The translations under genes and the position numbers were made by a program. A stretch of 50,298 nucleotides of DNA, from the sequence record NC_041873.1; one strand, written 5' to 3'. The notes under the pieces were generated by a model, which had not been told where the DNA came from, did not search any database, and worked only from the letters and a program-made list of their open reading frames with translations. Shown here one piece after another: positions 1-50,298 of this stretch. This DNA is from Escherichia phage JMPW2. Every line of letters begins with the position of its first letter. Positions within the stretch are counted from its first letter, which is position 1.

Positions 1-102
1 ATTGCATGGTGTGCAACAGTTGGTTGATTTGTTGCTGAGATTGCAATGATTGTGAGAGGGGGATCTAGTGTTGCCCGGTTCGCCTGGTAGTCATCTCCAT
101 TT

Positions 103-119
103 TTAGCAAAAAGTGCTAT
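103..119 (-). promoter_or_regulatory. palindromic box TAGCA-N5-TGCTA
   Basis: ttagcaaaaagtgctat (reverse orientation). Confidence 0.5.
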
Positions 120-143
120 CGATTACGATTACGATTGATTGCG
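120..143. repeat. tandem CGATTA hexamer repeats
   Basis: cgattacgattacgattgattgcg. Confidence 0.8.
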
Positions 144-179
144 TGTTAATCATTGTATATGATTTGCCTAAATCGCAAT

Positions 180-300
180 CGTATACAAAATTACGCCAAA
201 TTACGCCTTATAATATACATATAGATATATGTATATATATAATATATAAGTGTTTTTTTATTTATATATATAGATACTATTATTTGTAATATGGTTGTAT
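180..300. repeat. extremely AT-rich tract with TA-alternating palindrome
   Basis: tacatatagatatatgta inverted repeat and (TA)n runs. Confidence 0.8.
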
Positions 301-395
301 AGCGTGTCTTTTATGTTAATCGTTGGATGCTCTGATTATGATTCTCATGTTTATATATACAGTAGTTTTATCGGCGCACATTTATTTAGGGAAAT

Positions 396-422
396 CGATT
401 AACACGATTAACACGATTAACC
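396..422. repeat. three tandem 9-mers CGATTAACA
   Basis: cgattaacacgattaacacgattaacc. Confidence 0.9.
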
Positions 423-536
423 ACACTTAAAATCGCCCCGCAGACCTTGACACATGCGGGTCGTCGTGTAACACTACGATTAGAGACACGGTGTTACATG
501 TTAATCATGGTGTATATTGAAACTAAGGAGAAAGCT

Positions 537-1112
537 ATGAGTTCTTACCAGTCAGACGCAGTACAGGCAGCAATCAAGGCAGCTTACGAGAAGGCCGGAG
601 TAACGGTTGAGCAGCGACCGGAGGCAAAAGTGACCGATGTTATCCGGGCCGCCTGCGATCAGCTTTATGGTGATGGCGAGAATACCGAGTTCACATTCGA
701 CGCGAATAAGATGGCTGAGGCCGCAGCAAGAAAGTCGATGCCAGACGCTGACGAACATGATGTTGCCAAAGGCGCCGAGTCCTGGTTGCTCGGGAAGACG
801 GATGAGATTAACGAGAAGTTTAAATCCTCATTCATCACCCCGATCGTTTCTCGACACTTCTCCAAGATCGGCAAGTCGGTCAAGGTGAGCGTGACCATGA
901 ACGATGAAAAGTTGCGAGTCGTTACTATCTCAGTGAGTGACGAAGAAGTTCCGGTGAAGAAGCGCCGCAGCCGGAAAAAAGTCAGCCTGGCTGATTGTCT
1001 GGATTCGTTTGTTCCTGATGTTGATGATCTTGAGAAAGGCGACGTTACTGTAAGCACCGTGCGCGACCTGGTTCGCCAGATGAAAGCGCATATCGAAAAG
1101 TGTGGACTGTAA
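537..1112 (+). CDS. hypothetical early protein (basic KKRRSRKK patch)
   Basis: Track ORF 447..1112; internal ATG 537 has SD aaggag 7 nt upstream; no recognised domain. Confidence 0.5.
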   Translation: MSSYQSDAVQAAIKAAYEKAGVTVEQRPEAKVTDVIRAACDQLYGDGENTEFTFDANKMAEAAARKSMPDADEHDVAKGAESWLLGKTDEINEKFKSSFITPIVSRHFSKIGKSVKVSVTMNDEKLRVVTISVSDEEVPVKKRRSRKKVSLADCLDSFVPDVDDLEKGDVTVSTVRDLVRQMKAHIEKCGL

Positions 1113-1124
1113 GGAGAAGTAATT

Positions 1125-1451
1125 ATGTTTAATATCAAACCATTAACAGAAGCAGAGAAACAGGCTCAGGCCAAGCAAACCGAAAACATCCAAGTGATCG
1201 CTGATGCGCTGATTGGTAAGAGGTCAATCAAAATAAACCTCGACACTGTTGGTCAGTCATTTTTTACTAAAGGTTTGGATAAGTACGTTATAAATGTGAA
1301 GGCGATAGACCTGGTGGCGAGAATTCAAAAGCTAAACAATCAAAAGCTAAAGCTCATCAAGGTCGAAGGCAACATGTGCGAAATTGAGAACCTCAGCGCA
1401 CCAGACCCGAATAAGTGGGAAATCACCGATGTCGAGTTTATCGTAGAATAG
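1125..1451 (+). CDS. hypothetical protein
   Basis: Track ORF; SD aaggag upstream; stop TAG sits inside the palindromic box. Confidence 0.55.
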   Translation: MFNIKPLTEAEKQAQAKQTENIQVIADALIGKRSIKINLDTVGQSFFTKGLDKYVINVKAIDLVARIQKLNNQKLKLIKVEGNMCEIENLSAPDPNKWEITDVEFIVE

Positions 1452-1497
1452 CACTTTTTGTTAAAACCGGATCGGGGTATCTTGCTATAGTTACCCC
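1447..1497 (+). promoter_or_regulatory. palindromic box plus stem-loop with extended -10-like loop
   Basis: aatagcactttttgttaaaac; hairpin ggggta...tacccc with loop TGcTATAGT. Confidence 0.6.
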
Positions 1498-1529
1498 ATC
1501 AAAACGAGATACCAATCAGAGGAATCACC

Positions 1530-1760
1530 ATGTCAATCGTCAAGAACCAGCAAGCCATCGATTAAACCAATAACAACCGCTTTGCTATTTTCATCACATC
1601 GATAGGTCGCCGATTTGCAGTCAAAGCCGTTCCGGGTGGATACAAAACCTACATGGAAGATAAAGGAAAGTGGGTGTGGTGCGAAAACCTTGCAAACTTC
1701 CTAGTCTGGAATGCAGACCTCCAGGGCTTTGATGATATCAGCACCTTAATTGAGGAATAA
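1530..1760 (+). pseudogene. hypothetical gene with in-frame TAA at 1563..1565 (codon 12)
   Basis: ATG 1530 has the conserved leader CCAATCAGAGGAAT and the box/stem-loop module upstream; the frame is open for 64 more codons after the TAA to stop 1758..1760, ending 6 nt before the next gene. Confidence 0.4.
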
Positions 1761-1766
1761 ATAATT

Positions 1767-1994
1767 ATGCCACGTTACAATAAACAGACTAAACTCACCC
1801 GCGTAAACGGGCACATGATTCCGGCTGAATCCACTCACTACGCAATGGGCGCAAAGCACGGAGTCTATTTCAAGTGGCGCGGTCAATGGAACTTCACGGC
1901 GGTTAGTAATTTCTACATGCGCGTCCCAGGTATTGACCCGCAGACGGTCGTAGAGGACTCAATCGGCAACAACAAGATCGAGGTGCTAAAATGA
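1767..1994 (+). CDS. hypothetical protein
   Basis: Track ORF; SD gagga upstream. Confidence 0.55.
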   Translation: MPRYNKQTKLTRVNGHMIPAESTHYAMGAKHGVYFKWRGQWNFTAVSNFYMRVPGIDPQTVVEDSIGNNKIEVLK

Positions 1995-2101
1995 ACTTCA
2001 ATACAATTGCTTTATGGTCTGCCGTCTGGTTCTTCTGTATGGGTCATGTCATGGTTGGAATCGTAGTTATGCTGCTACTGTGTGCGGGAGCGTTCGAATG
2101 A
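1991..2101 (+). CDS. small hydrophobic membrane peptide (36 aa)
   Basis: Hand-translated MNFNTIALWSAVWFFCMGHVMVGIVVMLLLCAGAFE; ATGA overlap with upstream stop; below track size cutoff. Confidence 0.3.
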   Translation: MNFNTIALWSAVWFFCMGHVMVGIVVMLLLCAGAFE

Positions 2102-2271
2102 TGCGCATTCTGATTTGCATGATGGCGGCGGTCGCACTGGCTATCCTGGTAGTGTCCGGCTGCGGAGAGGCCAAAGAGCGATGCCATGAAACCGGAAACC
2201 AGGTGACTACTTTCGTGATGGTTGGCAACGTATTGCTACCAATCACATCAAATGAAATCACTTGCGAATAG
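2098..2271 (+). CDS. small putative lipoprotein
   Basis: Internal start MMRILICMMAAVALAILVVSGC gives signal peptide with lipobox-like VSGC; within track ORF 2014..2271. Confidence 0.4.
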   Translation: MMRILICMMAAVALAILVVSGCGEAKERCHETGNQVTTFVMVGNVLLPITSNEITCE

Positions 2272-2280
2272 GATGTTAAA

Positions 2281-2472
2281 ATGGCTGATTTTATGCACCA
2301 AATGATTGCAGTATTCAAAGGTAGTGATGACCAGGAGGTGAAAGAGTGCTTTACTGTAGACAAGCCTTATAGCGCATCGCTAACCAGCTTCGGGAATATC
2401 TCATTGCTTGATGATAACGGCGACCCCTGGGTATTCGACGAAGACACTGATTGCTTCGAAATTAAAGAATAG
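2281..2472 (+). CDS. hypothetical acidic protein
   Basis: Track ORF; stop TAG embedded in palindromic box. Confidence 0.5.
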   Translation: MADFMHQMIAVFKGSDDQEVKECFTVDKPYSASLTSFGNISLLDDNGDPWVFDEDTDCFEIKE

Positions 2473-2518
2473 CACTTTTTGTTAAAACTCAATATCGGGG
2501 TTGCGCTATAGTAACCCC
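2468..2518 (+). promoter_or_regulatory. palindromic box plus stem-loop
   Basis: aatagcactttttgttaaaac; hairpin ggggtt...aacccc with TATAGT. Confidence 0.6.
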
Positions 2519-2543
2519 ATCGACAACAAACGAGGACACTAAC

Positions 2544-3032
2544 ATGAAAATCAAATTGCTTTGCACTGGCGGTTACAAGGGCTTTACTCGCGACCTGGAA
2601 GCGGATCCTATCGTGATTGATGCGGTGAAGTGTGATGATAGCCTCGGCGGCTACCGCGTGAAGGTTGACGACCTGGTGAAAGCTGGCGTGTACGATCTGG
2701 GCTATGGACTTTCGGTTAGCCCGGTAGTTGGTCCGGCAGACTTCAACGAGAAGGATGGAACGATGTTCTTCTTCGAATGGGAAGTCCAGGCAAATCCTAA
2801 GCCGCGCAAGGTTCGTCTTCTCAGTAATGGCGGCTACCCGATGCGTCCAGGTTATGAGAATCGCACATTCCCGGTTATCGTTGACTTTGAAGAAATCACC
2901 GCACACTTAGCTTATATCAACGGTGAACAGCTTCATGCTGTTGGATTCGTGGGATGTATGAATCAAGAGGCGCTATGCTTCTTCCATTGTAAAGCCGAGC
3001 CGTTCGATATTGAGTGCGAGTTAGTATACTAA
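2544..3032 (+). CDS. hypothetical protein
   Basis: Track ORF; module and SD acgagga upstream. Confidence 0.6.
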   Translation: MKIKLLCTGGYKGFTRDLEADPIVIDAVKCDDSLGGYRVKVDDLVKAGVYDLGYGLSVSPVVGPADFNEKDGTMFFFEWEVQANPKPRKVRLLSNGGYPMRPGYENRTFPVIVDFEEITAHLAYINGEQLHAVGFVGCMNQEALCFFHCKAEPFDIECELVY

Positions 3033-3077
3033 GCACGAATTGTTAAAAGGGGATTTGGCCTGACTGGTATAATCCCC
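3030..3077 (+). promoter_or_regulatory. palindromic box plus stem-loop
   Basis: taagcacgaattgttaaaag; hairpin ggggatt...aatcccc with TGgTATAAT. Confidence 0.6.
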
Positions 3078-3103
3078 GCATAAACCACTAAGAGGAAAGC
3101 ATC

Positions 3104-3610
3104 ATGTTAAAATTAGAAGACGTAAAATTCCCGATTAAATTTATCAGCCTAGGTTGCGGTGAAATTACATTCACCAGTGAAGATAAAGGCAAGTGGGACA
3201 ATGATAAAATGTCTCAGCTTAAGTTGGATTGGTTTATCAATCGGCACAATGAAGTAAATCCTGAAAACTCAGCCAAGAAGGATTACCATTACATTATTAG
3301 TGGTAGTCAGGATGCGTACGAAAAGTATGATGGTTGGAAAACTGTTCGATCAATCTTCCACCCCGCAAAGCCAGAAATTAAACCGATGTTACAATGCGCT
3401 CAGATCGAGAACATTCCATTGAGCGCGACGCTAAGAGGAGTGCAGCTTGATGATAAATCCTGGCTTGAAATAACCGCCACGCCGAAAACTATTGAAGTGC
3501 ACGACGATATCGTCACTCTTCTATTGCATTACGGCAGCTTTAAGCACAAAGCGGTATCAGGTGAAATCAGCATTAAGCGCGGAACTCTTGTACGCTACGA
3601 GGTGAAATAA
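3104..3610 (+). CDS. hypothetical protein
   Basis: Track ORF; SD aagagga upstream. Confidence 0.6.
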   Translation: MLKLEDVKFPIKFISLGCGEITFTSEDKGKWDNDKMSQLKLDWFINRHNEVNPENSAKKDYHYIISGSQDAYEKYDGWKTVRSIFHPAKPEIKPMLQCAQIENIPLSATLRGVQLDDKSWLEITATPKTIEVHDDIVTLLLHYGSFKHKAVSGEISIKRGTLVRYEVK

Positions 3611-3759
3611 TGGCTGCATGGGTCTTGATTATCTTGATGAGCACCGGGCCGGATCACGTATACATGGAAAGTCGGCAATCATGCAACGAGGCCAGGGCTG
3701 TAATCGCAGAGAATAAGCCGTTCGGATATGAAGTAAAAACGATGTGCGTTAAACGATAG
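3610..3759 (+). CDS. small membrane protein (49 aa)
   Basis: Hand-translated MAAWVLIILMSTGPDHVYMESRQSCNEARAVIAENKPFGYEVKTMCVKR; TAATG overlap with upstream gene; stop TAG inside box. Confidence 0.4.
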   Translation: MAAWVLIILMSTGPDHVYMESRQSCNEARAVIAENKPFGYEVKTMCVKR

Positions 3760-3817
3760 CATGAATTGCTAAACCTTCCGCGAGGCCATTTGTTATAGTG
3801 GCCTTATTGAAGCGCGG
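3756..3817 (+). promoter_or_regulatory. palindromic box plus stem-loop
   Basis: atagcatgaattgctaaacc; hairpin aggcca...ggcct with TGtTATAGT. Confidence 0.6.
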
Positions 3818-3839
3818 CAACCAATCAGAGGAATCAGCT

Positions 3840-4048
3840 ATGGCTACACGACTCACTCAGTAGCAGATTTACGACAAGGCCTCACGCCTTCGTGAATCAC
3901 TTCGAGGTCTGACACCAAACGACCGCATTGAGATTATCGGGCACGCATTGCACGAACTCGCGTCTCAAGACGTAATCTATCATTCATGCGGAAATAAATT
4001 CTGGAACGTGACATTCGAGGTAAAGAAAGATGAGCAAAACTCATAAGT
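3840..4048 (+). pseudogene. hypothetical gene with in-frame TAG at 3861..3863 (codon 8)
   Basis: ATG 3840 preceded by box, stem-loop and CCAATCAGAGGAAT leader; after the TAG the frame stays open 61 codons with no ATG, ending 18 nt into the next gene. Confidence 0.4.
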
Positions 4049-4317
4049 TAAAAATCGCCCCTGTACATTTCATTGGTGTAATGAACGGAACCAAAACGGC
4101 AGAGTTCCGCATCAATGACCGAAACTTCCAATCTGGCGATATCCTGGAGCTATGCGAGTTCGATCGAGATGAGTTTACCGGGTGGGAAGTTCACGCCAGG
4201 GTATCCGATGTTACCGATGTGACGCCATACATCGATCGCGGGTATGACGAGCAAGAATGCGACTTCACGCAATACGTGATGTTATCAATCAAGCCTTACA
4301 GGAAGGTTAGACCATGA
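4030..4317 (+). CDS. ASCH/PUA-like (DUF3850-like) protein
   Basis: N-terminus HKLKIAPVHF...GTKTAEFRINDRNFQSGDIL resembles the ASCH-type pattern; from memory, not searched. Confidence 0.45.
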   Translation: MSKTHKLKIAPVHFIGVMNGTKTAEFRINDRNFQSGDILELCEFDRDEFTGWEVHARVSDVTDVTPYIDRGYDEQECDFTQYVMLSIKPYRKVRP

Positions 4318-4952
4318 AATTTGAATGTGTGCTTAGTAACGGATCTGGATTTAAGTACGGCAAAATCTACGAAGGCGCTCGCGTCAATTGCAACAGCTTC
4401 GTTATCACGGATGAGCGCGGTAGAAATGTTAACGTTGTCCGGCGTCACGAATACCAGGAAATTTTCCTGCCGTACGGCAATAGTTCAAAATACATCTTCC
4501 ATCGAATCGTTGATGGTGTTAAATTTAAAGACGTAATCGAAGCAATCAACCAACTTCATAATAAAGAGGTAAAATTTATGAAATTCGAATGCATCAGCGA
4601 TAACACCAAAAAATTTACTGTTGGCAAAATTTACGATGTTCCCTCTGAGCACGCTAAGCACACGGCTGTAATTACCGACGACACGGGCCGCCACCGCATT
4701 GCAACCGTAACGCACAACGGTGAAGGTCTTCGCTGGAATAGCGGCGGCACTAAGTTCGCAACGTTCGGCAAGAAGCGCAAGCGCACTTTCTGCGTCAAGG
4801 GCAATGTTGCGGCGAACAAGACCCACAACGACAAGGCGTCACAAGTTGACCGCAAGCCAGCATTGAAGTTTGAAGAGAAAGCGGATTTATCCGGCCTGGC
4901 TGTTGCGCTTGTTCTCCTGGTAGCTTCGATTTCGCTGATGTTCATCATGTAA
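4314..4952 (+). CDS. two-repeat small-beta-domain protein with C-terminal TM helix
   Basis: Internal duplication MKFECVLSNGSGFKYGKIYEG / MKFECISDNTKKFTVGKIYDV; hydrophobic C-terminus LAVALVLLVASISLMFIM. Confidence 0.6.
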   Translation: MKFECVLSNGSGFKYGKIYEGARVNCNSFVITDERGRNVNVVRRHEYQEIFLPYGNSSKYIFHRIVDGVKFKDVIEAINQLHNKEVKFMKFECISDNTKKFTVGKIYDVPSEHAKHTAVITDDTGRHRIATVTHNGEGLRWNSGGTKFATFGKKRKRTFCVKGNVAANKTHNDKASQVDRKPALKFEEKADLSGLAVALVLLVASISLMFIM

Positions 4953-4958
4953 TTTTAA

Positions 4959-4993
4959 CGGGGAATCGGATCTGAACGGTTCCCCTTTCTTTT
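4959..4993 (+). terminator. rho-independent terminator
   Basis: GC stem ggggaa...ttcccc followed by tttcttttgg. Confidence 0.5.
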
Positions 4994-5100
4994 GGAGAAA
5001 ACACTATGCCAGACTTTTCTAACTGGAATAACGAGCCGCCATCATTTCAGGAGTTGCTATTTTGCCTCCTGGTCCTGACATTATCTCTTAAGGGTGTTTT

Positions 5101-5319
5101 ATGGCTACTATCATAACCGCAGAAGATGCGGCGCGTGACGCAGTGGAAGGAATGCGCCCAAATACCTCCAGAATCGCCCACTACTACAAGTTTGAGGTGT
5201 CGGCAGTGCAATTGGTCCACGAAATTTTAAGGCTCCCACAAGTCGATTCAGCGCGAGTAGTGACGTGCTTAAAAAATTATTTTTGCATCACTATTAAAAC
5301 GAATAGCACGAATTGCTAA
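5101..5319 (+). CDS. hypothetical protein
   Basis: Track ORF; reads through the box to a TAA. Confidence 0.4.
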   Translation: MATIITAEDAARDAVEGMRPNTSRIAHYYKFEVSAVQLVHEILRLPQVDSARVVTCLKNYFCITIKTNSTNC

Positions 5320-5352
5320 AACCTATCAAGGGGAATGCGCTATGATTCCCCT
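5303..5352 (+). promoter_or_regulatory. palindromic box plus stem-loop
   Basis: aatagcacgaattgctaaaac; hairpin aggggaat...attcccct with TATGAT. Confidence 0.6.
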
Positions 5353-5376
5353 ACACCAACAAACGAGGAAGCACGA

Positions 5377-5823
5377 ATGAAACACCTAATCTGTATTGAA
5401 GCGCCTAACGACGAGTACACTCTGCATGGCTTGGGTATGTTCAAAGGTCACTACATTACAGCTAAGATTCAAGATGACAAGCTGGATGATGGCGATCTGG
5501 AAATCACATCGAAAGAGATTAATCCGTACATCATGCAGAATCTTGGCAATAACGAATATATGGCCTACGGCTGCAATGCGGTGTATAAGCACATTAAGAT
5601 CCGCAAGCGCGTCGTGCGTGCATTCAAGAAGATTGCAATGAAGTACTGGAAGATGAGCAAGAAAGATGCCGGACGCTGGGCGCGCAACGTTGCAGATTCA
5701 TACTTCTATCGTAACGGCGAATCCTGCTACTTCCTGATCGATGAACTTATGGAAAACTACGGTGGCGACTTCAGCCAGGGTAGCTTTGATGACTGGGTCA
5801 ACTATGAGATCAGTTGCTGGTAA
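5377..5823 (+). CDS. hypothetical protein
   Basis: Internal ATG of track ORF 5335..5823 with SD acgaggaag; module upstream. Confidence 0.55.
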   Translation: MKHLICIEAPNDEYTLHGLGMFKGHYITAKIQDDKLDDGDLEITSKEINPYIMQNLGNNEYMAYGCNAVYKHIKIRKRVVRAFKKIAMKYWKMSKKDAGRWARNVADSYFYRNGESCYFLIDELMENYGGDFSQGSFDDWVNYEISCW

Positions 5824-5872
5824 TAGCACGAATTGCTAAAACTTGCTCAAGGGAATTTGTTAGAATGCCCTT
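5822..5872 (+). promoter_or_regulatory. palindromic box plus stem-loop
   Basis: aatagcacgaattgctaaaac; hairpin aaggg...ccctt with TGtTAGAAT. Confidence 0.6.
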
Positions 5873-5906
5873 CGTTGAGTTAAGCAACCAATCAGAGGAA
5901 TAAATC

Positions 5907-6437
5907 ATGGATAAAATCACAATTTGGGGCCAGACAATCAACCTGTTTCTCGGCACGCGCCGCGTGGCAATCTTTGACTTTGACGGGACACTTAGCGATG
6001 GATCTGGTCGACTTCACCTGCTGCCGACAAAGGATTTGCACTTGACTGAAAGCTGGTCTGAGTTTAACCGAGCGGCAATATTTGACGATCCTATTCAGAG
6101 CACTATTGAGGTGATGAACTCATTATTTGCTGCGGGTTATCACGTAATTATCTTAACAGGACGTAGTGATGAGGTGCGTCACGAATCAAAGTTATGGTTA
6201 AAGCGCCACGGTGCGCGATATGATTACCTGATTATGAGGCCGCATACCGACAACCGCAAAGACACGGTAATGAAAGAAGAGGCAGTGCGCGCTATCGGCA
6301 TTGATAACATTCTTGCGGCTTGGGATGACTCAGTGAATATAATAAAAAAATTCAGAGATCTAGGGATAACCACATATCAGGTTTGTGAATATGCCTGTGA
6401 TAGTCGAGAGGATTTAAATAGTCATGGTGTCGATTGA
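5907..6437 (+). CDS. HAD-family phosphatase (nucleotidase or polynucleotide 3'-phosphatase-like)
   Basis: HAD motif I FDFDGTL near N-terminus; conserved leader upstream. Confidence 0.6.
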   Translation: MDKITIWGQTINLFLGTRRVAIFDFDGTLSDGSGRLHLLPTKDLHLTESWSEFNRAAIFDDPIQSTIEVMNSLFAAGYHVIILTGRSDEVRHESKLWLKRHGARYDYLIMRPHTDNRKDTVMKEEAVRAIGIDNILAAWDDSVNIIKKFRDLGITTYQVCEYACDSREDLNSHGVD

Positions 6438-6918
6438 TAACAAATCAATGGTAAGAGAGTTATTTACTTATTCTGACGGCGTTCTGTATTGGAAGGCCAA
6501 ATCATCTAAATACAGTAGAGCTAAAATAGGAGGCGCGGCAGGAAGCAAGGATAAAGACGGATACATAATAATCAGAGTAAGAAACGAAACTAGAGGCGCT
6601 CACAGGCTTGTATGGATATACCATAATGGCAAGATACCTGATGGAATGGAGGTAGACCATATGGATGGAGACATAACAAACAATAGAATAGAAAACCTAA
6701 GATTGGTAACGAGAACCATAAATAACAGGAATCAAAAAAAGAGATCTGATAACACAACCGGAGTATCCGGTGTAACTTTCATGAAAGATAGAGGAAAGTA
6801 TAGGGCGCAAGTTAGAAACAAGAGACTCGGGCAGTTCGACACAATAGAAGAGGCCGCCAAAGCAGTAAAGGATGAGCGGGATAGATTAGGTTTATTCACA
6901 AAAAGACACGGGGTGTAA
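6424..6918 (+). CDS. HNH homing endonuclease with AP2-like domain
   Basis: Motif EVDHMDGDITNNRIENLRLVT plus TTGVSGVTFMKDRGKYRAQV; paralogous to 42263..42745 and 46320..46859. Confidence 0.8.
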   Translation: MVSIDNKSMVRELFTYSDGVLYWKAKSSKYSRAKIGGAAGSKDKDGYIIIRVRNETRGAHRLVWIYHNGKIPDGMEVDHMDGDITNNRIENLRLVTRTINNRNQKKRSDNTTGVSGVTFMKDRGKYRAQVRNKRLGQFDTIEEAAKAVKDERDRLGLFTKRHGV

Positions 6919-6920
6919 AC

Positions 6921-7493
6921 ATGAAAACAGCTATCATTTTAAACGGCGCACCTGGTGCGGGAAAGGACACTATCGGATGCATCCTGGCTGACACTTACGA
7001 TCACGTGGCGCTACGCAGCTTTAAGGCTCCGATGTTTGAGATTGCCCGAGCAATATTGGGTGAGGCTAATTTCGAATATTTCATGTTCTTGTATGAGGAC
7101 CGTCGCTATAAAGAAGAGCCAGCATCAATCCTGAACGGTAAAAGCCCGCGCCAGTTTATGATCTGGATTAGCGAGGAGGTCATCAAGCCGCAGTTCGGAA
7201 ATCGCTTCTTCGGTATGCGAGCGGAAAGCAAGGTGAAAGAGTCTCACTCCCTTTCGGTATTTACTGACGGTGGATTCAAAGACGAGATCTTGCAGATGAT
7301 TGAAGGTGATATCCAGGTAAAGCTATGTCGAATCCATCGCAACGGTTGCAACTTTGACAACGACAGCCGAGACTATATCTATCTTGACGATATGATCGGG
7401 GTCAACGGTTATCAGGAGTGCGACTTCTTTTCTGTCGAAGGCCATCCAGAAATTACCGCTCAGCACATAGCCGCCACGTTCATCAATAAATAG
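6921..7493 (+). CDS. P-loop kinase (T4 gp1-like dNMP kinase or polynucleotide kinase)
   Basis: Walker A GAPGAGKDT at N-terminus; LNGKSPRQ resembles T4 dNMP kinase. Confidence 0.6.
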   Translation: MKTAIILNGAPGAGKDTIGCILADTYDHVALRSFKAPMFEIARAILGEANFEYFMFLYEDRRYKEEPASILNGKSPRQFMIWISEEVIKPQFGNRFFGMRAESKVKESHSLSVFTDGGFKDEILQMIEGDIQVKLCRIHRNGCNFDNDSRDYIYLDDMIGVNGYQECDFFSVEGHPEITAQHIAATFINK

Positions 7494-7542
7494 CACGAAT
7501 TGCTAAAACGTCGATGGGGTGATTTGATATAGTTACCTCATC
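7489..7542 (+). promoter_or_regulatory. palindromic box plus stem-loop
   Basis: aatagcacgaattgctaaaac; hairpin gatggggt...acctcatc with TGaTATAGT. Confidence 0.6.
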
Positions 7543-7565
7543 GACAACGAAGAGAGAAAATCGAA

Positions 7566-7775
7566 ATGATGGTATCAACTGATAAGTTTTTCACCTGCAC
7601 TAAAACCTCTGAAGTATTCGAGCTTGTTCATACTGATAATGGTGATTTCATGCATGACGGTTGCGACGTTTTTATCGAAGTGAAAGAAAGCGACTATGAT
7701 GACGGAGTTTATTATAACCCGGCAGTGAACACTCAGTTCTTTACACCGATCGAAGAAGAAGGAGAAGAGGCATGA
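7566..7775 (+). CDS. hypothetical acidic protein
   Basis: Track ORF; module and SD upstream. Confidence 0.5.
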   Translation: MMVSTDKFFTCTKTSEVFELVHTDNGDFMHDGCDVFIEVKESDYDDGVYYNPAVNTQFFTPIEEEGEEA

Positions 7776-8116
7776 TTACGATTAACTTGTCAGATAAACA
7801 AGCGCGCGAACTCCTGGATACGATTGGTGAACAGCTTCACGTAAAAGGTGCTGCGGCTGAACTACTTAACCAGATCGAAAGGCAGCTTACCCCAGCATCA
7901 ACCAACCAAGCTGATTTTGCAGCCTGGAAAAGCGAGCGAATCCTGCCAAATATCATCAAGGCATGGAAGCGCAAGCATAAAAAAGAAATCAATGTTGATG
8001 ATTTATTTACCGATGAATTAAGTCCTTCAAAGGTTGCTCAATATCAGTTGCGATACATGGAGTCGGTTTGCAATCAGGTTTTAGGTGTTAATTTTTCATT
8101 TGGGAGAGGTAAATAA
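7772..8116 (+). CDS. hypothetical protein
   Basis: Track ORF; ATGA overlap with upstream gene. Confidence 0.5.
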   Translation: MITINLSDKQARELLDTIGEQLHVKGAAAELLNQIERQLTPASTNQADFAAWKSERILPNIIKAWKRKHKKEINVDDLFTDELSPSKVAQYQLRYMESVCNQVLGVNFSFGRGK

Positions 8117-8346
8117 TGTTCGGTTTAAGTGAGGCAGAATGGAACGTAGTAAAGCGCGCGGCGAAGGAATTAAATAAATTCGTTAGCGGCATGAAGAAGG
8201 AAGATCGTAAAAACGACAAGATCATGATTGACGTGATTTCTACTCACCACAAAAAGGTCGAGCTACTCATCGACCGATACAAGTTTGTCTGGACTGCCGG
8301 GTATATTGCCGGGCGCGTAGGTAACAAAGAAGGGGATTACGAATAA
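8116..8346 (+). CDS. hypothetical protein
   Basis: Track ORF; TAATG overlap. Confidence 0.5.
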   Translation: MFGLSEAEWNVVKRAAKELNKFVSGMKKEDRKNDKIMIDVISTHHKKVELLIDRYKFVWTAGYIAGRVGNKEGDYE

Positions 8347-8549
8347 TGGCTAATTTACCGAAGAAAGGCGATCAGGTTCGATGCTTCACGTCACGCAATA
8401 GCGATGCTTTCTCAGCGGGGTGCTTGTACGATGTTGAAAAGGTAAGTAAAGCAAATAGACTCGTATATGTGTACGGTGACGATGGAAACCTTCATGAAAT
8501 TGATTACCCGCAGGATATGACTAAGGGGCAATTCGAAACTAATGATTGA
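8346..8549 (+). CDS. small-beta-domain family protein
   Basis: Track ORF; shares the K-x-C...G-x-x-Y...D-D-G pattern with 4314, 42818 and 46856 genes. Confidence 0.5.
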   Translation: MANLPKKGDQVRCFTSRNSDAFSAGCLYDVEKVSKANRLVYVYGDDGNLHEIDYPQDMTKGQFETND

Positions 8550-8710
8550 CCTACGTCTCTGAGCGGTGATAGTATTAATCCCGTAGACAAACGAGGCGCA
8601 ATGAAGCGCAACGCGTGAGACGATTCTCACACTTCCAGCTAACAAGCTCGGTTGCATAGTGGTTAAGCAACGCCGCAGACCCGTAAGCGGCAACAATTCA
8701 AGAGGATTGC

Positions 8711-8875
8711 ATGATGCAAAACACCAAAGACGAATCAGTAAAAATTGAAATTAAAGTAACTCGCAACGGTGAAACCACTCGTTATAAAAAACGATTAAAT
8801 CCGGGAGAGGCTGTTATTGGTCGAATTGCTGGCGTTATGATTAAGGCGCAGGAAGATGAAGCGATTCAAGGTTAA
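8711..8875 (+). CDS. hypothetical small protein (54 aa)
   Basis: Hand-translated MMQNTKDESVKIEIKVTRNGETTRYKK...; SD aagagga upstream. Confidence 0.4.
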   Translation: MMQNTKDESVKIEIKVTRNGETTRYKKRLNPGEAVIGRIAGVMIKAQEDEAIQG

Positions 8876-9041
8876 ATTAATTATTCGAAAGATGGGGATG
8901 TTTTGCCAGTCGTGCAAACAATCTTTCGAAACAGAATTATCTGCAACCAGTCAGGCAGAAGCCATCACGAAAGCAAAAAAACTTTCAGGCGCTAACCTTG
9001 ACACTCACAAAATAAACATTGAATTAATCAAGGAGATTTAA
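8856..9041 (+). CDS. hypothetical small protein
   Basis: Track ORF; start uncertain (internal ATGs at 8892/8898). Confidence 0.35.
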   Translation: MKRFKVKLIIRKMGMFCQSCKQSFETELSATSQAEAITKAKKLSGANLDTHKINIELIKEI

Positions 9042-9042
9042 C

Positions 9043-9270
9043 ATGACCATTTTTTTATTGATTATCTCTGGTATCGTTATTTTTGGTGCTGGTTTGTTTG
9101 CTGGCTTCGCACTTGTTGCGGCAGCAATTGCGATGGACGCTAAGGATAAAACTGGTGTATGGCTGACCTACTCACCTAAGAAGGACCAATGGGAGATGAC
9201 TGGCGACCTTGCTCACTGCTACTCTAAAGCTCAGACCCACCCTAAAGGAATTAAGCGACTATTGTCGTGA
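9043..9270 (+). CDS. small membrane protein
   Basis: N-terminal hydrophobic helix IFLLIISGIVIFGAGLFAGFALVAAAIA. Confidence 0.5.
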   Translation: MTIFLLIISGIVIFGAGLFAGFALVAAAIAMDAKDKTGVWLTYSPKKDQWEMTGDLAHCYSKAQTHPKGIKRLLS

Positions 9271-9280
9271 TAAACACTAA

Positions 9281-9301
9281 CCCGCTTCGGCGGGTTTTTT
9301 T
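9281..9301 (+). terminator. rho-independent terminator
   Basis: cccgcttcggcggg hairpin plus T7 run. Confidence 0.7.
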
Positions 9302-9319
9302 ATGCCTGCAATATGGTAA

Positions 9320-9339
9320 AATAGCACTAAATGTTAAAC
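9320..9339 (+). promoter_or_regulatory. palindromic box variant upstream of terminase small subunit
   Basis: aatagcactaaatgttaaac. Confidence 0.45.
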
Positions 9340-9354
9340 AAAGAGGATGGATTT

Positions 9355-9879
9355 ATGAGTGAACCTAAGAACGCTCCCGTAGTCCAGGGAGGTAATTTCA
9401 AAGAGCTATACAAGAAAAAGTTTGGCACTGTACTCGCGAAAAACCGGGCGATGACGCCAGAGCAACTATTCGATCTGTCAGTGAAGTATTTCGAATGGGC
9501 CGAGGACAACGCAATCAAGGCGTCAGAATCAGCCAGCTTTCAGGGTGGCGTTTATGAATCGCTTGTCCATAAGCCGCGCGTCTTCACCTGGACCGGATAC
9601 CGACTATTCATAGGAGCAAGCGAGGCCGCAATCATTAAGTGGAAGCGAGAGGAAGAATACAGTGAGGTTATGGAGTTCGTGGAATCCGTAATCAACGAGC
9701 AAAAATTTCAGCTTGCCGCCAACGGTGTTATTAATGCCTCCTTTATCGGTAAGGATCTCGGAATCGATAAGCCAGCATCAATCAATATCGAAAACTCGTC
9801 AGCTTCCGCATCGACAGTAGTTGCCACTACTGAGGATGCAATGAAAGAGGCAGTAAACAGCATTCTTGATATGCTTTAA
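9355..9879 (+). CDS. terminase small subunit (by position)
   Basis: Immediately upstream of large terminase; ATG 9355 with SD aagagga; track start 9331 lies inside the box. Confidence 0.5.
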   Translation: MSEPKNAPVVQGGNFKELYKKKFGTVLAKNRAMTPEQLFDLSVKYFEWAEDNAIKASESASFQGGVYESLVHKPRVFTWTGYRLFIGASEAAIIKWKREEEYSEVMEFVESVINEQKFQLAANGVINASFIGKDLGIDKPASINIENSSASASTVVATTEDAMKEAVNSILDML

Positions 9880-9918
9880 CGTTAGGGGCGCGCGAGCGCC
9901 CACATGGGAGACTTAATC

Positions 9919-11487
9919 ATGATTCAATGGGAAGACCTTAACGCAACGCAGAAGTTAGCGATCAAGAAAATGAGCGAGGCCAATTTCGAAAAAATGATTC
10001 GGATCTGGTTCCAGCTTATGCAGGCGCAGCAGTTCCAGCCTAACTGGCATCACCTTTACCTATGTCACGAAGTGGAGGAAATTATTGCAGGGCGGCGAGG
10101 GAATACAATCTTTAACGTCACACCAGGTTCCGGTAAAACTGAAGTGTTCTCAATTCACCTTCCGGTGTACGCAATGCTCAAGTGTAAGAAGGTGCGAAAC
10201 CTTAACGTGTCGTTTGCTGACAGCCTGGTTAAGCGTAACAGTAAGCGCGTCCGTGAGATTATCAGCAGCAACGAATTTCAAGAGTTATGGCCTTGCAAGT
10301 TCGGCACATCGAAAGATGAGGAGATGCAGGTTCTTAACGAAGATGGAAAGGTTTGGTTTGAGTTGATATCCGCAGCGGCTGGCGGTCGTATTACTGGTTC
10401 GCGTGGTGGCTACATGACGCCGGGATTCTCAGGTATGGTAATGCTCGACGATATCGACAAGCCTGATGATATGTTCTCAAAGGTTAAGCGTGAGCGTACG
10501 CACATGCTATTGAAAAACACCATCCGTTCCCGTCGTATGCATAACGAGACGCCTATTATTGCAATTCAGCAACGACTACATGCTCAGGATTCAACCTGGT
10601 TCATGATGAATGGCGGGATGGGCATTGAGTTTGACCAAATCTCAATACCGGCGCTGGTGACGGAAGAATACGGAAAGACACTTCCTGATTGGTTGCAGCC
10701 TTACTTTGAGCGTGATGTTTTATCGTCTGAGTATGTAGAATTGGATGGCGTTAAGCATTACTCTTTTTGGCCCAGCAAGGAAAGCGTTCACGACCTGTTG
10801 GCGTTACGAGAAGCAGATCAGTATACCTTTGATTCTCAGTATCAGCAGAAACCGATCGCGCTGGGTGGCTCCGTGTTTAACTCGGAGTGGTGGACTTATT
10901 ACGGCAGCAGTCTTGATGCTGACGAGCCAGATCCGGGTAAATATGATTACCGATTCATCACTGCCGATACCGCTCAGAAGACAGGCGAGCTAAACGACTA
11001 CACGGTATTTTGTTTGTGGGGCAAGAAGAATGATAAGGTTTACTTTATCGACGGCATTCGCGGAAAGTGGGAAGCGCCGGATATGGAGAGGCAATTTACA
11101 GCTTTCGTCAATCAGGCATGGAGGCACAATAAATCAATGGGGGTACTTCGTAAAATCTATGTGGAAGATAAGGCGAGCGGTACTGGCTTAATCCAGAACC
11201 TAAGGAAAAAGACTCCGATATCCATCACTCCATTGCAGCGTAACAAAGACAAAGTTACCCGAGCTATGGATGCTCAGCCAGTTATTAAAGCCGGGCGTGT
11301 GGTTCTGCCAGAAGAGCACCCTATGCTTGCTGAAATTATCGCTGAGCACAGCGCCTTTACTTACGATGACACCCACCCGCATGATGATATCGTCGATAAC
11401 TTCATGGATGCGGCGAACATCGAATTGCTGACCATTGATGATCCTATCGAGAGAATGAAGCGACTCGCTGGGATGGTTAAGCGGTAA
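9919..11487 (+). CDS. terminase large subunit
   Basis: About 520 aa; Walker-like TPGSGKT; nuclease-like acidic C-terminal half; ATG 9919 with SD gggag. Confidence 0.8.
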   Translation: MIQWEDLNATQKLAIKKMSEANFEKMIRIWFQLMQAQQFQPNWHHLYLCHEVEEIIAGRRGNTIFNVTPGSGKTEVFSIHLPVYAMLKCKKVRNLNVSFADSLVKRNSKRVREIISSNEFQELWPCKFGTSKDEEMQVLNEDGKVWFELISAAAGGRITGSRGGYMTPGFSGMVMLDDIDKPDDMFSKVKRERTHMLLKNTIRSRRMHNETPIIAIQQRLHAQDSTWFMMNGGMGIEFDQISIPALVTEEYGKTLPDWLQPYFERDVLSSEYVELDGVKHYSFWPSKESVHDLLALREADQYTFDSQYQQKPIALGGSVFNSEWWTYYGSSLDADEPDPGKYDYRFITADTAQKTGELNDYTVFCLWGKKNDKVYFIDGIRGKWEAPDMERQFTAFVNQAWRHNKSMGVLRKIYVEDKASGTGLIQNLRKKTPISITPLQRNKDKVTRAMDAQPVIKAGRVVLPEEHPMLAEIIAEHSAFTYDDTHPHDDIVDNFMDAANIELLTIDDPIERMKRLAGMVKR

Positions 11488-11541
11488 TAAATGAGATATA
11501 ATCAGGGCTGTCAATTGACGGCCCTTTTTATTGGAGGAAAC

Positions 11542-12825
11542 ATGAAAATTGTTAAGCATGATGGATATAACGATATCTTTAACGGCGGCGCGGACGGATC
11601 GCCTAAGCCATTCTTTATGTCTGATGCATCATATCACGTCGGTTCTTTCTACAACGACAACGCAACCGCGAAGCGAATTGTGGATGTTATCCCGGAAGAG
11701 ATGGTGACGGCTGGTTTTAAAATGTCAGGCGTTAAGGATGAAAAAGAGTTCAAGTCTTTATGGGATAGCTACAAACTTGATTCAAGTCTGGTGGATCTTC
11801 TTTGTTGGGCGAGACTTTACGGTGGCGCGGCTATGGTGGCAATCATCAACGACAACCGGATGTTAACCAGTCAGGCAAGGCCTGGAGCTAAACTTGAAGG
11901 CGTCCGAGTTTACGATCGATTCGCTATCACTGTTGAAAAGCGAGTCACCAATGCAAGATCCCCTCGCTATGGTGAGCCTGAAATTTACAAGGTATCACCT
12001 GGCGACAATATGCAGACGTATCTGATTCATCACTCAAGAGTCTTTATTGCTGATGGTGAGCGAGTAACGCAACAGGCAAGAAAGCAGAATCAAGGATGGG
12101 GAGCTTCGGTATTGAACAAGTCACTGATTGATGCAATCTGTGATTATGATTACTGTGAATCTCTTGCTACTCAGATCTTGCGACGTAAGCAACAGGCTGT
12201 ATGGAAGGTCAAAGGTCTTGCCGAAATGTGTGATGATGATGATGCTCAGTATGCCGCGCGCCTGCGACTTGCTCAGGTTGATGATAACTCCGGCGTAGGT
12301 CGTGCGATCGGTATCGATGCTGAGACTGAGGAATATGACGTTCTCAACTCTGATATCAGCGGAGTTCCTGAGTTCTTATCAAGCAAGATGGACCGCATCG
12401 TCTCACTATCCGGGATTCATGAGATTATCATTAAGAATAAGAACGTAGGCGGCGTGTCAGCGAGTCAAAACACAGCGCTTGAGACTTTCTATAAGCTAGT
12501 CGACCGCAAGCGTGAGGAAGACTACAGGCCGCTTCTTGAGTTCTTGTTGCCGTTCATTGTTGATGAGGAAGAGTGGTCGATCGAGTTTGAACCTTTGTCT
12601 GTTCCGAGTAAGAAAGAGGAATCGGAGATCACGAAGAATAACGTTGAGTCAGTCACGAAGGCTATCACTGAGCAAATCATAGATCTGGAAGAAGCTCGCG
12701 ACACGCTGCGATCCATTGCCCCTGAGTTCAAACTCAAGGATGGTAATAACATCAACATTCGCGAACCGGAAGAAACAACCGAACCGGAACCGGGATTATG
12801 GGAGAAGTTAGAATATGAAAATTAA
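11542..12825 (+). CDS. portal protein
   Basis: About 430 aa directly after terminase; acidic C-terminus; SD ggagga. Confidence 0.75.
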   Translation: MKIVKHDGYNDIFNGGADGSPKPFFMSDASYHVGSFYNDNATAKRIVDVIPEEMVTAGFKMSGVKDEKEFKSLWDSYKLDSSLVDLLCWARLYGGAAMVAIINDNRMLTSQARPGAKLEGVRVYDRFAITVEKRVTNARSPRYGEPEIYKVSPGDNMQTYLIHHSRVFIADGERVTQQARKQNQGWGASVLNKSLIDAICDYDYCESLATQILRRKQQAVWKVKGLAEMCDDDDAQYAARLRLAQVDDNSGVGRAIGIDAETEEYDVLNSDISGVPEFLSSKMDRIVSLSGIHEIIIKNKNVGGVSASQNTALETFYKLVDRKREEDYRPLLEFLLPFIVDEEEWSIEFEPLSVPSKKEESEITKNNVESVTKAITEQIIDLEEARDTLRSIAPEFKLKDGNNINIREPEETTEPEPGLWEKLEYEN

Positions 12826-13576
12826 TGGCGTTGCAACACAGTGGCGCTATCCTGAAATGAGCGAGCGCGCAATGTCGCGCTCCCTACAGGATGTTGCAGC
12901 CAAACTAACTGAAAAAATGCGTGACGAATTAAAACCGATGAAATTTGACGCTACCGACGAAGAGATAGATCAGACAGAAAGGTCATTGCTTGATTACGTT
13001 GAATCACTCATCACTCCGATTATTGGTTCTCTATCATCCGTTGCGCTCACGATCTATAAATTCAACTCTAAGCAGTGGCTGCGTATCGCTCGCAATGCTG
13101 GAGGTAAGAAGAATCAAGCCGTTATGCTACTTGCCCTGATTGGTCCTACCGCTGCTGAAAGCTGGTACTCAGGACAATATAATCTGTGGCGATCGCAGGT
13201 GACTACTTCTATCAGGAAATTTGCCGCCAACATGGTTACTGATTTCACTGATAAACTTCGTGCGGCATCCGGTCAGGGTAAAAGCAAGGATTTTGTTGTT
13301 GAACTTGCTAAGGAGCGATTTGGTATTTACCGTAGCTGGGCCAAAAATAGAGCGTCGGGAATTGTCGGAGCCTGGAACAGTAGACTGATGCGGCAGCGCA
13401 TAAAAGACGCTGGTGTATCTTACTATTTCTGGCGCGGGGTGATGGATTTACGCGAACGTGAAAAACATGTAAGATGGGAAGGTAAGCGCATAGCGGTAGA
13501 TTCCGATCACGTATTCCCGGGTGAAGAATACAACTGCCGCTGTTGGGCTGTTCCAGACTTTTCTACAGGAGATTAA
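12815..13576 (+). CDS. head morphogenesis / minor head protein
   Basis: Position after portal; overlapping start. Confidence 0.55.
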   Translation: MKINGVATQWRYPEMSERAMSRSLQDVAAKLTEKMRDELKPMKFDATDEEIDQTERSLLDYVESLITPIIGSLSSVALTIYKFNSKQWLRIARNAGGKKNQAVMLLALIGPTAAESWYSGQYNLWRSQVTTSIRKFAANMVTDFTDKLRAASGQGKSKDFVVELAKERFGIYRSWAKNRASGIVGAWNSRLMRQRIKDAGVSYYFWRGVMDLREREKHVRWEGKRIAVDSDHVFPGEEYNCRCWAVPDFSTGD

Positions 13577-13578
13577 AA

Positions 13579-14691
13579 ATGAAGGCAAAGCAAAGATTCG
13601 ATTCAGTAAAAATCAAGGCTCACTTTGATGATAACGGTTTTTTAGTTGACCGCCCAATCGTGGCGCGAATCGGCGCTCAGGTTTACAAAACGCCGCACGG
13701 CGATCGAGTTGAGTTCCGTCCGGCGTCCGAAGTTTTCAAGCAAGATTCCTTGCAAAGTTTTGCAGGCAAGCCGATAACAGTCGGTCACGTAACGGTGACA
13801 CCCCAAAATGCTAAGGACGTTGTTGTCGGATCGTGTGCTGGCGCTGGTATTGCTTCAGGGGTTGGCGTTGAAGTTCCTTTGAGTATTTACAGCGACTACG
13901 CGATCAGCAAAGCTAAAGCGAAGGAGGCCGGGGAATTATCTGTAGGGTATACGTCGGTAGATATTGATAAGCCCGGCTGGGGTTCAAATGAGACTGGAGA
14001 ATATATCTTCGAAGAGGATATGAAACAGGACGAAGCGCCGCCTGAAGGTTGGGTGAAATTCGACGCGGTACAAACTAATATCAAGGTCAACCATATTGCC
14101 CTAGTTTTTAAAGGTCGTGCGGGAATTGCTAAATTAAATCTTGATGCCGAACAGGAGTTCCCGTATGATAATAACGTTCAATTAACTAACGAGGACAAGC
14201 AAATGAAAAAAATTAAGATCGACTCAGTTGATGTGGAAGTAACCGAAGACGTTGCGAACCATATCGAAAAATTAACCGCGCAGATTGCCACCATTCAGGG
14301 GAAAGCTGATGGCTTCGAAGCTGAGCGCGATGCGCTGAAGGTTAAGGTTGACTCTCTGCCGGAACTTGTGAAGGCCGAGGTAGAGAAGCAAAAAGCCGAT
14401 GCCGCCGCACGCGCAGAAGTTACCGCAGTAGCAGAAACCGCAGGCGTCAAACATGATGGTCTTGATATCAAAGACGTCAAGATTGCCGTAGTTAAAGCCA
14501 TGCTTGATAAAGATGTTAGTGAAAAATCAGACGCATATATCGACGCTATGTTTGATGTTGCTAAAGATTCTGATATCATGGCTATTCAGCGTAAAGCAGT
14601 AAAAGGCGACTCTATCGAAGGCGGTAAGCCGGAAGAGAAAAACGACGCCGCGCCTGTTACGCCAAATTCACGTTTAAGCAAAGTAATGTAA
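13579..14691 (+). CDS. prohead scaffold/protease-like protein
   Basis: Position between portal module and capsid genes; C-terminal coiled-coil-like charged region. Confidence 0.5.
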   Translation: MKAKQRFDSVKIKAHFDDNGFLVDRPIVARIGAQVYKTPHGDRVEFRPASEVFKQDSLQSFAGKPITVGHVTVTPQNAKDVVVGSCAGAGIASGVGVEVPLSIYSDYAISKAKAKEAGELSVGYTSVDIDKPGWGSNETGEYIFEEDMKQDEAPPEGWVKFDAVQTNIKVNHIALVFKGRAGIAKLNLDAEQEFPYDNNVQLTNEDKQMKKIKIDSVDVEVTEDVANHIEKLTAQIATIQGKADGFEAERDALKVKVDSLPELVKAEVEKQKADAAARAEVTAVAETAGVKHDGLDIKDVKIAVVKAMLDKDVSEKSDAYIDAMFDVAKDSDIMAIQRKAVKGDSIEGGKPEEKNDAAPVTPNSRLSKVM

Positions 14692-14702
14692 GGGGAAATA
14701 TC

Positions 14703-15179
14703 ATGGCACAAATTAATGCATCTTATCAGCGAGATATGGCGATTGCGCTTCCGGGTATGGTTGCGGATACTTCAAAGTACAATATTGACGGCGCTTGTGT
14801 CGTTAATGAAGGTGATGTTCTTGTTGGCGCTGCCGTACAAGTTGTTCAAGCTCAGGCGGTTGATGGTCATAAGTTGGTTAAGGCTCTTACTACCGGAACC
14901 ACTCCTTACGGCGTGGCAATCCGATCTCACTGGCAGACTGTTAACGCTCAAAATCAGATGATTTACGAAGATGGCGGCGCTATCAACGTGATGACTTCAG
15001 GCCGAGTATGGATGCTTTCCAAATCCACCGAAGCACCAACTTTCGGCTCTGCCGTTAAACTTGATGTTGATGGTCAGGAAAAATCTGATGGCACGATCGA
15101 AACAACCTGGACCTACGCTGGCGGTTGGACTAAATACAAAGATATTCAGCTTGTTGAGGTTCAGTTGCATCAACTGTAA
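14703..15179 (+). CDS. capsid accessory/decoration-like protein (paralog A)
   Basis: Shares NIDGACV, TPYG, SGRVW blocks with 15242..16009. Confidence 0.5.
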   Translation: MAQINASYQRDMAIALPGMVADTSKYNIDGACVVNEGDVLVGAAVQVVQAQAVDGHKLVKALTTGTTPYGVAIRSHWQTVNAQNQMIYEDGGAINVMTSGRVWMLSKSTEAPTFGSAVKLDVDGQEKSDGTIETTWTYAGGWTKYKDIQLVEVQLHQL

Positions 15180-15194
15180 TTAGCGTTTAATATG

Positions 15195-15227
15195 GGGACT
15201 ATCTTTTTTTTGGATAGTCCTTTTTTT
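15195..15227 (+). terminator. rho-independent terminator
   Basis: ggactatc / gatagtcc stem flanked by T runs. Confidence 0.6.
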
Positions 15228-15241
15228 ATGGAGAAATCATT

Positions 15242-16009
15242 ATGGCTTACGAAAATTTGTTCTTGCGCCCCGCGTGTCCGGGAAATATTTCTGATACTTC
15301 AACCTACAATATTGATGGAGCTTGTGTGGCTCAAGGTGACATTGGGTTCGGCTCAGCGGTTCAGGTTGTAGGCATCGTTGACGGTGTAAAAGTTGTGGCG
15401 GCGCTTCCTGATGGTGGAACTCCTTACGGTATCGCTTTCCGTTCCCAATATGAACACCTGAGCGGTAAAATCCTTGACGGTGAAGTGTGCAACGTCGTTT
15501 CTCACGGTCGCGTATGGACTCTTACTTCTCTTGGTGAGGCTCCCAGCTTGTTCTCAAAGTTACAGTTTGGGTCTGGTGGAGTTGTTACTGGTGGATCTGG
15601 TTCCGCAGGTTGGACATTTGCGGGTGGCTTTGTTAAGCATGAAGATGGCTACATCATTGAGGTTCAGGTGAAACAAAATGCTTTCATCGCTCCACCGCCA
15701 CCGCCCCCTGTCGTTCTTGTTGAATCTGCTACAATCGCCACTGACAAGGAAAGCCCTCAACCAAACAATGTTACGATCCAGTGTGTAGCTAATGCTCTTC
15801 CGGATAATGCAACCGATAAGACTGGTAAATGGTCAATCGACGCTACCAATATCGCCACTGTCGATCCGGACTCAGGTCTTGTAACTCCTGTTGGTGGAGA
15901 GGTAGTCGGTGATTTCAATATTACCTGGACGGCTAACGATGCCAGCAAGACGACGGCAACTATTGCTTATCGCGTAGAAGCAGTGCCAACGCCAGAGGTT
16001 GATGCATAA
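15242..16009 (+). CDS. capsid accessory/decoration-like protein (paralog B) with polyproline linker and Ig-like C-terminus
   Basis: Paralog of 14703; PPPPPPP linker then beta-rich domain. Confidence 0.5.
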   Translation: MAYENLFLRPACPGNISDTSTYNIDGACVAQGDIGFGSAVQVVGIVDGVKVVAALPDGGTPYGIAFRSQYEHLSGKILDGEVCNVVSHGRVWTLTSLGEAPSLFSKLQFGSGGVVTGGSGSAGWTFAGGFVKHEDGYIIEVQVKQNAFIAPPPPPPVVLVESATIATDKESPQPNNVTIQCVANALPDNATDKTGKWSIDATNIATVDPDSGLVTPVGGEVVGDFNITWTANDASKTTATIAYRVEAVPTPEVDA

Positions 16010-16029
16010 CATAAAAACACTTTGACGCT

Positions 16030-16046
16030 TTAACAAAAAGTGCTAT
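16030..16046 (-). promoter_or_regulatory. palindromic box upstream of major capsid gene
   Basis: ttaacaaaaagtgctat followed by hairpin with CATAAT loop. Confidence 0.5.
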
Positions 16047-16053
16047 TATTGAA

Positions 16054-16080
16054 GCCGTGAACATAATCACGGCTTTTTTA
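16054..16080 (+). terminator. rho-independent terminator / stem-loop
   Basis: gccgtga...tcacggc stem plus T6; loop contains CATAAT. Confidence 0.6.
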
Positions 16081-16100
16081 TTAACTACGGAGAAGTAATA

Positions 16101-17060
16101 ATGACTACTAAAAAATTTGATGAAGCAGATAAAAGCAATGTTGAAATGTATCTGATCCAGGCTGGCGTAAAACAGGATGCAGCCGCAACGATGGGTATCT
16201 GGACCGCTCAGGAACTACACCGCATCAAGAGTCAGTCCTATGAAGAAGACTACCCGGTCGGCTCCGCTCTACGAGTATTCCCGGTTACAACCGAACTCTC
16301 TCCGACCGACAAGACGTTTGAGTACATGACCTTTGATAAGGTTGGTACTGCTCAGATTATCGCTGACTATACCGATGACCTGCCTCTGGTTGATGCACTT
16401 GGTACTTCTGAATTTGGTAAGGTGTTCCGTTTGGGTAACGCGTATCTGATCTCAATCGACGAAATCAAAGCAGGTCAGGCAACTGGTCGCCCACTGTCAA
16501 CCCGTAAGGCGAGCGCGTGCCAGTTGGCGCATGATCAGCTTGTTAACCGCCTGGTGTTCAAAGGTTCCGCACCGCACAAGATTGTGTCCGTGTTTAACCA
16601 TCCGAACATCACTAAAATTACCTCCGGTAAGTGGATTGATGCATCTACTATGAAGCCGGAAACTGCGGAAGCTGAGCTAACTCAAGCGATCGAAACCATC
16701 GAGACGATTACTCGGGGTCAGCACCGCGCAACCAACATCCTGATCCCGCCTTCCATGCGTAAGGTTTTGGCGATTCGTATGCCTGAGACAACCATGTCTT
16801 ATCTGGACTATTTTAAGTCTCAGAACTCCGGTATCGAAATCGACTCTATCGCAGAGCTTGAGGATATTGACGGCGCAGGCACCAAAGGCGTACTGGTGTA
16901 CGAAAAGAATCCGATGAACATGTCCATCGAGATCCCGGAAGCATTTAATATGCTGCCAGCACAACCGAAAGACTTGCACTTTAAAGTGCCTTGCACTTCT
17001 AAGTGTACTGGTCTTACAATTTATCGCCCGATGACTATTGTCTTAATCACTGGCGTGTAA
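16101..17060 (+). CDS. major capsid protein
   Basis: 319 aa after scaffold-like gene; strong SD; flanked by terminators as expected for a highly expressed gene. Confidence 0.7.
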   Translation: MTTKKFDEADKSNVEMYLIQAGVKQDAAATMGIWTAQELHRIKSQSYEEDYPVGSALRVFPVTTELSPTDKTFEYMTFDKVGTAQIIADYTDDLPLVDALGTSEFGKVFRLGNAYLISIDEIKAGQATGRPLSTRKASACQLAHDQLVNRLVFKGSAPHKIVSVFNHPNITKITSGKWIDASTMKPETAEAELTQAIETIETITRGQHRATNILIPPSMRKVLAIRMPETTMSYLDYFKSQNSGIEIDSIAELEDIDGAGTKGVLVYEKNPMNMSIEIPEAFNMLPAQPKDLHFKVPCTSKCTGLTIYRPMTIVLITGV

Positions 17061-17066
17061 TATTAT

Positions 17067-17095
17067 AGGGGCTAACTTAGTTAGTCCCTTTTTTA
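17067..17095 (+). terminator. rho-independent terminator
   Basis: ggggctaac / gttagtccc stem plus T6. Confidence 0.6.
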
Positions 17096-17109
17096 TTGGA
17101 GAAATCAAA

Positions 17110-17397
17110 ATGGCTAAAGAAAAAACTGTTGTTATCGTAAACGTTGGTGTAGCTCTTCAGATGTTCCGTCTTGAAGATGGTTCCTTTGCTAAAGTTCTTC
17201 CAGATGAAGAGGTCACGCTTCCGGCGTCCGTTCTTGATTTGCCTGGCCTGCGTTGCTTAATTGCTCGCGAAGAAATCGAAGTTAAAGACGACAGTGCAAC
17301 CAACCGCAAAATCCGCGCTGAAATGGCAAAGATCACTAAGCCAGATCCGTGGGATAGCAAAAGCGTTAAAGAGCTTGAGGACGGCGGCGAATATTAA
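17110..17397 (+). CDS. hypothetical structural protein
   Basis: Track ORF; SD ggagaaa. Confidence 0.5.
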   Translation: MAKEKTVVIVNVGVALQMFRLEDGSFAKVLPDEEVTLPASVLDLPGLRCLIAREEIEVKDDSATNRKIRAEMAKITKPDPWDSKSVKELEDGGEY

Positions 17398-17402
17398 TCA
17401 TC

Positions 17403-17430
17403 AAGGCGCTCATGTAGCGCCTTTTTTTAT
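17403..17430 (+). terminator. rho-independent terminator
   Basis: aggcgc / gcgcct stem plus T7. Confidence 0.65.
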
Positions 17431-17440
17431 GGGGGTAATT

Positions 17441-17851
17441 ATGAATCAAGAAACTTTAATTGCAGCTGTTGAGCAAATGCGAAAGCTGGTTCCGGCACTT
17501 CGTAAGGTTCCAGACGAAACGCTTTATGCGTGGGTAGAAATGGCTGAGCTTTTTGTATGCCAGAAGACCTTTAAAGACGCATACGTCAAAGCGATCGCTC
17601 TTTATGCATTACACCTTGCTTTCCTTGATGGGGCGCTAAAAGGTGAAGATGAGGATCTGGAATCGTACTCACGCCGCGTTACGTCATTCTCACTGAGCGG
17701 TGAATTTAGCCAGACTTTCGGAGAGGTTACGAAGAACCAGTCAGGGAACATGATGCTTTCTACGCCGTGGGGTAAGATGTTCGAACAGCTTAAAGCGAGA
17801 CGCCGTGGTAGATTCGCATTAATGACAGGACTCCGTGGAGGATGCCACTAA
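17441..17851 (+). CDS. head-tail connector protein
   Basis: Position; internal ATG of track ORF 17261..17851 directly after terminator. Confidence 0.45.
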   Translation: MNQETLIAAVEQMRKLVPALRKVPDETLYAWVEMAELFVCQKTFKDAYVKAIALYALHLAFLDGALKGEDEDLESYSRRVTSFSLSGEFSQTFGEVTKNQSGNMMLSTPWGKMFEQLKARRRGRFALMTGLRGGCH

Positions 17852-18222
17852 TGAACTACTCACAGATTGAAAGAATGGCTCGCAAAGGCGTGGCTTTCTT
17901 CACCGATCCGTCAAGACCTATGAACCTGATAAAACAAGGTGAATACGGATATGATGAAAACGGATTCGAGATCCCACCGATGGAACAGGTTATTCCAATA
18001 TCCGGCGCGACGAGAAGACCGAACGCGCGTGAGATTGACGGGGAAACTATCCGCGCCTCAGATATTTTGGGGATCTTCAATAATGATCATGAAATAAACG
18101 AAGGTGACTATATAGAGATTGATGGCATTCGTCATGTTGTCGTTGATGCTCGCCCGGTTCAGGCGTCACTGGAACCAGTTGCCTATCGTCCAGTGTTGCG
18201 GAGGGTATCAGTCGGTGGCTAA
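17851..18222 (+). CDS. head-tail adaptor / head closure protein
   Basis: Position; ATG 17851 with SD ggagga. Confidence 0.45.
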   Translation: MNYSQIERMARKGVAFFTDPSRPMNLIKQGEYGYDENGFEIPPMEQVIPISGATRRPNAREIDGETIRASDILGIFNNDHEINEGDYIEIDGIRHVVVDARPVQASLEPVAYRPVLRRVSVGG

Positions 18223-18658
18223 TTATCAGATTCGTAGATTTCAAGGCGAGATTGATGCGTGGATTAAGGCAGCTGAAAGCACGTTAGAACATGCCATTGA
18301 GATATTCGTAAGGGATGTTCACGACGCTCTTGTTAGCCGCTCCCCTGTTGATACAGGTCGATTCAAGGGTAACTGGCAGATAACTTTTAACGAAATCCCT
18401 AACCACGCATTAAACCTATACGATAAAACTGGCAGTGTCGTAAGAGGTGAGGAGCAGGCCAAAACTTATGGCATGTTCAGCCGTGGCGGCGCGATAACAT
18501 CAGTTCACTTTTCAAACATGTTGATTTATGCAAACGCTCTTGAGTACGGTCATTCACAGCAAGCACCGAGCGGAGTTGTCGGTCTTGTGGCATTAAGGCT
18601 GAGATCATATATGGCTGACGCAATCAAGCAGGCAAGGAGACAGCAAAATGCACTATGA
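18215..18658 (+). CDS. tail completion-like protein
   Basis: GTG start overlapping upstream stop; track ORF 18119..18658. Confidence 0.4.
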   Translation: MANYQIRRFQGEIDAWIKAAESTLEHAIEIFVRDVHDALVSRSPVDTGRFKGNWQITFNEIPNHALNLYDKTGSVVRGEEQAKTYGMFSRGGAITSVHFSNMLIYANALEYGHSQQAPSGVVGLVALRLRSYMADAIKQARRQQNAL

Positions 18659-19046
18659 GTTATCAGCGGCGGCGCGAGCCGCTTTTCTATCAAAGTACAG
18701 AGACTTTCCTCACTACATGGAAAACAGAAATTTCACACCTCCTAAGGATGGCGGCATGTGGCTGAGGTTCAACTACATTGAGGGGGATACGCTTTATCTA
18801 TCCATTGACAGAAAGTGTAAATCTTACATCGCAATCGTTCAGATCGGCGTAGTGTTCCCTCCAGGCTCCGGCGTTGACGAAGCAAGATTGAAGGCAAAAG
18901 AGATTGCTGATTTTTTCAAAGATGGTAAAATGCTTAACGTTGGTTATATTTTCGAGGGTGCAATCGTGCATCAAATTGTTAAACATGAAAGCGGGTGGAT
19001 GATTCCGGTTCGCTTTACAGTACGAGTAGACACAAAGGAGACTTAA
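18648..19046 (+). CDS. tail terminator-like protein
   Basis: Position upstream of major tail gene. Confidence 0.4.
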   Translation: MHYELSAAARAAFLSKYRDFPHYMENRNFTPPKDGGMWLRFNYIEGDTLYLSIDRKCKSYIAIVQIGVVFPPGSGVDEARLKAKEIADFFKDGKMLNVGYIFEGAIVHQIVKHESGWMIPVRFTVRVDTKET

Positions 19047-19047
19047 T

Positions 19048-19716
19048 ATGCACTTACCAAATGGCGCGCAAATTTTCGTGGAAACCTCTCGCGGAGAAGA
19101 GATAGAGGCGACCGCTGTCACTAACGAAAAAAATCCTGTTGCTACAGTTGCATCTAAGGGCGACTTAGCAAAAGGCGATTACGTTATTGTAACTCAGTCA
19201 ACCTGGGCCAAGATGGTCAGTCGAGTGCTAATTGTTACTGACGCTCAGGAAACAAGCATCACTCTTGCTGGGATTGACACCTCTGATACTCTTGTTTTCC
19301 CGGCTGGCGGTACGATGAGCTTTGCAAAAATTACTGGCTGGACTGAGATTCCTTGCGTACAGGAGATTGGTCAGGACGGCGGCGAGCAGCAGTATTATAC
19401 TTATCAGTGCTTGTCAGACGATAAAGAACAGCAGATCCCAACGTTTAAATCTGCGATCTCGCTAACGTACACTTTCGCGCACGAATTTGATAACCCGATC
19501 TACCAGATTCTGCGCAAGCTGGATTCGTCTGGTCAGGTAACAGCGGTTCGAATGTACGTTCCGAAAGCGAGCGAAATGCGTATGTGGGCTGGCATCTTGT
19601 CGTTTAACGATATCCCATCCACGCAGGTTAACGAAATGGAAACGGTGGAACTCGCCGTATCCCTGAAAGGTGACTTTACTTTCATTTCCTCCACTCTGGC
19701 ATCGCCTGGTGCTTAA
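19048..19716 (+). CDS. major tail protein
   Basis: 222 aa gene immediately before chaperone pair and tape measure; followed by terminator. Confidence 0.6.
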   Translation: MHLPNGAQIFVETSRGEEIEATAVTNEKNPVATVASKGDLAKGDYVIVTQSTWAKMVSRVLIVTDAQETSITLAGIDTSDTLVFPAGGTMSFAKITGWTEIPCVQEIGQDGGEQQYYTYQCLSDDKEQQIPTFKSAISLTYTFAHEFDNPIYQILRKLDSSGQVTAVRMYVPKASEMRMWAGILSFNDIPSTQVNEMETVELAVSLKGDFTFISSTLASPGA

Positions 19717-19728
19717 ATCCTATCCATA

Positions 19729-19750
19729 GGGGGCTTGCGCCCCCTTGTTC
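19729..19750 (+). terminator. rho-independent terminator
   Basis: gggggc ttgc gccccc plus T-rich tail. Confidence 0.6.
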
Positions 19751-19791
19751 ATTTCTGTAAAATCATCCTATCAACTTTATTCGATTAACTT

Positions 19792-19808
19792 TTAACAAAA
19801 AGTGCTAT
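19792..19808 (-). promoter_or_regulatory. palindromic box upstream of tail chaperone gene
   Basis: ttaacaaaaagtgctat then CAACCAATCAGGAG leader. Confidence 0.5.
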
Positions 19809-19829
19809 CAACCAATCAGGAGAAACATC

Positions 19830-20147
19830 ATGGCTAAATTCAATTTCGTGTTGGGCCAACTTCCAGACTTCAAACTTCCGGTGACATTCACCATGCCAAA
19901 CGGCGAGGATGCGACTATTATTTTTACAGTACGCCACCTTTCCAGTAAAGAAGTGCAAGATATGTATGCGAAGCAGGGCGAAATGAATGATAGCGATTTC
20001 ATCACTAAGATCGCGTCAGGCTGGAATCTGGAAGAAGAATTTAACGAAGAGAATGCGCGTAAACTGGTACAGTATTATCCTTCCGCAGCATACAATCTGA
20101 CGGCAACTTACATCAAGGCGCTCGCCGGACACCGCGCAAAAAACTAA
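19830..20147 (+). CDS. tail assembly chaperone (G-like)
   Basis: Position before tape measure; ends at slippery site. Confidence 0.65.
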   Translation: MAKFNFVLGQLPDFKLPVTFTMPNGEDATIIFTVRHLSSKEVQDMYAKQGEMNDSDFITKIASGWNLEEEFNEENARKLVQYYPSAAYNLTATYIKALAGHRAKN

Positions 20148-20464
20148 AAAGGGCGGTTTATCTGTTATATCAGAAACCGCCGACAGAAGAGCAATTGCGA
20201 TCGGTTGGTCTTAGTCTTTCTGACTATGAAGGCGAGGAACCGGAAACGATAATCGGCGATGCTGAAATGGTGAAGGCGTGGAATGTTTTTACGTCAATGC
20301 TCACTCAGTGGAGAAGTTCAGGCGCTGGAGCTTATGGTCTTGACTATAATGTTTTGCCTATGTTGTTCAAAATCTATAAAATAGAAGATGAAGAACTGGC
20401 ATTGCAGGACGTTAGGATCATGGAAGCGAAAGCGCTTGAAATGATTGCTAAGCAAAACAACTAA
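19830..20464 (+). CDS. tail assembly chaperone GT-like frameshift fusion
   Basis: -1 shift at 20138..20144 joins G frame to ORF 20195..20464, which has no ATG of its own. Confidence 0.55.
20138..20144 (+). other. -1 programmed ribosomal frameshift slippery heptamer A_AAA_AAC
   Basis: AAAAAAC in X_XXY_YYZ phase 1 codon before the G stop; -1 frame open to 20464; hairpin ggcggttt...aaaccgcc 6 nt downstream. Confidence 0.6.
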
Positions 20465-20487
20465 GCCGCCGTTTGGCGGTTTTTTCG
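20464..20487 (+). terminator. rho-independent terminator
   Basis: gccgcc gttt ggcggt plus T5. Confidence 0.6.
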
Positions 20488-20502
20488 TATATAGGGGGTT
20501 AT

Positions 20503-23376
20503 ATGGTTGATAAGGTAGCAGGTCTGTCGCTTGACGTTGATGTGTCAACAGTGCAGCGCGCCGTCAAGTCACTGAAAGAGTTTTCAAAGGCCAACGACCA
20601 GGCCGCTGATTCTATGGGTTCTTTAATCAATGAGTCAGAGGTTGCAAAACAGAAGGCCAAAGAACACGCTGAACAACTCAGGCGTCAGAGAAAAGAGTAT
20701 GAGGCCGTGGAGAAGGCAATCGATCCTACAGTATCAAAAATGGAAAGGTTGAAGATTGCATCTCAGCAGCTTGATAAACTCTGGCAGCAGGGAGTCGTTC
20801 CAGATGAGACATTTTTCCGTTTGGGTGAAATGCTGGATCTGCAAAACGCAAAACTTGCTCTCAGCCGGGCTATGCTTACGGAAGAAGGTCAGGCGGCATT
20901 GCAGGAAGCGAAAGCAAAAGAGCAGGCGGCAGCACGAAGCAAGGCGTTCATGGATGCCCTGAATGGTCAAGTTAACGCGATCGGCAAGACTCATGCTGAA
21001 TTGATGGAACTGAAAGCGGCTGAGCTTGGTTTATCGAAAGAAGCAGCACCACTAATCGCAAAACTTAAAGATCAAGGCCGGGCTATGAATGCAGCAGGTA
21101 TTAGCGCCGGGGAATACAGGCAGGCAATGCGAATGCTTCCTGCACAGATTACCGACGTCGTTACATCTCTTGCATCCGGCATGCCAGTTTGGATGGTTGC
21201 CATCCAGCAAGGCGGTCAAATCAAGGACTCGTTCGGCGGGATCAGTAATACGTTTAAAGTGTTGCTGAGTTATATTAATCCAGTCACAGCAGGGGTTGGC
21301 GTTCTCGTTGGCTCGTTAGGTCTTCTGGCGAAAGCTGGTTATGACTCTTACAAGTCAATAACTGATATTCAGAATGCGCTTATTGAGACTGGCGGTTATG
21401 CAGGTGTTACGGCTGAAGAGCTTGATTCAGTGTCTAAAAAGATCGCACAGACAAGCAACTCAACCATTGGGAGTATTCGCGATATTGTAACGGAGTTGGC
21501 GAGTTCTGGTAAGTACACCCGCGAGCAGATCCAGAACATCACTAAGGCTACCGCAGAGTGGTCAGCGTCAACAGGAAAATCAGCAAGCCAAATTATTTCT
21601 GAGTTCGACAAAATCGCAAGCGATCCGGTAAAAGGCCTGAAGAAGTTAAACGAGCAATATAATTTCCTTGAAAAAGGGCAACTTACCTATATCGATACAT
21701 TAAGCCGGACGAAAGGAGAAACTGAGGCAGTATCAGAGGCTACCAAACTATTCGCAGACGTAATGGAAAAGCGAATGAAGTCGATCGCGGATAACGCTAC
21801 TCCTCTGGAAAAGATGTGGAGCGATATTAAACAATGGGCTTCGGACGCGTGGGGATGGGTTGGTGATCATACACTCGGGGCGCTAAACCTGATTGTCGAC
21901 GTTGTTCAGGGTACAGTGATTCAGGTTAAAATGATTCTTGCGAAGGGTGATGAGTACATCTCAAACTTTATCGCCTCAGCCATAAAGGCAACTCAGTCAC
22001 TACCTGGAATGAGTGATTTCGGCGCTGATGTGCTGAAGGAGCAGGAGAACATCGTAAAAAGTTCTCGCGACAACTACGACCAGTTGGCTTCAGAGCTTGA
22101 TGCTATTAACGCTCGCGTAGAAAAAGGCGAGATGGGATACGTTGAAGCGATGAAGCAGCGTCGAACTCTTGAAAAGCAGTACAGTGAGGAAACTAGGGAG
22201 GCAATAAGGAAAGAAGCAGAAGAGATCGAGAAGCGAAACCGAGAAAGAAATAAGCAGTCGAAAATTGTACGCTCACCGACAGAGCAATTCGACAAGGAGT
22301 TAATTTCACTCAAGGCTCAACTTAAGGTATTGCAGGAGCATAAGGAGATCGGTCAAAAACTTTCCGCGCAGAGAAAGGCGCTGTTTACTACCGAGGCTAC
22401 GATTGCTGTTCTTCGTGAAGCCAGCTCTAAGCGTCAGTTGTCTGCGGAAGAAAAAGCGTTGCTGGCAAGTCAGGAGAGAGTTATTGAGCTTGCGAAACAG
22501 AAGGCCGAGATTGGCGATCAGATTGTTAAGCAACAACAGTTGAATGATCTTACCGATAAATCTCTGAAGTTTGTCAATGAGATGACGGCAGCTACAGAAC
22601 AGCTAAACGCGTCTCGAGGGATGAGCACCCGAGAAATGGAAAGGCAAGCTGAGTTGGCTAAGATCACTACTGATTATATTAATGCAGGTGGCAGCGAAGG
22701 AGATGAAAAACTCCAGAACATGATCAAGGCACAAAATGATTACTATGCTGCGGAAGATGCCAAGCGTTCTGACTGGTTAGCAGGTGCTGAAAGTGCATTT
22801 GCAGATTACGGCGATTCTGCAATGGATATGTACGGCAATGTGTATGATATCGCGTCAAGTTCACTTAACGGAATGAGTGACATGATGACCCAATTCCTGA
22901 CTACAGGTAAGGCAAATTTTGAGGACTTTGCGAAAAACATCATTAGCATGATTATCAAGATGATTGCTCAAATGGTAATCTTCAATACGATCTCAGGCAT
23001 GATGGGCGGTAAGACGTGGAGCTTTGCTGGAGGGGTGTCGCCTGGTGCTTCTGCGGTATCACAGGCAACTCCTACGCCTGCCGTCTCTGGTTTTAGGTCT
23101 TTATCTTCAGGCGTCGCTGTTACCTCGCTTGCTGCCGCTGCGGGTAGTGTTGCAACATCTGGATTTAACGCATCTAAATCCGCACCGAAGGCAGTGAACC
23201 AATCAGCAGGCGGGACGGTCGTTGATGTTAGGGGTATGGAGGTTAAAGTTGACAACGGTTCAGATCCGAGAGGAATTTCTCAGGGCGTAGAAATGATGTT
23301 CAAAAAAATGATTCGAGAGTCTTGTTCACAGGGCGGAGAGGTTTACAATTACATTCAGGAAAAAACAGGAGGCTAA
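20503..23376 (+). CDS. tail tape measure protein
   Basis: 957 aa, coiled-coil rich, hydrophobic segment near C-terminus, directly after chaperones. Confidence 0.85.
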
Positions 23377-23378
23377 TA

Positions 23379-23732
23379 ATGGCGACACTTGACACTTTCA
23401 GTTGGTGTACGCAGGTTCAAGGGGGCGGCGGCTCCCTTACCACTACCAACAATGACAGATCCATACAGTTTGGAAACGGCCACATGCAGCTTGCATCTTC
23501 TGGATTTAACACCACGCGACGCGAGTATTCAGTTGTCTATGCTGGGGAAGATTTCATGGCTGTTTACGACTTCTGTGATTCTCACCGCATTAAACCTTTC
23601 GCATGGACGCCGCCGGACGGGAAGATCGGAATATGGGTTGTTAAGCCTAACAGCCTGGGCGCGAAGCCAGTATCACGCGACGTGATGGAAATTAATGTCA
23701 CGTTTATGGAGCAGTTTACATCTATGGAATAG
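23379..23732 (+). CDS. minor tail protein M-like
   Basis: Size and position match the lambda-type M/L/K/I/J order. Confidence 0.65.
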   Translation: MATLDTFSWCTQVQGGGGSLTTTNNDRSIQFGNGHMQLASSGFNTTRREYSVVYAGEDFMAVYDFCDSHRIKPFAWTPPDGKIGIWVVKPNSLGAKPVSRDVMEINVTFMEQFTSME

Positions 23733-23748
23733 CACTTCATGACAAAAG
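23728..23748 (+). promoter_or_regulatory. half-box (TAGCAC only)
   Basis: aatagcacttcatgacaaaag. Confidence 0.3.
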
Positions 23749-23770
23749 CCCGCCTTGCGCGGGTTTTTTT
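23748..23770 (+). terminator. rho-independent terminator (copy 1 of identical pair)
   Basis: cccgccttgcgcggg plus T7; identical hairpin at 25928. Confidence 0.65.
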
Positions 23771-23811
23771 GTAGCTGTAGAATGGTTGCAACTAAACAAG
23801 AGGAAAAGACA

Positions 23812-24594
23812 ATGAGCGAAAACAAAAAACTTTATGATGAAGAAAGCGGGAAGAGCCTGTTTCACAACTGCCTTCAATCACTATACCCTGGAGAGATAAT
23901 CACTCTGATTGAAGTTGATGGCAGCAAGTTCGGCGCTCAGGTGTACCGTTTCCACGGGGAAAATATCCAGTACACTCCAGAAGAAATCATGCAGGCACAG
24001 CAAACCGGAACGCTACCGCCGAAAGAAATCACCTTCCGTGGCGAGCAATACGGCGCGCGACCTTTCGGTATATCCGGGATCTCGTTCGACAGTTCCGGCA
24101 AGGCCACAAAGCCACAATTAACGGTGGCAAACATCGATAGTCGCGTATCTGCGATGATTCGTGCATATAACGGACTAATGCAAGCTAAGGTGACTATCTG
24201 GATCACTCAAAAGGACTTAATTCAACCTAACGGCTCAATCGCTGACGGAGCTTACCGAAAACTGGTATACTATATCGAACGCCCGAGCTATGTCGATAAG
24301 AGTGTCGCCAGGTTCGATCTAACGTCTCCTTATGATATGGATGGAATCATGATACCGTCACGACTAACTCAAAGCGTTTGCTATTGGGCGCAGAGGGGAT
24401 GGTATAAAACCGGGAAGGGGTGCGGATACAACGGGCAAAATGGTTACTTCGATAAAGACAATAATCCGGTAGACGATCCTTCGCTGGATTTTTGCCCGGG
24501 AACGGTAACGGCCTGCCGCCTGAGATTCGGCGCAAACAATGAATTGGATTTTGGCGGTTGCGCAGTCGCTTCACTACAGAGGAAAAATCAATGA
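23812..24594 (+). CDS. minor tail protein L-like
   Basis: Position and size in lambda-type order. Confidence 0.7.
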   Translation: MSENKKLYDEESGKSLFHNCLQSLYPGEIITLIEVDGSKFGAQVYRFHGENIQYTPEEIMQAQQTGTLPPKEITFRGEQYGARPFGISGISFDSSGKATKPQLTVANIDSRVSAMIRAYNGLMQAKVTIWITQKDLIQPNGSIADGAYRKLVYYIERPSYVDKSVARFDLTSPYDMDGIMIPSRLTQSVCYWAQRGWYKTGKGCGYNGQNGYFDKDNNPVDDPSLDFCPGTVTACRLRFGANNELDFGGCAVASLQRKNQ

Positions 24595-25325
24595 TTAGTG
24601 CAAAAATTAAACTTGAAATTATGACTCACGCTCAAGAAGAATATCCTCGCGAATGCTGTGGGGTAGTCACCCAAAAGGGCCGCGTACAAAAATACCATCG
24701 CGTTGATAATGTACACCGCGATCCCGAGAATCATTTCATGATGGATGCTGTACAATACGCTTGCATTGAGGACGATGCGGAATCAACAACAATAGCAATT
24801 GTTCACAGCCACACAGGAGACGGGGCTACAACTCTACCAAGCGCTCACGATACGTGCATGTGCAACGAGATGGAAGTTACCTGGATTATTGTTAGCGTGC
24901 CGGAAGGGGATATGCGATTTGTGAAGCCGGAGAAATTGCCTCTGATTGGTCGTCCGTGGTCATTAGGATCATTCGACTGTTACGGTCTTGTTATGGCGTG
25001 GCACAAAGAGCACGGCGTAGAATTGCGCGATCGCCGATTGAATTTTGAATGGTGGAAACCTGAGTACGGAATTAATCTCTATCAGGATTATTACAAGCAG
25101 GATGGCTTCGTTGAGATTCCAGATCAGAATAATCCGTCATTCGGTGATATGGTAATCATGCAGATAGGGCAAAACGTTCCGGTATGGAACCATGCAGGGA
25201 TTTACCTGGGAGATAATCAGATCTTGCATCATGCCTTCGGCAAGCTATCTCGTCGTGATATTTATTCCGGATGGTATCAGGATCATACTGTTTTAATCGT
25301 TCGCCATAAGGATCTTAAATTATGA
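24591..25325 (+). CDS. tail assembly protein K-like (JAMM/MPN plus NlpC/P60)
   Basis: JAMM-like HSHTGDGATTLPSAHD and downstream Cys/His peptidase-like region. Confidence 0.75.
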   Translation: MISAKIKLEIMTHAQEEYPRECCGVVTQKGRVQKYHRVDNVHRDPENHFMMDAVQYACIEDDAESTTIAIVHSHTGDGATTLPSAHDTCMCNEMEVTWIIVSVPEGDMRFVKPEKLPLIGRPWSLGSFDCYGLVMAWHKEHGVELRDRRLNFEWWKPEYGINLYQDYYKQDGFVEIPDQNNPSFGDMVIMQIGQNVPVWNHAGIYLGDNQILHHAFGKLSRRDIYSGWYQDHTVLIVRHKDLKL

Positions 25326-25921
25326 ATGATGTAAAAGTAATTAAATTGTCAGGTTCACTTGGGAGACGCTTCGGCGTCTTTCACCGTTACGCTGTTGACT
25401 CTTACCCGGAAGCCATACGGGCGCTATCCAGTCAGGTGGACGGATTTAAAGAATACATGCAAAGCGAGGTAGGATCTCGTAGCAAGTTTTCAATATTTGT
25501 GGATGGCGTTAACGTGGGACACCATGAAGAGGAAAAATTCAAGTGCGCGAAAGAGATAAGAATCGTACCGATCCCTACTGGCTCTAAGACAGGAGGTCTA
25601 TTTCAGGTTGTATTGGGCGCGGCAATAATGGTTGCAGCATTCTATACTGGCGGCGCGTCTCTGGCTTTAATGGGCACAATGTCCTCTTCTCTGTTTATGA
25701 TGGGCGGCGCTATGGTGCTGGGCGGCGTGATGCAGATGATTTCACCGCAGCCGGGTGGCGCAAACTTTGAAGTTCAATCAAGCAAGAATAAACCTTCGTA
25801 CGCGTTCGGCGGTGCTGTCAATACGACGGCGGCGGGATACCCTCTCCCGGTCCCGTATGGATATCGCGCCGGAGGTGGCGCAACTTTCTCAGCAGGTTCT
25901 TATGCCGAGGATATGAGTTAA
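25322..25921 (+). CDS. tail assembly protein I-like
   Basis: Position; Gly/Ala-rich hydrophobic C-terminal half. Confidence 0.65.
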   Translation: MNDVKVIKLSGSLGRRFGVFHRYAVDSYPEAIRALSSQVDGFKEYMQSEVGSRSKFSIFVDGVNVGHHEEEKFKCAKEIRIVPIPTGSKTGGLFQVVLGAAIMVAAFYTGGASLALMGTMSSSLFMMGGAMVLGGVMQMISPQPGGANFEVQSSKNKPSYAFGGAVNTTAAGYPLPVPYGYRAGGGATFSAGSYAEDMS

Positions 25922-25926
25922 AATTA

Positions 25927-25951
25927 ACCCGCCTTGCGCGGGTTTTTTTTC
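25927..25951 (+). terminator. rho-independent terminator (copy 2 of identical pair)
   Basis: cccgccttgcgcggg plus T8, then TGtATAAT extended -10-like. Confidence 0.65.
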
Positions 25952-25975
25952 GCCTGTATAATGAGTCCACTGATA

Positions 25976-25995
25976 AATAGCACAAAAAGGTAAAC
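25976..25995 (+). promoter_or_regulatory. half-box (TAGCAC only) upstream of J
   Basis: aatagcacaaaaaggtaaac. Confidence 0.3.
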
Positions 25996-25998
25996 ATC

Positions 25999-28900
25999 AT
26001 GATTCAAAAAGTGATAAGCGGATCTAAAGGTGGGTCACAGAAGCCTCATAACCCAGTTGAGATGGAGGACAATCTAATCTCAATCAACAAAATCAAGATC
26101 CTGTTAGCTGTATCTGATGGTGAAATTGACGAAACATTCAGCCTAAAGCAGTTGATGTTTAACTCAGTTCCGGTGCAAAACGAGGATGGATCATTCAACT
26201 TCGAAGGGGTAAGGGCTGAGTTCAGGCCGGGAACTCAGACGCAGGAATACATCAAGGGCATGGAAGATAGCTCAAGTGAGGTAACTGTAAATCGTGAGGT
26301 TACTACCGATAACCCATACACGATCTCAGTAACCAATAAAACACTATCGGCAATACGCATCAAAATGTTTATGCCTCGAGGTGTACGAATTGAAAGCAAT
26401 GGTGATAAAAACGGCGTTCGAGTTGAGTACGAGGTGCAGCAAGCGGTTGATGGCGGTTCGTTTGAGACTGTTCTTACTGACGTAATCGAAGGTAAAACAA
26501 TGTCAGGTTATGATCGAAGCCGTCGCGTAAACCTGCCTAACTTCAACAATCAGGTAATATTCAGAGTTGTTCGAAAGACGCCTGATTCCAATGACTCGAA
26601 TGTCGTTGATGCAATCCAGGTAAGAAGCTATGCCGAGGTCATTGATGCCAAATTCCGATATCCTCTGACTGGTCTTCTTTTCGTAGAGTTCGATTCGAAG
26701 ATGTTCCCAAACCAGTTACCTACGATCTCAATTCGTAAGCGCTGGAAGATTGTAAGCGTTCCGTCGAACTACGACCCAGAATCGCGAACATACAACGGCA
26801 ATTGGGATGGCACTTTCAAAAAAGCATGGACGAACAATCCGGCGTGGGTTCTTTATGACCTGATGATTAATCAGCGTTACGGCTTGGATCAGAAAGAGCT
26901 TGGTATCGCTGTCGATAAATGGGCGCTCTACGAGGCTGCGCAATATTGCGATCAGATGGTTCCTGATGGGAAGGGCGGGACGGAACCTCGATACCTTTGC
27001 GACGTGATAATCCAGTCTCAGACTGACGCTTACAAGGTTATTCGAGATATTTGCTCAATCTTTCGAGGTATGAGCTTTTGGAATGGCGAAAGCATTTCGG
27101 TAATCATCGATAGGCCGCGTGAGCCTGCGTACATCTTCACTAACGACAACGTGGTTAATGGTGACTTCTCCTACACGTTTGCAAGCGAAAAGAGCATGTA
27201 CACGACGTGTAATGTGATGTTTGACGACGAGCAAAACATGTATCAGCAGGACGTTGAGCCAGTATTCGATCGTGAGGCTACTCTACGGTTCGGGAACAAC
27301 GTAACGAGCATTACAGCGATCGGCTGCACACGTCGAAGCGAGGCCAACCGACGCGGGAGATGGATTCTGAAAACTAACCTCCGCAGCACTACGGTAAACT
27401 TCGCTACCGGACTTGAGGGTATGATTCCGACAATCGGAGATGTTGTGGCAATAGCTGATAACTTCTGGTCAAGTAACTTGACGATGAACCTATCAGGGCG
27501 CTTGCTCGAAGTATCCGGTAGTCAGATTTTCTTGCCGCTCCGGGTGGATGCACGCGCGGGTGACTTTATTATCGTAAATAAGCCAGATGGCAAGCCCGTG
27601 AAGCGCACAATATCAAGTGTTAGTGCGGATGGTAAGACTATAGAGGTTAACATTGGCTTTGGCTTTCCTGTGAAGCCTAACACGGTATTCGCTATCGACC
27701 GCACCGACATTGCGTTACAGCAGTACGTCGTGACAAAAATCGATAAGGGCGATGATGATGAGGAATTTACCTACAAAATAACGGCGGTGGAGTACGATCC
27801 TAACAAGTACGATGAGATTGATTACGGAGTTAATATCGACGACCGACCGACGAGCATCGTTGAACCAGATCAGATCCCTAGACCGGAAAACGTGCAAGTG
27901 TCCTCAGAGTCACGAATCGTCCAGGGGATGAGCGTAGAAACGATGATTGTTAGCTGGGATAAAGTGCCGTACGCAGTTTTCTATGACGTCCAGTGGCGAA
28001 AGGATAACGGCAACTGGCAAAATGTACCGCAGACAGCAAACAAAGAGGTATACGTTGAAGGTATTTACGCTGGCAACTATCAGGTTCGCGTTCGCTCCGT
28101 CGCTGGTTCTGGTACAACTTCCGGCTGGTCAAATATCGTCGCAGCGACGTTGACAGGCAAGCAAGGAGAGCCAGGGAGGCCGATTAACCTTACAGCTACA
28201 GATGATGTTGTTTTTGGTATCCGTACAAAATGGGGGTTCTCTGATGGTTCTGGAGATACGGCCTATACAGAGTTGCAACAGTCACCAGATGGAACAGTGG
28301 ATAACGCAAGTTTGCTTTCTTTGATTCCGTACCCGCAGCATGAGTATTATCACTCACCGATGCCTGGAGGGAATATTGTGTGGTATCGGGTAAGGACGGT
28401 TGATAGGATCGGTAACGTGTCTCAGTGGACTGATTTTGTCAGAGGTATGGCATCAACAAACGTTGACGATATCATTGGGGAGATTTCTGTCGATATCGAA
28501 AACTCGCCGGGTTACGAGTGGCTTGTTGATAACGCAACCGACAACGCGGCGCAGAACGCAGCGAACGCAGAGGCAGCAATTGAGAACGCTCTAGCTAATG
28601 ACAAAGACGCGATCTACATGAAGAAGGAGAACGGAAAACGAAAAGCAGAGTACACCAAATCACTGCAACTTATTGCTGATGAGACTCAGGCGCGAGTAAC
28701 AGCAGTTGAGCAGTTAAGGGCAAGTTTTGGTGATCAGATTAGTGCAAGCAATAGCGAATTGCGTGAAGTTATCGCAACTGAGACTGGAGCGCTATCGCGT
28801 GAAATTGACCAACTCAGGGCAGAGATTGGTGATGATATTCAGGCAAGTTTGACTGATATCAGAGAGGCTATAGCAAACGAGACTGAGGCGAGAACGCAAG

Positions 28901-29418
28901 CTGACTTAACACTTAGCGCGCGGCTTGGGGATAACGAGGCGGCACTTGCTCAAAAATTAGACTCTTGGAGCAATGCCAGTTCTACCGGGGCAATGTACGG
29001 CGTCAAGCTGGGTCTGAAATACAACGGACAGGAATATAGCGCAGGCATGGCTATGTCTCTGATTGGTTCCGGCGCAGCTGTTAAGGCGCAAATTCTATTC
29101 GAGGCGTCGCGATTTGCAATCATGACAGGGATGAACGGTCAGACTCAGTATCCTTTCGTTGTTGAAGGTAATCAGGTGATTCTTAATAGCGCCATTATTA
29201 AGAACGGATTCATCACGAATGCGATGATTGGTAATGTTATTCAATCGAATAACTATGTCGTTAACAAGGCTGGCTGGATACTTGACAAGGGTGGAACATT
29301 AGAAAACTACGGAAGTGACGCTGAGGGTGCAATGAAGCAAACTAATACCACAATATCTGTTAGGGATGCGAGTGGTCGCCTGAGGGTTCAGATTGGCAGG
29401 TTGACTGGTTCATGGTAA
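25999..29418 (+). CDS. host specificity / tail tip protein J-like
   Basis: 1139 aa, last and largest of the lambda-type tail-tip order. Confidence 0.85.
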   Translation: MIQKVISGSKGGSQKPHNPVEMEDNLISINKIKILLAVSDGEIDETFSLKQLMFNSVPVQNEDGSFNFEGVRAEFRPGTQTQEYIKGMEDSSSEVTVNREVTTDNPYTISVTNKTLSAIRIKMFMPRGVRIESNGDKNGVRVEYEVQQAVDGGSFETVLTDVIEGKTMSGYDRSRRVNLPNFNNQVIFRVVRKTPDSNDSNVVDAIQVRSYAEVIDAKFRYPLTGLLFVEFDSKMFPNQLPTISIRKRWKIVSVPSNYDPESRTYNGNWDGTFKKAWTNNPAWVLYDLMINQRYGLDQKELGIAVDKWALYEAAQYCDQMVPDGKGGTEPRYLCDVIIQSQTDAYKVIRDICSIFRGMSFWNGESISVIIDRPREPAYIFTNDNVVNGDFSYTFASEKSMYTTCNVMFDDEQNMYQQDVEPVFDREATLRFGNNVTSITAIGCTRRSEANRRGRWILKTNLRSTTVNFATGLEGMIPTIGDVVAIADNFWSSNLTMNLSGRLLEVSGSQIFLPLRVDARAGDFIIVNKPDGKPVKRTISSVSADGKTIEVNIGFGFPVKPNTVFAIDRTDIALQQYVVTKIDKGDDDEEFTYKITAVEYDPNKYDEIDYGVNIDDRPTSIVEPDQIPRPENVQVSSESRIVQGMSVETMIVSWDKVPYAVFYDVQWRKDNGNWQNVPQTANKEVYVEGIYAGNYQVRVRSVAGSGTTSGWSNIVAATLTGKQGEPGRPINLTATDDVVFGIRTKWGFSDGSGDTAYTELQQSPDGTVDNASLLSLIPYPQHEYYHSPMPGGNIVWYRVRTVDRIGNVSQWTDFVRGMASTNVDDIIGEISVDIENSPGYEWLVDNATDNAAQNAANAEAAIENALANDKDAIYMKKENGKRKAEYTKSLQLIADETQARVTAVEQLRASFGDQISASNSELREVIATETGALSREIDQLRAEIGDDIQASLTDIREAIANETEARTQADLTLSARLGDNEAALAQKLDSWSNASSTGAMYGVKLGLKYNGQEYSAGMAMSLIGSGAAVKAQILFEASRFAIMTGMNGQTQYPFVVEGNQVILNSAIIKNGFITNAMIGNVIQSNNYVVNKAGWILDKGGTLENYGSDAEGAMKQTNTTISVRDASGRLRVQIGRLTGSW

Positions 29419-29424
29419 TATCAA

Positions 29425-29451
29425 GGGCATCGAGAGATGCCCTTTTCTTTT
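29425..29451 (+). terminator. rho-independent terminator
   Basis: gggcatc gaga gatgccc plus T-rich tail. Confidence 0.65.
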
Positions 29452-29463
29452 GGAGGATTTATT

Positions 29464-29769
29464 ATGGCGTACGGTATATCAACTTGGGACGCAAATGGCG
29501 TTTATAATAACTATGGAATTAAGCCTATCACGGTTGTTGGTTGGAACTTTTTGTCAGCAGGACAGAATTCAGCATCGTTCAGCTATCAAGTTCCTCCTGG
29601 TATGCATGTGAATTACGTTATAAGCCTTGACGATGGCGCCATTAGTGGGCCTGGCAGGAAAATTATTGCTAGTGGTAATACGATAACAGTAACGCCAACA
29701 AACTCACCAGGGCCAAACGTGTATCCATCATCAAACTGTTACTTAATAGCATATCTGGAGAATGATTAA
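29464..29769 (+). CDS. hypothetical protein downstream of J (paralog 1)
   Basis: N-terminus MAYGISTWDANG matches MSYGAFIDVNG of next gene. Confidence 0.5.
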   Translation: MAYGISTWDANGVYNNYGIKPITVVGWNFLSAGQNSASFSYQVPPGMHVNYVISLDDGAISGPGRKIIASGNTITVTPTNSPGPNVYPSSNCYLIAYLEND

Positions 29770-30458
29770 TGTCATACGGTGCTTTTATAGATGTAAACGG
29801 AAACCCATTCATAACCCCGTTATCCACGCCATTCGCCTTATATGCGAAAGGGGAAATTCAATCAGTAAAGGTTAGTGGTTCACAGGTTGCGGAGAGATAT
29901 GTTCGGATACCTACAGGTGTTCCGGTTATAGCTTTTTGCAAAACAACAAACACGCAGCAGGGGACCGCGCTTTCAGCCTTTACTTTCAGAAGCGGACCCA
30001 ATGTTGGAACTGTTTATATAAGGGGGACAAATCCAGCAAACCAATCATACACGCTAACATATTACATATTTGCCATATTTGAGCAGTCACTACCGAGCTG
30101 GGGTATGGCAATATGGGATGCGTCAGGAAAGCTAGTGCTGACAAATGAGACAAAAGTCCTTAGTGATTTGGTTACAATCGGCACTCCTGGGTACGCTGGC
30201 GGTGGGCTAAACATAGACGCAACACTCAGCGGAAGCTACGCAGTTGTCCCAACTATACTTGGCAACTATCAAATTGTTATCGGCAGATTGCCAACTGGGC
30301 AACCCATAATAGGAAACTCAACAGCAGGCAGTTCATGCAGATACAACGGGAGCACAACGAGAATAAATGCAGCAGCAACCACTGCGGCAGGTCGGATATT
30401 GAACACCACGAATAATGGAAATATTATAACAGCAATAAAAACGGCAGCATACGACTAA
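29769..30458 (+). CDS. hypothetical protein downstream of J (paralog 2, internal repeat)
   Basis: N-terminal motif recurs internally as WGMAIWDASGKLVL. Confidence 0.5.
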   Translation: MSYGAFIDVNGNPFITPLSTPFALYAKGEIQSVKVSGSQVAERYVRIPTGVPVIAFCKTTNTQQGTALSAFTFRSGPNVGTVYIRGTNPANQSYTLTYYIFAIFEQSLPSWGMAIWDASGKLVLTNETKVLSDLVTIGTPGYAGGGLNIDATLSGSYAVVPTILGNYQIVIGRLPTGQPIIGNSTAGSSCRYNGSTTRINAAATTAAGRILNTTNNGNIITAIKTAAYD

Positions 30459-30480
30459 GCCCCTTTCGGGGCTTTTCTTT
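30459..30480. terminator. terminator between convergent genes
   Basis: gcccc tttc ggggc hairpin with T-rich tail on + strand. Confidence 0.55.
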
Positions 30481-30707
30481 TACATCGAGCAATCGTGAGA
30501 CTTGAAGTTATTCTCTGATACGTAATGGAATGAGAATGGATACCCAGCACGTAACAGCATCTCATCACCGCGCATCTTTGATCCAAAAACGGAAACCGAG
30601 TACTCTGCGTCACCTGATTCATAAATCGCAGTACAAGTGCGCTCAGGCATCGATGAGCAACCAGTCAGGATGAATGCCGCAGCAATAATGGTGATTAATT
30701 TTTTCAT
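30480..30707 (-). CDS. small lipoprotein, Cor/Llp-like superinfection-exclusion candidate
   Basis: Signal peptide MKKLITIIAAAFILTGCSS with lipobox LTGC; sits after tail genes on opposite strand. Confidence 0.5.
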   Translation of the reverse strand: MKKLITIIAAAFILTGCSSMPERTCTAIYESGDAEYSVSVFGSKMRGDEMLLRAGYPFSFHYVSENNFKSHDCSM

Positions 30708-30780
30708 TTGCATGTCCTCGTCGTTAGTGTGATTGCATTGTATGTCGCATTTACTTTTATTGCAATAGCGCAATTACAAT

Positions 30781-31190
30781 TTTTTTTCGTGTAACGGGTG
30801 TCTATTTTTGTAACTGGAGATGGTGTTACAAAATCTACCCAATCCGAACGCAGGTAGATATGATAAAAACTCTATATAATATATATAGATAGATAATATT
30901 TAATTTTAGCTTTATATATATAATTATTGTTGTGTAACAGTTGTCTATCGTGTAACTGGTGATTTGATTGATTCGTCAAATTTCTATCATATATGTTCAA
31001 AATTTAATCAATATGGATTCTACTTGTAGCTATCCCTGTATTTCTAAGAAAAAGCGGTTACAAGTATTACACAGTAGACATCACATAAAAATAGACTTAA
31101 GCCATTGATTCCGTTAATGCTGGTTGTAACTTGAGCGATATAGACACGCTATTACACACCAATTACATGTATCCGATTGACTAAACGCTG
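30781..31190. repeat. AT-rich iteron-like cluster (GTGTAAC / TGTCTAT / GTAACTGG motifs)
   Basis: cGTGTAACgggTGTCTATttttGTAACTGG at ~30790 and GTGTAACagtTGTCTATcGTGTAACTGG at ~30935, with inverted copies near 31050 and 31130 and (TA)n tracts. Confidence 0.6.
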
Positions 31191-31235
31191 TTAATGGCTA
31201 TAATGGATTCATCGTAAACGAGGGAGATAAACGCA

Positions 31236-32350
31236 ATGTTCCAGGTGTTCACATCAAGTCAGCTTTCTAATGACGAGTATCATAGCAACGAAGGTTGGGC
31301 GGCAGAGTATGTAAGCGGTTCTAGCCTTGCAGAAATTTATCAGACTTGCCCGGCTAACTGGAGATTCAAGAAGAATGAGACAACGAAGGCGCTGGAGTTT
31401 GGTACTCAGTCGCATACCAACTTTGAGAGCCGAGATCTGTTTACTGCAACGTATGCACGTTGTCCGGCTCCGTCAGAGTTCAAGGATCTGATTACGTCAC
31501 AAGCCGCACTGGCTGCAAAATTAAAATCTTTCGGCCTGAAAGGTACATCCGGTAAGCAGTACCCGGACCTCATCAAGATGATGGTTGATTGCGGTGAAGA
31601 GCTAAACGTCCAATATCTGATCGAGTTGATTGCGGAAGCAGAGGCGCGCTCTGAAGGAAAGAAATTGGTTGACGCTGACAAATACGACGCTTGCATGAAG
31701 ATGAGAGCAATCCTTGAACAAAATCCTGATCACGAAGCGTGCATCAACAGTGAAACGGCGCAGCGTGAGATTTCAATCTTCGGTGAGATATCCGGCGTCA
31801 AGGTTAAGGTTCGACTTGACCATCTGGACTACAAAGAGAATGTTCCAGGTCGTGTCCTGACTGGTTATGATGAGAATGGAGATCCGGTATTCGAAGATGT
31901 TATTTTCCCTGAAGCACTGATGAGAATGGAGATCCGGTATTCGAAGATGTTATTTTCCCTGAAGCACTGATTATCACTGACTTCAAAACAACAATGAGCG
32001 CCAACCCGTTAGAGTTCCCGAGACTGGCATACAATCACGGGTATTATCTGAAAATGGCCTTGCAGCATGATCTGCTACGACGCGCAATCCAGGCTGGCGC
32101 TTTTGAAGGCAACTTCCCGGAATATATCCCGATCGTAGTTCGATTGCTGGCTCAGGAGAAAAAAGAGCCTTACATCGCACTTGCTTACCGTATGACTATG
32201 GAGCAAATCAGGATCGGTCGTAGCCAGTATGTTAGCGTAGTCCACACTTACAAGGCTTGCTCTGAAATGGATGTTTGGCCTGGGTACGCTGGCGACGCAA
32301 GCGAGATTGAACTTGAAACGCCATCATGGGTGCGTTACCAAAATAAGTAA
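31236..32350 (+). pseudogene. PD-(D/E)XK recombination exonuclease, frameshifted by 50-bp tandem duplication
   Basis: 31871..31920 and 31921..31970 are identical; removing one copy fuses ORFs 31236..31970 and 31994..32350 in frame and restores ...FPEALIITDFKTT... Confidence 0.6.
31871..31970 (+). repeat. perfect 50-bp direct tandem duplication (2 copies)
   Basis: tgagaatggagatccggtattcgaagatgttattttccctgaagcactga repeated exactly. Confidence 0.95.
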
Positions 32351-32424
32351 ACGGCACAAATAGCTAAACAAATAATTAATGAGGTGTTATAATGCACCTC
32401 ATACACCAATCAGGAGAAGTTAAG

Positions 32425-33072
32425 ATGCAATTATCACCAGAAACAAACGAAATTCTTCCCGCACTGTTCAATGCTCGCAACAAATTTGCTAAAGCAAAGA
32501 AGGACGCAAAAAACAATCACCTGAAAAATTCATACGCAACCCTTGATGCAATGATGGCGGCCGTTAGCCCGGCGCTCACCGATAACGATATTATGATCCT
32601 GCAATCAATGCTGGACACCAGCACGGAAACAACCTTCCATCTTGAAACGATGCTGATTCACAAATCCGGGCAATGGGCCAAGTTCTTCATGATGATGCCT
32701 ATTGCAAAGCGCGATCCTCAAGGTGTAGGCTCAGCGATGACGTATGCGCGGCGTTACTCATTAGCCGCAGCGCTGGGGATTAGCCAGAGTGATGACGATG
32801 CTCAGCTTGCAGTGAAATCTGTCAAGGACTGGAAAAAAGAACTTGATGCGTGTGAAGATATCGAATCACTGAAAGAGGTATGGGCTAACGCTTACCGCCA
32901 GACGGACACGGCAAGCAAGTCAATCATTCAGGATCACTACAACGCACTTAAGGCTAAGTTTGAGATCGGTAAAGCTCGTGGTATTCGCCCGGCGCAACCG
33001 GAGCAGAAAAAACAGGTTGAAGCAACGAGCGCGAAGCCTGTACAATCTCAATCAATCACCAACTTCGAATAA
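32425..33072 (+). CDS. erf: Erf-family single-strand annealing protein
   Basis: SAMTYARRYSLAAALGISQSDDDAQ resembles the P22 Erf block SSYARKYCLNGLFGIDDAKDAD; conserved leader upstream. Confidence 0.65.
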   Translation: MQLSPETNEILPALFNARNKFAKAKKDAKNNHLKNSYATLDAMMAAVSPALTDNDIMILQSMLDTSTETTFHLETMLIHKSGQWAKFFMMMPIAKRDPQGVGSAMTYARRYSLAAALGISQSDDDAQLAVKSVKDWKKELDACEDIESLKEVWANAYRQTDTASKSIIQDHYNALKAKFEIGKARGIRPAQPEQKKQVEATSAKPVQSQSITNFE

Positions 33073-33117
33073 TCATCAGGGAGGCTTCGGTCGCCCATAA
33101 ATTTTAGGAGAGAAATA

Positions 33118-33531
33118 ATGCATATTATCACTGGCGAGATCCGCAAAGAACCTAAGATTCTTGAACGTAACGGCGGCAATACTTATATCATCGAACTGGC
33201 AGAAAGCTATAAGCCTCGTGATGGCGATCGTGAATACACCAACTACACATTCTTTTTTAGCGACGGTGGAAAGCCTGGCCTTGCTGATTGGTATCGTGAA
33301 GCGTTTCAGGTGGGTCGGGTAATTTCAGTATCTTGCGAATCTCTGAAGATTTATTCACGCGAGCATAACGGAACGGTTTATAACTCTCTGCAAGCGGCAG
33401 ACTTCCCGAAGTTGGTATTTAGTCAACGAGGGCAAAGCAATCAACAACGAGCACCGCAGCAACAACAGCGAACGCAATCACAGCCACAGCCAAATCCTCA
33501 ATCAACTTTCGATGATGATATCCCGTTCTAA
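33118..33531 (+). CDS. ssb: single-stranded DNA-binding protein
   Basis: Gln/Pro-rich linker ending in the canonical SSB tail DDDIPF. Confidence 0.7.
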   Translation: MHIITGEIRKEPKILERNGGNTYIIELAESYKPRDGDREYTNYTFFFSDGGKPGLADWYREAFQVGRVISVSCESLKIYSREHNGTVYNSLQAADFPKLVFSQRGQSNQQRAPQQQQRTQSQPQPNPQSTFDDDIPF

Positions 33532-33560
33532 CAAAAATCCCCGCAATGCGGGGATTTTAT
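33531..33560. terminator. bidirectional terminator
   Basis: ccccgc aat gcgggg hairpin flanked by A run and T run between convergent genes. Confidence 0.65.
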
Positions 33561-35116
33561 CATTTGGACTTCAACATTTTTATCTCTTCTTGTAACTCTT
33601 CAACTTTCTTTATTGTATCCTGTAAAGCTCTCATAGTGTCAAGCAATAAAGGAGTTGTATCAAGCTCAAGCCTTTCAACTTTTGGCCCGTTTAGCTCGTG
33701 GCTCTCATACACCCTTCTCTTAACATATAGATTGTCGATCTCTTCTATCTCCTGAGCTATAACACCTCTCCTTACCCTTTCTTGCTCATCATCGTTAAAT
33801 ATAAAGTTCCTAAATCTCATTGATTTTATGTTGTTGTATGCAATGCTTGATTCATCATCCTTTATGCCGTGCTTTATATTTCTGTCAGATGCCGGAACCT
33901 GTTGGAAACTTCCAGCCCCTTGCGGTCCAGCGTAAGATATTTGCCCTGAAGCCATAAACCTGAAATGCATTTGCAGACCAATATTGCCTGCTCCATCCCT
34001 ATCTTGAGTGCCTACTGATATTTGTGCCCTGGGCCATTCAGGATTACCCGTAGTCATCATGCCAAATGCTACGCCGCCAACGTATCCCTGACCTCTGGTG
34101 TCACACGATCCAGCAATAAGTGATTGATAGTTTTCAGCACCACTATCAGCGGTGTAAGCATTACCCTGGAAGCATGAAGCAGACCACATCTGGTTGTAAC
34201 CCATAGATGTTTTCTGGCATAAAAACTGATTAGCTCTGAATCTATTGTTAGTCTCGAAGTAGTTTGCCCCCTCATAAAATAATAAAGCCCCAGCATAACC
34301 ATTATCGCTACGTTCTTTTCTGACGTAAATACCTGGCGTAGATATTCCATCAGGTGACATAATCATCAATGATGACAATATGGACTGACTACCCCAGCTA
34401 GAACCGTCCCATGAATTCCTTCCTGCACCTATAGCGCCAGTGGTGTTAATAGTAAGAAAGTTAACAGCATCATTTTCACCTAACCCAATATTTTTTCTTG
34501 ACTCTTTTTTATCCTCAAGACCAGCTAGATTGCCATCCTTAGTTAAAAGATTTTCAGCGTCAACGCTATTTGCTGCGTCCTTTGCTTCCTGCGCACTGAC
34601 TGCTGCTGCATCTTTTGCGCTAACCGCTGCATCGCGTGCAGCGTTGGCTGCGTCACGCGCTAATTCAGCCTGATTTTGCGCAGCTTGAGAATCAGATTTC
34701 GCCTGATTCACATCAGCAACTATTTGCTCAAGTTTATTCATATCAGCAACTATTTGCTCAAGTTTATTCATATCAAGCTGATTTATCAGGTCTATAGCTG
34801 CCGCAATCTCAGTCTCTTTGCTTTGATAGTATCGAAGAGTCTCGGCGACGTTTTGAGCTAATCCGTTAACGGTTAGAGAGTCATTAAGTAGGATCACATA
34901 CTTACCGTCATCGGCAGTCTGACCATCAGTAGAGATAGCCTTTAATTCTGTATCACTAACGATATCGCTAATCACAGCTAGCTTAATTGGTTGCTCAAGG
35001 AACACGATAGTTGCACCTACGCGAATAAGAGCAAGCTGGTCTTTCCATTTTGTATCGGTTCCGTGAACCGTTCCGTCTGCATCCATTGATGCAGTACCGC
35101 GTCGATATAAAGCCAT
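33560..35116 (-). CDS. tail fibre protein with C-terminal intramolecular chaperone-like domain
   Basis: Fibre-like N-terminus MALYRRGTASMDADGTVHGTDTKW; Ala/Gln coiled region; C-terminal coiled-coil ...LQDTIKKVEELQEEIKMLKSK. Confidence 0.7.
   Translation of the reverse strand: MALYRRGTASMDADGTVHGTDTKWKDQLALIRVGATIVFLEQPIKLAVISDIVSDTELKAISTDGQTADDGKYVILLNDSLTVNGLAQNVAETLRYYQSKETEIAAAIDLINQLDMNKLEQIVADMNKLEQIVADVNQAKSDSQAAQNQAELARDAANAARDAAVSAKDAAAVSAQEAKDAANSVDAENLLTKDGNLAGLEDKKESRKNIGLGENDAVNFLTINTTGAIGAGRNSWDGSSWGSQSILSSLMIMSPDGISTPGIYVRKERSDNGYAGALLFYEGANYFETNNRFRANQFLCQKTSMGYNQMWSASCFQGNAYTADSGAENYQSLIAGSCDTRGQGYVGGVAFGMMTTGNPEWPRAQISVGTQDRDGAGNIGLQMHFRFMASGQISYAGPQGAGSFQQVPASDRNIKHGIKDDESSIAYNNIKSMRFRNFIFNDDEQERVRRGVIAQEIEEIDNLYVKRRVYESHELNGPKVERLELDTTPLLLDTMRALQDTIKKVEELQEEIKMLKSK
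34712..34771 (-). repeat. perfect 30-bp in-frame tandem duplication inside tail fibre gene
   Basis: atcagcaactatttgctcaagtttattcat x2, encoding MNKLEQIVAD twice. Confidence 0.95.
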
Positions 35117-35135
35117 AATATAAACTCCTTAAGTA

Positions 35136-35155
35136 AATAGCACGAATTGCTAAAC
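35136..35155 (+). promoter_or_regulatory. palindromic box between primase and tail fibre genes
   Basis: aatagcacgaattgctaaac. Confidence 0.5.
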
Positions 35156-35192
35156 ACAGATTTTATCATCGCGCCATGAGTCTTGCAACGGG

Positions 35193-35218
35193 CAATAAAA
35201 AACCGCCCGAAGGCGGTT
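35193..35218 (-). terminator. rho-independent terminator after primase
   Basis: aaccgcccgaaggcggtt hairpin preceded by A run on + strand. Confidence 0.6.
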
Positions 35219-36152
35219 ATAGTAGATCACTTGCTGAGAATAACTTAGCTTGCATTCCTGAGCGGTATCCTCCCTGATTCGGGATGATTATTTTTAATTG
35301 TCTGTCGTCTGCCATGTATAAAGTTTCTTTATCAGATGGTTCGCACGCCACCCTTACCTCCCGATCTCCCTTGTATCTGTACGCAACCATTTCTAGATTT
35401 TCAGGAGTGAAGCAGGCCCATACCTCTTGCTTTGTGTGAAATGCAATATGCTGAGCATCAATCCAATTAAGGCATAAGTAGATCGCTTTTTCAGTTTTAC
35501 CAGTCACGGCAACCGAGCAACTTGTGTATTTCTTTGCATAAAATGACTCCCTACCCTCCTCATCAATAATCAAAATATTGCAAAACTCTTCATCAATACC
35601 GTCCTCGTGTACAAGTTGACATGGTATGGTGTGAAATACACTCTCGCCGCCATCCTCTCGACGTTTTACGCCAACGTCGAATGATTCAGTAGGTAGCGAC
35701 TCAAACATGCTTAGAGGTGTGTTTATGCGCTTCTCTGTGCGCTCCATAACTTTCATCACTGCCTCGTGTTCTGCCATCATAACGTTGACGCCAGCTACCG
35801 GAGTTCTTCGCGCTTTTTTGTTGGCCTTGACAATGTATTCCTGCGGAACCTTGCCGAGAAATCTTCCCAGGATATTTATACATTCGCTGTACGGCATACC
35901 AGTTAATTTCATCAACCAACCGACTCCAGAGTCGTTACCGCATGAGTTGCAGATCGCACCGCCGTCGCCCGGAGTGTTAAGGTTATCAGTCCAGCGAAAG
36001 CGGTCCTTACCCCCGCAGTTAGGGCAAGGTTGGTGTTTCTTATTAAAAACATCATTCGGCAATCCGCAGATTGATTGGAAAGCCTCGCGCCATAACCCCT
36101 TCATGTACGGCAAAACGTCCTCTTTCTGAAACATCATAAATTCTTCGTTCAC
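35217..36152 (-). CDS. DNA primase (zinc-ribbon type)
   Basis: CPNCGG...CNSCG zinc-binding pairs in N-terminal region; track start is GTG, ATG at 36137 also possible. Confidence 0.55.
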   Translation of the reverse strand: MNEEFMMFQKEDVLPYMKGLWREAFQSICGLPNDVFNKKHQPCPNCGGKDRFRWTDNLNTPGDGGAICNSCGNDSGVGWLMKLTGMPYSECINILGRFLGKVPQEYIVKANKKARRTPVAGVNVMMAEHEAVMKVMERTEKRINTPLSMFESLPTESFDVGVKRREDGGESVFHTIPCQLVHEDGIDEEFCNILIIDEEGRESFYAKKYTSCSVAVTGKTEKAIYLCLNWIDAQHIAFHTKQEVWACFTPENLEMVAYRYKGDREVRVACEPSDKETLYMADDRQLKIIIPNQGGYRSGMQAKLFSASDLL

Positions 36153-36164
36153 TTCCAGATCTCC

Positions 36165-36205
36165 AAAATAAAAAACGCGTAGAAGGATGTTAACCCGCTA
36201 CGCGT
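36165..36205 (-). terminator. rho-independent terminator after HTH gene
   Basis: acgcgtag...ctacgcgt stem with A-rich run on + strand. Confidence 0.5.
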
Positions 36206-36210
36206 CGTTT

Positions 36211-36230
36211 GTTTTAACTAAAAATGCTAT
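36211..36230 (-). promoter_or_regulatory. palindromic box variant
   Basis: gttttaactaaaaatgctat (reverse orientation). Confidence 0.45.
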
Positions 36231-36666
36231 TGGTCGTCCCGATATCTTCCTTCTTCACGACGCGCATAAATTTCTTGTTCTTGCATCGCTTCTCAAGGCA
36301 CTTGCCGTTACCGTCAAACTTCAGGTCGAATCGCAACCATGCGGCACGAAATCCTTTACACCCCTGTCGTCGGTAAGCACGATGCGCAGCTTCAGCACCT
36401 TGCCACGAAATCATGTTGCGTTCTTTCCAGCCTTGCACCGTCTGATTGCTAACCTTTAGAGCTTTTGCGCAGGCCGCAGGGCCACCATAATATTCGATAA
36501 GCGCATCAAGTCGCGCTCGCAATCCGGCGCGTGTTTCTTCTTTATGAATATAGAAGCCGCAGCGCTGTCGAGGCTTTTTATCTTTACCGCGTCGTGTTCC
36601 GTTGTTACCATTGATGTGACGTTTATCGATTTCACCAGTTGACTCTGCGATACGTTGAATACTCAT
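36214..36666 (-). CDS. HTH DNA-binding protein (putative regulator)
   Basis: XRE-like helix-turn-helix AKALKVSNQTVQGWKERN; basic N-terminus. Confidence 0.5.
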   Translation of the reverse strand: MSIQRIAESTGEIDKRHINGNNGTRRGKDKKPRQRCGFYIHKEETRAGLRARLDALIEYYGGPAACAKALKVSNQTVQGWKERNMISWQGAEAAHRAYRRQGCKGFRAAWLRFDLKFDGNGKCLEKRCKNKKFMRVVKKEDIGTTNSIFS

Positions 36667-36677
36667 CTTAATTCTCC

Positions 36678-36734
36678 TATAGCACTTTTTGCTAAAAACG
36701 TTTACTGTATGCCGTGTATTATAGCGTAAACGTT
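36678..36734 (+). promoter_or_regulatory. palindromic box plus stem-loop in divergent region upstream of helicase
   Basis: tatagcactttttgctaaaaac; hairpin aacgtttac...gtaaacgtt with TATTATAG loop. Confidence 0.55.
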
Positions 36735-36765
36735 ACAACGATTCAAAGGATTAATAGACGTGACA

Positions 36766-38778
36766 ATGAACATTAAAAAGCAGATTGCATTACTTGGCGA
36801 GGACTATATAAAGCGAACTCAGGAGCGATTCACTGTCGGTGAGGTTGTTCCTTATCCGTACCAGGTTGTTGCTTATGCTGAGATCGCGAAACGCCTATCA
36901 AATTACGAGCATCCATTCTTTGTTAAAGCGTCAGTATCTGCGGGTAAGACCATCATTTTTGCTATGGTTGCAAAGCAGTGTCAGAAAATGGGCTTAAAAA
37001 TGCTCGTTCTGGCTCGCCAGGGTGAGATTGTCGATCAGGATAGCGAGGAGATTGACAACTTTGGGGTAACTAACTCCATATTCTCAGCCTCATTAGGTAT
37101 TAAGTCCTGCTATTTTCCTATCGTGGTAGGCTCAGAGGGTACTGTTGCAAATGGCCTCGACAATGAGCTTGCTGATTTCGTCCCGCATGTAATTGGGATC
37201 GACGAATGTCACCAGGTGGATTGGGAAGACCTTGCGCAAGCCATTGAGGGCAAGGAAACAATGGAACAAATGAGGGGCGAGAAGGGAAAAATCATCATGG
37301 ATGGAGATATTCCCCTGATTGGTAATGATGGAAAACCTTTGCTTGGGACTAAGCGCAGTCAGTACACGATCGTAATCATGGAAATGATGCGGCGCTGTAA
37401 AAAGGTTCACGGTCACGATCTCAGAATATTTGGTATGACTGGATCTGAATTTCGTGGCGTAGTTCCTATTCTGGTAGAGAATCCGAAAGCATTGGGATTC
37501 TGGCGTGAGCGAGTAACTGATATCGACACAAACTATCTGATTGAGTTCGGTTCTGTTGTGCCGACAATATTCGGTTCAACAGACGGAGTTCATTACGATC
37601 TGGATAAGTTCAAGGCGTCGAGCGAGGACGGAGTGCAGGACTTTACAGAGAAAGACATGAAGGCTATGGAAGATGAGATCCTTCATGATAAATCACTGAC
37701 TCAGCGAATCATGCAAATGGTCGCCAAAAAGGCCGAAGAGCGTAACGCTGTTCTTATTACATGTGCTGGGGTGCGTCACTGCAAAGAGGCGGCGGCGGCG
37801 CTTCCGCCAGGAAGCACCTATGCAATCATCACTGGCGATACTGACACCAAAACGCGCAAGAAGATTCTTGATGATGTAAGGGCAGGAAAGATTAAATATA
37901 CCTTTCAGGTCATGGCGCTCACGACTGGCGTTAACGTTCCAAATTGGGATTTCAGCGTAATACTTCGCAAGATAGGGTCGCTCACGCTGTTGATTCAACT
38001 TTTGGGTAGGGGTATGCGTCTGCTTAAACCCTGGCAGGTTGCTGATGGAATGGTTAAGCAGGACCATCTGGTATGGGATTTCGCAGGTACGATGGATGAG
38101 TTGGGTCAGCTTTATTTCGATCCGATACTTGAGCAAGCACAATTCCAAAAGCGCTTTGAAAACGGCAAAGATCCGAAAACATGTCCGAAATGCGGTTGCG
38201 TAAATAGCTTCTATGCTCGACGATGCGTTAATGTCATTGATGGTGAACGTTGCGATCATTTCTGGACTTCTCAGATTTGTGAGGACCAGGTTGACGAGCG
38301 CACCGGAAAAATCCTTGTTAAAGGATGCGGTGCAGAGAATGACGTTGTGGCCCGAGTCTGTCGTTGTTGTGATGTTTCGCTTGTCGATCCTAACCTGAAG
38401 TTATCCGGTAAGGCGTACACTAAGAATGACTGGTATGAAGTAAAGAATTTTGAGGTTACGCTAACCAAAAACCAGAAAGGCATAATATACAAATACACTC
38501 TTATTAACGATGATGGTGATGAGTTCAAGGCGTATGAAAAATTCTTCCCCGAGTCTGACTCTAAGATTTGCGGTACGATATGGAAAACTAAAGGTGTATT
38601 GCCACACGTATCGGATCCTAAAATGCGCCGATACTTTATCGGAATGAAGAACGCCATCAAGATTTTGCAATACTCACATCATATTGCTCACCCGGTGCGC
38701 GTAACTCATCGTCGCAACCAGAAGAAAGAAGATATTATCTCACGAAAAGACTTTGGTATGGAGGATATCCCGGAATGA
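36766..38778 (+). CDS. SF2 DExH-box helicase with C-terminal zinc ribbon
   Basis: Walker A SVSAGKT, DECH box (IGIDECHQV), C-terminal CPKCGC...C..C. Confidence 0.8.
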   Translation: MNIKKQIALLGEDYIKRTQERFTVGEVVPYPYQVVAYAEIAKRLSNYEHPFFVKASVSAGKTIIFAMVAKQCQKMGLKMLVLARQGEIVDQDSEEIDNFGVTNSIFSASLGIKSCYFPIVVGSEGTVANGLDNELADFVPHVIGIDECHQVDWEDLAQAIEGKETMEQMRGEKGKIIMDGDIPLIGNDGKPLLGTKRSQYTIVIMEMMRRCKKVHGHDLRIFGMTGSEFRGVVPILVENPKALGFWRERVTDIDTNYLIEFGSVVPTIFGSTDGVHYDLDKFKASSEDGVQDFTEKDMKAMEDEILHDKSLTQRIMQMVAKKAEERNAVLITCAGVRHCKEAAAALPPGSTYAIITGDTDTKTRKKILDDVRAGKIKYTFQVMALTTGVNVPNWDFSVILRKIGSLTLLIQLLGRGMRLLKPWQVADGMVKQDHLVWDFAGTMDELGQLYFDPILEQAQFQKRFENGKDPKTCPKCGCVNSFYARRCVNVIDGERCDHFWTSQICEDQVDERTGKILVKGCGAENDVVARVCRCCDVSLVDPNLKLSGKAYTKNDWYEVKNFEVTLTKNQKGIIYKYTLINDDGDEFKAYEKFFPESDSKICGTIWKTKGVLPHVSDPKMRRYFIGMKNAIKILQYSHHIAHPVRVTHRRNQKKEDIISRKDFGMEDIPE

Positions 38779-39191
38779 TTACAGACAAAGGTGATTATTT
38801 AGAATTTTACGAGAGAGATCCAAGCGACACTCGAAAGGAGGACGCTCATCAGGTGGATTGTGTATCCTGGCTGAAATACAATTTTCCTCACCTTCTATTT
38901 TGGCACACTGTCAATGAAGGTGAAAAAACAATCACATCGGCGCTCAGGGATGAGCAGGCCGGATTACTTAAAGGCGTGTCAGACTTCGTTATCCTGATTG
39001 GTGTTAACTCACGATACCCGTTTGCAGCAATCGAACTTAAGCGGGTTAATAAGTCAGGCAAAGGAAAGGCGTCACCAGTCAGCGACAAGCAAAGGGAATT
39101 TCTCCAAAAGGTCCGGGAGCGTGGCGGCTTCTCTGCCGTCGCATACGGATTCGGGCAATTCAAGATCGCAATTTACGAAATGATGAAATAG
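38775..39191 (+). CDS. VRR-NUC domain nuclease
   Basis: VDCVSWL...DFVILIG...AAIELKRV resembles the VRR-NUC fold pattern; ATGA overlap with helicase. Confidence 0.55.
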   Translation: MITDKGDYLEFYERDPSDTRKEDAHQVDCVSWLKYNFPHLLFWHTVNEGEKTITSALRDEQAGLLKGVSDFVILIGVNSRYPFAAIELKRVNKSGKGKASPVSDKQREFLQKVRERGGFSAVAYGFGQFKIAIYEMMK

Positions 39192-39207
39192 CACTTTTTG
39201 TTAAAAC
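39187..39207 (+). promoter_or_regulatory. palindromic box upstream of dam
   Basis: aatagcactttttgttaaaac. Confidence 0.5.
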
Positions 39208-39258
39208 TGCCGGAATGGAATCTGGCATTATTATCTCACCAACACTAGAGGACTAAAA

Positions 39259-39972
39259 ATGAAAGACTTTAATGATATCGAAACTATCGACTTTGCTGAA
39301 ACTGGTTGCTCATTCACTCGCGAAGCAATAGCGTTTGGCGGTTATTATCAGGCACTAAAAACTCCAACATGCAAAGAGATTTCAGGCCGTCGATATAAGG
39401 GAACCAATACGCCGGATGTTGTTCGTGATTTATGGTCAACCCCGCGCGAGGTTATTGCGTACCTTGAGGGGCGTTATGGAAAATACGATCTCGACGCTGC
39501 GGCAAGCGAAGAAAATAAAGTTTGCGAGAAGTTTTATTCTCAGGAAACAAACTGATTAAAACGTTGGTGGGGTAAAAACAAGCATGTATGGTTAAACCCT
39601 CCTTATAGTCGACCTGATATATTCGTCAAGAAGGCGATCGAGCAAATGGAGCACAATAATCAGATTGATATTCTGTTGCCTGCCGATAATTCTACAGCGT
39701 GGTTTACTGAGGCGCGACAGCACGCGGCTGAAATCATCTGGATTGAAGCTGACTTGACTGAGGATATTGACGGCAACGAGTATGCTCGATCCGGACGACT
39801 GGCGTTTATATCCGGTGAAACCGGAAAGGCCGTAGATGGTAATAACAAAGGTTCGGTAATTTTTATCATGCGCGAACTTAAAGATGGTGAGACGCAGCAA
39901 ACTCACTATATCCCAATCACAAGCATTTGCCCTTCGGTGAAAAACAAGCGCGCAAAAGTGAGGAAAGTATGA
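39259..39972 (+). pseudogene. dam: phage Dam-type N6-adenine methyltransferase interrupted by in-frame TGA at 39553..39555
   Basis: Same frame either side of the TGA: upstream LWSTPREVIAYLEGRYGKYDLDAAAS, downstream WLNPPYS (motif IV); track ORFs 39259..39555 and 39646..39972. Confidence 0.7.
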
Positions 39973-40220
39973 TGAACGAGAAAATGATTCCGGTTAAGTT
40001 AACTGATCAAGGTTTATGGCTGCTTTATCGAGCTACGTGCTGCGAGATTATGGAGCGAAACGGATTGACTAATGATGTTATTGGTTGCGATCTGTGGGAG
40101 TTCACTAGTTCTCTTGATATGTCTTTCGATGAGATAAAAAATGAATACATAGAGAATTGGCCTTCAATCATACAGAGAGACGTAGAGGAACTTAAAGCTG
40201 ATATGATCGTTCAGCACTAA
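39969..40220 (+). CDS. hypothetical protein
   Basis: Internal ATG of track ORF 39927..40220 with SD gaggaaag. Confidence 0.5.
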   Translation: MMNEKMIPVKLTDQGLWLLYRATCCEIMERNGLTNDVIGCDLWEFTSSLDMSFDEIKNEYIENWPSIIQRDVEELKADMIVQH

Positions 40221-40254
40221 TTGCTAAAACTACCCGGCGAAAGTCGGGTATAGT
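40211..40254 (+). promoter_or_regulatory. palindromic box plus stem-loop
   Basis: tcagcactaattgctaaaac; hairpin tacccg...cgggta then TATAGT. Confidence 0.55.
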
Positions 40255-40286
40255 TATTTCATCAAAACGAAATGAGGAATAAGAAG

Positions 40287-40496
40287 ATGGCACGCATTAA
40301 CGCAAACTTTTTCAATATCGCTCAACAGTCCGCAAAAATGGCTGTTCATATCACTGACAAGAAAGGTGGCAACTTTGATTGGGATATTGCTATGAACTTC
40401 CTTAAAATGGCTTATTACCTCTGCTCAGTCAAAGATGTTGAGTGTTTTATTGAAAGCGTGGAGAAACTAACCAATGCTGATAAAAAAACAAGGTAA
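40287..40496 (+). CDS. hypothetical protein
   Basis: Internal ATG of track ORF 40272..40496; module upstream. Confidence 0.5.
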   Translation: MARINANFFNIAQQSAKMAVHITDKKGGNFDWDIAMNFLKMAYYLCSVKDVECFIESVEKLTNADKKTR

Positions 40497-40746
40497 ACGA
40501 GAGGTTTGGGATCACGCGAAGGAGTGCGGAATCTCAGACGATATAGCACTAATAGCAAAATATTTCGATATAAAGGATGTTAGCATCATCTCAAACGGAA
40601 AGATTTCATTTATGGAAGATATGCCGAGAAAAATGCATAGAGTTCCAGCCACTCCATCACTTGAGTTTTACCGCGAAGAGGGAAAGAGAATTGAGCGAGA
40701 AAGAAAATCCACAAAAAACGGCAAGTCTTCCCGGCTTAAATATTAA
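40474..40746 (+). CDS. hypothetical protein
   Basis: Track ORF; starts in an A7 tract overlapping upstream gene. Confidence 0.35.
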   Translation: MLIKKQGKREVWDHAKECGISDDIALIAKYFDIKDVSIISNGKISFMEDMPRKMHRVPATPSLEFYREEGKRIERERKSTKNGKSSRLKY

Positions 40747-40978
40747 TGCGGACGAATACCAGGCAATATGGATCGGGAAAAAGCAGGTTAAGCAAATCCC
40801 TTTCTCTGACTGGTTGCCACCTGACTTTGTTAATGTGCTTTGCACTATCGGTATTGAGCAGGAGTTGCATATAGGTTACTACTCACCTGGCCGAAACAGT
40901 ATGATGCTTGAGGTTGACGGAAAGCTCGTTGAGTTTAAATCTTCAGATCTAGGATTCTGGTTAAAGGCTGTGGCATGA
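40577..40978 (+). CDS. hypothetical protein (start uncertain, possibly TTG near 40692)
   Basis: Track ORF overlapping 40474..40746 in another frame. Confidence 0.35.
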   Translation: MLASSQTERFHLWKICREKCIEFQPLHHLSFTAKRERELSEKENPQKTASLPGLNINADEYQAIWIGKKQVKQIPFSDWLPPDFVNVLCTIGIEQELHIGYYSPGRNSMMLEVDGKLVEFKSSDLGFWLKAVA

Positions 40979-41056
40979 AACTTTATTTTGCTGTAGTATT
41001 AACACCGCTAATTTCATTTTCAGTAATGTATTTCATTATCATGTAAGGATTAAAAT

Positions 41057-42190
41057 ATGTCACAAGCTAAAATCACTACCGAGCAACTTATCGAAGAGCG
41101 CATGAGCGGCCTGACACTTCGCGAGATCGCGGAAAAGTACGGTATGCACATTCGCACTGTCGAGGCGCGTCACGCAAAACTTGCAAAAGAAGGCCACTTC
41201 CACGGCAACGAGCATGTTGCTAAGATGGTTCCGGAAGGCTTCATGGTAAAAGGCACGTCAACCATGATTGACGCGGAAGGTAACGAGAAGATTCGTTGGG
41301 TTAAGACATCAGTTGATAATGAGCGCCTTGAGGTTCTAATGGAAAAAGCGCGTGAAGCATTCTGTTCAGAGTTGCCTAAGGCTATTCCATCTGAATCACC
41401 TGACGTTAGTTTTGATGAAGACACGCTTGCGATGTATCCAGTTTTTGATTTGCACATTGGTGCTCTTGCTCACAAACATGAGTGCGGCGAAAACTACGAC
41501 ACAGCGACAGCAGAGAAGGTTATGAATGGGTTCTTTGACTACGCTGTAGATAAGGCGCCAAACTCAAAGAATGCCGTATTGGTATTGGGTGGCGATTTCC
41601 TACATTACGACTCTTTGGAGTCTAAGACTCCAGCGTCAGGCCATTACTTAGATTCTGACAGTCGTTACGCTAAGCTTGTTTATGTCGCAATCCGATCAGT
41701 ACGACGCGCAGTCTCTCGAATGCTGGAGAAGCACCAAGTTATTGATATTAAAGCAATAAGTGGGAATCACGACGAATCAGGGATGGTTTGGTTGCGCGCT
41801 GCGCTTGCTGCATTTTATGAAGATGAGCCGCGCGTAAATGTTGATGTTAGCCCTGCCGCAATGATGATGACCAGCTTTGGTAAGACCCTTATTGGATACA
41901 CTCACGGGCATCAAATGCGAAAAGCAGATACTCGACTAAGTGTTATGGCAACTGATTTTCGTAAGTTGTTTGGTCAAAGTGATTACGTTTACACGCATAG
42001 CGGTCACTGGCACAGTCAAAAGATTACAGAAACAAACTTGGGTATTGATGAGGTTCATGGTCAGCTTGGAAGTCCTGACGCATACTCTGCCAATGGCGGT
42101 TGGAGGTCTCAGCGTCAAGCTGCTGTGATTGTCTATCACAAGGAATTTGGTGAGGTTGGACGATTCATTTGTCGACCTGAAATGTTCTAA
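41057..42190 (+). CDS. HTH domain fused to calcineurin-like metallophosphoesterase
   Basis: N-terminal LTLREIAEKYGMHIRTVEAR; phosphoesterase motifs DLHIG, GGDFLH, GNHDE, HSGHWH. Confidence 0.7.
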   Translation: MSQAKITTEQLIEERMSGLTLREIAEKYGMHIRTVEARHAKLAKEGHFHGNEHVAKMVPEGFMVKGTSTMIDAEGNEKIRWVKTSVDNERLEVLMEKAREAFCSELPKAIPSESPDVSFDEDTLAMYPVFDLHIGALAHKHECGENYDTATAEKVMNGFFDYAVDKAPNSKNAVLVLGGDFLHYDSLESKTPASGHYLDSDSRYAKLVYVAIRSVRRAVSRMLEKHQVIDIKAISGNHDESGMVWLRAALAAFYEDEPRVNVDVSPAAMMMTSFGKTLIGYTHGHQMRKADTRLSVMATDFRKLFGQSDYVYTHSGHWHSQKITETNLGIDEVHGQLGSPDAYSANGGWRSQRQAAVIVYHKEFGEVGRFICRPEMF

Positions 42191-42230
42191 ATAGCACCTT
42201 TTGTTAAAACAGTACCCGCGAAAGCGGGTA
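42189..42230 (+). promoter_or_regulatory. palindromic box plus stem-loop
   Basis: aaatagcaccttttgttaaaac; hairpin tacccgcg...cgcgggta then TATTAT. Confidence 0.55.
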
Positions 42231-42262
42231 TTATTGTTTTATAGAAACAAGAGGAGATTGCA

Positions 42263-42745
42263 ATGAACTGGCACGAGCATTACGAATATAGGGATGGTGT
42301 TCTATATCACAAGGTAAAGCCATGCAGAAGGCATGATGTAAATATTGGGGATGTTGCTGGAAGGGTTGCCAAAAACGGCTATCACTATGTTGTTCACAAG
42401 AACAGGCCGTATAAGAGATCTCGAGTTATATGGGAGATGTTTAATGGTGAGATACCAGATGGTTTTGTTATAGATCATCTGAATCACAATGCCACCGATG
42501 ATAGGATCGATAACCTTGAGTGTAAGCCAAGAAGAGAGAATATGGTTAATGTTAAGTTAAGGATTGATAGCACGACCGGAGTAACTGGCGTATCAAGAAA
42601 GAGGGATAACAAGTGGAGGGCGTACATAACAATTATGGGTAAGCAGAAGTGCAAGAGCTTTGACACGTTTGAGGAAGCTTGCGCGCAGAGGATTGAATGG
42701 TCAGTAACTCATGATTTTCACCCAAATCACGGTGGAACATACTAA
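42263..42745 (+). CDS. HNH homing endonuclease with AP2-like domain
   Basis: DHLNHNATDDRIDNLECKPRRENMVN plus TTGVTGVSRKRDNKWRAYI. Confidence 0.8.
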   Translation: MNWHEHYEYRDGVLYHKVKPCRRHDVNIGDVAGRVAKNGYHYVVHKNRPYKRSRVIWEMFNGEIPDGFVIDHLNHNATDDRIDNLECKPRRENMVNVKLRIDSTTGVTGVSRKRDNKWRAYITIMGKQKCKSFDTFEEACAQRIEWSVTHDFHPNHGGTY

Positions 42746-42790
42746 TAGCACCTTTTACCTAACCCGCGCCACAGAAGTGCGGCATAGTAA
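42744..42790 (+). promoter_or_regulatory. box variant plus stem-loop
   Basis: aatagcaccttttacctaac; GC stem then CATAGT. Confidence 0.4.
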
Positions 42791-42817
42791 CCACATCGAA
42801 AACAGAGATGCTATATC

Positions 42818-42994
42818 ATGAAGATAGTCAAGTGCATCCGAAATGACTCCAAAACACTTCCATTCCGTGTAAATCAGATCTATAGTGTTGGTTATGATTT
42901 CGGTGGGGGATTATTTGAGATTTACGACGGGCGAGGTTCAGCAATCCAGACTCCTCTGAACGGTCACTACCTGGAATTTATTGAGATAGATTAA
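42818..42994 (+). CDS. small-beta-domain family protein (58 aa)
   Basis: Hand-translated MKIVKCIRNDSKTLPFRVNQIYSVGYDFGGGLFEIYDGRGSAIQ...; below track cutoff. Confidence 0.45.
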   Translation: MKIVKCIRNDSKTLPFRVNQIYSVGYDFGGGLFEIYDGRGSAIQTPLNGHYLEFIEID

Positions 42995-43112
42995 CAATAG
43001 CATTCATCACCTTACAGGCTGGCATGATTTACATGCTGGCCTTTTTGCGTTGTGTCAAATAAATTTGAAGGTTAAAATCGACTCACTTGTTCAAAAAATA
43101 TATGGTGAGATT

Positions 43113-43328
43113 ATGAAAGAGTTTTTAACGGCTGCTACGTCAAGCACTGGCGGTGCTTCGTTGGTAGGGGCGGCGACAGGGCAACTTTATATTGCTGGCG
43201 CTACATTCATTTGCTTTCTGCTTTTTGGTGCCTGGGGAGCGTACTGGAAGTATCGTGATAGCAAGGCAATTCAGGAAGCGTTAAACGATGGCGATCTAAA
43301 TAAGGCGCTTAAGATCAGGGGGAGATAA
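43113..43328 (+). CDS. holin
   Basis: About 71 aa with hydrophobic segments and charged C-terminus, directly upstream of endolysin. Confidence 0.55.
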
Positions 43329-43816
43329 TGAGTTTAAAAAATAACGTTATAGGCGCATCAATCGGGGCCGCTTTGACGTTGACACCTACCCTACTGGAAC
43401 GGATCGAAGGTATAGAATACGAGGTTTATTACGATATCGCCGGAGTCCCTACCGTATGCAGCGGAATAACCGGGCCTGACGTCATACCTGGTAAGAAATA
43501 CACTAAGCGAGAATGCGATGCATTGCTGATAAAACATATCGGCGTCGCTCAGCGATACGTTGACAAGAAGGTTAAGGTTGACATTCCGGTAACTATGCGC
43601 GCATCACTGTATAGCTTCACTTTCAACGTTGGGACTGGCGCTTTCGGATCGTCTACAATGCTTAAGCTAATCAATCAGCGCAAGCACAAAGAAGCGTGTA
43701 ATCAGTTATGGCGATGGGTATACTACTACAACCCAAAAACCAAAAAGCGCGAAGTGTCGAGAGGGATCAAGAATCGGCGCGCTGAAGAATACGCATATTG
43801 CGTTAAGGAACTATAA
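43328..43816 (+). CDS. SAR endolysin (GH24 lysozyme)
   Basis: Signal-anchor-like [17 protein letters not shown]; catalytic spacing E-x8-D-x5-T ([16 protein letters not shown]). Confidence 0.75.
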
Positions 43817-44217
43817 TGAAACTTAAGAAAACGTGCATTGCAATTACGGTTGCTGTTGGTGTGATTTCTCTATCCGGTTGTTCGACGGCATCTGCTCTGA
43901 GTGGTTTACTTTCTGACTCCCCGGATGTTACGGCGCAGGTTGGCGCTGAGAACACAAAACAACTAGCAGGAGTAACAGCAAAGGCGGATGATAAGCGAGA
44001 AGTGAAGGTGAGTGATTCAAATATTGGCAAGATTGACTCATCCGTCAAGAAGTCCGTGGAGGTGTCAACCATTCAGGCCAACACGGTTAACGCTGAAAGC
44101 ATCACAGTAACCAAATCTGGAAGCTGGTACGATCCTGTGGTTTGCTGGATTCTAGTTTTTATTGTCCTGTTGCTGTTTTATTTTTTAATTCGTAAGCACG
44201 AAAAAAAGGAGGCGTAA
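43816..44217 (+). CDS. unimolecular spanin (lipoprotein signal plus C-terminal TM)
   Basis: N-terminal lipobox LSGC and C-terminal helix VVCWILVFIVLLLFYFLI, the T1 gp11 architecture. Confidence 0.65.
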   Translation: MKLKKTCIAITVAVGVISLSGCSTASALSGLLSDSPDVTAQVGAENTKQLAGVTAKADDKREVKVSDSNIGKIDSSVKKSVEVSTIQANTVNAESITVTKSGSWYDPVVCWILVFIVLLLFYFLIRKHEKKEA

Positions 44218-44230
44218 GCCTCCTTTCTTA
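44200..44230. terminator. bidirectional terminator
   Basis: aggaggc gtaa gcctcct hairpin flanked by A7 and T-rich runs. Confidence 0.6.
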
Positions 44231-44339
44231 TTTGTACCTTTTGACGTGAAGTAGCAACTCCCCATCCTGATCGCAAAGATTGTGCTCACCGTCGTTATTG
44301 GCCCTCATCGAAGTGAGCAGTAGGCTAAGTAATCCTTGC

Positions 44340-44747
44340 TCAAATTCTTCTTTCGTAAGCTGGAGCCTTGCGCACAATTCGACGTTCCGATCTATCAATG
44401 TTTCTACGTTCGCCAAACAAGTCTTCATCACTCATTTCTCCAATGTGCATCATTTCCCACGTATATCGATTGTTGTAGCCATCAATACACATCAGCTTCA
44501 TCATTACCGGGCGCTTGATCTTTCCCTTGCACCAGTAAAATCCACCCTTGCAATCAAGATAACCCTCAGTCACGCAGCGTGCGCAAAACTCCTTAGACAG
44601 CGCGCTTGTAAATTCACGGCGAGTCATTCCGGCGGCCTTAGCAAATCGCTCACTTTCCTTGTGGGCGTATATAAATTTCGCTATGTGCTGTCGAGTGTAT
44701 TTGTCGTAACCTTCGCAGAACCTGAACAGATCTAAAAGAAGAAGCAT
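44340..44747 (-). CDS. hypothetical protein
   Basis: Track ORF; ends 112 nt before terminator, with a second open frame (44228..44431) continuing to it. Confidence 0.45.
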   Translation of the reverse strand: MLLLLDLFRFCEGYDKYTRQHIAKFIYAHKESERFAKAAGMTRREFTSALSKEFCARCVTEGYLDCKGGFYWCKGKIKRPVMMKLMCIDGYNNRYTWEMMHIGEMSDEDLFGERRNIDRSERRIVRKAPAYERRI

Positions 44748-44751
44748 ATTA

Positions 44752-46320
44752 TTAACCCATCAGTCGAGGATTGATGAAAACAATATCATCAATCCGGCAA
44801 GTGTAGTTCATCTCTTCGAGCGTGATCAGCAGGCTGTCGATTCGCTCAGCTACTTTTTGTTGACCGTTGAACGGCGTAACGTTACGGCACTTTGCAACAA
44901 TGCTATGAATAGGTGCGCGACCTTTGTTCTTCTTTGCGATCTCAGTGATAACATCAATCAGCTTACGAGATTCAGCCTCATCACCAGCATACCCGGCGGC
45001 GCTGGCAGACGACAGATAGGTTCTGGAAAGCTCATTGAAAATCATGATCGCTTCCTGCATTGTTTCAAGGTCAATCTCACGGTTGGAACGGTTCGGTGAT
45101 TCACCATCCCAGTTCTTGATTGTGTGAAGAACTGAAGCAATGCGCAAAGCGTGCTTATCGAACTTGCCGAGATGACCGCGTAGCATTGAGTGAGAGTATT
45201 TGCCCCCGGCTGCGAAATCCGGCTCCATAGCCTGGCGAGCAAGGTTTAATTCACGCATAGCATTACGGCTTACAGAGAGAACAACGTTGTCCTCCTTCAT
45301 AATGTTGTGCACAAGTCGATAATATTTACTCACCAATCCTCGATCGACTTCCTTATACAGTGCATCACCATTTTCATCGCAAAGAATACGAGTGCCTAAA
45401 AGAGGTTCCTCGCGAACCAATAGGAAACGCTCAGATACACCGATACCGCGCTGGCCTGCGTCCATGATACCCTTGATTGTTTCATCCTGCGCAATGACGC
45501 AGATCGAACCGACCGGGCAAAGAGATAAGTTATTGTCCTGATTTGAACGCGCAACCTCCATATGGTTTTTATCCCACGCCTTGAGGATAAGCTCGCTGTT
45601 TGATTTCTTATCAGAACCGCCATAAGTCAGGCCAAGCAATGTATTTATTGCCGTTGCCTCATCAGAGATTACGGAAAAGTGGCCTTGAACAGCAGCTACT
45701 TTCGCAAGACCTTCCGGTGTAGGATCTGATACCGCGAAAACAATATCAGCCATCTTCTTGATCTTCTCTTCCAGTTTTTCCTTGTCCTCGTACAGCGCCG
45801 CCGTCGTGTTACCCTTCGGATCGTTTTTGATTTCCTTCTCGATCTGACGTAGCTGACTGGTTAAACGGATACGTTCCTTTTTGCGCTCTTCATTCAGTCT
45901 CTGAATCTCTGCGCGCATAGGTGTAATCGCCGCTGAGTTAATCGCGGATTTACCTGTTGATGGTGGCTGGCTAATCACCATATAAAGAGCGGTCGGTTGT
46001 TCTTCTCCGTGATATTGCACCCAAAACTTCCCTAGCATCGCGGCTGAGATGCACCCAATGAAATGAGCGTACGCAGACGAAACAGGAAACTGTACAGACT
46101 CAGCTTTTGCTTTTGCATATTCGAATACCAGGTTATCGCCACCTAACGAAATCAGCGGGAACTTATCGTTTCCACTGTTGATATCGATCGGGTCTTGCCA
46201 AAACGAAACTGAATCCCCGTAGCTGTTTTCACGAATTGCGATCGCCACCGGATTAACTCCAGTGCTATTTGCGATCTCAATAATCTGTTGGTAATTCAGT
46301 TTTGGCTTAATATTAAACAT
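44752..46320 (-). CDS. P-loop NTPase (DUF3987-like, replication-associated)
   Basis: Walker A-like PPSTGKS; start at internal ATG (MFNIKP) with SD aaggag. Confidence 0.55.
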   Translation of the reverse strand: MFNIKPKLNYQQIIEIANSTGVNPVAIAIRENSYGDSVSFWQDPIDINSGNDKFPLISLGGDNLVFEYAKAKAESVQFPVSSAYAHFIGCISAAMLGKFWVQYHGEEQPTALYMVISQPPSTGKSAINSAAITPMRAEIQRLNEERKKERIRLTSQLRQIEKEIKNDPKGNTTAALYEDKEKLEEKIKKMADIVFAVSDPTPEGLAKVAAVQGHFSVISDEATAINTLLGLTYGGSDKKSNSELILKAWDKNHMEVARSNQDNNLSLCPVGSICVIAQDETIKGIMDAGQRGIGVSERFLLVREEPLLGTRILCDENGDALYKEVDRGLVSKYYRLVHNIMKEDNVVLSVSRNAMRELNLARQAMEPDFAAGGKYSHSMLRGHLGKFDKHALRIASVLHTIKNWDGESPNRSNREIDLETMQEAIMIFNELSRTYLSSASAAGYAGDEAESRKLIDVITEIAKKNKGRAPIHSIVAKCRNVTPFNGQQKVAERIDSLLITLEEMNYTCRIDDIVFINPRLMG

Positions 46321-46859
46321 CACAATAAACTCCTTAGTTGACGGCGTGAATGATACACCGTCAATGGTACACGCGTTTTGCAAAAAGTGCTATTCGATCC
46401 GTGATTCTCATGAAAACCGTATAGCCTTTCCGCTTCCTTCCTTGCTTTAGCCGCTGCATCCAGCGTCATGAAGGTCCCTAAGTGTTTTGTCTTTTTATTT
46501 ATGGTTATGTTTGCCGTGTATCTATTTGTTTTTTTATTCCAATACACTCCCATAACTCCTGTGTTTGATGACACTACTCCCTTGTTTCTTAGGTTGTCTT
46601 GCCTAGTTACTAGCCTGAGATTCTCAATTCTGTTATCGTCTCTTTCATGGTTTATGTGGTCTACATCCATTCCTTCTGGTATGTTTCCGTAGTGTATTTT
46701 CCATACTATTCGATGGGCGTATTCAAATACACCTCCTGGAAAACATATTGACCGATAACCTTTTTTATTAACAGTTCCGGCAAGTAGATTTCGTCTTCTT
46801 CCGATTCTCCACTCTTTCCAGTACAGTCTCCCGCTAACGTATTTCAGTTCATCTTTCAT
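46320..46859 (-). CDS. HNH homing endonuclease with AP2-like domain
   Basis: DVDHINHERDDNRIENLRLVTRQDN plus SNTGVMGVYWNKKTNRYTA; third paralog. Confidence 0.75.
   Translation of the reverse strand: MKDELKYVSGRLYWKEWRIGRRRNLLAGTVNKKGYRSICFPGGVFEYAHRIVWKIHYGNIPEGMDVDHINHERDDNRIENLRLVTRQDNLRNKGVVSSNTGVMGVYWNKKTNRYTANITINKKTKHLGTFMTLDAAAKARKEAERLYGFHENHGSNSTFCKTRVPLTVYHSRRQLRSLL
46339..46393 (-). promoter_or_regulatory. palindromic box plus stem-loop (minus strand)
   Basis: Minus-strand atagcactttttgcaaaac, hairpin gacggtg...cgccgtc with TGTATCAT, SD taaggag. Confidence 0.55.
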
Positions 46860-47272
46860 AAGTATTTACTCTCAAAGGTTGTGCCGTCTGCGATACTAAA
46901 ACCAACCTCTTCGCGGAATAAGGTCCAGCGGCAACCGTCCTCATCAAAGATGTAACCAGCTACGCCTCCAAGAGCGCGACCGCTTTCTACCTGGTAACGC
47001 TTTCCAACCTTGAATGATTTTTTCATTGGGTTGCGATGGTCAAGTCCGGTGCACTTGAGCGTCTTTGTTTTCAACTCGGTGAACTTCGCGAAGAAGATTT
47101 CATCAGATCCGTGAATATGTAATTCATCATGCTTTTCAAGTTTTAAATACTTCCCGCATTTTAACTTTACTTCACGAGTATCATCATAGCGCTCACGACC
47201 TTTATACAGATTGTTTACTTCGAATCCTGTGATTTTGTCTGCTGAAGTGCATTTAAGTTTAATGGTTTTCAT
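46856..47272 (-). CDS. small-beta-domain family protein (two repeats)
   Basis: KLKCTSADKITGFEVNNLYKG and KTLKCTGLDHRNPMKKSFKVGKRYQV repeats. Confidence 0.5.
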   Translation of the reverse strand: MKTIKLKCTSADKITGFEVNNLYKGRERYDDTREVKLKCGKYLKLEKHDELHIHGSDEIFFAKFTELKTKTLKCTGLDHRNPMKKSFKVGKRYQVESGRALGGVAGYIFDEDGCRWTLFREEVGFSIADGTTFESKYL

Positions 47273-47302
47273 TGCGTTCGCTCCTGATTGGTTATCTTGA
47301 AT

Positions 47303-47352
47303 AAGGTCACTTTATCAAATGACCTTACGGCAATATTAACAAATCGTGCTAT
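47303..47352 (-). promoter_or_regulatory. palindromic box plus stem-loop (minus strand)
   Basis: Minus-strand atagcacgatttgttaa, hairpin aaggtca...tgacctt with TGaTAAAGT, ACCAATCAGGAG leader. Confidence 0.55.
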
Positions 47353-47562
47353 TTACCAGGGAATATAATCATCAATGTCCTCATTGATATCATCACCAGG
47401 TAACTTAAAGTTAGGATCATATTCGCTTTCAGCATCAATATCCATATCACCAATAGCCTCATCAAGTGTTATTTCTTTATATGCGACCTTGATGCACCAC
47501 TCGGCACTAAGCCCGACATCAAGTGCTGCAAAATAACGAGTCCAGAAATTATCTTGTTCCAT
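47353..47562 (-). CDS. hypothetical highly acidic small protein
   Basis: Track ORF; many D/E residues. Confidence 0.5.
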   Translation of the reverse strand: MEQDNFWTRYFAALDVGLSAEWCIKVAYKEITLDEAIGDMDIDAESEYDPNFKLPGDDINEDIDDYIPW

Positions 47563-47565
47563 TAA

Positions 47566-47790
47566 TTAGCTCCACGAATTAATGTAAATCGAGTTAGCCT
47601 CAAGCGTTGCACGAACGTCCGCATCTGTTGCATTTATCAGTCGAGAGCCTGGCACGCTTCCGATAACACTATTTCCGTTACGTGTCTTAGTTACCGTCAT
47701 TGAAATAAAGCCTGAAGACTTATCCATTTTCACAACTACACGGCCTTTTGCGTTCAAGTGCTTGATGATATTCTCAACTTTAATGCTCAT
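47566..47790 (-). CDS. hypothetical protein
   Basis: Track ORF; module and SD upstream on minus strand. Confidence 0.5.
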   Translation of the reverse strand: MSIKVENIIKHLNAKGRVVVKMDKSSGFISMTVTKTRNGNSVIGSVPGSRLINATDADVRATLEANSIYINSWS

Positions 47791-47816
47791 TTTAATTCCT
47801 TTGTTTCGTTTGGTGT

Positions 47817-47867
47817 GGGAGTAATATACCTCACTCCCTGGTGTGTGTCTTTAGCAATTTGTGCTAT
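47817..47867 (-). promoter_or_regulatory. palindromic box plus stem-loop (minus strand)
   Basis: Minus-strand atagcacaaattgctaaag, hairpin gggagt...actccc with TATATT. Confidence 0.55.
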
Positions 47868-47878
47868 CAGTACTCAGA

Positions 47879-48010
47879 AATTACTTTGCACTCTTTGATT
47901 GTTCCTCCTAGCACTGATTTCTGCATCATTGCTTTTTGGCGACTATCGTAAACGCGAACATTTTTTACGCTATTAAACTTGCCTGTATAAAAGGTGTGAA
48001 CATAAATCAT
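47879..48010 (-). CDS. hypothetical small protein (43 aa)
   Basis: Hand-translated MIYVHTFYTGKFNSVKNVRVYDSRQKAMMQKSVLGGTIKECKV; below track cutoff. Confidence 0.3.
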
Positions 48011-48327
48011 TTTTTACCGTCCCATGTTTGATATGCCGTAACCAGGTTAATGCTATGGTCGAACTCGTCAACGCTAAGCGATCCAATTCGAACAAGCTCC
48101 TTGTTGTGCTTAATGTCAATCATCAGGCTGTATGGATGACCTGGCACGTATTTAAATAGACGCTTGCTGTCGGCAATGTCTGCGTTGATTCCGTAGAATC
48201 GGCCTACTGCCGCCTTAACGCGCTCCATGATGTTTTTTTCGTGGATTGCCGCCGCGTTATTCAGTGCCGCAACCGTGCTTCCGTTAATCTTCGGTGACTT
48301 CGTTGTGATTTTGTAAGTGTGGTTCAT
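48007..48327 (-). CDS. hypothetical protein
   Basis: Internal ATG (MNHTYK) of track ORF 48007..48393 with SD ggggg. Confidence 0.5.
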   Translation of the reverse strand: MNHTYKITTKSPKINGSTVAALNNAAAIHEKNIMERVKAAVGRFYGINADIADSKRLFKYVPGHPYSLMIDIKHNKELVRIGSLSVDEFDHSINLVTAYQTWDGKK

Positions 48328-48343
48328 TATTCCCCCTAACCAG

Positions 48344-48544
48344 TCAGGATAGCTTTCGAGCTTCATCAACGATAACAGGCTCAAGGCGTTCAAGTCGAAC
48401 GCGGAACGTGTTCATAAATCCATCGTTATTCTTCAATAACTCGAAAGCGTCCGTAGCTTCAATGGCGCTACTACCCATGTAAGAGATCACGCGCTTCTGT
48501 GTCTTTCGTGAGATCGCCACCACTCGGTAAATGTTATCGCTCAT
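48344..48544 (-). CDS. hypothetical protein
   Basis: Internal ATG (MSDNIYR) of track ORF 48344..48628. Confidence 0.45.
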   Translation of the reverse strand: MSDNIYRVVAISRKTQKRVISYMGSSAIEATDAFELLKNNDGFMNTFRVRLERLEPVIVDEARKLS

Positions 48545-48905
48545 ACAATGCCTCCTTAACACGGTCCGCAATGCAGGAGTTGACGGTGATTGAATAGTTA
48601 GCCACGCCCCACAATGCGACGTTTCCAAGCTCGGTACGCATAGATGGGTTATTTAGCTGGATGATTGTCTCGCCAGTATCGTTATCGACGAAACGAGATG
48701 CGCCAGAACGGTCCACCACGCGCGTTACGCGGTTAACACACTCCATTGCATCACTTACACCGTAATAAGAGCTTAGAGCGGCTCTCACGGCTTTCTCTTG
48801 CTTGTTGTAAATCTTTCGCGCGATGTTCTCGATCGCAACGCGCTCTTTTTCGTCAGTCTGTATTGCCGTGCTTGCTGAGAAGTCCAGGTCAGTGAGCTGC
48901 TTAAA
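48534..48905 (-). CDS. hypothetical protein
   Basis: Internal ATG (MFKQLT) with SD acgaggaaag; module upstream. Confidence 0.5.
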   Translation of the reverse strand, partial: FKQLTDLDFSASTAIQTDEKERVAIENIARKIYNKQEKAVRAALSSYYGVSDAMECVNRVTRVVDRSGASRFVDNDTGETIIQLNNPSMRTELGNVALWGVANYSITVNSCIADRVKEALYER

Positions 48906-48930
48906 CATGATTCTTTCCTCGTTTGCTGTT

Positions 48931-48982
48931 GATGTGATGACTATACCAGCCACCCCGGGTGCGCGCTTAACAAAAGTGCTAT
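48931..48982 (-). promoter_or_regulatory. palindromic box plus -10-like element (minus strand)
   Basis: Minus-strand atagcacttttgttaa then TGgTATAGT. Confidence 0.5.
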
Positions 48983-49168
48983 TTAGAATTTTACATCTTC
49001 AACAAGCTCGACAAATTTGTACCCCAGGCGATAGGAGTCGCCGAACAACAATAACCCCATAAATTCATCTTTGGTTATCGACTCCTTACCAACTGTTCTA
49101 AGCTCTCCGTTGTGAATAACAGTATCGCCGATCTTGATTTCTGATTTATGCACTAATTTCGTTTTCAT
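48983..49168 (-). CDS. hypothetical small protein
   Basis: Track ORF; weak RBS. Confidence 0.4.
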   Translation of the reverse strand: MKTKLVHKSEIKIGDTVIHNGELRTVGKESITKDEFMGLLLFGDSYRLGYKFVELVEDVKF

Positions 49169-49183
49169 TTGTTAGCCAGTTAA

Positions 49184-49369
49184 TTAAAAGAATGCTACAT
49201 AGTTTGCAATGCCTTTTGCGTCGTCGTTAGGCATCGCATTGACAGCCGGGTCGTAACCCGCTTCTACCTTCTGCTTTGCAGATTCTTCGTTGTATCCCCA
49301 AATAACCAGGATTTTAACTACGTTTTCTTTGTTCAGGACTTTAAGGTCTTTAGTGATGCGACGTGCCAT
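49184..49369 (-). CDS. hypothetical small protein
   Basis: Internal ATG (MARRITK) with SD gaggaaaaa; module upstream. Confidence 0.45.
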   Translation of the reverse strand: MARRITKDLKVLNKENVVKILVIWGYNEESAKQKVEAGYDPAVNAMPNDDAKGIANYVAFF

Positions 49370-49390
49370 TTTGTTTTTCCTCAATCTCGT

Positions 49391-49446
49391 TTCGATGAGG
49401 TAATTATGCCAAATCACGCAGATCGAGTTTTAACAAAAAATGCTAT
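49391..49446 (-). promoter_or_regulatory. palindromic box plus stem-loop (minus strand)
   Basis: Minus-strand atagcattttttgttaaaac then gatttggcataattacctcatcg. Confidence 0.5.
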
Positions 49447-49447
49447 T

Positions 49448-50134
49448 TTAGATAGCTTTAAAAAATCCCCTGGGTGATAGAGATCGTATCAGCTTCGTTT
49501 TGGCAGACTTGCCGCCCAGCTTGTTTTGCTGTGCAGAGTACCCGTCAGGCAGGCTTACAGGTTTTCTCTCGGGCATGACAAAATCGTCAGAGGTCCACAG
49601 ACAAGTTTTCTTCGGGTAAGCATCGCGCGGCGCAATATACATCGGGAACCAGGGGTGCGCGTCATCCTCAGGAAGATAGCCGCCGTACTCCCAGGGATTG
49701 AAGGAGTGATTTGGTTTTCTCCACGCAGACGACAGGACGCTCACCGGATTCTCAATGATGTAAGTCACACCAAGCTCCTTACCAATGTTCGCAGCTATCC
49801 GAGCGGTGGCAACAGCCTTCTCCTGGAATAACGGATCACGTTCACGCTTACTGGCAAAGTGACGAGCACCACTAACAGCCAGGTCAGTGCATGGAGGGAA
49901 AGCCATAATAAAATCCGGCTTGCCATACACACCCGCGATCGCGTCACGTTCGAACTTCTCATCAATAAAGACGTTCACATACTCAATGTTCGGATGCTCC
50001 ACCCTGGCGTTGTACTTTGCATAATCTCCGTGATCGGCCCCGTCAAAGTTGAAGCACATCACCTTATGACCTTGCTTTGCCAGTTCATGACCAGCAAGAC
50101 CGGAACCGTCGAATAGTGACCAAATTAACTTCAT
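49448..50134 (-). CDS. C5-cytosine DNA methyltransferase (Dcm-like)
   Basis: Motif I LFDGSG, motif IV FPPCTDLAVSG, ENP(V)-type motif YIIENPVS; conserved leader upstream. Confidence 0.7.
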   Translation of the reverse strand: MKLIWSLFDGSGLAGHELAKQGHKVMCFNFDGADHGDYAKYNARVEHPNIEYVNVFIDEKFERDAIAGVYGKPDFIMAFPPCTDLAVSGARHFASKRERDPLFQEKAVATARIAANIGKELGVTYIIENPVSVLSSAWRKPNHSFNPWEYGGYLPEDDAHPWFPMYIAPRDAYPKKTCLWTSDDFVMPERKPVSLPDGYSAQQNKLGGKSAKTKLIRSLSPRGFFKAI

Positions 50135-50152
50135 TGCTGCTTCCTCTTCTGA

Positions 50153-50213
50153 TTGGTTGATGGCCAGAACCATACCCCGACAACCTGATCGAGTCGTTAG
50201 CAAAAAATGCTAT
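50153..50213 (-). promoter_or_regulatory. palindromic box plus leader upstream of dcm-like gene
   Basis: Minus-strand atagcattttttgctaac then CAACCAATCAGAAGAGGAAG and ATG 50134. Confidence 0.5.
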
Positions 50214-50298
50214 TCCAATAATTGCTCATTATTCCATCAATATCGGAATAGGTGGAATAATTCTGATTGCGATTGATTGCAAATGATGAAACGTGATT

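Follow-up and report, generated by a model that had tools for sequence, protein, structure and literature searches.

What function is served by the AT-rich, repeat-dense stretch with which the genome record of Escherichia phage JMPW2 opens? The window, by which we mean the whole stretch of 50,298 nucleotides analysed (NC_041873.1), belongs to a T1-like coliphage (Drexlerviridae) and starts at the base where the T1 reference starts, with positions 2-600 matching T1 2-602 at 97.8% identity. T1 is a classic T phage and a notorious laboratory contaminant; its origin and pac sequence are defined nowhere in the accessible literature. The question is narrowed here to ~700 nt holding a GATT(G/T) array, a conserved promoter pair and a repeat/first-gene specificity cassette.

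The repeat stretch at the window start (1-446) makes up two-thirds of a gene-free region of 700 nt, the most AT-rich non-coding region of the genome, which forms once the window end is joined to the start (50135..50298 plus 1..536). That the two ends are contiguous had been proposed in the first-pass annotation and is borne out by permuted relatives: in IME18, 15431-15730 adjoins 15731-17028 across the JMPW2 junction, in ADB-2, 2020-3317 adjoins 3318-3913, and a single unbroken non-coding region of 640-800 nt spans the junction in all 12 relatives retrieved. The divergent region of ~600 bp suggested there proved to be ~700 nt long, with the leftward block headed by the methyltransferase on one side and the rightward early block on the other. 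Annotators of T1-like genomes should be aware that the customary 'base 1' splits what appears to be a functional unit.

Judged by comparison of three Drexlerviridae lineages, Tunavirus, Webervirus and Tlsvirus (TLS), the region comprises a conserved left half (50197..50298 plus 1..126) and a right half (127..536). The layout shared by the three lineages runs from a leftward promoter repeat through an inverted array and a GATT array to variable repeats, and continues with a TA core, further variable repeats, a TTGAC(A/G)-16/17-TAnnAT element and the first gene. The elements from the leftward gene to the end of the conserved left half are the following:

50134, minus strand: start of the leftward DNA methyltransferase gene (phrog_757)
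50135..50298: left part of the non-coding region, 164 nt, adjoining base 1 when the map is closed into a circle (permuted relatives)
50169..50213, minus strand: putative leftward promoter module, repeat ATAGCAT-N4-TTGCTAA (50197-50213) and -10-like TATGGT (50169-50174)
50211..50259: inverted array, TATTCC at 50211 and 50230, GGAATA at 50245 and 50254
50265..50298, plus strand: GATT(G/A) cluster 1 (50265, 50271, 50275, 50295), candidate left half of pac
1..52, plus strand: GATT(T/G) cluster 2 (26, 39, 48), including T1 base 1, candidate pac cut region and right half
103..119, minus strand: orphan family promoter repeat ATAGCACTTTTTGCTAA, followed by neither a -10 nor a hairpin

The leftward promoter module is of the T1-family type and lies 63-79 nt upstream of the ATG of the leftward gene. 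Its repeat belongs to a family of 18 genome copies, which are oriented with the local genes except near 16.0, 19.8, 35.1 and 36.7 kb, most of them followed by a -10-like hexamer at a fixed 22 nt. The minus-strand copies at 50197-50213 and 103-119 match the T1/TLS-family consensus aaATAGCACnnnTTGnTAAAA (PMC11447400), a 21-nt direct repeat described for phage TLS (PMC11447400). The JMPW2 element is the same as that repeat, with two of its copies in the control region, both leftward, but differs in that most copies are followed by an extended -10-like TGnTATAGT at exactly 22 nt, placed inside an inverted repeat whose arms vary by copy; the copy at 103-119 is without that part, and is nearly invariant, with two variable columns in nine Tunavirus sequences. 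The TATTCC/GGAATA inverted array is invariant in nine Tunavirus and four Webervirus sequences and lies in an island of ~85 nt shared, at ~80% identity, by more than 200 records of Klebsiella phages, in all of them within functionally unannotated DNA.

The control region of JMPW2 probably holds the DNA-packaging start site. The T1 record annotates a repeat_region at 1..2800 as terminal redundancy, and the SU57 paper, which places T1 pac in this region, shows that the read coverage of SU57 has a step within the corresponding untranslated region. Base 1 of the TLS record, AGATTT, was assigned as pac by its authors after restriction mapping (PMC11447400) and sits in the region equivalent to the JMPW2 junction. 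The start bases of T1 and TLS rest on restriction mapping and a motif guess; in both records base 1 falls inside a GATT array. GATTG density reaches its genome-wide maximum at cluster 1 (5 per 120 nt versus a mean of 0.23) and its second-highest peak at cluster 2, so that the two top peaks flank base 1. The same-strand GATT(G/T) array is kept in Webervirus and TLS, and array and island are retained along with the small terminase (97-99% identical within the genus, ~50% across genera), the ~80% identity of the island in the Klebsiella phages persisting although their small terminase is only ~50% identical. The GATT(G/T) array (50265..50298 plus 1..52) is the best pac candidate and most likely the place where headful packaging begins. 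The array lies mostly outside the features listed in the first-pass annotation.

That annotation had also pointed to pac, and the repeats it listed (CGATTA, AATTACGCC and CGATTAACA) could themselves be the sequence recognised by the terminase. The T1 and TLS records and the SU57 paper do place pac somewhere in the intergenic region, which makes the general location plausible, and the pac sites of P1 and SPP1 are short repeats flanking a cut region, which counts in favour of this idea. We nevertheless regard it as improbable because unrelated words replace the listed repeats in relatives whose small terminase remains 97-99% identical, so that the repeats at 120-422 fail the conservation test that the array and island pass; moreover, the T1 start base is 120-420 nt to their left, and the array kept across lineages is GATT(G/T). 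As in the headful pac sites of P1 and SPP1 (pacL/pacC/pacR), the JMPW2 candidate consists of short same-strand repeats in two clusters flanking the genome end, with the P1 site carrying hexamer repeats on either side of its cut. The T1 small terminase is P22 gp3-like, and GATTT occurs within the core of P22 pac (sequence in PMC11447400); whereas P22 pac (GAAGATTTATCTGAAGTCGTTA) is inside gene 3, the JMPW2 candidate is ~9 kb away from the small-terminase gene (9355-9879), and, unlike in characterised pac sites, the cut position is taken from record conventions and restriction mapping alone. A pattern search revealed no P22-pac-like sequence (12-mer) standing out in the region, and the papers on Sfin-1, SH6, KanT1 and Sin4 and that of Korf et al. 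2019 give no pac coordinate.

To the right of the orphan promoter repeat the following elements were delineated:

120..143, plus strand: tandem CGATTA CGATTA CGATTG ATTGCG, the first CGATTAC being kept, with a single substitution in Lg3
144..151, minus strand: GATTAACA copy 1, lineage-specific, on the left-hand side of the TA core
188..207, plus strand: AAATTACGCC in two copies (Tandem Repeats Finder)
209..296: TA-rich core, 89% AT, bracketed by an imperfect inverted repeat TATACAA (182-188)/TTGTATA (294-300)
314..321, minus strand: GATTAACA copy 2, aligned with type-B TGTCTAG/TGTCTGG
345..366: conserved block CATGTTTATATATACAGTA, the same in eight of nine Tunavirus sequences, between two variable blocks
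396..422, plus strand: tandem 9-mers CGATTAACA, CGATTAACA and CGATTAACC, containing GATTAAC copies 3-5
437..460: hairpin CCCGCA (437-442)/TGCGGG (455-460), with TTGACA (447-452) in its 12-nt loop
447..475, plus strand: candidate rightward early promoter, -35 TTGACA (447-452), 17-nt spacer, -10 AACACT (470-475)
466..498: inverted pair GTGTAACAC (466-474)/GTGTTACA (491-498), overlapping the candidate -10 and start region
478..506: inverted half-sites GATTAGA (478-484, plus)/GATTAACA copy 6 (499-506, minus), spanning the predicted start and 5' leader
537..1112, plus strand: first rightward gene, 191 aa, phrog_11083, candidate repeat reader, with ribosome-binding site AAGGAG at 525-530

Only six copies of GATTAACA occur on both strands of the 50,298 bases, five of which cluster within 363 nt (144-506). 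Of 1,000 dinucleotide-preserving shuffles of the 700-nt region, one attained the top 8-mer count (5) and three attained the top 7-mer count (6). This word characterises the window, T1, Lg3 and ADB-2 (type A), whereas IME18, SA30RD, EF3-1, Sfin-1 and Sso008 carry CTAGACA (type B). The region holds five of six genome copies of GATTAACA in the window as in T1, three of six in ADB-2 and none in IME18 or Sfin-1; conversely, three of four CTAGACA copies in IME18 and four of five in Sfin-1 are in the region, compared with none in the window and one each in T1 and ADB-2, outside the region. Other words found in aligned positions are ACCACAA (Sushi-type), AAACAC (1513-type), GTTCAC (locus L076) and GTGAACA (TLS). 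The type-B TGTCTAG lies in the same variable block as GATTAACA copy 1, a few columns to the right. Across the nine aligned Tunavirus sequences variable and conserved blocks alternate, implying that the repeats on the left and right have changed jointly across an unchanged core.

The features described in the first-pass annotation are all present in the window, with small corrections (Tandem Repeats Finder; sequence). The CGATTA tandem assigned to 120..143 covers 2.8 units at 120-136, its third unit being CGATTG, and the expansion is confined to type-A phages in the Tunavirus alignment. The duplication of AAATTACGCC is likewise specific to type A, with ACAAAATTAC and ACGCC common to types A and B. 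Of the three 9-mers assigned to 396..422, CGATTAACA is repeated 2.9 times at 396-421, and the third unit ends in C. These 9-mers, ~60-87 nt upstream of the predicted rightward transcription start, are the same in all four type-A phages though their flanks differ, which shows selection on the repeats; the aligned type-B sequence is CTAGACAgCTAGACAaatGTTACAC. The tract described as ~90% AT over 180..300 has 82% AT at these positions and reaches 89% over 209-296, with a TA run at 209-248; no other 121-nt segment of the genome is as AT-rich as 180-300, and the sole other peak is at 30.8-31.1 kb. TTGACA and the small hairpin around it were both found, but the hairpin, present in the window and T1, is shifted or weaker in Lg3 and ADB-2 and missing in type B; its location around TTGACA is probably incidental.

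TTGACA itself, invariant in eight of nine Tunavirus sequences, with CACAAT at +17 in type B, is likely to be the conserved -35 element of a promoter of the first rightward gene. Its equivalents in Webervirus and TLS read TTGAC(A/G)-16/17-TATTAT/TAGTAT/TAATAT, 60-100 nt upstream of the first gene, and the SA30RD record carries an annotated promoter 59-87 nt upstream of the first-gene ATG, about where the equivalent promoter is expected. The elements at 447-475 show the sigma-70 arrangement of -35 and -10 at 16-18 nt spacing, kept in relatives; the window's AACACT is a weak -10, below the threshold of a sigma-70 scan, and scans of both ends for sigma-70 consensus sequences and terminators found no excess over shuffles. 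The proposal of divergent early promoters fits the sequence evidence, with the conserved TTGACA-17-AACACT reading rightward and the T1-family module leftward.

The TA core is nearly invariant in nine Tunavirus sequences and has equivalents in Webervirus and TLS. The genome's AT maximum at 209-296 is predicted to melt and fits the adjacent AT-rich region expected at iteron-type origins. Over 88 nt it is 77% identical to a second core (30873-30953), in a region at 30.7-31.2 kb that is invariant, has its own motif arrays and immediately precedes the near-consensus promoter (TTGACT, 17-nt spacer, TATAAT) of a recE-like gene. The type-B word CTAGACA resembles the composite site TAGACA-N3-GTTACAC of this second region, and GTGTAAC occurs five times per genome in all five Tunavirus genomes, with one copy in the control region and three in the second region. 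The existence of the second region means that the layout is not unique and that 'one protein, one word' is too simple.

Among the proteins compared, only that of the first rightward gene tracks the repeat word (identities of 100/88% versus 52/49%), and it is its N-terminal part that does so; the small terminase (97-99%), the HTH regulator (97-99%) and the primase (95-97%) do not follow repeat type. In Webervirus, three clades of first-gene proteins match three words. Since the repeats change in step with it, the co-variation suggests that this protein binds them, with the qualification that the gene adjoins the right-hand repeats, so that part of the co-variation could be mere linkage. Pfam and PHROG scans assigned the protein to no DNA-binding family, returning only sub-threshold matches to DUF7174 and AcrF2; profile comparison found no homology between the Tunavirus and Webervirus first-gene families, the window contains no first-gene paralogue, and tblastn gave no match in plasmids.

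The contiguity, the conservation pattern, the clustering of the repeats and their co-variation with the protein are established here, and we infer the binding, the activity of promoters and origin, and the precise place of the pac cut within a reading to which we give slightly less than even weight: a divergent early control region with pac, in which the repeats are bound by the first early protein and serve as origin or autoregulatory operator. The left half would combine a leftward early promoter and the inverted array with the GATT(G/T) array, which would be read by the unchanged small terminase and at which headful packaging would start. The right half would be a replicon-like cassette, in which an easily melted TA core is flanked by 8-9 nt repeats (GATTAACA) and which ends with the first rightward gene under its own putative sigma-70 promoter (TTGACA-17-AACACT). 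The first early protein would bind the repeats with its N-terminal domain, which is variable and possibly winged-helix-like. Bound to the copies that cover the start site and the leader, it could shut off the gene's own promoter; the tandem and inverted copies around the TA core could serve to open it for replication, in the manner of iteron-type origins, or to organise early transcription.

A more specific proposal, which we consider doubtful, is that T1-like phages carry an exchangeable replicon cassette where their early gene blocks meet, that its first early gene encodes a small winged-helix-like initiator, hitherto unrecognised, whose variable N-terminal domain reads the lineage-specific 8-9 nt repeats around the TA core, and that this cassette is the T1 origin. 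As in the iteron origins of F (RepE), pPS10 (RepA), R6K (pi) and P1 oriR (RepA), lambda ori (O) and satellite P4 ori (alpha), the last with 8-bp repeats, JMPW2 has an AT-rich core beside tandem direct repeats, with further inverted copies, some overlapping the promoter of the adjacent gene, and from relative to relative a change of repeat word goes with a change of the adjacent protein. The clustering of short repeats expected of an iteron origin was found (five of six GATTAACA copies within 363 nt, once in 1,000 shuffles), and the first gene product bears a weak fold resemblance to RepE, RepA, pi and RctB, with homology to the Rep and O families absent in sequence and not significant in structure. 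Unlike iterons of 17-22 nt at ~22-nt spacing, however, the JMPW2 repeats are 8-9 nt long at 9-nt spacing, shorter than the classical type, which counts against an origin, and DnaA boxes are lacking: two one-mismatch matches in 1-536 amount to a density no higher than the genome-wide rate, itself not above shuffles. In contrast to iteron plasmids and phages, JMPW2 is virulent and encodes its own primase and helicases, and its origin is putative. The TLS paper reports no iterons in the TLS genome (PMC11447400), and the SU57 paper found no origin. An exchangeable cassette would imply at least six specificity types across three lineages and could set the replication compatibility of co-infecting relatives; as an origin it would provide a defined replicon for the family and a function for one unknown early gene, whereas as an operator system it would define an early autoregulator instead. 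Swapping the cassette between natural types offers ready-made controls.

The region could, alternatively, act in transcription control only, a possibility that we place on the unlikely side: the repeats would be operators through which an early autoregulator, be it the product of the first gene or a different factor of the phage, switches off the divergent early promoters, and the TA core would serve as a promoter, an UP-element or a curved stretch instead of an origin. Repeat copies at approximately -87 to -60 and +1 to +25 of the conserved TTGACA promoter agree with this view, as do the three copies that fill the leader and overlap the ribosome-binding site in Sushi-type phages, the location of the second TA core and its motif arrays just upstream of the near-consensus recE-like promoter, the resemblance of the 8-9 nt words to transcription-factor half-sites, and the lack of DnaA sites and, in a pattern search of the region, of the IHF consensus. 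Operators alone, however, leave unexplained the copies 300-400 nt upstream, beyond the conserved 90-nt TA core, and the direct triple repeat beside an unwinding-prone core, which is the pattern of iteron origins. The divergent early operator regions of Mu (Pe/Pc, O1-O3) and lambda (OL/OR) likewise have short repeats in both orientations between divergent early promoters, with a specificity that, as in immunity regions, is exchangeable between relatives, but JMPW2 is a virulent phage that lacks a repressor and a lysogeny module, no HTH is recognisable in the candidate reader, and a 90-nt TA core occupies the centre.

Two further explanations carry little weight. It is very unlikely that the conserved left block acts as RNA or that the region hides a small protein gene (a 58-codon ORF at 113-289), despite the hypothetical proteins annotated inside the region in the ULIM2 and RCIP0004 records and the leftward-facing orphan promoter repeat at 103-119: the orphan repeat is without the -10 seen at 22 nt in other copies, Rfam gave no meaningful match in the equivalent contiguous regions of ADB-2 and Sushi, and the ORF, which crosses the TA core, was rejected as a gene because indels of 10 nt and 1 nt break its frame in type B. 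Least credible is the idea of an AT-rich spacer of low complexity that lacks a specific function and whose repeats arose by chance; the plain sigma-70 scan, not above chance, would suit it, but it is contradicted by a layout that three lineages share, by the presence of the 85-nt island in more than 200 records, by the shuffle tests and by the repeat/protein co-variation.

For the 1513-type word, AATCTTACC was considered and rejected in favour of AAACAC, as all three Webervirus types inspected have it as an inverted repeat on either side of the core, with ATCTTAC among the top 7-mers in most loci.

JMPW2 is a Tunavirus (Drexlerviridae) whose record opens at the same base as that of coliphage T1; positions 2-600 of the window match bases 2-602 of the T1 reference (NC_005833) at 97.8%, and the T1 record annotates a repeat_region at 1..2800 as the terminal redundancy of T1. 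By the convention of the T1 record, base 1 of the window is presumed to be a packaging end and not a biological boundary. The suspected continuity of window end and start was borne out by the permuted relatives IME18 (15730/15731) and ADB-2 (3317/3318), in which the homologues abut. Because the ends abut in relatives and the flanking genes start at 50134 and 537, the true unit is 50135..50298 joined to 1..536, a 700-nt stretch with no credible gene. A 58-codon ORF at 113-289 (+) was rejected as a gene: it crosses the TA tract, and its frame is broken by indels in relatives. Automatic annotation places 'hypothetical protein' genes inside the non-coding region in the ULIM2 record and at 1658-1834 of L013, the RCIP0004 locus.

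Features of the control region and its borders
Starting at 50134, leftward: DNA methyltransferase gene (phrog_757), which ends the window
50197-50213, leftward: leftward promoter repeat, within the conserved island
50211-50259: TATTCC twice and GGAATA twice, within the conserved island
Starting at 537, + strand: first rightward gene ("first gene")

The equivalent region was compared in eight further Tunavirus phages, four Webervirus phages (of Klebsiella and Enterobacter), 23 usable viral contigs and TLS. All relatives fetched from these groups carry a non-coding region of 570-800 nt between divergent gene blocks, with a common order of elements.

Shared layout, in order
Element 1: family promoter repeat, pointing leftward
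Element 2: inverted array
Element 3: GATT(G/T) array, same strand
Element 4: short variable repeats left of the core
Element 5: TA-rich core, 82-90% AT
Element 6: short variable repeats right of the core
Element 7: promoter-like site, TTGAC(A/G)-16/17-TAnnAT
Element 8: first gene

All features listed in the first-pass annotation are present in the sequence. Five of the six genome copies of the word GATTAACA fall within 144-506, a clustering far beyond chance (1/1000 in a local, dinucleotide-preserving shuffle test corrected for best-word choice). Alignment of nine Tunavirus phages revealed conserved blocks (1-126, 209-296, 345-366 and 425-452) alternating with variable ones (127-208, 297-343, 367-425 and 453-536), and it is in the variable blocks that the listed repeats are located. 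Sorted by repeat word, the phages fall into two types.

Repeat types in Tunavirus
Type A (window, T1, Lg3, ADB-2): word GATTAACA; tandem cgATTAACAcgATTAACAcgATTAACC
Type B (IME18, SA30RD, EF3-1, Sfin-1, Sso008): word CTAGACA at the aligned position; tandem ctCTAGACAgCTAGACAaatg

The three tandem repeats are identical across type A although their flanks vary. By genome-wide counts, GATTAACA is clustered here in the window, T1 and ADB-2 and missing from the region in IME18 and Sfin-1, with CTAGACA showing the reverse distribution. Fourteen of the 47 records matching 1-600 do so along the whole length; most of the other 33, including all those among the matches listed, match 1-310 alone (~85%), and none of the matches listed for 1-600 was seen to combine left repeats of type A with a right half of type B. 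In TLS, the word GTGAACA is tandem to the right of the core and inverted to its left. In L009, a locus of Shigella phage vB_SsoS_008, the homologue of 367-536 carries type-B CTAGACA repeats, then a type-A promoter-proximal segment (catgttaatcatggtgtatattgaaactaaggagaaagct), a type-B-like leader and a third first-gene clade (46% identity); judged from its sequence, this hybrid looks like a recombination scar inside the cassette.

When all ORFs of the window were compared with four whole genomes (T1, ADB-2, IME18 and Sfin-1), a scan of the ORF table identified the first gene as the sole real gene tracking repeat type. The same word/protein pattern recurs in Webervirus with an unrelated family of first-gene proteins.

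Identity to the four genomes, and Webervirus words
First gene: T1 100%, ADB-2 88%, IME18 52%, Sfin-1 49%
Small terminase: 97-99%
Cro-like HTH regulator (36214-36666): 97-99%
Primase: 95-97%
Helicases: 97-100%
Webervirus, 1513-type proteins: word AAACAC
Webervirus, Sushi-type proteins: word ACCACAA
Webervirus, divergent protein of locus L076: word GTTCAC

The location of pac in this intergenic region and the 21-nt family promoter repeat were already known; no description of a repeat-word swap coupled to the first gene was found in the accessible literature. In the first-gene protein, ~135 variable N-terminal residues are followed by a mosaic C-terminal part (~45-50 residues), and the alignments suggest two domains, of which the tail would be an exchangeable module for partner binding. 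In both genera, the tail assorts without regard to N-terminal clade; a tail ending in ALAVDFAGDALTGIYKANLFAAIDLGLTASDIS is found on 1513-type and also on Sushi-like proteins. No family in Pfam and PHROG scans assigned a function to the first gene. AlphaFold models of moderate confidence (pLDDT 75.7 for Tunavirus, 72.4 for Webervirus) both have a helix-strand-helix-helix-...-strand-strand core, and the Webervirus model gave weak matches that include the winged helices of Stn1, PurR, CtsR and MukF, a predicted resemblance that offers a lead and no proof of belonging to any family.

From sequence comparison, the most likely role of the listed repeats is to bind the first early protein. Together with the TA core they would form an iteron-type origin, or else they would constitute an autoregulatory operator set. 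If transcription starts near 482, the repeats occupy about -87 to -60 and +1 to +25, a placement that would suit autoregulation. Pattern searches of the control region found neither DnaA nor IHF signals, and the TLS paper explicitly reports that no iterons were found (PMC11447400). The layout alone is no proof of an origin, because a TA core and motif arrays also occur in a second non-coding region, at 30710-31236 between cor-like (-) and recE-like (+) genes. The core there (30873-30953) shares 77% identity over 88 nt with the one at 226-307, and GTGTAAC/GTTACA and TGTCTA/TAGACA arrays flank it. This second region, nearly invariant in five Tunavirus genomes, contains an IHF-consensus match (31098-31110) and, just 5' of the recE-like ATG, a near-consensus promoter (TTGACT, 17-nt spacer, TATAAT), and is a candidate alternative origin.

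GTGTAAC has one copy at the first-gene promoter, and the two TA-core regions together account for four of its five genome copies in every genome compared; the type-B composite TAGACAaatGTTACAC is similar to the site in the second region. This implies two or more readers: a conserved one, possibly the HTH regulator, and a type-specific one. The regulator gene, at 36214-36666 (-), lies between the primase and helicase genes. Its 150-aa product, 97-99% identical in all Tunavirus genomes compared, contains a Cro-like helix-turn-helix (a match to Pfam P22_Cro below the cutoff; assigned to phrog_2856, 'transcriptional regulator') and is a candidate to recognise the invariant GTGTAAC.

On the left side, >200 Klebsiella phage records contain a counterpart of 50197-50281 at ~80% identity, in DNA for which no function is annotated. 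This island is unusually strongly constrained, since the small terminase of those phages is just ~50% identical to that of JMPW2. The GATT array begins inside it, and the two top genome-wide peaks of GATTG density on the + strand (~50232 and ~31) flank base 1. Base 1 of TLS, a third lineage, is AGATTT, which its authors assigned as pac from restriction mapping of a submolar fragment and resemblance to P22 pac (PMC11447400); it lies within a run of 7 or 8 same-strand GATT(G/T/A) copies, with the leftward promoter repeat ~120 nt to its left. According to the SU57 paper, read coverage changes stepwise in the equivalent untranslated region, which is also where that paper places T1 pac. On these record conventions and coarse mapping, the GATT(G/T) array is the probable target of terminase, and packaging would proceed rightward. 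A pattern search found no outstanding P22-pac-like 12-mer. The earlier proposal is partly supported: the region is a composite early control region, but pac is most likely within the conserved GATT array at the junction and not in the listed repeats.

The rightward TTGACA (447-452) is unchanged in eight of nine Tunavirus sequences and is followed 17 nt downstream by AACACT in type A and CACAAT in type B; the Webervirus and TLS equivalents are stronger, and the SA30RD record has an annotated promoter in the corresponding stretch 5' of its first gene. The hairpin proposed around TTGACA is not conserved in the nine-phage alignment. Leftward, the methyltransferase ATG is preceded at 63-79 nt by a family repeat with TATGGT, and a second copy of the repeat (103-119) is without a -10. 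The family promoter module, ATAGCAC-N3/4-TTG(C/T)TAAAA, exactly 22 nt and then an often extended -10 (TGnTATAGT), occurs at 18 genome sites (e.g. 1449, 2470, 3757, 5304, 7491, 36680, 47351(-) and 47866(-)). The -10 is held in the loop or 3' arm of an inverted repeat whose stems have 8-15 pairs, G-T counted (shuffle p <=0.04 at 8 sites), the arm sequences varying between copies; the TLS paper describes the repeat, not the hairpin (PMC11447400).

Elsewhere in the genome, a perfect 50-bp tandem duplication (31868-31967) within the recE-like exonuclease VIII gene (31236-32350) divides it into ORFs 31236-31970 and 31994-32350; removal of one copy yields a 354-aa ORF identical to that of T1 at 347 of 354 residues; either JMPW2 is a genuine frameshift mutant or the duplication arose in assembly. 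Within the region of the leftward tail-fibre gene are 30-nt tandem repeats at 34706-34775 (2.3 copies, 97%) and 33569-33625 (1.9 copies, 79%).

Follow-up and report, generated by a model that had tools for sequence, protein, structure and literature searches.

What does the short repeat that recurs throughout the genomes of T1-like phages do? The box studied here is the published 21-nt repeat, for which no function was known (TLS paper, 2024). We analyzed it in a 50,298-nt stretch of DNA from Escherichia phage JMPW2 (the window; NC_041873.1), a T1-like phage (Drexlerviridae) that is ~93% identical to phage T1 over positions 1–8000. The exact pattern TAGCA-N3–5-TTGYTA occurs 18 times in the window against 0.19 expected. 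A first-pass annotation had listed ~26 composite modules, each a box followed by a stem-loop with a −10 hexamer. A fuzzy scan for copies beyond the exact pattern recovered every box in that list, both half copies (23730 and 25978) among them, and found one more degenerate box at 32352. The recurrence of the box therefore stands at ~27 copies, but only ~20 are complete modules; the seven boxes without a composite module are at 9322, 23730, 25978, 35138, 16045, 118 and 19807 (plus-strand reading). As annotated, modules occur at early, replication and some late genes. A search of related phages found them family-wide (T1, TLS, Rtp, Rogue1, Webervirus NJS1 and Vibrio phage Vc1), so that boxes are also present in a phage recorded on Vibrio cholerae.

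The inverted repeat within the box had suggested a dimeric, palindromic protein site, but this is not the best reading. Conservation is asymmetric, running AATA-GCAC in the left part and YTAAA(A) in the right, and TTGTTA in half of the copies breaks the palindrome. Instead, the box taken as a whole is a perfect forward marbox, to which the monomeric two-HTH activators MarA, SoxS and Rob bind. The marbox has been described as 5'-GCAHWWWWTGYYAAA-3', an asymmetric sequence that a monomer occupies (PMC6900184; PMC12052159). The window contains 11 perfect matches to this consensus and 22 with at most one mismatch (1.5 expected). Among copies probed with only the marbox 15-mer, the flanking positions A(−3), T(−2) and A(−1) are 86–91% conserved. 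Because its conservation is asymmetric, the box appears better taken as a marbox than as a dimer palindrome.

The marbox faces forward, exactly 20 nt upstream of a −10 hexamer. Measured from TTGYTA, a TAnnnT hexamer follows after a fixed gap of 22 nt in about 20 of the 27 window copies, and in 314 unique modules drawn from T1, TLS, Rtp, Rogue1 and IMG/VR contigs the best −10 match falls at offset 22 in 240 and at offsets 21–23 in 265. The fixed ~22-nt gap reported earlier is thus confirmed, which supports the proposal that the box would be a protein site at a constant distance from the −10. The TGn said usually to precede the hexamer is frequent, but "usually" is too strong (9 of the 20 window modules with a script-placed −10; 111/265, or 42%, overall). 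No −35 hexamer is found in the modules, and TTGYTA is not one for sigma70, as already argued, because the spacer is 22 nt. Plain sigma70 hexamer pairs show no excess over chance in positions 1–20000 (35 versus 32.4 expected). The seventh nucleotide after the hexamer is A in 210 of the 240 modules and is preceded by C in 177; this conserved CA, read together with the −10, is the predicted start and would put the marbox centre near −40.5. The statement that this is "not a plain host promoter" has to be refined, as the architecture is a known host one: judged by sequence, the module looks like a class II mar/sox/rob promoter, for sigma70 RNA polymerase plus an activator. The modules of the window are:

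1448–1500, + strand: complete module; marbox 1448–1467 (ATAGCACTTTTTGTTAAAAC), whose TAG (1449–1451) is the stop codon of ORF 1125–1451; extended −10 TGcTATAGT, hexamer 1486–1491; predicted start A 1498; hairpin 1470–1500.
2469–2519, + strand: complete module; perfect marbox 2469–2488; −10 TATAGT 2507–2512; predicted start A 2519; hairpin GGGGTT/AACCCC 2497–2518.
3030–3080, + strand: complete module; marbox 3030–3049, one mismatch; TGgTATAAT, hexamer 3068–3073; predicted start A 3080; hairpin GGGGATT/AATCCCC 3049–3077.
3756–3817, + strand: complete module; marbox 3756–3775; TGtTATAGT, hexamer 3794–3799; predicted start A 3806; hairpin 3778–3817, then leader CAACCAATCAGAGGA.
5303–5353, + strand: complete module; marbox 5303–5322; −10 TATGAT 5341–5346; predicted start A 5353; hairpin GGGGAAT/ATTCCCC 5329–5352.
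5823–5884, + strand: complete module; marbox 5823–5842; TGtTAGAAT, hexamer 5861–5866; predicted start near 5873; hairpin 5842–5884; leader ACCAATCAGAGG 5887–5898.
7490–7545, + strand: complete module; marbox 7490–7509; TGaTATAGT, hexamer 7528–7533; predicted start A 7540; hairpin 7510–7545, 15 pairs including G·U pairs, −23 kcal/mol.
32351–32402, + strand: module with degenerate marbox ACGGCACAAATAGCTAAACA; TGtTATAAT, hexamer 32388–32393 at 21 nt; hairpin 32379–32402; leader ACCAATCAGGAG.
39188–39238, + strand: complete module; perfect marbox; TGgCATTAT, hexamer 39226–39231; hairpin 39208–39227, upstream of the −10 and abutting it.
40211–40261, + strand: complete module; marbox 40211–40230; −10 TATAGT 40249–40254; GAAA-tetraloop hairpin ACCCGGCgaaaGTCGGGT between the two.
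42191–42250, + strand: complete module; marbox 42191–42210; −10 TATTAT 42229–42234; GAAA-tetraloop hairpin with T-rich tail upstream of the −10.
42745–42795, + strand: module with weak marbox; −10 CATAGT 42783–42788; hairpin 42764–42782.
36170–36230, − strand: module after the regulator gene's stop and upstream of the primase gene; marbox 36211–36230; −10 TAACAT 36187–36192 inside a true terminator hairpin with T-tract (36170–36210), predicted start in its 3' arm.
46338–50213, − strand: six right-arm modules, each with its −10 hexamer 22–23 nt after TTGYTA, as follows.
Marbox 50194–50213, − strand: −10 at 50169–74.
Marbox 49427–49446, − strand: −10 at 49403–08.
Marbox ~48962–48982, − strand: spacer one nt short; −10 at ~48940–45.
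Marbox 47848–47867, − strand: −10 at 47823–28.
Marbox 47333–47352, − strand: −10 at 47309–14.
Marbox 46374–46393, − strand: −10 at 46350–55.

In the T1 record, the hairpin equivalent to that of module 42191–42250 is annotated as a rho-independent terminator.

The stem-loop proved equally real. Real modules fold at a mean of −12.3 kcal/mol, compared with −8.1 kcal/mol for chimeras joining the 5' half of one module to the 3' half of another (p ~1e-24). Covariation was assessed in 37 modules preselected for a stem in a shared register, a selection that inflates percent paired and affects the covariation measures less: 9 of 10 stem pairs show changes on both sides, compensatory cells number 82 against 27.5 ± 5 in shuffles (0/500 as high), and the covariation score is 0.565 against ≤0.19 in slid controls. 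The stem thus covaries as claimed, supporting two overlapping layers of selection. Internal mismatches are mostly G·T and seldom A·C (50 versus 8; counting one per cluster, 30 versus 6, p = 7e-5), indicating that the sense strand folds. In 130 modules the sense strand folds more stably than the antisense, the reverse being true in 64, and GNRA tetraloops are common.

The position of the hairpin is not constant. Among 291 modules the −10 is in the loop in 119, the hairpin is wholly upstream of the −10 in 76 and it is absent in 62, while its 3' arm ends at offsets 33–37, the predicted start; these positions speak against a promoter element that holds the −10 in its loop, as had been proposed. 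Modules whose box coincides with the end of a co-directional ORF fold more strongly (−12.2 versus −9.1 kcal/mol otherwise, p = 0.019). Given this dependence and the end at the predicted start, we take the hairpin to belong to upstream or read-through RNA, at its 3' end. Hairpins enclosing the −10 lack a U-tract (mean 0.65 T in 8 nt) and may serve in 3' protection, weak termination or another role; T-rich tails follow 35 of the 76 upstream-type hairpins. A strong inverted repeat (36697–36734) is also present at a site without a co-directional upstream gene. In all 62 modules that have an upstream gene (from five genomes) its stop codon lies in the box or within 5 nt of it, and in 28 the stop is the TAG of the box itself, extending the earlier observation of stops inside the box. 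The conserved leader after the module was likewise borne out, with 16 occurrences of ACCAATCAGRRG against 0.6 expected.

Which protein might read the marbox? No MarA-like protein was detected in the window by phmmer with MarA and SoxS against all ORFs (best E-value 0.9), and Pfam scans of the conserved small proteins gave no AraC-type HTH. Because no MarA-like protein is detectable in the window, the simplest candidate activators would be those of the host: Rob, which is constitutive, MarA, SoxS and, in Klebsiella, RamA. A point against them is that unstressed cells contain little MarA or SoxS and keep most of their Rob sequestered; we also know of no report of T1 depending on rob, marA or soxS. 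The divergent control region and the reversed or atypical boxes are:

36679–36746, both strands: divergent control region; forward perfect marbox 36679–36698 and −10 TATTAT 36717–36722 toward the helicase gene (+ strand).
36746–36718, − strand: sigma70-type promoter of regulator gene 36214–36666, TTGAAT (36746–36741)-N17-TATAAT (36723–36718), facing the helicase-gene elements.
16022–16076, + strand: late major capsid gene promoter, TTGACG-N16-TATTAT; a reversed perfect marbox (16029–16043) fills its spacer and provides the TG, and a terminator hairpin (16051–16076) follows directly; arrangement kept in T1 and TLS.
19789–19808, − strand: reversed perfect marbox immediately ahead of leader CAACCAATCAGGAG (tape-measure chaperone gene); TAGGAT hexamer at 22 nt on the minus strand.
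35137–35188, − strand: tail-fibre gene sigma70-type promoter, TTGCAA (35188–35183)-N17-TAAAAT (35165–35160); a reversed marbox (35140–35154) begins 5 nt after the −10; arrangement kept in T1 and Rtp.
100–163, + strand: reversed perfect marbox 100–119 (centre ~109) upstream of TTGATT-N17-TATGAT at 135–163.
9321–9340, + strand: forward perfect marbox, then directly the small-terminase ribosome-binding site; TGgTAAAAT before it, no −10 downstream.
23729–23748, + strand: degenerate box ("half copy"), then an intrinsic terminator.
25977–25996, + strand: degenerate box ("half copy") directly upstream of the tail-fibre ATG.

Since the two promoters of 36679–36746 are face to face, marbox 36679–36698 is downstream of the regulator promoter's start, and this layout is kept in T1, TLS, Rtp and Rogue1. 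Reversed marboxes are thus found inside or just downstream of the sigma70-type core promoters of the capsid, fibre and regulator genes, a position that suggests repression there by the same factor. Marbox 100–119 would centre near −61, a class I geometry.

We judge the chances somewhat better than even that the module is a class II Mar/Sox/Rob-type promoter, used by host sigma70 RNA polymerase, on which an RNA hairpin of the upstream gene is superimposed. The −35 would be replaced by a forward marbox close to consensus, with GCAC as its A site and YTAAA as its B site. This marbox would be centred ~40.5 bp before the start and would lie 20 nt before a near-consensus −10, often with TG; a six-nucleotide C-rich discriminator and the CA start would follow. 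A monomeric two-HTH activator on the marbox would recruit polymerase by way of sigma region 4 and the alpha C-terminal domain, the arrangement solved for micF. Variable spacer and discriminator positions would carry a second code as the two hairpin arms. As a sense-strand structure that stops at the start, the hairpin would exist only in RNA from the upstream gene, and its role is most likely to protect or define the 3' end of that RNA; a minority of the hairpins have T-rich tails and look like true terminators. The gene would end within the marbox, the hairpin would cap its RNA and the next transcript would begin right after.

The same class II geometry could serve a phage-encoded reader, with the marbox likeness due to convergence or mimicry, although we think this rather unlikely. 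The best candidate would be the Cro-like regulator 36214–36666, which had been put forward as a candidate box reader. It is present family-wide (>800 Drexlerviridae records) with an invariant N-terminal motif, IDKRxxNGNNGTRRGKDKKxR, and in four of the four subfamilies examined its gene is preceded by a sigma70-type promoter of its own, and a reversed box follows closely after the start, a typical autoregulatory layout; moreover, the boxes vary much less than host marboxes do and extend to the Vibrio phage. However, the protein is a single Cro-like HTH (AlphaFold pLDDT 82; best matches Xfaso1 and N15 Cro), a type that binds palindromes as a dimer, whereas the conserved positions of the box are asymmetric. 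Across 29 homologues the recognition helix of the regulator is hypervariable, yet the box stays invariant. Our searches of the phage detected no AraC/XylS-type protein, and a perfect marbox match with exact micF spacing would be a large coincidence. The authors of the TLS paper (2024) themselves suggested repressor, roadblock, "stoperator" or enhancer/UP-like roles, by which the boxes would down-regulate or insulate and not activate. Boxes at 16029–43, 35140–54, 36682–96 (minus strand) and 9321–40 do overlap or follow core promoters in a manner typical of repression, but most boxes lie 20–22 nt from a −10, in a single orientation and without a −35, which is activator geometry. A roadblock would also halt polymerase ahead of the stop codon inside the box, and UP elements, being A/T tracts, have no invariant GCAC or TG, making this account quite improbable.

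Two further explanations start from the hairpin. A DNA cruciform or non-template-strand hairpin, like the hairpin promoters of phage N4, could expose the −10 in its loop and aid opening of a promoter without a −35. The 119 modules with the −10 in the loop, the G·T tolerance (which also fits a single-stranded sense DNA hairpin) and the inverted repeat 36697–36734 around two overlapping −10 hexamers agree with this. We nevertheless hold it to be very improbable: promoter elements persist where the hairpin is wholly upstream or absent, loops of 8–14 nt with stems of 6–9 bp extrude poorly, GNRA tetraloops are an RNA signature, hairpin strength follows the presence of an upstream gene, and no RNA polymerase or sigma gene is reported for TLS (TLS paper). 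That the modules are plain intrinsic terminators, with the TATAAT-like loop and box incidental, is scarcely credible. While such hairpins were annotated as terminators via WebGeSTer in SA30RD, T-rich tails follow some upstream-type hairpins, and 36170–36210 and 23745–23790 are genuine terminators, hardly any T follows the stem in the 119 hairpins that enclose the −10, and termination does not explain why the box is invariant, why TGnTATAAT keeps a fixed offset or why there is a CA start.

The class II marbox-promoter reading would offer a testable answer to the published open question on the repeat of T1-like phages. The A site GCAC and the B site are as in the soxbox, with YTAAA in the phage versus CAAA in the soxbox (PMC9638938). 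The class II micF promoter of E. coli, where RamA and SoxS sites are at −41 and −41.5, has the same 20-nt marbox-to-hexamer gap: its sequence runs GCACTGAATGTCAAA, 20 nt, TAGAAT, 7 nt, +1, and the phage module runs GCACTTTTTGTTAAA, 20 nt, TATAGT, 6 nt, A.

JMPW2 is a Tunavirus-like member of the Drexlerviridae, since bases 1-8000 are ~93% identical to coliphage T1 and the gene order of the window is that of T1, TLS, Rtp and Rogue1. The ~20-nt intergenic box TAGCA-N3-5-TTGYTA occurs 18 times as an exact match in the window, against 0.19 expected. A fuzzy scan recovered every box position listed in the first-pass annotation, both half copies included, and found one further degenerate box at 32352. 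That annotation had described the copies as composite modules, which holds for ~20 of the 27; the remaining seven boxes are not full modules.

The same element has been described in a related phage. In the available portions of a 2024 paper that re-annotates phage TLS, a 21-nt direct repeat, aaATAGCACnnnTTGnTAAAA, is given with 18 intergenic copies that are oriented along transcription and lie ~76 nt before start codons, and the repeat is also noted in T1, Rtp and Rogue1 (PMC11447400). In those passages its function is an open question, with stoperator, enhancer or UP-like roles offered, just three sigma70-like promoters are found in TLS and its genome is reported to have no RNA polymerase or sigma gene; the repeat is treated alone, and a fixed -10, a start site, hairpin covariation and marbox identity go unmentioned there (PMC11447400). 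The element was thus already known and its function formerly open. The present sequence analysis would add its placement in a promoter class and a covarying RNA hairpin layer. Module sites carry no annotation in the T1 GenBank record, and the module hairpins are annotated as terminators in another T1-like record. Our literature searches turned up neither a transcriptome nor mapped start sites of a T1-like phage, nor any paper that links the marbox to a phage.

The box had been read as a palindromic site for a dimeric protein, and this is not its best reading. The two sides differ in what they conserve (AATA-GCAC to the left, YTAAA to the right), and the two-fold symmetry of a dimeric HTH operator is absent, the flanks and the sixth base (C) being kept on one side only. 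Additionally, the symmetry-breaking variant TTGTTA is found at 36 of 86 sites, about half of copies. Judged by its conservation, the pseudo-palindrome TAGCA/TGCTA is misleading as a guide to the box. The box is instead a perfect match to the marbox consensus 5'-GCAHWWWWTGYYAAA-3' (PMC6900184), its phage form being GCACTTTTTGTTAAA; an alternative published consensus is gcannwwntgnnaaa (PMC12052159). The marbox is bound by MarA, SoxS and Rob, monomeric activators with two HTH motifs (PMC6900184; PMC12052159). Both elements of such an asymmetric, oriented site are present, an A site (GCAC) and a B site (YTAAA) seven bases apart, the two-element layout of the soxbox, whose B site is CAAA, and of the RamA site at micF (PMC9638938).

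In the window, 11 sites match the marbox perfectly and 22 have no more than one mismatch, where 1.5 would be expected. When six genomes or segments (the window, TLS, Rtp, Rogue1 and 14-kb stretches of Vc1 and NJS1) were probed with the literature 15-mer alone, the flanking bases A(-3), T(-2) and A(-1) were 86-91% conserved; they agree with the longer 20-bp marbox consensus, AYnGCAC..., reportedly given by Martin et al. in 1999. Host marboxes are degenerate, and the phage boxes vary far less than they do. Marbox modules of this kind, spaced identically, are also present in Vibrio phage Vc1 (NC_054898.2), a Jhansiroadvirus recorded on Vibrio cholerae, and in Klebsiella phage NJS1, a Webervirus.

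The position of the box relative to other elements was examined in 314 unique modules from T1, TLS, Rtp, Rogue1 and IMG/VR contigs with several boxes, which give the consensus aAATAGCACtttTTGcTAAAAc-N8-gg..at.tGgTATAaTtacCcCAtcgAAAc.AAa.aagga. The fixed 22-nt gap from TTGYTA to a TAnnnT hexamer, claimed from the first inspection, is exact in ~20 of 27 window copies when these are aligned on the box. Counting offsets in nt after the box, the top -10 match lies at offset 22 in 240 of the 314 modules and at offsets 21-23 in 265, with the hexamers TATAGT, TATTAT, CATAAT and TATAAT. The TGn said usually to precede the hexamer is present but not usual, with TG at -15/-14 in 111 of the 265 (about half). 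The seventh base past the hexamer is A in 210 of 240 modules, preceded by C in 177 of 240. As read from these alignments, the -10 offset, the TG and the CA start are typical of a sigma70 promoter whose start is fixed.

No conserved -35 hexamer is found in the module consensus 17 nt upstream of the -10. Modules lack the TTGACA-like hexamer 16-18 nt before the -10 of a plain sigma70 promoter, and a sigma70 hexamer-pair scan stayed at chance level. The 22-nt spacer also led us to reject TTGYTA as a -35 hexamer, in agreement with the first-pass annotation. At class II promoters of the mar/sox/rob regulon, a forward marbox lies over the -35 position, clustering at -41 (PMC10268841; PMC12052159), with no recognisable -35 hexamer and a canonical -10 (PMC10268841); at micF, the sites for RamA and SoxS are at -41 and -41.5 (PMC9638938 among sources). 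The ~20 window modules are likewise forward, with GCAC distal and AAA proximal and the marbox centre at -40.5 from the start predicted by the -10 and CA. All four published class II features are therefore seen in the phage modules: orientation, -35 overlap at ~-41, no -35 hexamer and a good -10.

For calibration, the E. coli micF promoter sequence was fetched and compared directly. It reads GCACTGAATGTCAAA, 20 nt, TAGAAT, 7 nt, +1, and the phage module reads GCACTTTTTGTTAAA, 20 nt, TATAGT, 6 nt, A. Because the 20-nt gap from marbox to hexamer is identical in the two, TTGYTA is best read as the middle of a marbox and not as a -35 with an over-long spacer. We have high confidence that the module, as predicted from these elements, is an activator-dependent sigma70 promoter with its box at ~-41. 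The repeat shows every sequence-level feature of class II marbox promoters and would, by sequence alone, belong among them. The first-pass interpretation stands in part: what it observed is confirmed, and its dimeric palindrome gives way to a marbox.

Four other known elements were compared with the module and rejected or, for Lrp, set aside. The sigma54 consensus is TGGCAC-N5-TTGCW, with GG and GC exactly 10 nt apart; in the box, TAGCAC-N3-TTGC, the two motifs stand as AG-N8-GC, with AG in place of GG and a spacing short by 2 nt, and TGnTATAAT would be left unaccounted for. The Lrp site consensus is YAGHAWATTWTDCTR, to which the arms TAGCA/TGCTA are a weaker, symmetric fit that leaves the asymmetric flanks and the class II geometry unexplained. 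A lambda CII-type direct repeat, TTGC-N6-TTGC, is off by one nt in spacing and wrongly positioned, and the discriminator's CCCCAT, considered as a sigma32 -10, has no TTGAAA-like element at the right distance.

The covariation reported for the module stem was borne out, and in modules of one register it exceeds both shuffles and slid controls. Real modules fold at a mean of -12.3 kcal/mol, compared with -8.1 kcal/mol for chimeras in which the 5' half of each module was fused to the 3' half of another (p ~1e-24). In the dominant register, offset i pairs with offset 43-i. Among 37 modules in this register, 9 of 10 pairs vary on both sides, compensatory cells number 82 against 27.5 +/- 5 in shuffles, and slid-register controls reach at most 0.19 against 0.565 observed; this set was picked for a stem in that register, which inflates percent paired and has less effect on the measures of covariation. 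As orthologous groups are small and nearly invariant, the test for covariation used paralogous modules. The stems include GGGGTA/TACCCC, AAGGCCA/TGGCCTT, GAGTGCA/TGCACTC, GGAGACA/TGTCTCC and many more.

The 5' arm lies at offsets 3-19 and the 3' arm at offsets 25-36. Since the hairpin ends at the predicted start, it would be present solely in RNA arriving from upstream and not in transcripts started by the module. Internal mismatches of the inverted repeat are G·T in 50 cases and A·C in 8 (30 and 6 when counted once per cluster, p = 7e-5), the sense strand is better folded in 130 modules and the antisense strand in 64, and GNRA tetraloops are frequent. Together these point to selection on the sense strand, most simply as RNA. 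Among 291 modules, 119 hairpins enclose the -10, 76 lie wholly between marbox and -10, 62 modules have none and 34 have other arrangements. Because the hairpin varies in position and the promoter elements are constant, the hairpin is no part of the promoter mechanism. An N4-type hairpin promoter, which pairs a virion or phage RNA polymerase with a short hairpin of 3-nt loop at a set position, was rejected on the loops, which are of 8-14 nt, and on the variable position.

Hairpins average -12.2 kcal/mol where a co-directional ORF ends at the box and -9.1 kcal/mol elsewhere (p = 0.019), and the first modules of divergent units have a weak hairpin. The 119 hairpins that enclose the -10 do not look like rho-independent terminators, with a mean of 0.65 T in 8 nt. 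Of the 76 upstream-type hairpins, 35 have at least 4 T, often using the T-rich -10 region as tail, and a few, such as 36170-36210, are true terminators. No Rfam 15 family matched anywhere in the window at the gathering score. The hairpin may be a 3'-end element of the upstream cistron that gives protection or partial termination, with its arms written into the free promoter positions, spacer and discriminator. The -10 would then sit in the loop because the arms occupy the spacer and the discriminator, the sole promoter positions free in sequence. Such an RNA hairpin over free promoter positions would be a clear case of two codes in ~50 nt, and the overlay would account for the conflicting labels, terminator or promoter, that these sites receive from annotation pipelines.

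In addition to the forward modules, the window carries marboxes in reversed orientation, listed here with the adjoining promoter and with the sites of the leader that follows several modules.

Reversed marboxes, an adjoining promoter and leader sites in the window
Centre ~109: left-end reversed marbox; TTGATT-N17-TATGAT (135-163) implies a start ~61 bp downstream of it; class I geometry
16022-16049: late capsid promoter TTGACG-N16-TATTAT, followed at once by terminator hairpin 16051-16076
16029-16043: reversed marbox in the capsid promoter spacer; kept in T1 and TLS
19791-19805: reversed marbox before the tape-measure chaperone leader
35140-35154: reversed marbox, tail fibre, 5 nt past the -10 of a minus-strand TTGCAA-N17-TAAAAT promoter; kept in T1 and Rtp
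36682-36696: reversed marbox downstream of the regulator gene start; in all four subfamilies
1511, 3820, 5887, 19811, 32405, 47281, 50146: leader ACCAATCAGRRG

At the MarA-repressed host promoters of rob, purA and hdeA, the marbox lies inside the core promoter. The pbpG gene is directly repressed by MarA and SoxS via a predicted marbox in its regulatory region (PMC12052159). By analogy, the reversed marboxes occupy the positions from which MarA-type proteins repress host promoters, and repression here is putative. Forward modules drive late genes too in Rtp, so a simple rule of early activation and late repression is not established. Within 16051-16076 and 36170-36210, the predicted start of an overlapping promoter lies inside a terminator stem; read-through RNA can terminate at these sites, and RNA started there cannot form the hairpin. 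For the capsid promoter, the hairpin follows directly, so transcripts started there are without its 5' arm. At 36717-36746, the -10 of the rightward helicase module (TATTAT, +) overlaps that of the leftward regulator (TATAAT, -) face to face. T1, TLS, Rtp and Rogue1 keep this arrangement, which resembles a directional switch.

The leader ACCAATCAGRRG, first noted after several copies, is enriched, with 16 occurrences against 0.6 expected, and its part ACCAATCA stands upstream of the Shine-Dalgarno sequence. Two perfect copies are antisense inside coding regions, at 24939-24950 (-) and 37312-37323 (-). Two early genes directly after modules (1530-1760 and 3840-4031) have in-frame stops near their 5' ends: TCA is TAA at 1563-1565 (codon 12) in the T1 orf75 homologue, and TAG stands at 3861-3863 (codon 8) in the ORF starting at 3840. 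The rest of the frame is intact in both, and each stop could reflect a natural nonsense allele, a pseudogene or an error of sequencing. At 120-145, 200-300 and 395-425, between the left-end reversed marbox and the first gene, are short tandem repeats (gattac-gattac-gattg; three copies of cgattaacac) together with a TATATA-type stretch of very high A+T content; this left-end region may be a packaging or replication signal.

A protein that would read the box was sought among those of the phage. No MarA/SoxS-like protein was found among all window ORFs (phmmer best E-value 0.9, with MarA and SoxS query sequences entered by hand), and no AraC-type HTH in Pfam and PHROGs scans of the conserved small proteins; a phage-encoded MarA was rejected on these scans. 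By sequence inspection, the gp10-like protein has the appearance of a single winged helix and the gp07-like protein appears beta-rich. In the simplest reading, which we hold with moderate confidence, these promoters are activated by host proteins: the constitutive Rob, MarA or SoxS, with RamA in this role in Klebsiella. We know of no genetics that ties T1 to rob, marA or soxS.

In the chief rival reading, a phage factor would read the box, with the Cro-like single-HTH regulator (gene 36214-36666, minus strand), proposed as a binder in the first-pass annotation, as candidate. The uniformity of the boxes, far beyond that of host marboxes, and their presence in Vibrio phage Vc1 are both caveats on a host activator, and the Vc1 case bears directly on whether the activator is host- or phage-encoded. 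The regulator itself, found family-wide in 823 records and preceded by its own sigma70-type minus-strand promoter (TTGAAT-N17-TATAAT), is modelled as a single Cro-type HTH (pLDDT 82; best PDB fold matches Xfaso1 and N15 Cro). The box never changes while the recognition helix is hypervariable, and the modelled single HTH together with this variability weakens the case for the regulator as box reader. In the regulator and its homologues P0001-P0041, the N-terminal basic motif IDKRxxNGNNGTRRGKDKKxR alone is invariant and is modelled as disordered; this part may contact polymerase or the box rather than variable DNA. Twenty records labelled Campylobacter phage carry the Drexlerviridae regulator gene, an unexpected host label that may reflect contamination or mislabelling.

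Taking host activation as the preferred reading, we tentatively propose that Drexlerviridae (T1, TLS, Rtp, Rogue1 and the Klebsiella weberviruses) drive most transcription from consensus class II marboxes, hijacking host MarA/SoxS/Rob (RamA) instead of a sigma factor, polymerase or activator of their own, with reversed marboxes as a late timing switch; we rate this full proposal at somewhat below an even chance. The class II marbox reading makes the organisation of T1-like transcription testable by simple experiments and, if true, ties phage gene expression to the mar/sox/rob state of the host. If Rob, MarA, SoxS or RamA activate the modules, this would be, to our knowledge, the first phage family with its promoter set in a host stress regulon. 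Weberviruses are widely used candidates against Klebsiella, and because clinical multidrug resistance in E. coli and Klebsiella often comes from MarA or RamA overexpression, resistant hosts overexpressing these proteins might express such phages better.

Among known systems, class II MarA/SoxS/Rob (RamA) promoters such as micF share with the modules a forward asymmetric marbox (GCAC, YAAA) over the -35 centred at ~-41, the 20-nt gap from 15-mer to -10, the missing -35, the canonical -10 and sigma70 polymerase. Unlike these host promoters, the modules are in a virulent phage at ~20 copies per 50-kb genome with near-perfect consensus, and are fused to the upstream stop codon and overlaid by an RNA hairpin; MarA/SoxS/Rob binding is putative. 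T4 middle promoters (MotA box, AsiA sigma appropriation) and Mu Mor/C promoters are similar in using host sigma70 polymerase and an activator box upstream of a good -10 with no -35. Their activators come from the phage itself; the MotA box has its centre at -30, and the dyads of Mor and C lie at -43.5. By contrast, the module box equals the site of a host regulon, and the window yielded no phage homologue of the cognate activator. The reversed marboxes in the spacer or just downstream of the sigma70-type capsid, fibre and regulator promoters resemble MarA-repressed rob, purA, hdeA and pbpG. Finally, the modules share with 3'-terminal stabilising stem-loops and intrinsic terminators a GC-rich hairpin soon after the stop codon, here covarying, with GNRA loops and in a subset U-tailed, but most module hairpins are without a U-tract, and their arms run through the next promoter with its -10 in the loop.

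Follow-up and report, generated by a model that had tools for sequence, protein, structure and literature searches.

In classical phage nonsense mutants, a one-base change near the beginning of a gene turns a sense codon into UAA, and the start signal and the downstream frame stay intact. The locus described here resembles them in each of these features; it differs from them in that its allele arose spontaneously, is fixed among the isolates sequenced and was not selected on a suppressor host. It belongs to Escherichia phage JMPW2, a T1-like phage of the genus Tunavirus, family Drexlerviridae, for which we analyzed one strand of a 50,298-nucleotide stretch of DNA (NC_041873.1), hereafter the window; positions are counted from its first base, and the features of the locus lie on the + strand. 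The closest described counterpart is Orf75 of phage T1 (CPTT1_003, AAP49925.1/T1p75), a hypothetical early-region protein of 76 aa in the family phrog_11449, and the interrupted frame of JMPW2 is, on sequence comparison, a homologue of this protein.

The frame opens with ATG at 1530-1532 and encodes 11 codons (MSIVKNQQAID) before it reaches an ochre codon, TAA at 1563-1565, in the place of codon 12, so that the translated part of the broken gene spans 1530-1565. In the same frame, 64 sense codons follow up to TAA at 1758-1760. This undecayed and untranslated remnant of the Orf75-family frame (1566-1760) comprises codons 13 to 76 and the original stop, and only 6 nt separate it from the ATG at 1767 of the next gene, a 75-aa homologue of T1 Orf74 (1767-1994). 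The latter has its own Shine-Dalgarno (SD) sequence, AUUGAGGAA, with a pairing energy of -6.2 kcal/mol, located inside the end of the broken gene. A first-pass annotation made from the letters of the sequence had already placed the start at ATG 1530, the TAA at codon 12, 64 open codons behind it and a gap of 6 nt, and each of these coordinates proved exact.

We compared this frame with T1 Orf75 by tblastn and observed 89% protein identity over all 76 codons (residues 1 to 76); therefore, the open frame past the TAA is not due to chance. A homology search of the downstream frame, as the first-pass annotation had proposed, likewise led to the T1 Orf75 family along its full length. The match to phrog_11449 had an E value of 2.6e-51, and the C-terminal part matched profile positions 42 to 76 with an E value of 6.8e-21. 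As in T1, the gene lies between a left-arm gene and the Orf74 homologue, and the 83 nt upstream of it, which hold a repeated box, a hairpin and a leader, are identical to those of T1. The succession of box and hairpin, gene, and Orf74 homologue was the same in T1, ISF002, ISF001, Chapo, SH6, LeonhardEuler, pSf-2, SH2, ADB-2 and SA32RD. In contrast to T1, where codon 12 is TCA and the gene is uninterrupted, JMPW2 has TAA at this codon; the two also differ at codons 24 to 28, which are of the SIGRR type in JMPW2, as in JMPW1 and ISF002, and of the RDNKR type in T1. Because the uninterrupted frame of 76 to 87 codons found in the family is missing, the JMPW2 locus represents a disrupted allele and not an intact member.

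The normal state of the gene is a full-length protein. Among 14 intact alleles, dN/dS was 0.12 overall, 0.20 for codons 1 to 41 and 0.055 for codons 42 to 76, the latter two values indicating purifying selection on both halves, and an alignment of 34 sequences shows 14 invariant positions in the N-terminal half. When 5.8 billion proteins were searched, 45 clusters at 90% identity were recovered, nearly all of exactly 76 aa, and the distant members recovered by a profile search of 1.84 billion representatives were 77 to 87 aa long and aligned over their full length. No stand-alone C-terminal gene was present among the 45 clusters or the distant members of the profile search. The first-pass annotation had named an alternative arrangement, a conserved short leader peptide followed by a separate small gene starting at ATG 1653; this is not what the homologues exhibit, since they are full-length proteins of 76 to 87 aa and Met42, the residue encoded by ATG 1653, is replaced by K, R, I or A elsewhere in the family. 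A short upstream ORF exists in the TAA lineage only.

Database and structure searches gave few clues about what the protein does. The Pfam search returned no match for the Orf75 family, the PHROGs search returned unknown-function families only, and the profile search of 1.84 billion representatives retrieved just 16 relatives, which were small phage-type proteins and two repeat proteins, none of them annotated. The AF2 model (pLDDT of 75.8) predicts an N-terminal helix, a four-stranded beta-meander, a short helix and a last strand. According to this model, the ochre stop would leave the first helix only, and Met42 would lie within strand 3 of the meander. In a Foldseek search of the model against the PDB, no match was better than an E value of 0.3; the top matches, Hfq/Sm proteins with a TM score of about 0.34, were treated as noise. 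We also observed that residues 52 to 76 (1683-1757), which read NLANFLVWNxxxQGFDDI[ST]xLI(E/x), are under the strongest constraint in the family and are kept in distant homologues, and that the same residues have the lowest confidence of the AF2 model (pLDDT of 61 to 65). A constrained C terminus of low predicted confidence is a pattern typical of a partner-binding tail, a putative role in this case. Separately, one distant homologue of 131 aa (P0062) apparently consists of an Orf75-like N-terminal part fused to a part resembling the product of a 63-aa ORF at 2281-2472 of the window; by eye, and unaligned, P0062 and that ORF have the motif DDxGDxxFxDxxxDCF in common. This apparent fusion hints that small early proteins of the Orf75-like and the 2281-2472 types may act together.

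The interruption itself can be ascribed to a single substitution, C>A at 1564, which separates the TAA of JMPW2 from the TCA (Ser) of the closest intact alleles. We compared codon 12 among roughly 20 intact alleles, which came from isolates as well as UViGs. It was TCA in T1, ISF002, ISF001, Chapo, SH6, LeonhardEuler, Shfl1, pSf-2, SH2, ADB-2, S2_02 and several UViGs, and GCA (Ala) in SA32RD. In distant homologues the residue was A, E, R or Q, and codon 12 was a sense codon in every intact homologue examined. TAA at this codon was found in five genomes, namely JMPW2, JMPW1, IME167, phi2013 and Henu5_2. The ORF at 1530-1760 of JMPW2 is nucleotide-identical to that of IME167, phi2013 and Henu5_2, and JMPW1 differs from it by 1 nt, a synonymous change at 1556, on the 5' side of the stop; the nearest intact allele, that of ISF002, is set apart by 4 of the 231 nt. 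A 68-nt query across codon 12 was run against 50,697 phage records and detected no other carrier, and a search of metagenomes with the pattern CAAGCMATCGATTMAACC returned 82 contigs, only one of which (L081) holds a true homologue, with an intact TCA, the others being chance matches. S2_02 was considered as a possible sixth carrier and rejected: no CDS is annotated there, but the frame is intact and the record is sparsely annotated.

Two further bases accompany the TAA. The synonymous 1631T was found in carriers only, and a derived C>A substitution at 1664 (Asn45Lys) is present in all of them. Since the TAA and the linked bases 1631T and 1664A are common to the carriers, the TAA allele, as read from these alignments, is of single origin and inherited by descent. 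Lys45 is also found in one intact allele (P0010), which weakened the idea that N45K is a compensatory change tied to the stop. The carriers differ among themselves by only 0 to 1 nt, and the derived changes past the stop amount to one synonymous change and one at the near-invariant Asn45, numbers that give no statistical power on relaxed selection.

The allele has also changed its surroundings. JMPW2 matches T1 at every base from 1400 to 1563, and its sequence from 1527 onward is that of the JMPW1 type, save for one base private to JMPW1 and one other; therefore, a crossover took place within 1527-1563, just 5' of the stop. As a result, the TAA allele is found behind two different left arms, a T1-type Orf76 homologue in JMPW2 and, in the JMPW1 type, an unrelated gene of 157 aa, indicating that it was propagated through recombination in viable phage.

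The signals ahead of the frame are those of a working gene. The box, the stem-loop and the leader that had been noted upstream of ATG 1530 in the first-pass annotation are all there, at 1450-1467, 1474-1497 and 1512-1525, respectively. The leader, CCAATCAGAGGAAT, is an exact copy and holds the SD sequence GAGGA (1519-1523), whose anti-SD pairing of -6.0 kcal/mol is comparable to that of neighboring genes. With GAGGA placed 6 nt before it, ATG 1530 is, by sequence criteria, well signaled for translation. Further exact copies of the leader are located at 3821 and 5888, and with up to 2 mismatches 6 matches were found in the window against 0.36 expected. We discarded the leader as a marker of interrupted genes: it is unlinked to the stops, because the gene behind its third exact copy (5888) is intact and encodes 176 aa. 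That gene (5907-6437) has a DxDGT motif near its N terminus, which may be that of a HAD-type phosphatase.

The box, AGCACTTTTTGTTAAAAC, is also exact, and its start overlaps the stop codon of the preceding gene (ORF 1125-1451). It is present in 11 copies in the window (up to 3 mismatches), with 0.02 expected, and is kept upstream of the homologous gene in relatives. The inverted repeat behind it has 6-bp arms, GGGGTA (1474-1479) and TACCCC (1492-1497), around a 12-nt loop with the extended -10-like sequence TGcTATAGT. Copies of the box elsewhere are arranged alike but have other arm sequences (2497/2513, 3049/3072 and 3783/3799). A consensus sigma-70 promoter scan did not call the box and hairpin, because the spacer from TTGTTA to TATAGT is 22 nt, and it called none of the other box copies in the window; the promoter role of the box at 1450-1467 is therefore best described as putative. 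Box copies with a hairpin were noted at 1447-1530, 2468-2544, 3030-3104, 3755-3840, 5822-5907 and 39187-39259, among others. Each copy, AGCAC(N3-5)TTG(T/C)TAAAA, begins at or in the stop codon of the gene before it, and the hairpin loop or 3' arm that follows contains a -10-like hexamer (TATAGT, TATAAT, TAGAAT or TATTAT), often after TG. The hairpin arms vary among copies yet remain complementary (GGGGTA/TACCCC, GGGGTT/AACCCC, GGGGAT/ATCCCC and AGGCCA/TGGCCT), and these compensating differences suggest selection for the stem.

Beyond the TAA at 1563-1565, the first in-frame ATG, GTG or TTG is ATG 1653, which opens a 35-aa ORF (1653-1760) from the internal Met42. GenBank lists this ORF as JMPW2_003 (ALT58125.1) and as JMPW1_004, and the databases place it in a family of its own, phrog_30837. 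The annotators of JMPW1 and Henu5_2 called the 35-aa ORF only, and no gene was annotated in this region of IME167 and phi2013. The 35 positions of phrog_30837 match only the C-terminal remnant ORF, and the remnant corresponds to profile positions 42 to 76 of phrog_11449. Thus, the DNA of the JMPW1_004/JMPW2_003 entry is the same as that of the remnant; the database holds it as a gene family in its own right, whereas our comparison identifies it as the C-terminal part of a 76-aa gene. On these profile matches, phrog_30837 appears to be a database artifact that stems from truncated annotations, JMPW1_004 and JMPW2_003 among them. As for expression, the 35-aa ORF is preceded by an SD-like GGGUGGA 12 nt upstream and is a possible but weakly signaled restart product.

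Could the base call itself be wrong? Homopolymer indels are the typical errors of Ion Torrent sequencing. JMPW2 was sequenced once on this platform, and the record has two more stops that are absent from the relatives compared, points that would agree with an error; against this, the change at 1564 is a substitution and not a homopolymer indel, and it was read at a coverage of about 1,900x (PMC4919409). The identical base is found in JMPW1, IME167, phi2013 and Henu5_2, all separately deposited, and in all carriers the TAA is linked to the same two derived bases. Because the base recurs in five genomes together with these linked changes, a consensus error in the JMPW2 record is excluded for TAA 1563, contrary to the sequencing-error alternative raised in the first-pass annotation; that the true codon is TCA and the stop arose in sequencing or assembly is, in our estimate, scarcely conceivable. 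JMPW1 and JMPW2 come from one laboratory, where they were isolated from contaminated samples (PMC4919409), and the independence of the five carrier genomes is thus partial; T1-like phages are described as spreading between laboratories as contaminants (PMC13164509). The five carriers hence confirm the base call but may sample one laboratory-associated lineage. The same circumstances lend some appeal to the idea of an adaptive knockout, in which loss of Orf75 would be positively selected on laboratory K-12 and B strains, the protein being costly or its target absent. Hosts are on record for four carriers, all of them laboratory strains (JM109, BL21(DE3), DH5alpha and BW25113), two carriers stem from contaminated experiments, and the allele survived recombination into a new left arm. 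Nevertheless, the intact gene has been kept in T1, LeonhardEuler, SH2 and FCWL1, which were also isolated on K-12 or B strains, and one origin followed by hitchhiking fits the pattern equally well, so that we regard adaptive loss as unlikely.

Two other readings would let the sequence past the stop be expressed. In one of them, the gene would be functionally split: ribosomes re-initiating, or initiating independently, at ATG 1653 or GTG 1674 would make the C-terminal module as a micro-protein of 35 or 28 aa, respectively. Within the family, constraint is strongest on the C-terminal 35 codons (dN/dS of 0.055), the motif FQGFDDI[ST]xLI is kept even in distant homologues and GenBank annotators called the 35-aa ORF, but the homologues lack any stand-alone C-terminal gene and do not conserve Met42. 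ATG 1653 is separated from the stop by 87 nt, a long distance for re-initiation, and its SD-like GGGUGGA is imperfect and 12 nt away; moreover, Met42 falls in the middle of a beta-strand in the model, and a fragment starting there would be without three of the sheet strands. The substitution 1664 C>A strengthens an SD-like AAAGGA about 6 nt before the in-frame GTG 1674 from -3.5 to -5.6 kcal/mol, a value resembling those of real SD sequences of JMPW2, although Lys45 also occurs in one intact allele. Taken together, these observations make a functional split quite improbable. A narrower form of it, in which 1664 C>A made AAAGGA a usable ribosome-binding site for GTG 1674, perhaps together with ATG 1653, and the resulting FQGFDDI[ST]xLI micro-protein of 28 to 35 aa keeps a putative host-binding function without the beta-sheet body, strikes us as very improbable. 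In the other reading, programmed or host-assisted read-through of the UAA would yield a functional full-length protein from the intact frame after the stop. The stop is followed by A, a context in which termination is not at its strongest, and two carriers were propagated on JM109 and DH5alpha, which carry supE44; however, supE44 reads UAG and not UAA, and other carriers were grown on BL21(DE3) and BW25113, which to our knowledge carry no suppressor. No tRNA was found in the JMPW2 window by ARAGORN, and the RNA fold of 1492-1700 revealed no unusual, potentially stimulatory structure, the region being less structured than shuffled controls (z = +1.41). The stop is also absent from all other homologues and is thus not a conserved recoding site, and we consider read-through extremely improbable.

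Two other stops interrupt genes of JMPW2, both on the + strand. In a 68-aa gene of the phrog_18601 family (3840-4046), TAG at 3861-3863 results from TGG>TAG at 3862 (Trp8 to amber), and the three relatives compared, JMPW1, phi2013 and LeonhardEuler, all have TGG. In the dam methyltransferase gene (39259-39972), TGA at 39553-39555 results from TGC>TGA at 39555 (Cys99 to opal), upstream of the NPPY motif. It is the sole difference from IME167 in 717 nt, and IME167, JMPW1 and Sfin-3, the three relatives compared, all have TGC. The amber stop and the dam stop are best regarded as candidate lesions in the JMPW2 record. A supE44 host inserts Gln at UAG. The GenBank record of JMPW1 lists JM109 as host, and the same is assumed for JMPW2; on this likely host the amber codon, if real, could be phenotypically silent. 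When all JMPW1 ORFs of at least 60 aa were compared with the window by tblastn, no interrupted annotated gene appeared besides these two cases; a second methylase stops trivially earlier, 5 aa short, and the remaining matches were noncoding frames. As an aside, the JMPW1 genome measures 49,840 bp in its announcement (PMC4919409) and 49,628 bp in the current KU194206.1, in which several protein accessions are at version 2, and this record was evidently revised after publication.

The suggestion of the first-pass annotation that the three stops are independent nonsense lesions and not the work of one recoding mechanism is supported by this comparison. Each stop results from a different single substitution, and their distributions differ, the TAA being present in five genomes and the TAG and TGA in no relative compared; these differences fit three independent events. 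The lack of a tRNA in the window and of unusual RNA structure downstream of the TAA gives recoding no support.

We therefore consider it very likely that the locus is an early accessory gene of the T1 Orf75 family that carries one inherited C>A ochre lesion, has lost its full-length protein and is dispensable on laboratory hosts. Under this loss-of-function explanation, a single C>A transversion at 1564, which arose once, converted Ser12 (TCA) into the ochre TAA. The allele would then have been inherited by the JMPW1-type lineage (JMPW1, IME167, phi2013 and Henu5_2) and would have entered JMPW2 with the JMPW1-type segment to the right of the junction at 1527-1563. Ribosomes loaded through the intact SD sequence and ATG 1530 would end after 11 codons, and the full-length Orf75 protein is presumably absent from the carriers; we know of no UAA suppressor in the hosts listed for them. 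Re-initiation after early nonsense codons is known from the restarts of T4 rIIB and lacI. In JMPW2, however, re-initiation at ATG 1653 or GTG 1674 would give at most a trace of a C-terminal fragment, and the start signals suggest little or no restart past the stop. The Orf74 homologue at 1767 would start from its own SD sequence. With 42 C and 45 G, the gap of about 200 nt that would be left untranslated is not rich in C, and strong Rho polarity would therefore not be expected. The perfect look of the remnant frame probably reflects a lesion so recent that decay has yet to set in.

Every carrier is a viable phage propagated on laboratory E. coli, suggesting that the gene is dispensable on those hosts, and this dispensability would account for the persistence of the allele. 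In kind, the lesion is ordinary, recent and inherited, and not novel. Its recognition bears on how T1-like genomes are read. Nothing in the three in-frame stops of JMPW2 suggests a recoding system, and a possible false lead is thereby removed; likewise, the 35-aa "gene" JMPW2_003/JMPW1_004 and phrog_30837 are annotation artifacts of a broken 76-aa gene. For the family itself, the carriers suggest that growth on laboratory E. coli does not require a T1 Orf75-family protein, and the TAA lineage offers a natural knockout with which the role of Orf75 may be found, for example, on wild or defense-carrying hosts.

Follow-up and report, generated by a model that had tools for sequence, protein, structure and literature searches.

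Escherichia phage JMPW2 carries an inherited amber codon at position 8 of a conserved 68-residue early gene, very probably a tolerated null allele

In the early region of Escherichia phage JMPW2, a T1-like Tunavirus of the Drexlerviridae, some 270 nucleotides directly upstream of a gene for a DUF3850 protein appear to be devoid of a gene, and yet they contain a well-equipped translation start that is followed after seven codons by a TAG. This raises the question whether the stretch is non-coding DNA or a gene that has been interrupted by an amber codon and, if the latter applies, whether the stop codon is real, whether it is decoded and why it persists. We addressed these questions by computational comparison. 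All coordinates refer to the window, by which we mean the complete sequence of 50,298 nucleotides in record NC_041873.1. The genome announcement gives the same length of 50,298 bp, reports no tRNAs and names 'contaminated experiment samples' as the source of the phage (PMC4919409).

The reading frame that starts with ATG 3840-3842 continues with GCT ACA CGA CTC ACT CAG and then runs into TAG 3861-3863, exactly where an earlier note on this DNA, made from the sequence alone, had placed the start of the gene and its premature stop. Beyond the TAG, no further stop interrupts the frame before TAA 4044-4046, and positions 3864-4043 are open. This amounts to 60 sense codons and not to the 61 counted before, a number that is reached only when the terminator is included. 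The further statement that the stop of the interrupted frame overlaps the start of the next gene is correct, with an overlap of 17 nt counted from ATG 4030, and it is equally true that nothing else codes through 3760-4030, where the remaining frames and the opposite strand offer only open reading frames of at most 36 amino acids. As had also been noted, there is no ATG in frame after the TAG; the earliest in-frame start codon of any kind (ATG, GTG or TTG) is TTG 3948. An open run of 60 codons is by itself not beyond chance ((61/64)^60 ~0.06) and it is therefore homology that settles the coding status of the region.

When a tryptophan is restored at codon 8, the product matches the protein family phrog_18601 from end to end (residues 1-68 on positions 1-68 of the 68-position profile, E = 1.4e-50) and is 90-97% identical to 68-residue proteins encoded in related Tunavirus genomes (tblastn). 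The dN/dS ratios range from 0.03 to 0.16, both for the JMPW2 frame compared with its relatives and among the relatives themselves, and such values characterize the family as a protein-coding gene under purifying selection. A 207-nt coding sequence is annotated at the homologous coordinates in JMPW1, SH6, LeonhardEuler and others, in the same promoter/leader context and with the same overlap with the DUF3850 gene. In JMPW1 (YP_009594221.1 / FDG91_gp10), SH6 (gp13) and LeonhardEuler (bas13_0068) the locus, the length, the start context and the 17-nt overlap are those found in JMPW2. JMPW2 differs from these family members in that codon 8 is a stop codon and in that the gene appears to be unannotated (KU194205), since the name JMPW2_010 is already assigned to the DUF3850 gene; the genome announcement lists 010/011 as extra genes for JMPW2 and 010/011/012 for JMPW1 (PMC4919409).

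The alignment with JMPW1, SH6 and LeonhardEuler has TGG in all three relatives where JMPW2 has TAG, a G>A change at position 3862. TGG at codon 8 and an intact open reading frame are present in 24 related Tunavirus isolate genomes and in four metagenome contigs, and the TAG is thus a single substitution away from the codon present in 28 related sequences. One database homolog has CGG (Arg) at this position instead of TGG, and a scan of metagenome DNA returned only two loci, both with TGG. The frame of phrog_18601, uninterrupted in these relatives, is broken at codon 8 in JMPW2, which consequently carries a pseudogene allele. The proposal of an amber-interrupted gene rather than non-coding DNA thereby holds. 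The earlier note had advised a comparison of the downstream peptide with homologous phages and had named a short independent open reading frame, without homology to the downstream frame, as the outcome that would speak against an interrupted gene; the opposite was found, because the entire downstream frame is homologous to the 68-residue coding sequence of the relatives.

A profile search against 1.84 billion representatives returned only nine hits, a few of which are true small homologs. The distant homologs comprise 63-70 residues; three of four retain Trp8, and Cys50, Trp55 and Thr58 are invariant among the homologs of the family. The setting of a distant homolog is a similar early region of another phage contig of ~50 kb, where its gene is located two genes upstream of a DUF3850 gene. 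On the basis of the family alignment, AlphaFold models residues 7-20 and 26-44 with confidence as the two helices of a hairpin (pLDDT ~86-96 over residues 1-40), followed by a C-terminal part of low confidence. The 68-residue protein had no hit in Pfam or PADLOC, a sequence search against the PDB gave nothing meaningful (best E = 1.2), and Foldseek against viral models returned only the protein's own homolog in Sfin-4.

The start codon of the interrupted gene is preceded by a promoter/leader module (Table 1) that recurs in the early region. Its first element, the box, is abutted by the TAG stop codon of the upstream 49-residue gene (3757-3759). With up to three mismatches, the box consensus AGCAyGAATTGyTAAA has 22 matches in the window where 1.1 are expected. 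In the form AGCAC-N5-TGyTAAA it is found where intergenic regions begin, on either strand, at sites that include 1450, 2471, 3032, 3758, 5305, 5825, 7492, 35139, 40213 and, on the minus strand, 47850. Such an over-represented element is probably a promoter or regulatory element of the phage's own; the annotation of T1, examined over the first 7 kb of its record, shows no promoter at the T1 copy of the box. A strict sigma-70 scan made no call at the -10-like hexamer (3791-3799) because TTGCTA sits 22 nt upstream of the hexamer. The leader has exact copies at 1512, 3821 and 5888, each of them followed by an ATG, and 19 matches in the window when up to three mismatches are allowed (5.0 expected). 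Four copies of the complete module can be aligned, and the ATG stands at a fixed distance in each.

Table 1. Features around the interrupted early gene of phage JMPW2 (window coordinates)
Feature	Position	Strand	Basis or remark
Conserved box AGCATGAATTGCTAAA, opens the recurrent early promoter module	3758..3773	+	22 window matches; T1 copy and 4 module copies align
Inverted repeat, 9 predicted pairs, 6-nt loop, around extended -10-like TGTTATAGT (3791-3799)	3782..3805	+	Fold
Leader CCAATCAGAGGAAT including Shine-Dalgarno GAGGA (3828-3832), 7 nt before ATG	3821..3834	+	3 exact copies
Remnant open reading frame, ATG plus 6 codons (MATRLTQ), and amber TAG 3861-3863	3840..3863	+	Mutated base A3862
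Remainder of the 68-residue gene, predicted to be untranslated, codons 9-68 plus TAA	3864..4046	+	Intact, homologous to phrog_18601
DUF3850/ASCH-like gene, annotated JMPW2_010	4030..4317	+	Own GAGG at 4017-4020; 17-nt overlap with interrupted gene

An inverted repeat brackets the -10-like hexamer in each copy of the early module (1475-1500, 3782-3805, 5849-5872 and 3050-3078). The arms of these repeats vary between the copies yet remain complementary; in a consensus fold of five module copies, four pairs have changed in both partners and can still form. Such a pattern points to a conserved hairpin, which may act as an operator or, on read-through transcripts, as a signal for processing or termination. 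The earlier note had described a complete module of box, stem-loop and leader upstream of ATG 3840. Box and leader are indeed repeated elements, but the stem-loop overlaps the -10-like hexamer and, if transcription starts at the -10-like module, would belong to the promoter and not to the leader RNA. The fold of the leader RNA is not significant (z = -1.4).

In order to clarify whether the stop codon occurs outside the deposited genome, independent assemblies in ENA and Logan were reached by look-up of the exact downstream DUF3850 protein. Four of them (contigs L007, L009, L010 and L011) have the same TAG as JMPW2. They are 99.68-99.96% identical to JMPW2 over the 2.5-4.9 kb compared, differ from it at other sites and represent other strains. 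In addition, there is a near-isogenic contig, L006, which differs from the TAG-bearing metagenome contigs between window positions 3552 and 4591 solely at position 3862, where it has a G and thus TGG. Because the TAG is found in independent assemblies and the near-isogenic contig has TGG, the amber codon is, to judge from the sequences compared, a derived and inherited allele of a shallow clade. That the TAG is a sequencing or assembly error in a genome obtained from Ion Torrent PGM reads with Newbler at ~1,900-fold coverage (PMC4919409) is extremely improbable: although the platform is error-prone and other lesions in the JMPW2 record look suspicious (the Dam methyltransferase gene has a private TGA, and there is a perfect 50-nt tandem duplication), the change at 3862 is a substitution and not a homopolymer indel, the coverage is high, and the identical TAG recurs in four independent assemblies, which stem from other data sets, differ from JMPW2 elsewhere and contradict such an error.

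The same contigs contain further differences from JMPW2. A further part of the contig of L007 (L047, ERZ23486496) exhibits mosaic divergence in the decoration and capsid genes; in the part corresponding to window positions 15200-17010 it is densely divergent, mostly at synonymous sites, and nearly identical on both flanks. This pattern indicates apparent recombinational mosaicism within the clade. A segment at ~6333-6920 of JMPW2 is absent from L006-L008, which have ~120 nt at this place. By collinearity, the segment is consistent with a counterpart of the T1 HNH endonuclease ST63 (T1 5465-5959) and with a mobile homing-endonuclease insertion.

Stop codons within genes can be part of the normal genetic program. 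The A1 protein of phage Qbeta is formed by programmed stop-codon read-through, and some gut phages reassign TAG with the help of phage suppressor tRNAs. In these systems, as in JMPW2, an in-frame stop codon is followed by an open frame that looks like coding sequence. The intact downstream frame and the complete start signals would be in line with a TAG that is meant as a sense codon, be it by programmed read-through or by reassignment, but this is hardly credible for JMPW2. Unlike the stops in the recoding systems, the TAG is not conserved: it is present in the shallow JMPW2 clade only, every other relative has TGG at this codon, apart from a single one with CGG, and a near-isogenic TGG allele exists. 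Neither a suppressor tRNA nor an avoidance of TAG is apparent, as no tRNA genes were found in the JMPW2 genome and TAG serves as a normal terminator that ends 6 of 77 greedily called open reading frames, including the gene immediately upstream. On these grounds recoding was rejected.

The evidence argues very strongly for the view that positions 3840-4046 constitute a conserved 68-residue early gene with a heritable amber codon in place of Trp8, a null allele that is tolerated because the gene is dispensable. In the JMPW2 lineage, a G>A transition at 3862 would have turned TGG (Trp8) into TAG. Ribosomes of a suppressor-free host would start at ATG 3840 and release a peptide of seven residues at 3861-3863, and the remaining 60 codons would then go untranslated. 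A restart downstream of the TAG was considered and judged unlikely, since the first in-frame start, TTG 3948, lacks an obvious Shine-Dalgarno sequence and would leave a product of just 32 residues. Such a product would be expected to be non-functional as Trp8 opens the first helix of the predicted hairpin. We infer that the 68-residue protein is lost in JMPW2, and the gene would then be a recent null allele, that is a young pseudogene, which is tolerated because the protein is dispensable for lytic growth. The 60 downstream codons have not decayed and contain one private change only, a synonymous one at 3992. This fits a very young pseudogene and fits continued expression equally well; low-level UAG read-through or suppression may occur in the natural host.

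Consequences for the neighboring gene are conceivable. Expression of the DUF3850 gene may be reduced, either by the loss of translational coupling or by Rho-dependent polarity. The minimum-free-energy fold pairs 3899-3909 with 4011-4021 and sequesters the downstream Shine-Dalgarno sequence, in a structure that is not significant (z = -1.45). Within the untranslated region 3840-3960, C exceeds G, a bias that could favor Rho.

The 68-residue gene is clearly dispensable, because phage T1 exists without it, because it is disrupted in phages Eco_BIFF and LHE71 and because JMPW2 infects the non-suppressor strain MG1655. In T1, the part corresponding to window positions 3825-4565 is absent altogether, which joins the promoter/leader module to the second repeat of the gene for a 212-residue protein. 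Eco_BIFF has a TGC>TGA change at codon 50 and only a 49-residue stub is annotated (L023 401-550). LHE71 combines a 1-nt deletion near codon 46 with the same TGA at codon 50 (L004 601-806). Eco_BIFF and LHE71 are not sister sequences, with 13 differences over 207 positions, and yet they share the same C>A change in the codon for the invariant Cys50. All three phages resemble JMPW2 in that the same accessory gene has been lost in viable lytic Tunavirus phages, while the lesions differ in type and position (amber codon in JMPW2, opal codon at Cys50 in Eco_BIFF, frameshift in LHE71, and in T1 a deletion that includes the DUF3850 gene). A literature search for Tunavirus phages with a premature stop codon returned none.

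Some details of these alleles deserve mention. The T1 deletion (compare L005 3603-3607) is clean and has taken out the 68-residue and DUF3850 genes together with half of the gene for the 212-residue protein, namely the first; its junction coincides with a shared CAACCAA motif. The 212-residue protein is itself internally duplicated; both repeats open with MKFEC, and T1 ST68 begins at the second of them. In LHE71, the 1-nt deletion is located four codons upstream of the TGA.

The behavior of JMPW2 on different host strains is informative. JM109 is a supE44 strain, while MG1655 and W3110 are not known to carry an amber suppressor. JMPW2 infects MG1655 and W3110 (PMC9345386), where the stocks used on MG1655 may or may not have kept the TAG, and it has also been plated on JM109, which it infects (PMC8092258). 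The plating on suppressor and non-suppressor hosts that had been suggested as a check on the interrupted gene has thus in effect been reported, and growth on MG1655/W3110 as well as on JM109 implies that the 68-residue gene is not essential. JM109 was taken as the host of JMPW2 on the basis of the record for the sister phage JMPW1, which gives E. coli JM109 as host, and of the later use of JMPW2. Classical amber mutants of coliphages, such as T4 am, lambda Sam7 or T7 am, are suppressible by supD, supE or supF. The JMPW2 allele is similar to them in that a single transition from TGG to TAG would cause truncation after a few residues and leaves the rest of the gene intact, and suppression with insertion of glutamine is expected in supE44 hosts. 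In contrast to the classical mutants, it was not selected as a conditional lethal but is a spontaneous change in an accessory gene that is not essential, hosts without a suppressor support growth of the phage, and the allele is common to a small clade that includes metagenome contigs. In kind, the W8 amber is ordinary: it is most probably a plain knockout of a dispensable accessory gene.

Further lesions are present in the JMPW2 record. The gene for a Dam-like DNA adenine methyltransferase (39259-39972) has an opal TGA at 39553-39555, where vB_Henu5_2 has TGC (Cys99), and is thereby divided into pieces of 98 and 108 residues, the first of which is labeled 'Dam methylase' in GenBank. The exact 98-residue stub occurs in no other assembly on record, and other T1-like contigs encode an intact Dam protein of 237 residues. 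In the gene for the RecE-like exonuclease VIII, a perfect 50-nt tandem duplication (31868-31967) causes a frameshift that leaves two open reading frames of 244 and 118 residues, compared to 354 residues in vB_Henu5_2; this duplication could be real or an artefact of Newbler/Ion Torrent assembly. A second DNA methylase gene (234 residues in vB_Henu5_2) is six codons shorter in JMPW2 due to a TAA at 49448-49450 on the minus strand that replaces Ala229, and this early stop is probably harmless.

Two proposals go beyond a neutral loss and concern the reason why the allele persists. According to the first, which we regard as quite unlikely, positive selection favors phages without the protein in laboratory or industrial cultures of E. 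coli K-12, for instance since the protein imposes a cost or is sensed by a host factor or defence system, and the amber codon would be one of several independent escape alleles. The gene has been disrupted independently three times (as W8* in the JMPW2 clade, as C50* in Eco_BIFF and by a frameshift plus C50 TGA in LHE71), two of these disruptions being in non-sister phages (13/207 positions different) and at a cysteine that is invariant in the family, and the gene is disrupted in three of seven K-12 phages compared to none of 20 others (Fisher p ~0.012, calculated by hand and post hoc). However, four phages isolated on K-12 (JMPW1, phi2013, Henu5_2 and LeonhardEuler) keep the gene intact, and the comparison covers few phages, which share part of their phylogeny. 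Moreover, the host of JMPW2 is itself deduced, the TAG allele is also found in metagenomes, and neither PADLOC nor Pfam nor the structural comparison offers a clue to function.

The second proposal, which we consider unlikely, is that the allele is conditional: the lineage would circulate in supE44/glnV44 cloning strains, in which the TAG is partly read as glutamine and a W8Q protein is made. JMPW1 has JM109 as its host and JMPW2 has been plated on this supE44 strain, where partial rescue in the form of a W8Q protein would presumably take place. Position 8 tolerates arginine in one homolog and alanine in another, the frame beyond the TAG is undecayed, and the origin of JMPW2 from contaminated laboratory samples (PMC4919409) is also in agreement with such a history. 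Contig L009 has a second amber codon, CAG>TAG at window position 2787, at which supE would restore glutamine exactly; it is, however, a single event among about seven other polymorphisms and with a rough chance of ~0.1 not significant. Other facts point away from a conditional allele, namely that the TGA in the Dam methyltransferase gene and the frameshifting duplication in the JMPW2 record cannot be rescued by supE and that JMPW2 grows on the suppressor-free strains MG1655 and W3110. The second amber codon of L009 (position 1758 of that contig, ERZ23486431) is located at codon 82 of a 162-residue early gene (2544-3032), which it splits into open reading frames of 81 and 63 residues.

With a tolerated null allele of a dispensable gene as the preferred explanation, the 270-nt 'gap' at 3760-4029 would be a young pseudogene and not regulatory DNA, and JMPW2 would be a natural knockout which implies that phrog_18601 is dispensable for plaque formation. 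This is of practical relevance as JMPW2 serves as a test phage in defence-system studies: the protein would be lost in sup0 hosts, whereas in supE44 hosts such as JM109 its W8Q form may be made. It is a doubtful thought that the repeated knockouts in K-12 phages may represent selected loss, e.g., escape from a host factor that senses the protein, with the amber codon perhaps additionally buffered by supE44. If this were true, the 68-residue gene would provide a handle on a phage-host interaction, and the recurrent inactivation in K-12-derived phages is, for the time being, a weak lead to the function of this small early protein.

Follow-up and report, generated by a model that had tools for sequence, protein, structure and literature searches.

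The window analyzed here, the whole stretch of 50,298 bases, is the complete genome of a T1-like siphovirus (Tunavirus, Drexlerviridae), and its gene order is that of phage T1. Between positions 3000 and 9500 it is about 92% identical to Escherichia phages Eco_BIFF, IME18, JMPW1 and others. In T1-like phages, around half of the genes lack a functional assignment; the genes that we call A, B, C and D are labeled 'hypothetical protein' in public records. Table 1 gives these genes together with gene F, which completes the family described below, and gene E, a candidate that we discarded. Genes A, B and F belong to the left, plus-strand block ahead of the terminase, gene D to the right, minus-strand block, and gene C stands immediately upstream of the holin. 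A, B, D and F are thus located in early-type blocks distant from the lysis genes, and the placement of the family in both early blocks and beside the lysis cassette is as first described.

Table 1. Coordinates of the family genes, their domain copies and neighboring features in the window
Feature	Position	Strand	Content	T1 counterpart	Family
Gene F	2281..2472	+	63 aa, acidic, pI 4.05; one domain copy (probable member)		PHROG 11551
Gene A	4314..4952	+	212 aa; two domain copies and a C-terminal membrane helix	gp68	PHROG 10580
A1 domain copy	4314..4484	+	Residues 1-57; outsider-profile domain E-value 7.2e-6; A1-A2 z 12.5
A2 domain copy	4569..4769	+	Residues 86-152; hub of pairwise similarities
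Basic linker of A	4770..4886	+	Residues 153-191; region 151-190 with pI 10.3 and 12 Lys + Arg
C-terminal membrane helix of A and stop codon	4887..4952	+	Residues ~192-212; putative tail anchor
Terminator-like hairpin and T-run	4960..4995	+	Directly 3' of gene A; end of the ASCH-A transcription unit
Gene B	8346..8549	+	67 aa, acidic, pI 4.9; one domain copy	gp58	PHROG 4927
Gene C	42818..42994	+	58 aa; one domain copy	gp14	DUF7244 (PF23896)
Gene D	46856..47272	-	Two domain copies	gp7	PHROG 2684
D1 domain copy	47075..47272	-	Residues 1-66; second half diverged
D2 domain copy and stop codon	46856..47074	-	Residues 67-138; outsider-profile domain E-value 3e-7
Gene E	48983..49168	-	61 aa; non-member by sequence		PHROG 3623

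Gene A, found in 66 phage records, has the most elaborate architecture, and its initial description as two domain copies plus a transmembrane helix was borne out. The hydrophobicity of the helix is unambiguous (Kyte-Doolittle maximum of 2.66 over 19 residues, at residue 194), and residues 192-211 are the sole confident part of a single-sequence AlphaFold model of the full-length protein (pLDDT 38). The same helix is present in T1 gp68 and in protein P0163. It is the only transmembrane helix among the five proteins, and neither a signal peptide nor a hydrophobic N-terminus is found in A, B, C, D or F (19-residue hydropathy of at most 0.35 in B, C, D and F). Having a single transmembrane helix at its extreme C-terminus, no signal peptide, and 12 lysines and arginines in the 40 residues that precede the helix, protein A is probably tail-anchored; by the positive-inside rule its linker and both of its barrels would lie on the cytoplasmic side. 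In the absence of signal peptides, all copies are expected to be cytoplasmic.

The locus of gene A takes several forms among phages: a fused two-domain gene, split genes, in which A1 is encoded as a separate small ORF (in relatives such as P0044, P0048 and P0073), and the one-domain form of T1, where gp68, 124 residues long, consists of the second domain and the membrane helix only, copy A1 being absent. Upstream of A lies an ASCH-domain gene whose counterparts in relatives bear the annotation 'RNA-binding protein'; its stop codon overlaps the ATG of A, so that A is translationally coupled to a gene of RNA-binding type. At the other end, T1 has an annotated rho-independent terminator 3' of gp68, in a relative position equivalent to that of our hairpin.

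Gene B is found in 101 phage records. Its apparent similarity to the 'Cake' designed propellers of the PDB was rejected: the score is a sum of weak repeat matches, with no single significant stretch. Gene C matches Pfam DUF7244 over its full length with 99.8 bits (E-value 8.8e-29; gathering cut-off 27 bits); it begins 73 nt after an HNH gene (42263-42745) and ends about 55 nt ahead of the holin ORF. Gene D lies within the replication-gene operon and is coupled to an HNH nuclease: the sequence ATGA combines the stop codon of D with the ATG at the start of the HNH endonuclease gene downstream (46320-46859). It is matched by 822 phage records, many of them through D2 alone. Together with the 62 records that contain F, these counts answer the question of how the family is distributed in related phages: its occurrence is patchy.

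The genes had been proposed to form a dispersed paralogous family of small beta-rich domains, a proposal that would fall if the similarity were no better than that of shuffled sequences. We therefore scored pairwise Smith-Waterman alignments against 1,000 shuffles. The internal duplication of A is evident (A1-A2, z = 12.5; hhalign probability 95%), and A2 acts as a hub for weaker links (A2-B, z = 5.2; A2-D2, 3.8; A2-C, 3.4), to which the C-D1 pair (3.2) can be added. Several other pairs are at noise level, among them A1-B (1.1), B-C (0.0) and B-D1 (-0.15). Profile-profile comparison of the repeats with hhalign, using shallow ortholog alignments, likewise gave weaker results for pairs other than A1-A2: 57% for A2-C (E-value 1e-4), 48% for C-D1 (1.8e-4), 18% for A2-D2 and 10% for A2-B. 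Leave-one-out profiles run against the six-frame set of 488 ORFs of the window retrieved the omitted gene at rank 1 for A (E-value 2.6e-6), C (4.9e-3) and D (2.2e-4), and at rank 2 for B (0.096).

More distant relatives provide a stricter comparison. Word-index homolog searches returned close Drexlerviridae orthologs only, and tblastn with a consensus of the distant relatives and with protein P0094 found no match in the phage collection, BLAST being too insensitive for this family. An exhaustive HMMER search with a 25-sequence domain alignment against 1.84 billion representative proteins yielded 98 proteins at an E-value of 1e-3 or below. The large proteins at the top of this list (P0077, with 3030 residues, P0088, P0096 and about 17 others) are spurious: they have no full-domain match, and all that aligns, at profile positions ~31-49, is a 'T-D-D-C-G-N' hairpin that recurs in their HYR-like repeats. 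We then built an 'outsider' profile from 65 domain copies in 26 proteins, after removing any protein with a BLASTP E-value below 1e-4 to a window protein. The top four of the 488 ORFs with this profile are A (55.2 bits, E-value 1.4e-16), B (39.8 bits, 8.6e-12), D (36.4 bits, 9.9e-11) and C (23.7 bits, 9.2e-7), and the next ORF outside the family candidates reaches 3.7 bits. Among 9,760 shuffled decoys the maximum is 10.6 bits, or 10.7 bits with the full profile. The similarity is thus significant against shuffled sequences.

That the motif reflects a chance resemblance among short beta-rich ORFs, with no real family behind it, is suggested by the pairs that are insignificant on their own and by some low hhalign probabilities of the family profiles. 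It has a negligible probability in view of the outsider E-values (1e-16 to 9e-7) with their clean separation from the decoys, the leave-one-out recovery, and the Pfam and PHROG profiles that cross-link the families through intermediates. Chance is refuted for A, B, C and D, which this evidence identifies as a real, homologous family; F (13-20 bits) and the second half of D1, which has diverged, are the only parts for which it is conceivable. This first copy of D has an outsider-profile domain E-value of 0.005, with its first half covered, and matches DUF7244 with 14.5 bits (E-value 0.038), under the 27-bit cut-off. In the D1 of orthologs such as P0079, the V-x-D-x-x-G turn is retained.

Gene F was overlooked in the initial annotation. 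Its score is 13.4 bits against the outsider profile and 19.9 bits against the full, iterated one, above all 9,760 decoys in both cases, and its alignment spans F-T-V-x-K-x-Y, L-L-D-D-N-G-D and F-E. F lacks the conserved cysteine and is absent from T1; it is a probable member, with one domain copy. Gene E had been listed as a possible member and was rejected: it scores -0.9 with the core profile, has no match at an E-value of 10 or below with the iterated profile, and has no Pfam match. The list of members therefore stands for A, B, C and D, loses E and gains F, leaving the total unchanged at five genes and seven domain copies.

An alignment of 171 domain copies gives the signature [VLI]-[KR]-C, 6-12 residues, [FLW]-x-x-[GN]-K-x-Y-x-[VI], 6-14 residues, [IV]-x-D-x-x-G, 8-20 residues, F-E. 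Conservation reaches 95% for the cysteine, 96% for the F/L/W position, 94% for G/N, 99% for the tyrosine, and 75% and 96%, respectively, for the aspartate and glycine of D-x-x-G; the motif noticed initially, K-x-(C/V)...F-x-x-G-K-(I/R)-Y...D-(D/E)-x-G, was essentially right. AlphaFold2 predicts five strands. Strand 1 contains the cysteine, strand 2 the segment [FLW]-x-x-[GN]-K-x-Y-x-V and strand 5 the F-E pair, and the D-x-x-G hairpin joins strands 3 and 4; in contrast to these fixed core residues, loops 1-2 and 2-3 differ in both length and sequence. The predicted strands would form a small antiparallel barrel whose nearest structures are solved SH3 domains, and each copy is predicted, with moderate confidence, to fold independently as a five-stranded SH3-like beta-barrel. 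The proposed family of beta-rich domains is thus supported by both sequence profiles and structure prediction. Taking homology and fold together, we are highly confident that a single domain of about 55 residues is dispersed over A, B, C, D and F in seven copies.

The proteins differ markedly in other respects. B, C and F are single-domain proteins, D is a double domain, and A is a double domain with a membrane helix. Isoelectric points are 4.0-5.6 in B, C and F, whereas those of A and D are 9.6 and 9.1; the outsider domains have a median net charge of 0 and descend to -11. Beyond the core residues, the 171 copies have no conserved basic or aromatic surface motif.

Profiles from curated libraries extend the family considerably. 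The DUF7244 profile (gathering cut-off 27 bits) has no match in A, B, D2 or F at E-values of 10 or 1, which places A, B, D and F among relatives beyond the curated DUF7244 boundary. Intermediates bridge this gap: the metagenomic tandem-repeat protein P0094 matches PHROG 4927, the family of B (2.8e-28), PHROG 10580, that of A (5e-12), and DUF7244, that of C (9e-6); P0120 matches PHROGs 4927, 10580 and 4788 as well as DUF7244. Curated Pfam and PHROG profiles thus join the gene families through intermediates, lending independent support at the sequence level. A second Pfam family, DUF6501 (PF20111; gathering cut-off 23.8 bits), has no match among the window proteins and is linked to the window genes via intermediates only; it is matched by outsider relatives (P0089, 73 bits; P0094, 41 bits; P0133, 40 bits). 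DUF6501 and DUF7244 are both matched within the same metagenomic relatives, and on this basis the window genes, both Pfam families and dozens of PHROGs form one superfamily, which comprises A, B, C, D and F, DUF7244, DUF6501, PHROGs 10580, 4927, 4788, 2684 and 11551, and others. The related PHROGs number several dozen, nearly all with no assigned function.

Several relatives carry the domain in many copies. Distant relatives have 2-7 tandem copies per protein, some with C-terminal coiled coils; among 20 multi-domain relatives no informative domain fusion was found except for one with DUF3310. Phage Bas11, a member of another subfamily, carries 5-6 family copies of its own and T1 has four members, so that multiple copies per genome are general in this phage family. 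The most striking expansion is in a metagenomic contig of 40.7 kb (ENA ERZ28616081, scaffold_178) with a GC content of 23.6%, where the 18 kb examined contain 45 domain-bearing ORFs, most of them in three head-to-tail runs of genes of 64-68 residues. The 38 single-domain genes of this contig have a median identity of 52%, with near-invariance in the scaffold columns and hypervariability in loops 1-2, 2-3 and 3-4.

One member of the family has been described before. In the T1-like phage KanT1, Eremina et al. (2026; PMC13164509) identified the DUF7244 protein as a standalone SH3 domain, based on its Pfam SH3 clan, AlphaFold 3 and Foldseek. The gene was present in 188 of the 522 Drexlerviridae that they surveyed, in every case adjoining the lysis cassette, with a sporadic association to HNH genes, and they proposed that the protein assists the endolysin in the manner of the cell-wall-binding SH3 domains of Gram-positive phages (PMC13164509). 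Their survey used the DUF7244 profile at an E-value of 1e-5 or below, and the word 'paralog' appears nowhere in the paper (PMC13164509). Gene C encodes this same 58-residue protein, with the same position ahead of the holin and the same SH3-clan fold. The other genes differ from it: A, B, D and F have other genomic locations, A and D have double-domain architectures, and A has a putative tail anchor. What was already known thus concerns C only, through Pfam and the 2026 paper, and A, B, D and F are unannotated relatives. We found nothing relevant in the literature on A, B, D or F, on their PHROG numbers, on the paralogy of the family, or on phage SH3 multigene families.

Other small barrels are more remote. 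Gp54 of phage Bas11 (PF25180, PDB 9axb) triggers the CapRel-SJ46 defense protein (Zhang et al. 2024; PMC11578894). Its crystal structure has six strands, as against the five predicted for our domain, and the true family members of Bas11 are separate from its Gp54. A comparison of a 90-sequence family alignment with 12 Gp54 homologs gave an hhalign probability of 0.2%, and phmmer found no Gp54 homolog among the window ORFs below an E-value of 1.5. Eukaryotic peptide-binding SH3 domains have 5-17% sequence identity to our domain; a few relatives give insignificant matches to Pfam SH3_1 (E-values 0.05-0.1), and the family profile finds nothing below an E-value of 0.75 among the sequences of solved structures. 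The SH3b domains of endolysins (SH3_3, SH3_5, SH3b_T) share the general fold class and, for C only, the association with lysis genes. Those domains, however, function beyond the membrane, as fusions to peptidoglycan hydrolases or secreted alongside them, whereas the window proteins have no export signal; Pfam profiles of the SH3_3/SH3_5 type have no match in them.

What the family does can be approached by weighing several roles. As proposed for the DUF7244 gene, these proteins might be auxiliary lysis factors, SH3b-like cell-wall-binding modules that aid the endolysin. The position of C between an HNH gene and the holin, retained beside the lysis cassette whenever the gene is present in Drexlerviridae, speaks for this role, as does the frequent pairing of endolysins with SH3-type cell-wall-binding domains in phages that infect Gram-positive bacteria (PMC13164509). 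Against it, the lysis genes are remote from A, B, D and F, four of the five family genes; signal peptides and SAR-like N-termini are lacking in all members; no cell-wall-binding SH3 family of Pfam was matched and no hydrolase fusion found; and A is probably tail-anchored, with its domains facing the cytoplasm. The lysis system, moreover, consists of a pinholin and a SAR endolysin. Pinholin holes are small and folded proteins cannot pass through them, so that no folded cytoplasmic protein would be released before lysis. We thus regard a lysis function of the family as improbable; at best it could apply to C alone. The proximity of HNH genes invites another idea, in which the small barrels would be cargo or helpers of three HNH homing-endonuclease paralogs. 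C and D both neighbor such genes, as described above, and HNH genes shift position among T1-like genomes. Yet A, B and F have no adjacent HNH gene, and the third HNH gene (6424-6918) has no family neighbor; a D-type gene of Bas11, bas11_0048, has no annotated HNH neighbor; and KanT1 carries C without HNH, the presence of HNH being uncorrelated with C across 522 genomes (PMC13164509). This makes the cassette idea very improbable.

Nucleic-acid binding deserves more attention. Small barrels of the Sm, KOW, Tudor or Sso7d type bind RNA or DNA, and the family could regulate phage or host expression in this way. The high isoelectric points of A and D, the overlap of A with the ASCH gene, the coupling of D to an HNH nuclease in the replication-gene operon, and the label 'DNA binding protein' of the related PHROG 14634 all point in this direction. 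However, B, C and F are acidic and the outsider domains neutral to strongly negative; conserved basic or aromatic surface residues are lacking outside the core; and the PHROG 14634 label is a putative one, given to a 245-residue protein with other regions. Binding of nucleic acids is possible for the basic A and D and fits poorly with the acidic B, C and F; as a role for the family, we consider it unlikely.

The role that we consider most likely, and hold tentatively, is that of diversified cytoplasmic binding modules serving accessory host interaction or counter-defense. Here, one sturdy, ancient scaffold would provide a set of binding modules with differing specificities, each binding host (or phage) proteins stoichiometrically for host takeover or counter-defense. 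B, C and F would act as free single domains and D as a double domain, all in the cytoplasm, while A would present a double domain tethered to the inner membrane face by its C-terminal tail anchor. The proteins would be non-essential accessory factors, a status suggested by their patchy occurrence: the limited records of A, F and B, the presence of C in 188 of 522 Drexlerviridae, and the absence of F and A1 from T1. Our results offer nothing in favor of a shared host target, which had also been suggested from the expansion; the differences in charge and loops between paralogs argue for different partners. The range of isoelectric points (4.0-9.6), the variation in loop length, the tandem relatives with 2-7 copies and the 45-copy contig fit the notion of diversified binders. 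A diversifying function, suggested initially from the expansion of the family in a small genome, is in this way indirectly supported by paralog charge, architecture, loop lengths, patchy distribution and the 45-copy array.

Some observations run counter to the reading as diversified binding modules. Proteins A and D, being basic, could bind nucleic acid instead, and A is coupled to an ASCH gene. The near-invariant single cysteine is not explained by a pure scaffold model, and the strict synteny of C with the lysis genes hints at a role specific to that copy. The strongest evidence of diversification comes from a distant metagenomic relative and not from JMPW2.

A bolder version, which we find rather doubtful, is that phages use this SH3-like barrel as a 'binder scaffold', gene duplication having diversified its loops to yield sets of decoys or inhibitors that target host immunity or physiology. 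Its products would be, no less doubtfully, the five dispersed genes of T1-like phages and the tandem multigene family of 45 copies in an uncultured low-GC phage, an array comparable to the multigene families seen in large DNA viruses of eukaryotes. If this were true, the published 'lysis-module SH3' would be one paralog of an arms-race family.

For the biology of T1-like phages, these results tie T1 gp68, gp58, gp14 and gp7, together with the gene at 2281-2472, to one SH3-like scaffold, and bring DUF7244, DUF6501 and many PHROGs together in one superfamily. Since the four paralogs of C, which are expected to be cytoplasmic, are encoded in early-gene blocks, the family as a whole is unlikely to function in cell-wall binding; the lysis-module proposal of 2026 is undercut as a family-wide explanation, which changes how it should be tested. 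Arrays in which the scaffold is conserved and the loops are hypervariable point to a strategy, general among phages, in which a small binding domain is diversified, and the family may thus represent a widespread phage scaffold, able to expand into large multigene arrays.

The shared domain, predicted to be an SH3-like barrel of about 55 residues, also occurs in L005, a low-GC metagenomic contig (GC 23.6%) in which 45 ORFs within 18 kb carry it. Three head-to-tail runs of genes of 64-68 residues make up most of this array, and one protein of 704 residues contains six copies. Loops are hypervariable among these copies; the scaffold is invariant. Nearly every single-domain copy in L005 ends in a conserved tail, LSEIRNETINKLLE, whereas the T1-like copies lack it. 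Since a PHROG match was found for only one gene neighboring the array, a phage origin of the contig is no more than likely.

The phage Bas11 carries five or six family genes, bas11_0041, 0048, 0061, 0071, 0079 and perhaps 0078, all annotated as hypothetical. Bas11 is also the phage whose Gp54, with no detectable sequence relationship to this family, triggers CapRel. The initial annotation's list of members lacked gene F, a probable additional member which is conserved across 62 related phage records and absent from T1. Gene E, listed there as a possible member, was rejected; searches of Pfam and PDB returned no match for it, and to judge by its K-I-G-D-T-V ... motif it may be another small barrel. 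The right-end ORF, located past the last T1 gene, corresponds in position to an annotated Dcm-like cytosine methyltransferase of Bas11.

Features of the JMPW2 genome, Bas11 and the metagenomic contig
Feature	Record	Position	Strand	Remarks
Gene F	NC_041873.1	2281-2472	+	63 residues, acidic; PHROG 11551; probable member
ASCH-domain gene	NC_041873.1	4030-4317	+	'RNA-binding protein' in RefSeq relatives
HNH endonuclease gene 1	NC_041873.1	6424-6918	+	one of three paralogs
HNH endonuclease gene 2	NC_041873.1	42263-42745	+	one of three paralogs
HNH endonuclease gene 3	NC_041873.1	46320-46859	-	one of three paralogs
Gene E	NC_041873.1	48983-49168	-	61 aa; PHROG 3623
Right-end ORF	NC_041873.1	49448-50203	-	251 residues
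Bas11 family loci	MZ501085.1	33759-33929, 37578-37943, 42369-42554, 45147-45338, 47025-47219, 47216-47653
L005 family array	ENA ERZ28616081	2308-17466		MUNK22-1 scaffold_178

Two of the three HNH genes directly adjoin family genes: one is followed, after 73 nt, by single-domain gene C, and the start of another is overlapped by the stop of two-copy gene D. At the 5' part of gene A (4314-4578), a gene that encodes domains A1 and A2, the end of the ASCH gene and the start of A share an ATGA overlap. T1 lacks both the ASCH gene and A1, whereas JMPW2 has both, and the T1 ortholog gp68 starts exactly where A2 does. As A1 and A2 both open with ATGAAATTYGAATG, the fusion may have been made or broken through recombination between paralogous domain starts.

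In the exhaustive profile search, very large repeat proteins (P0077, P0088, P0096 and about 17 others) reach E-values down to 2e-29 with the family profile, yet their score derives solely from a repeated short hairpin motif, T-D-D-C-G-N, in HYR-like repeats. Whole-sequence E-values are thus a misleading basis for counting the members of this family.
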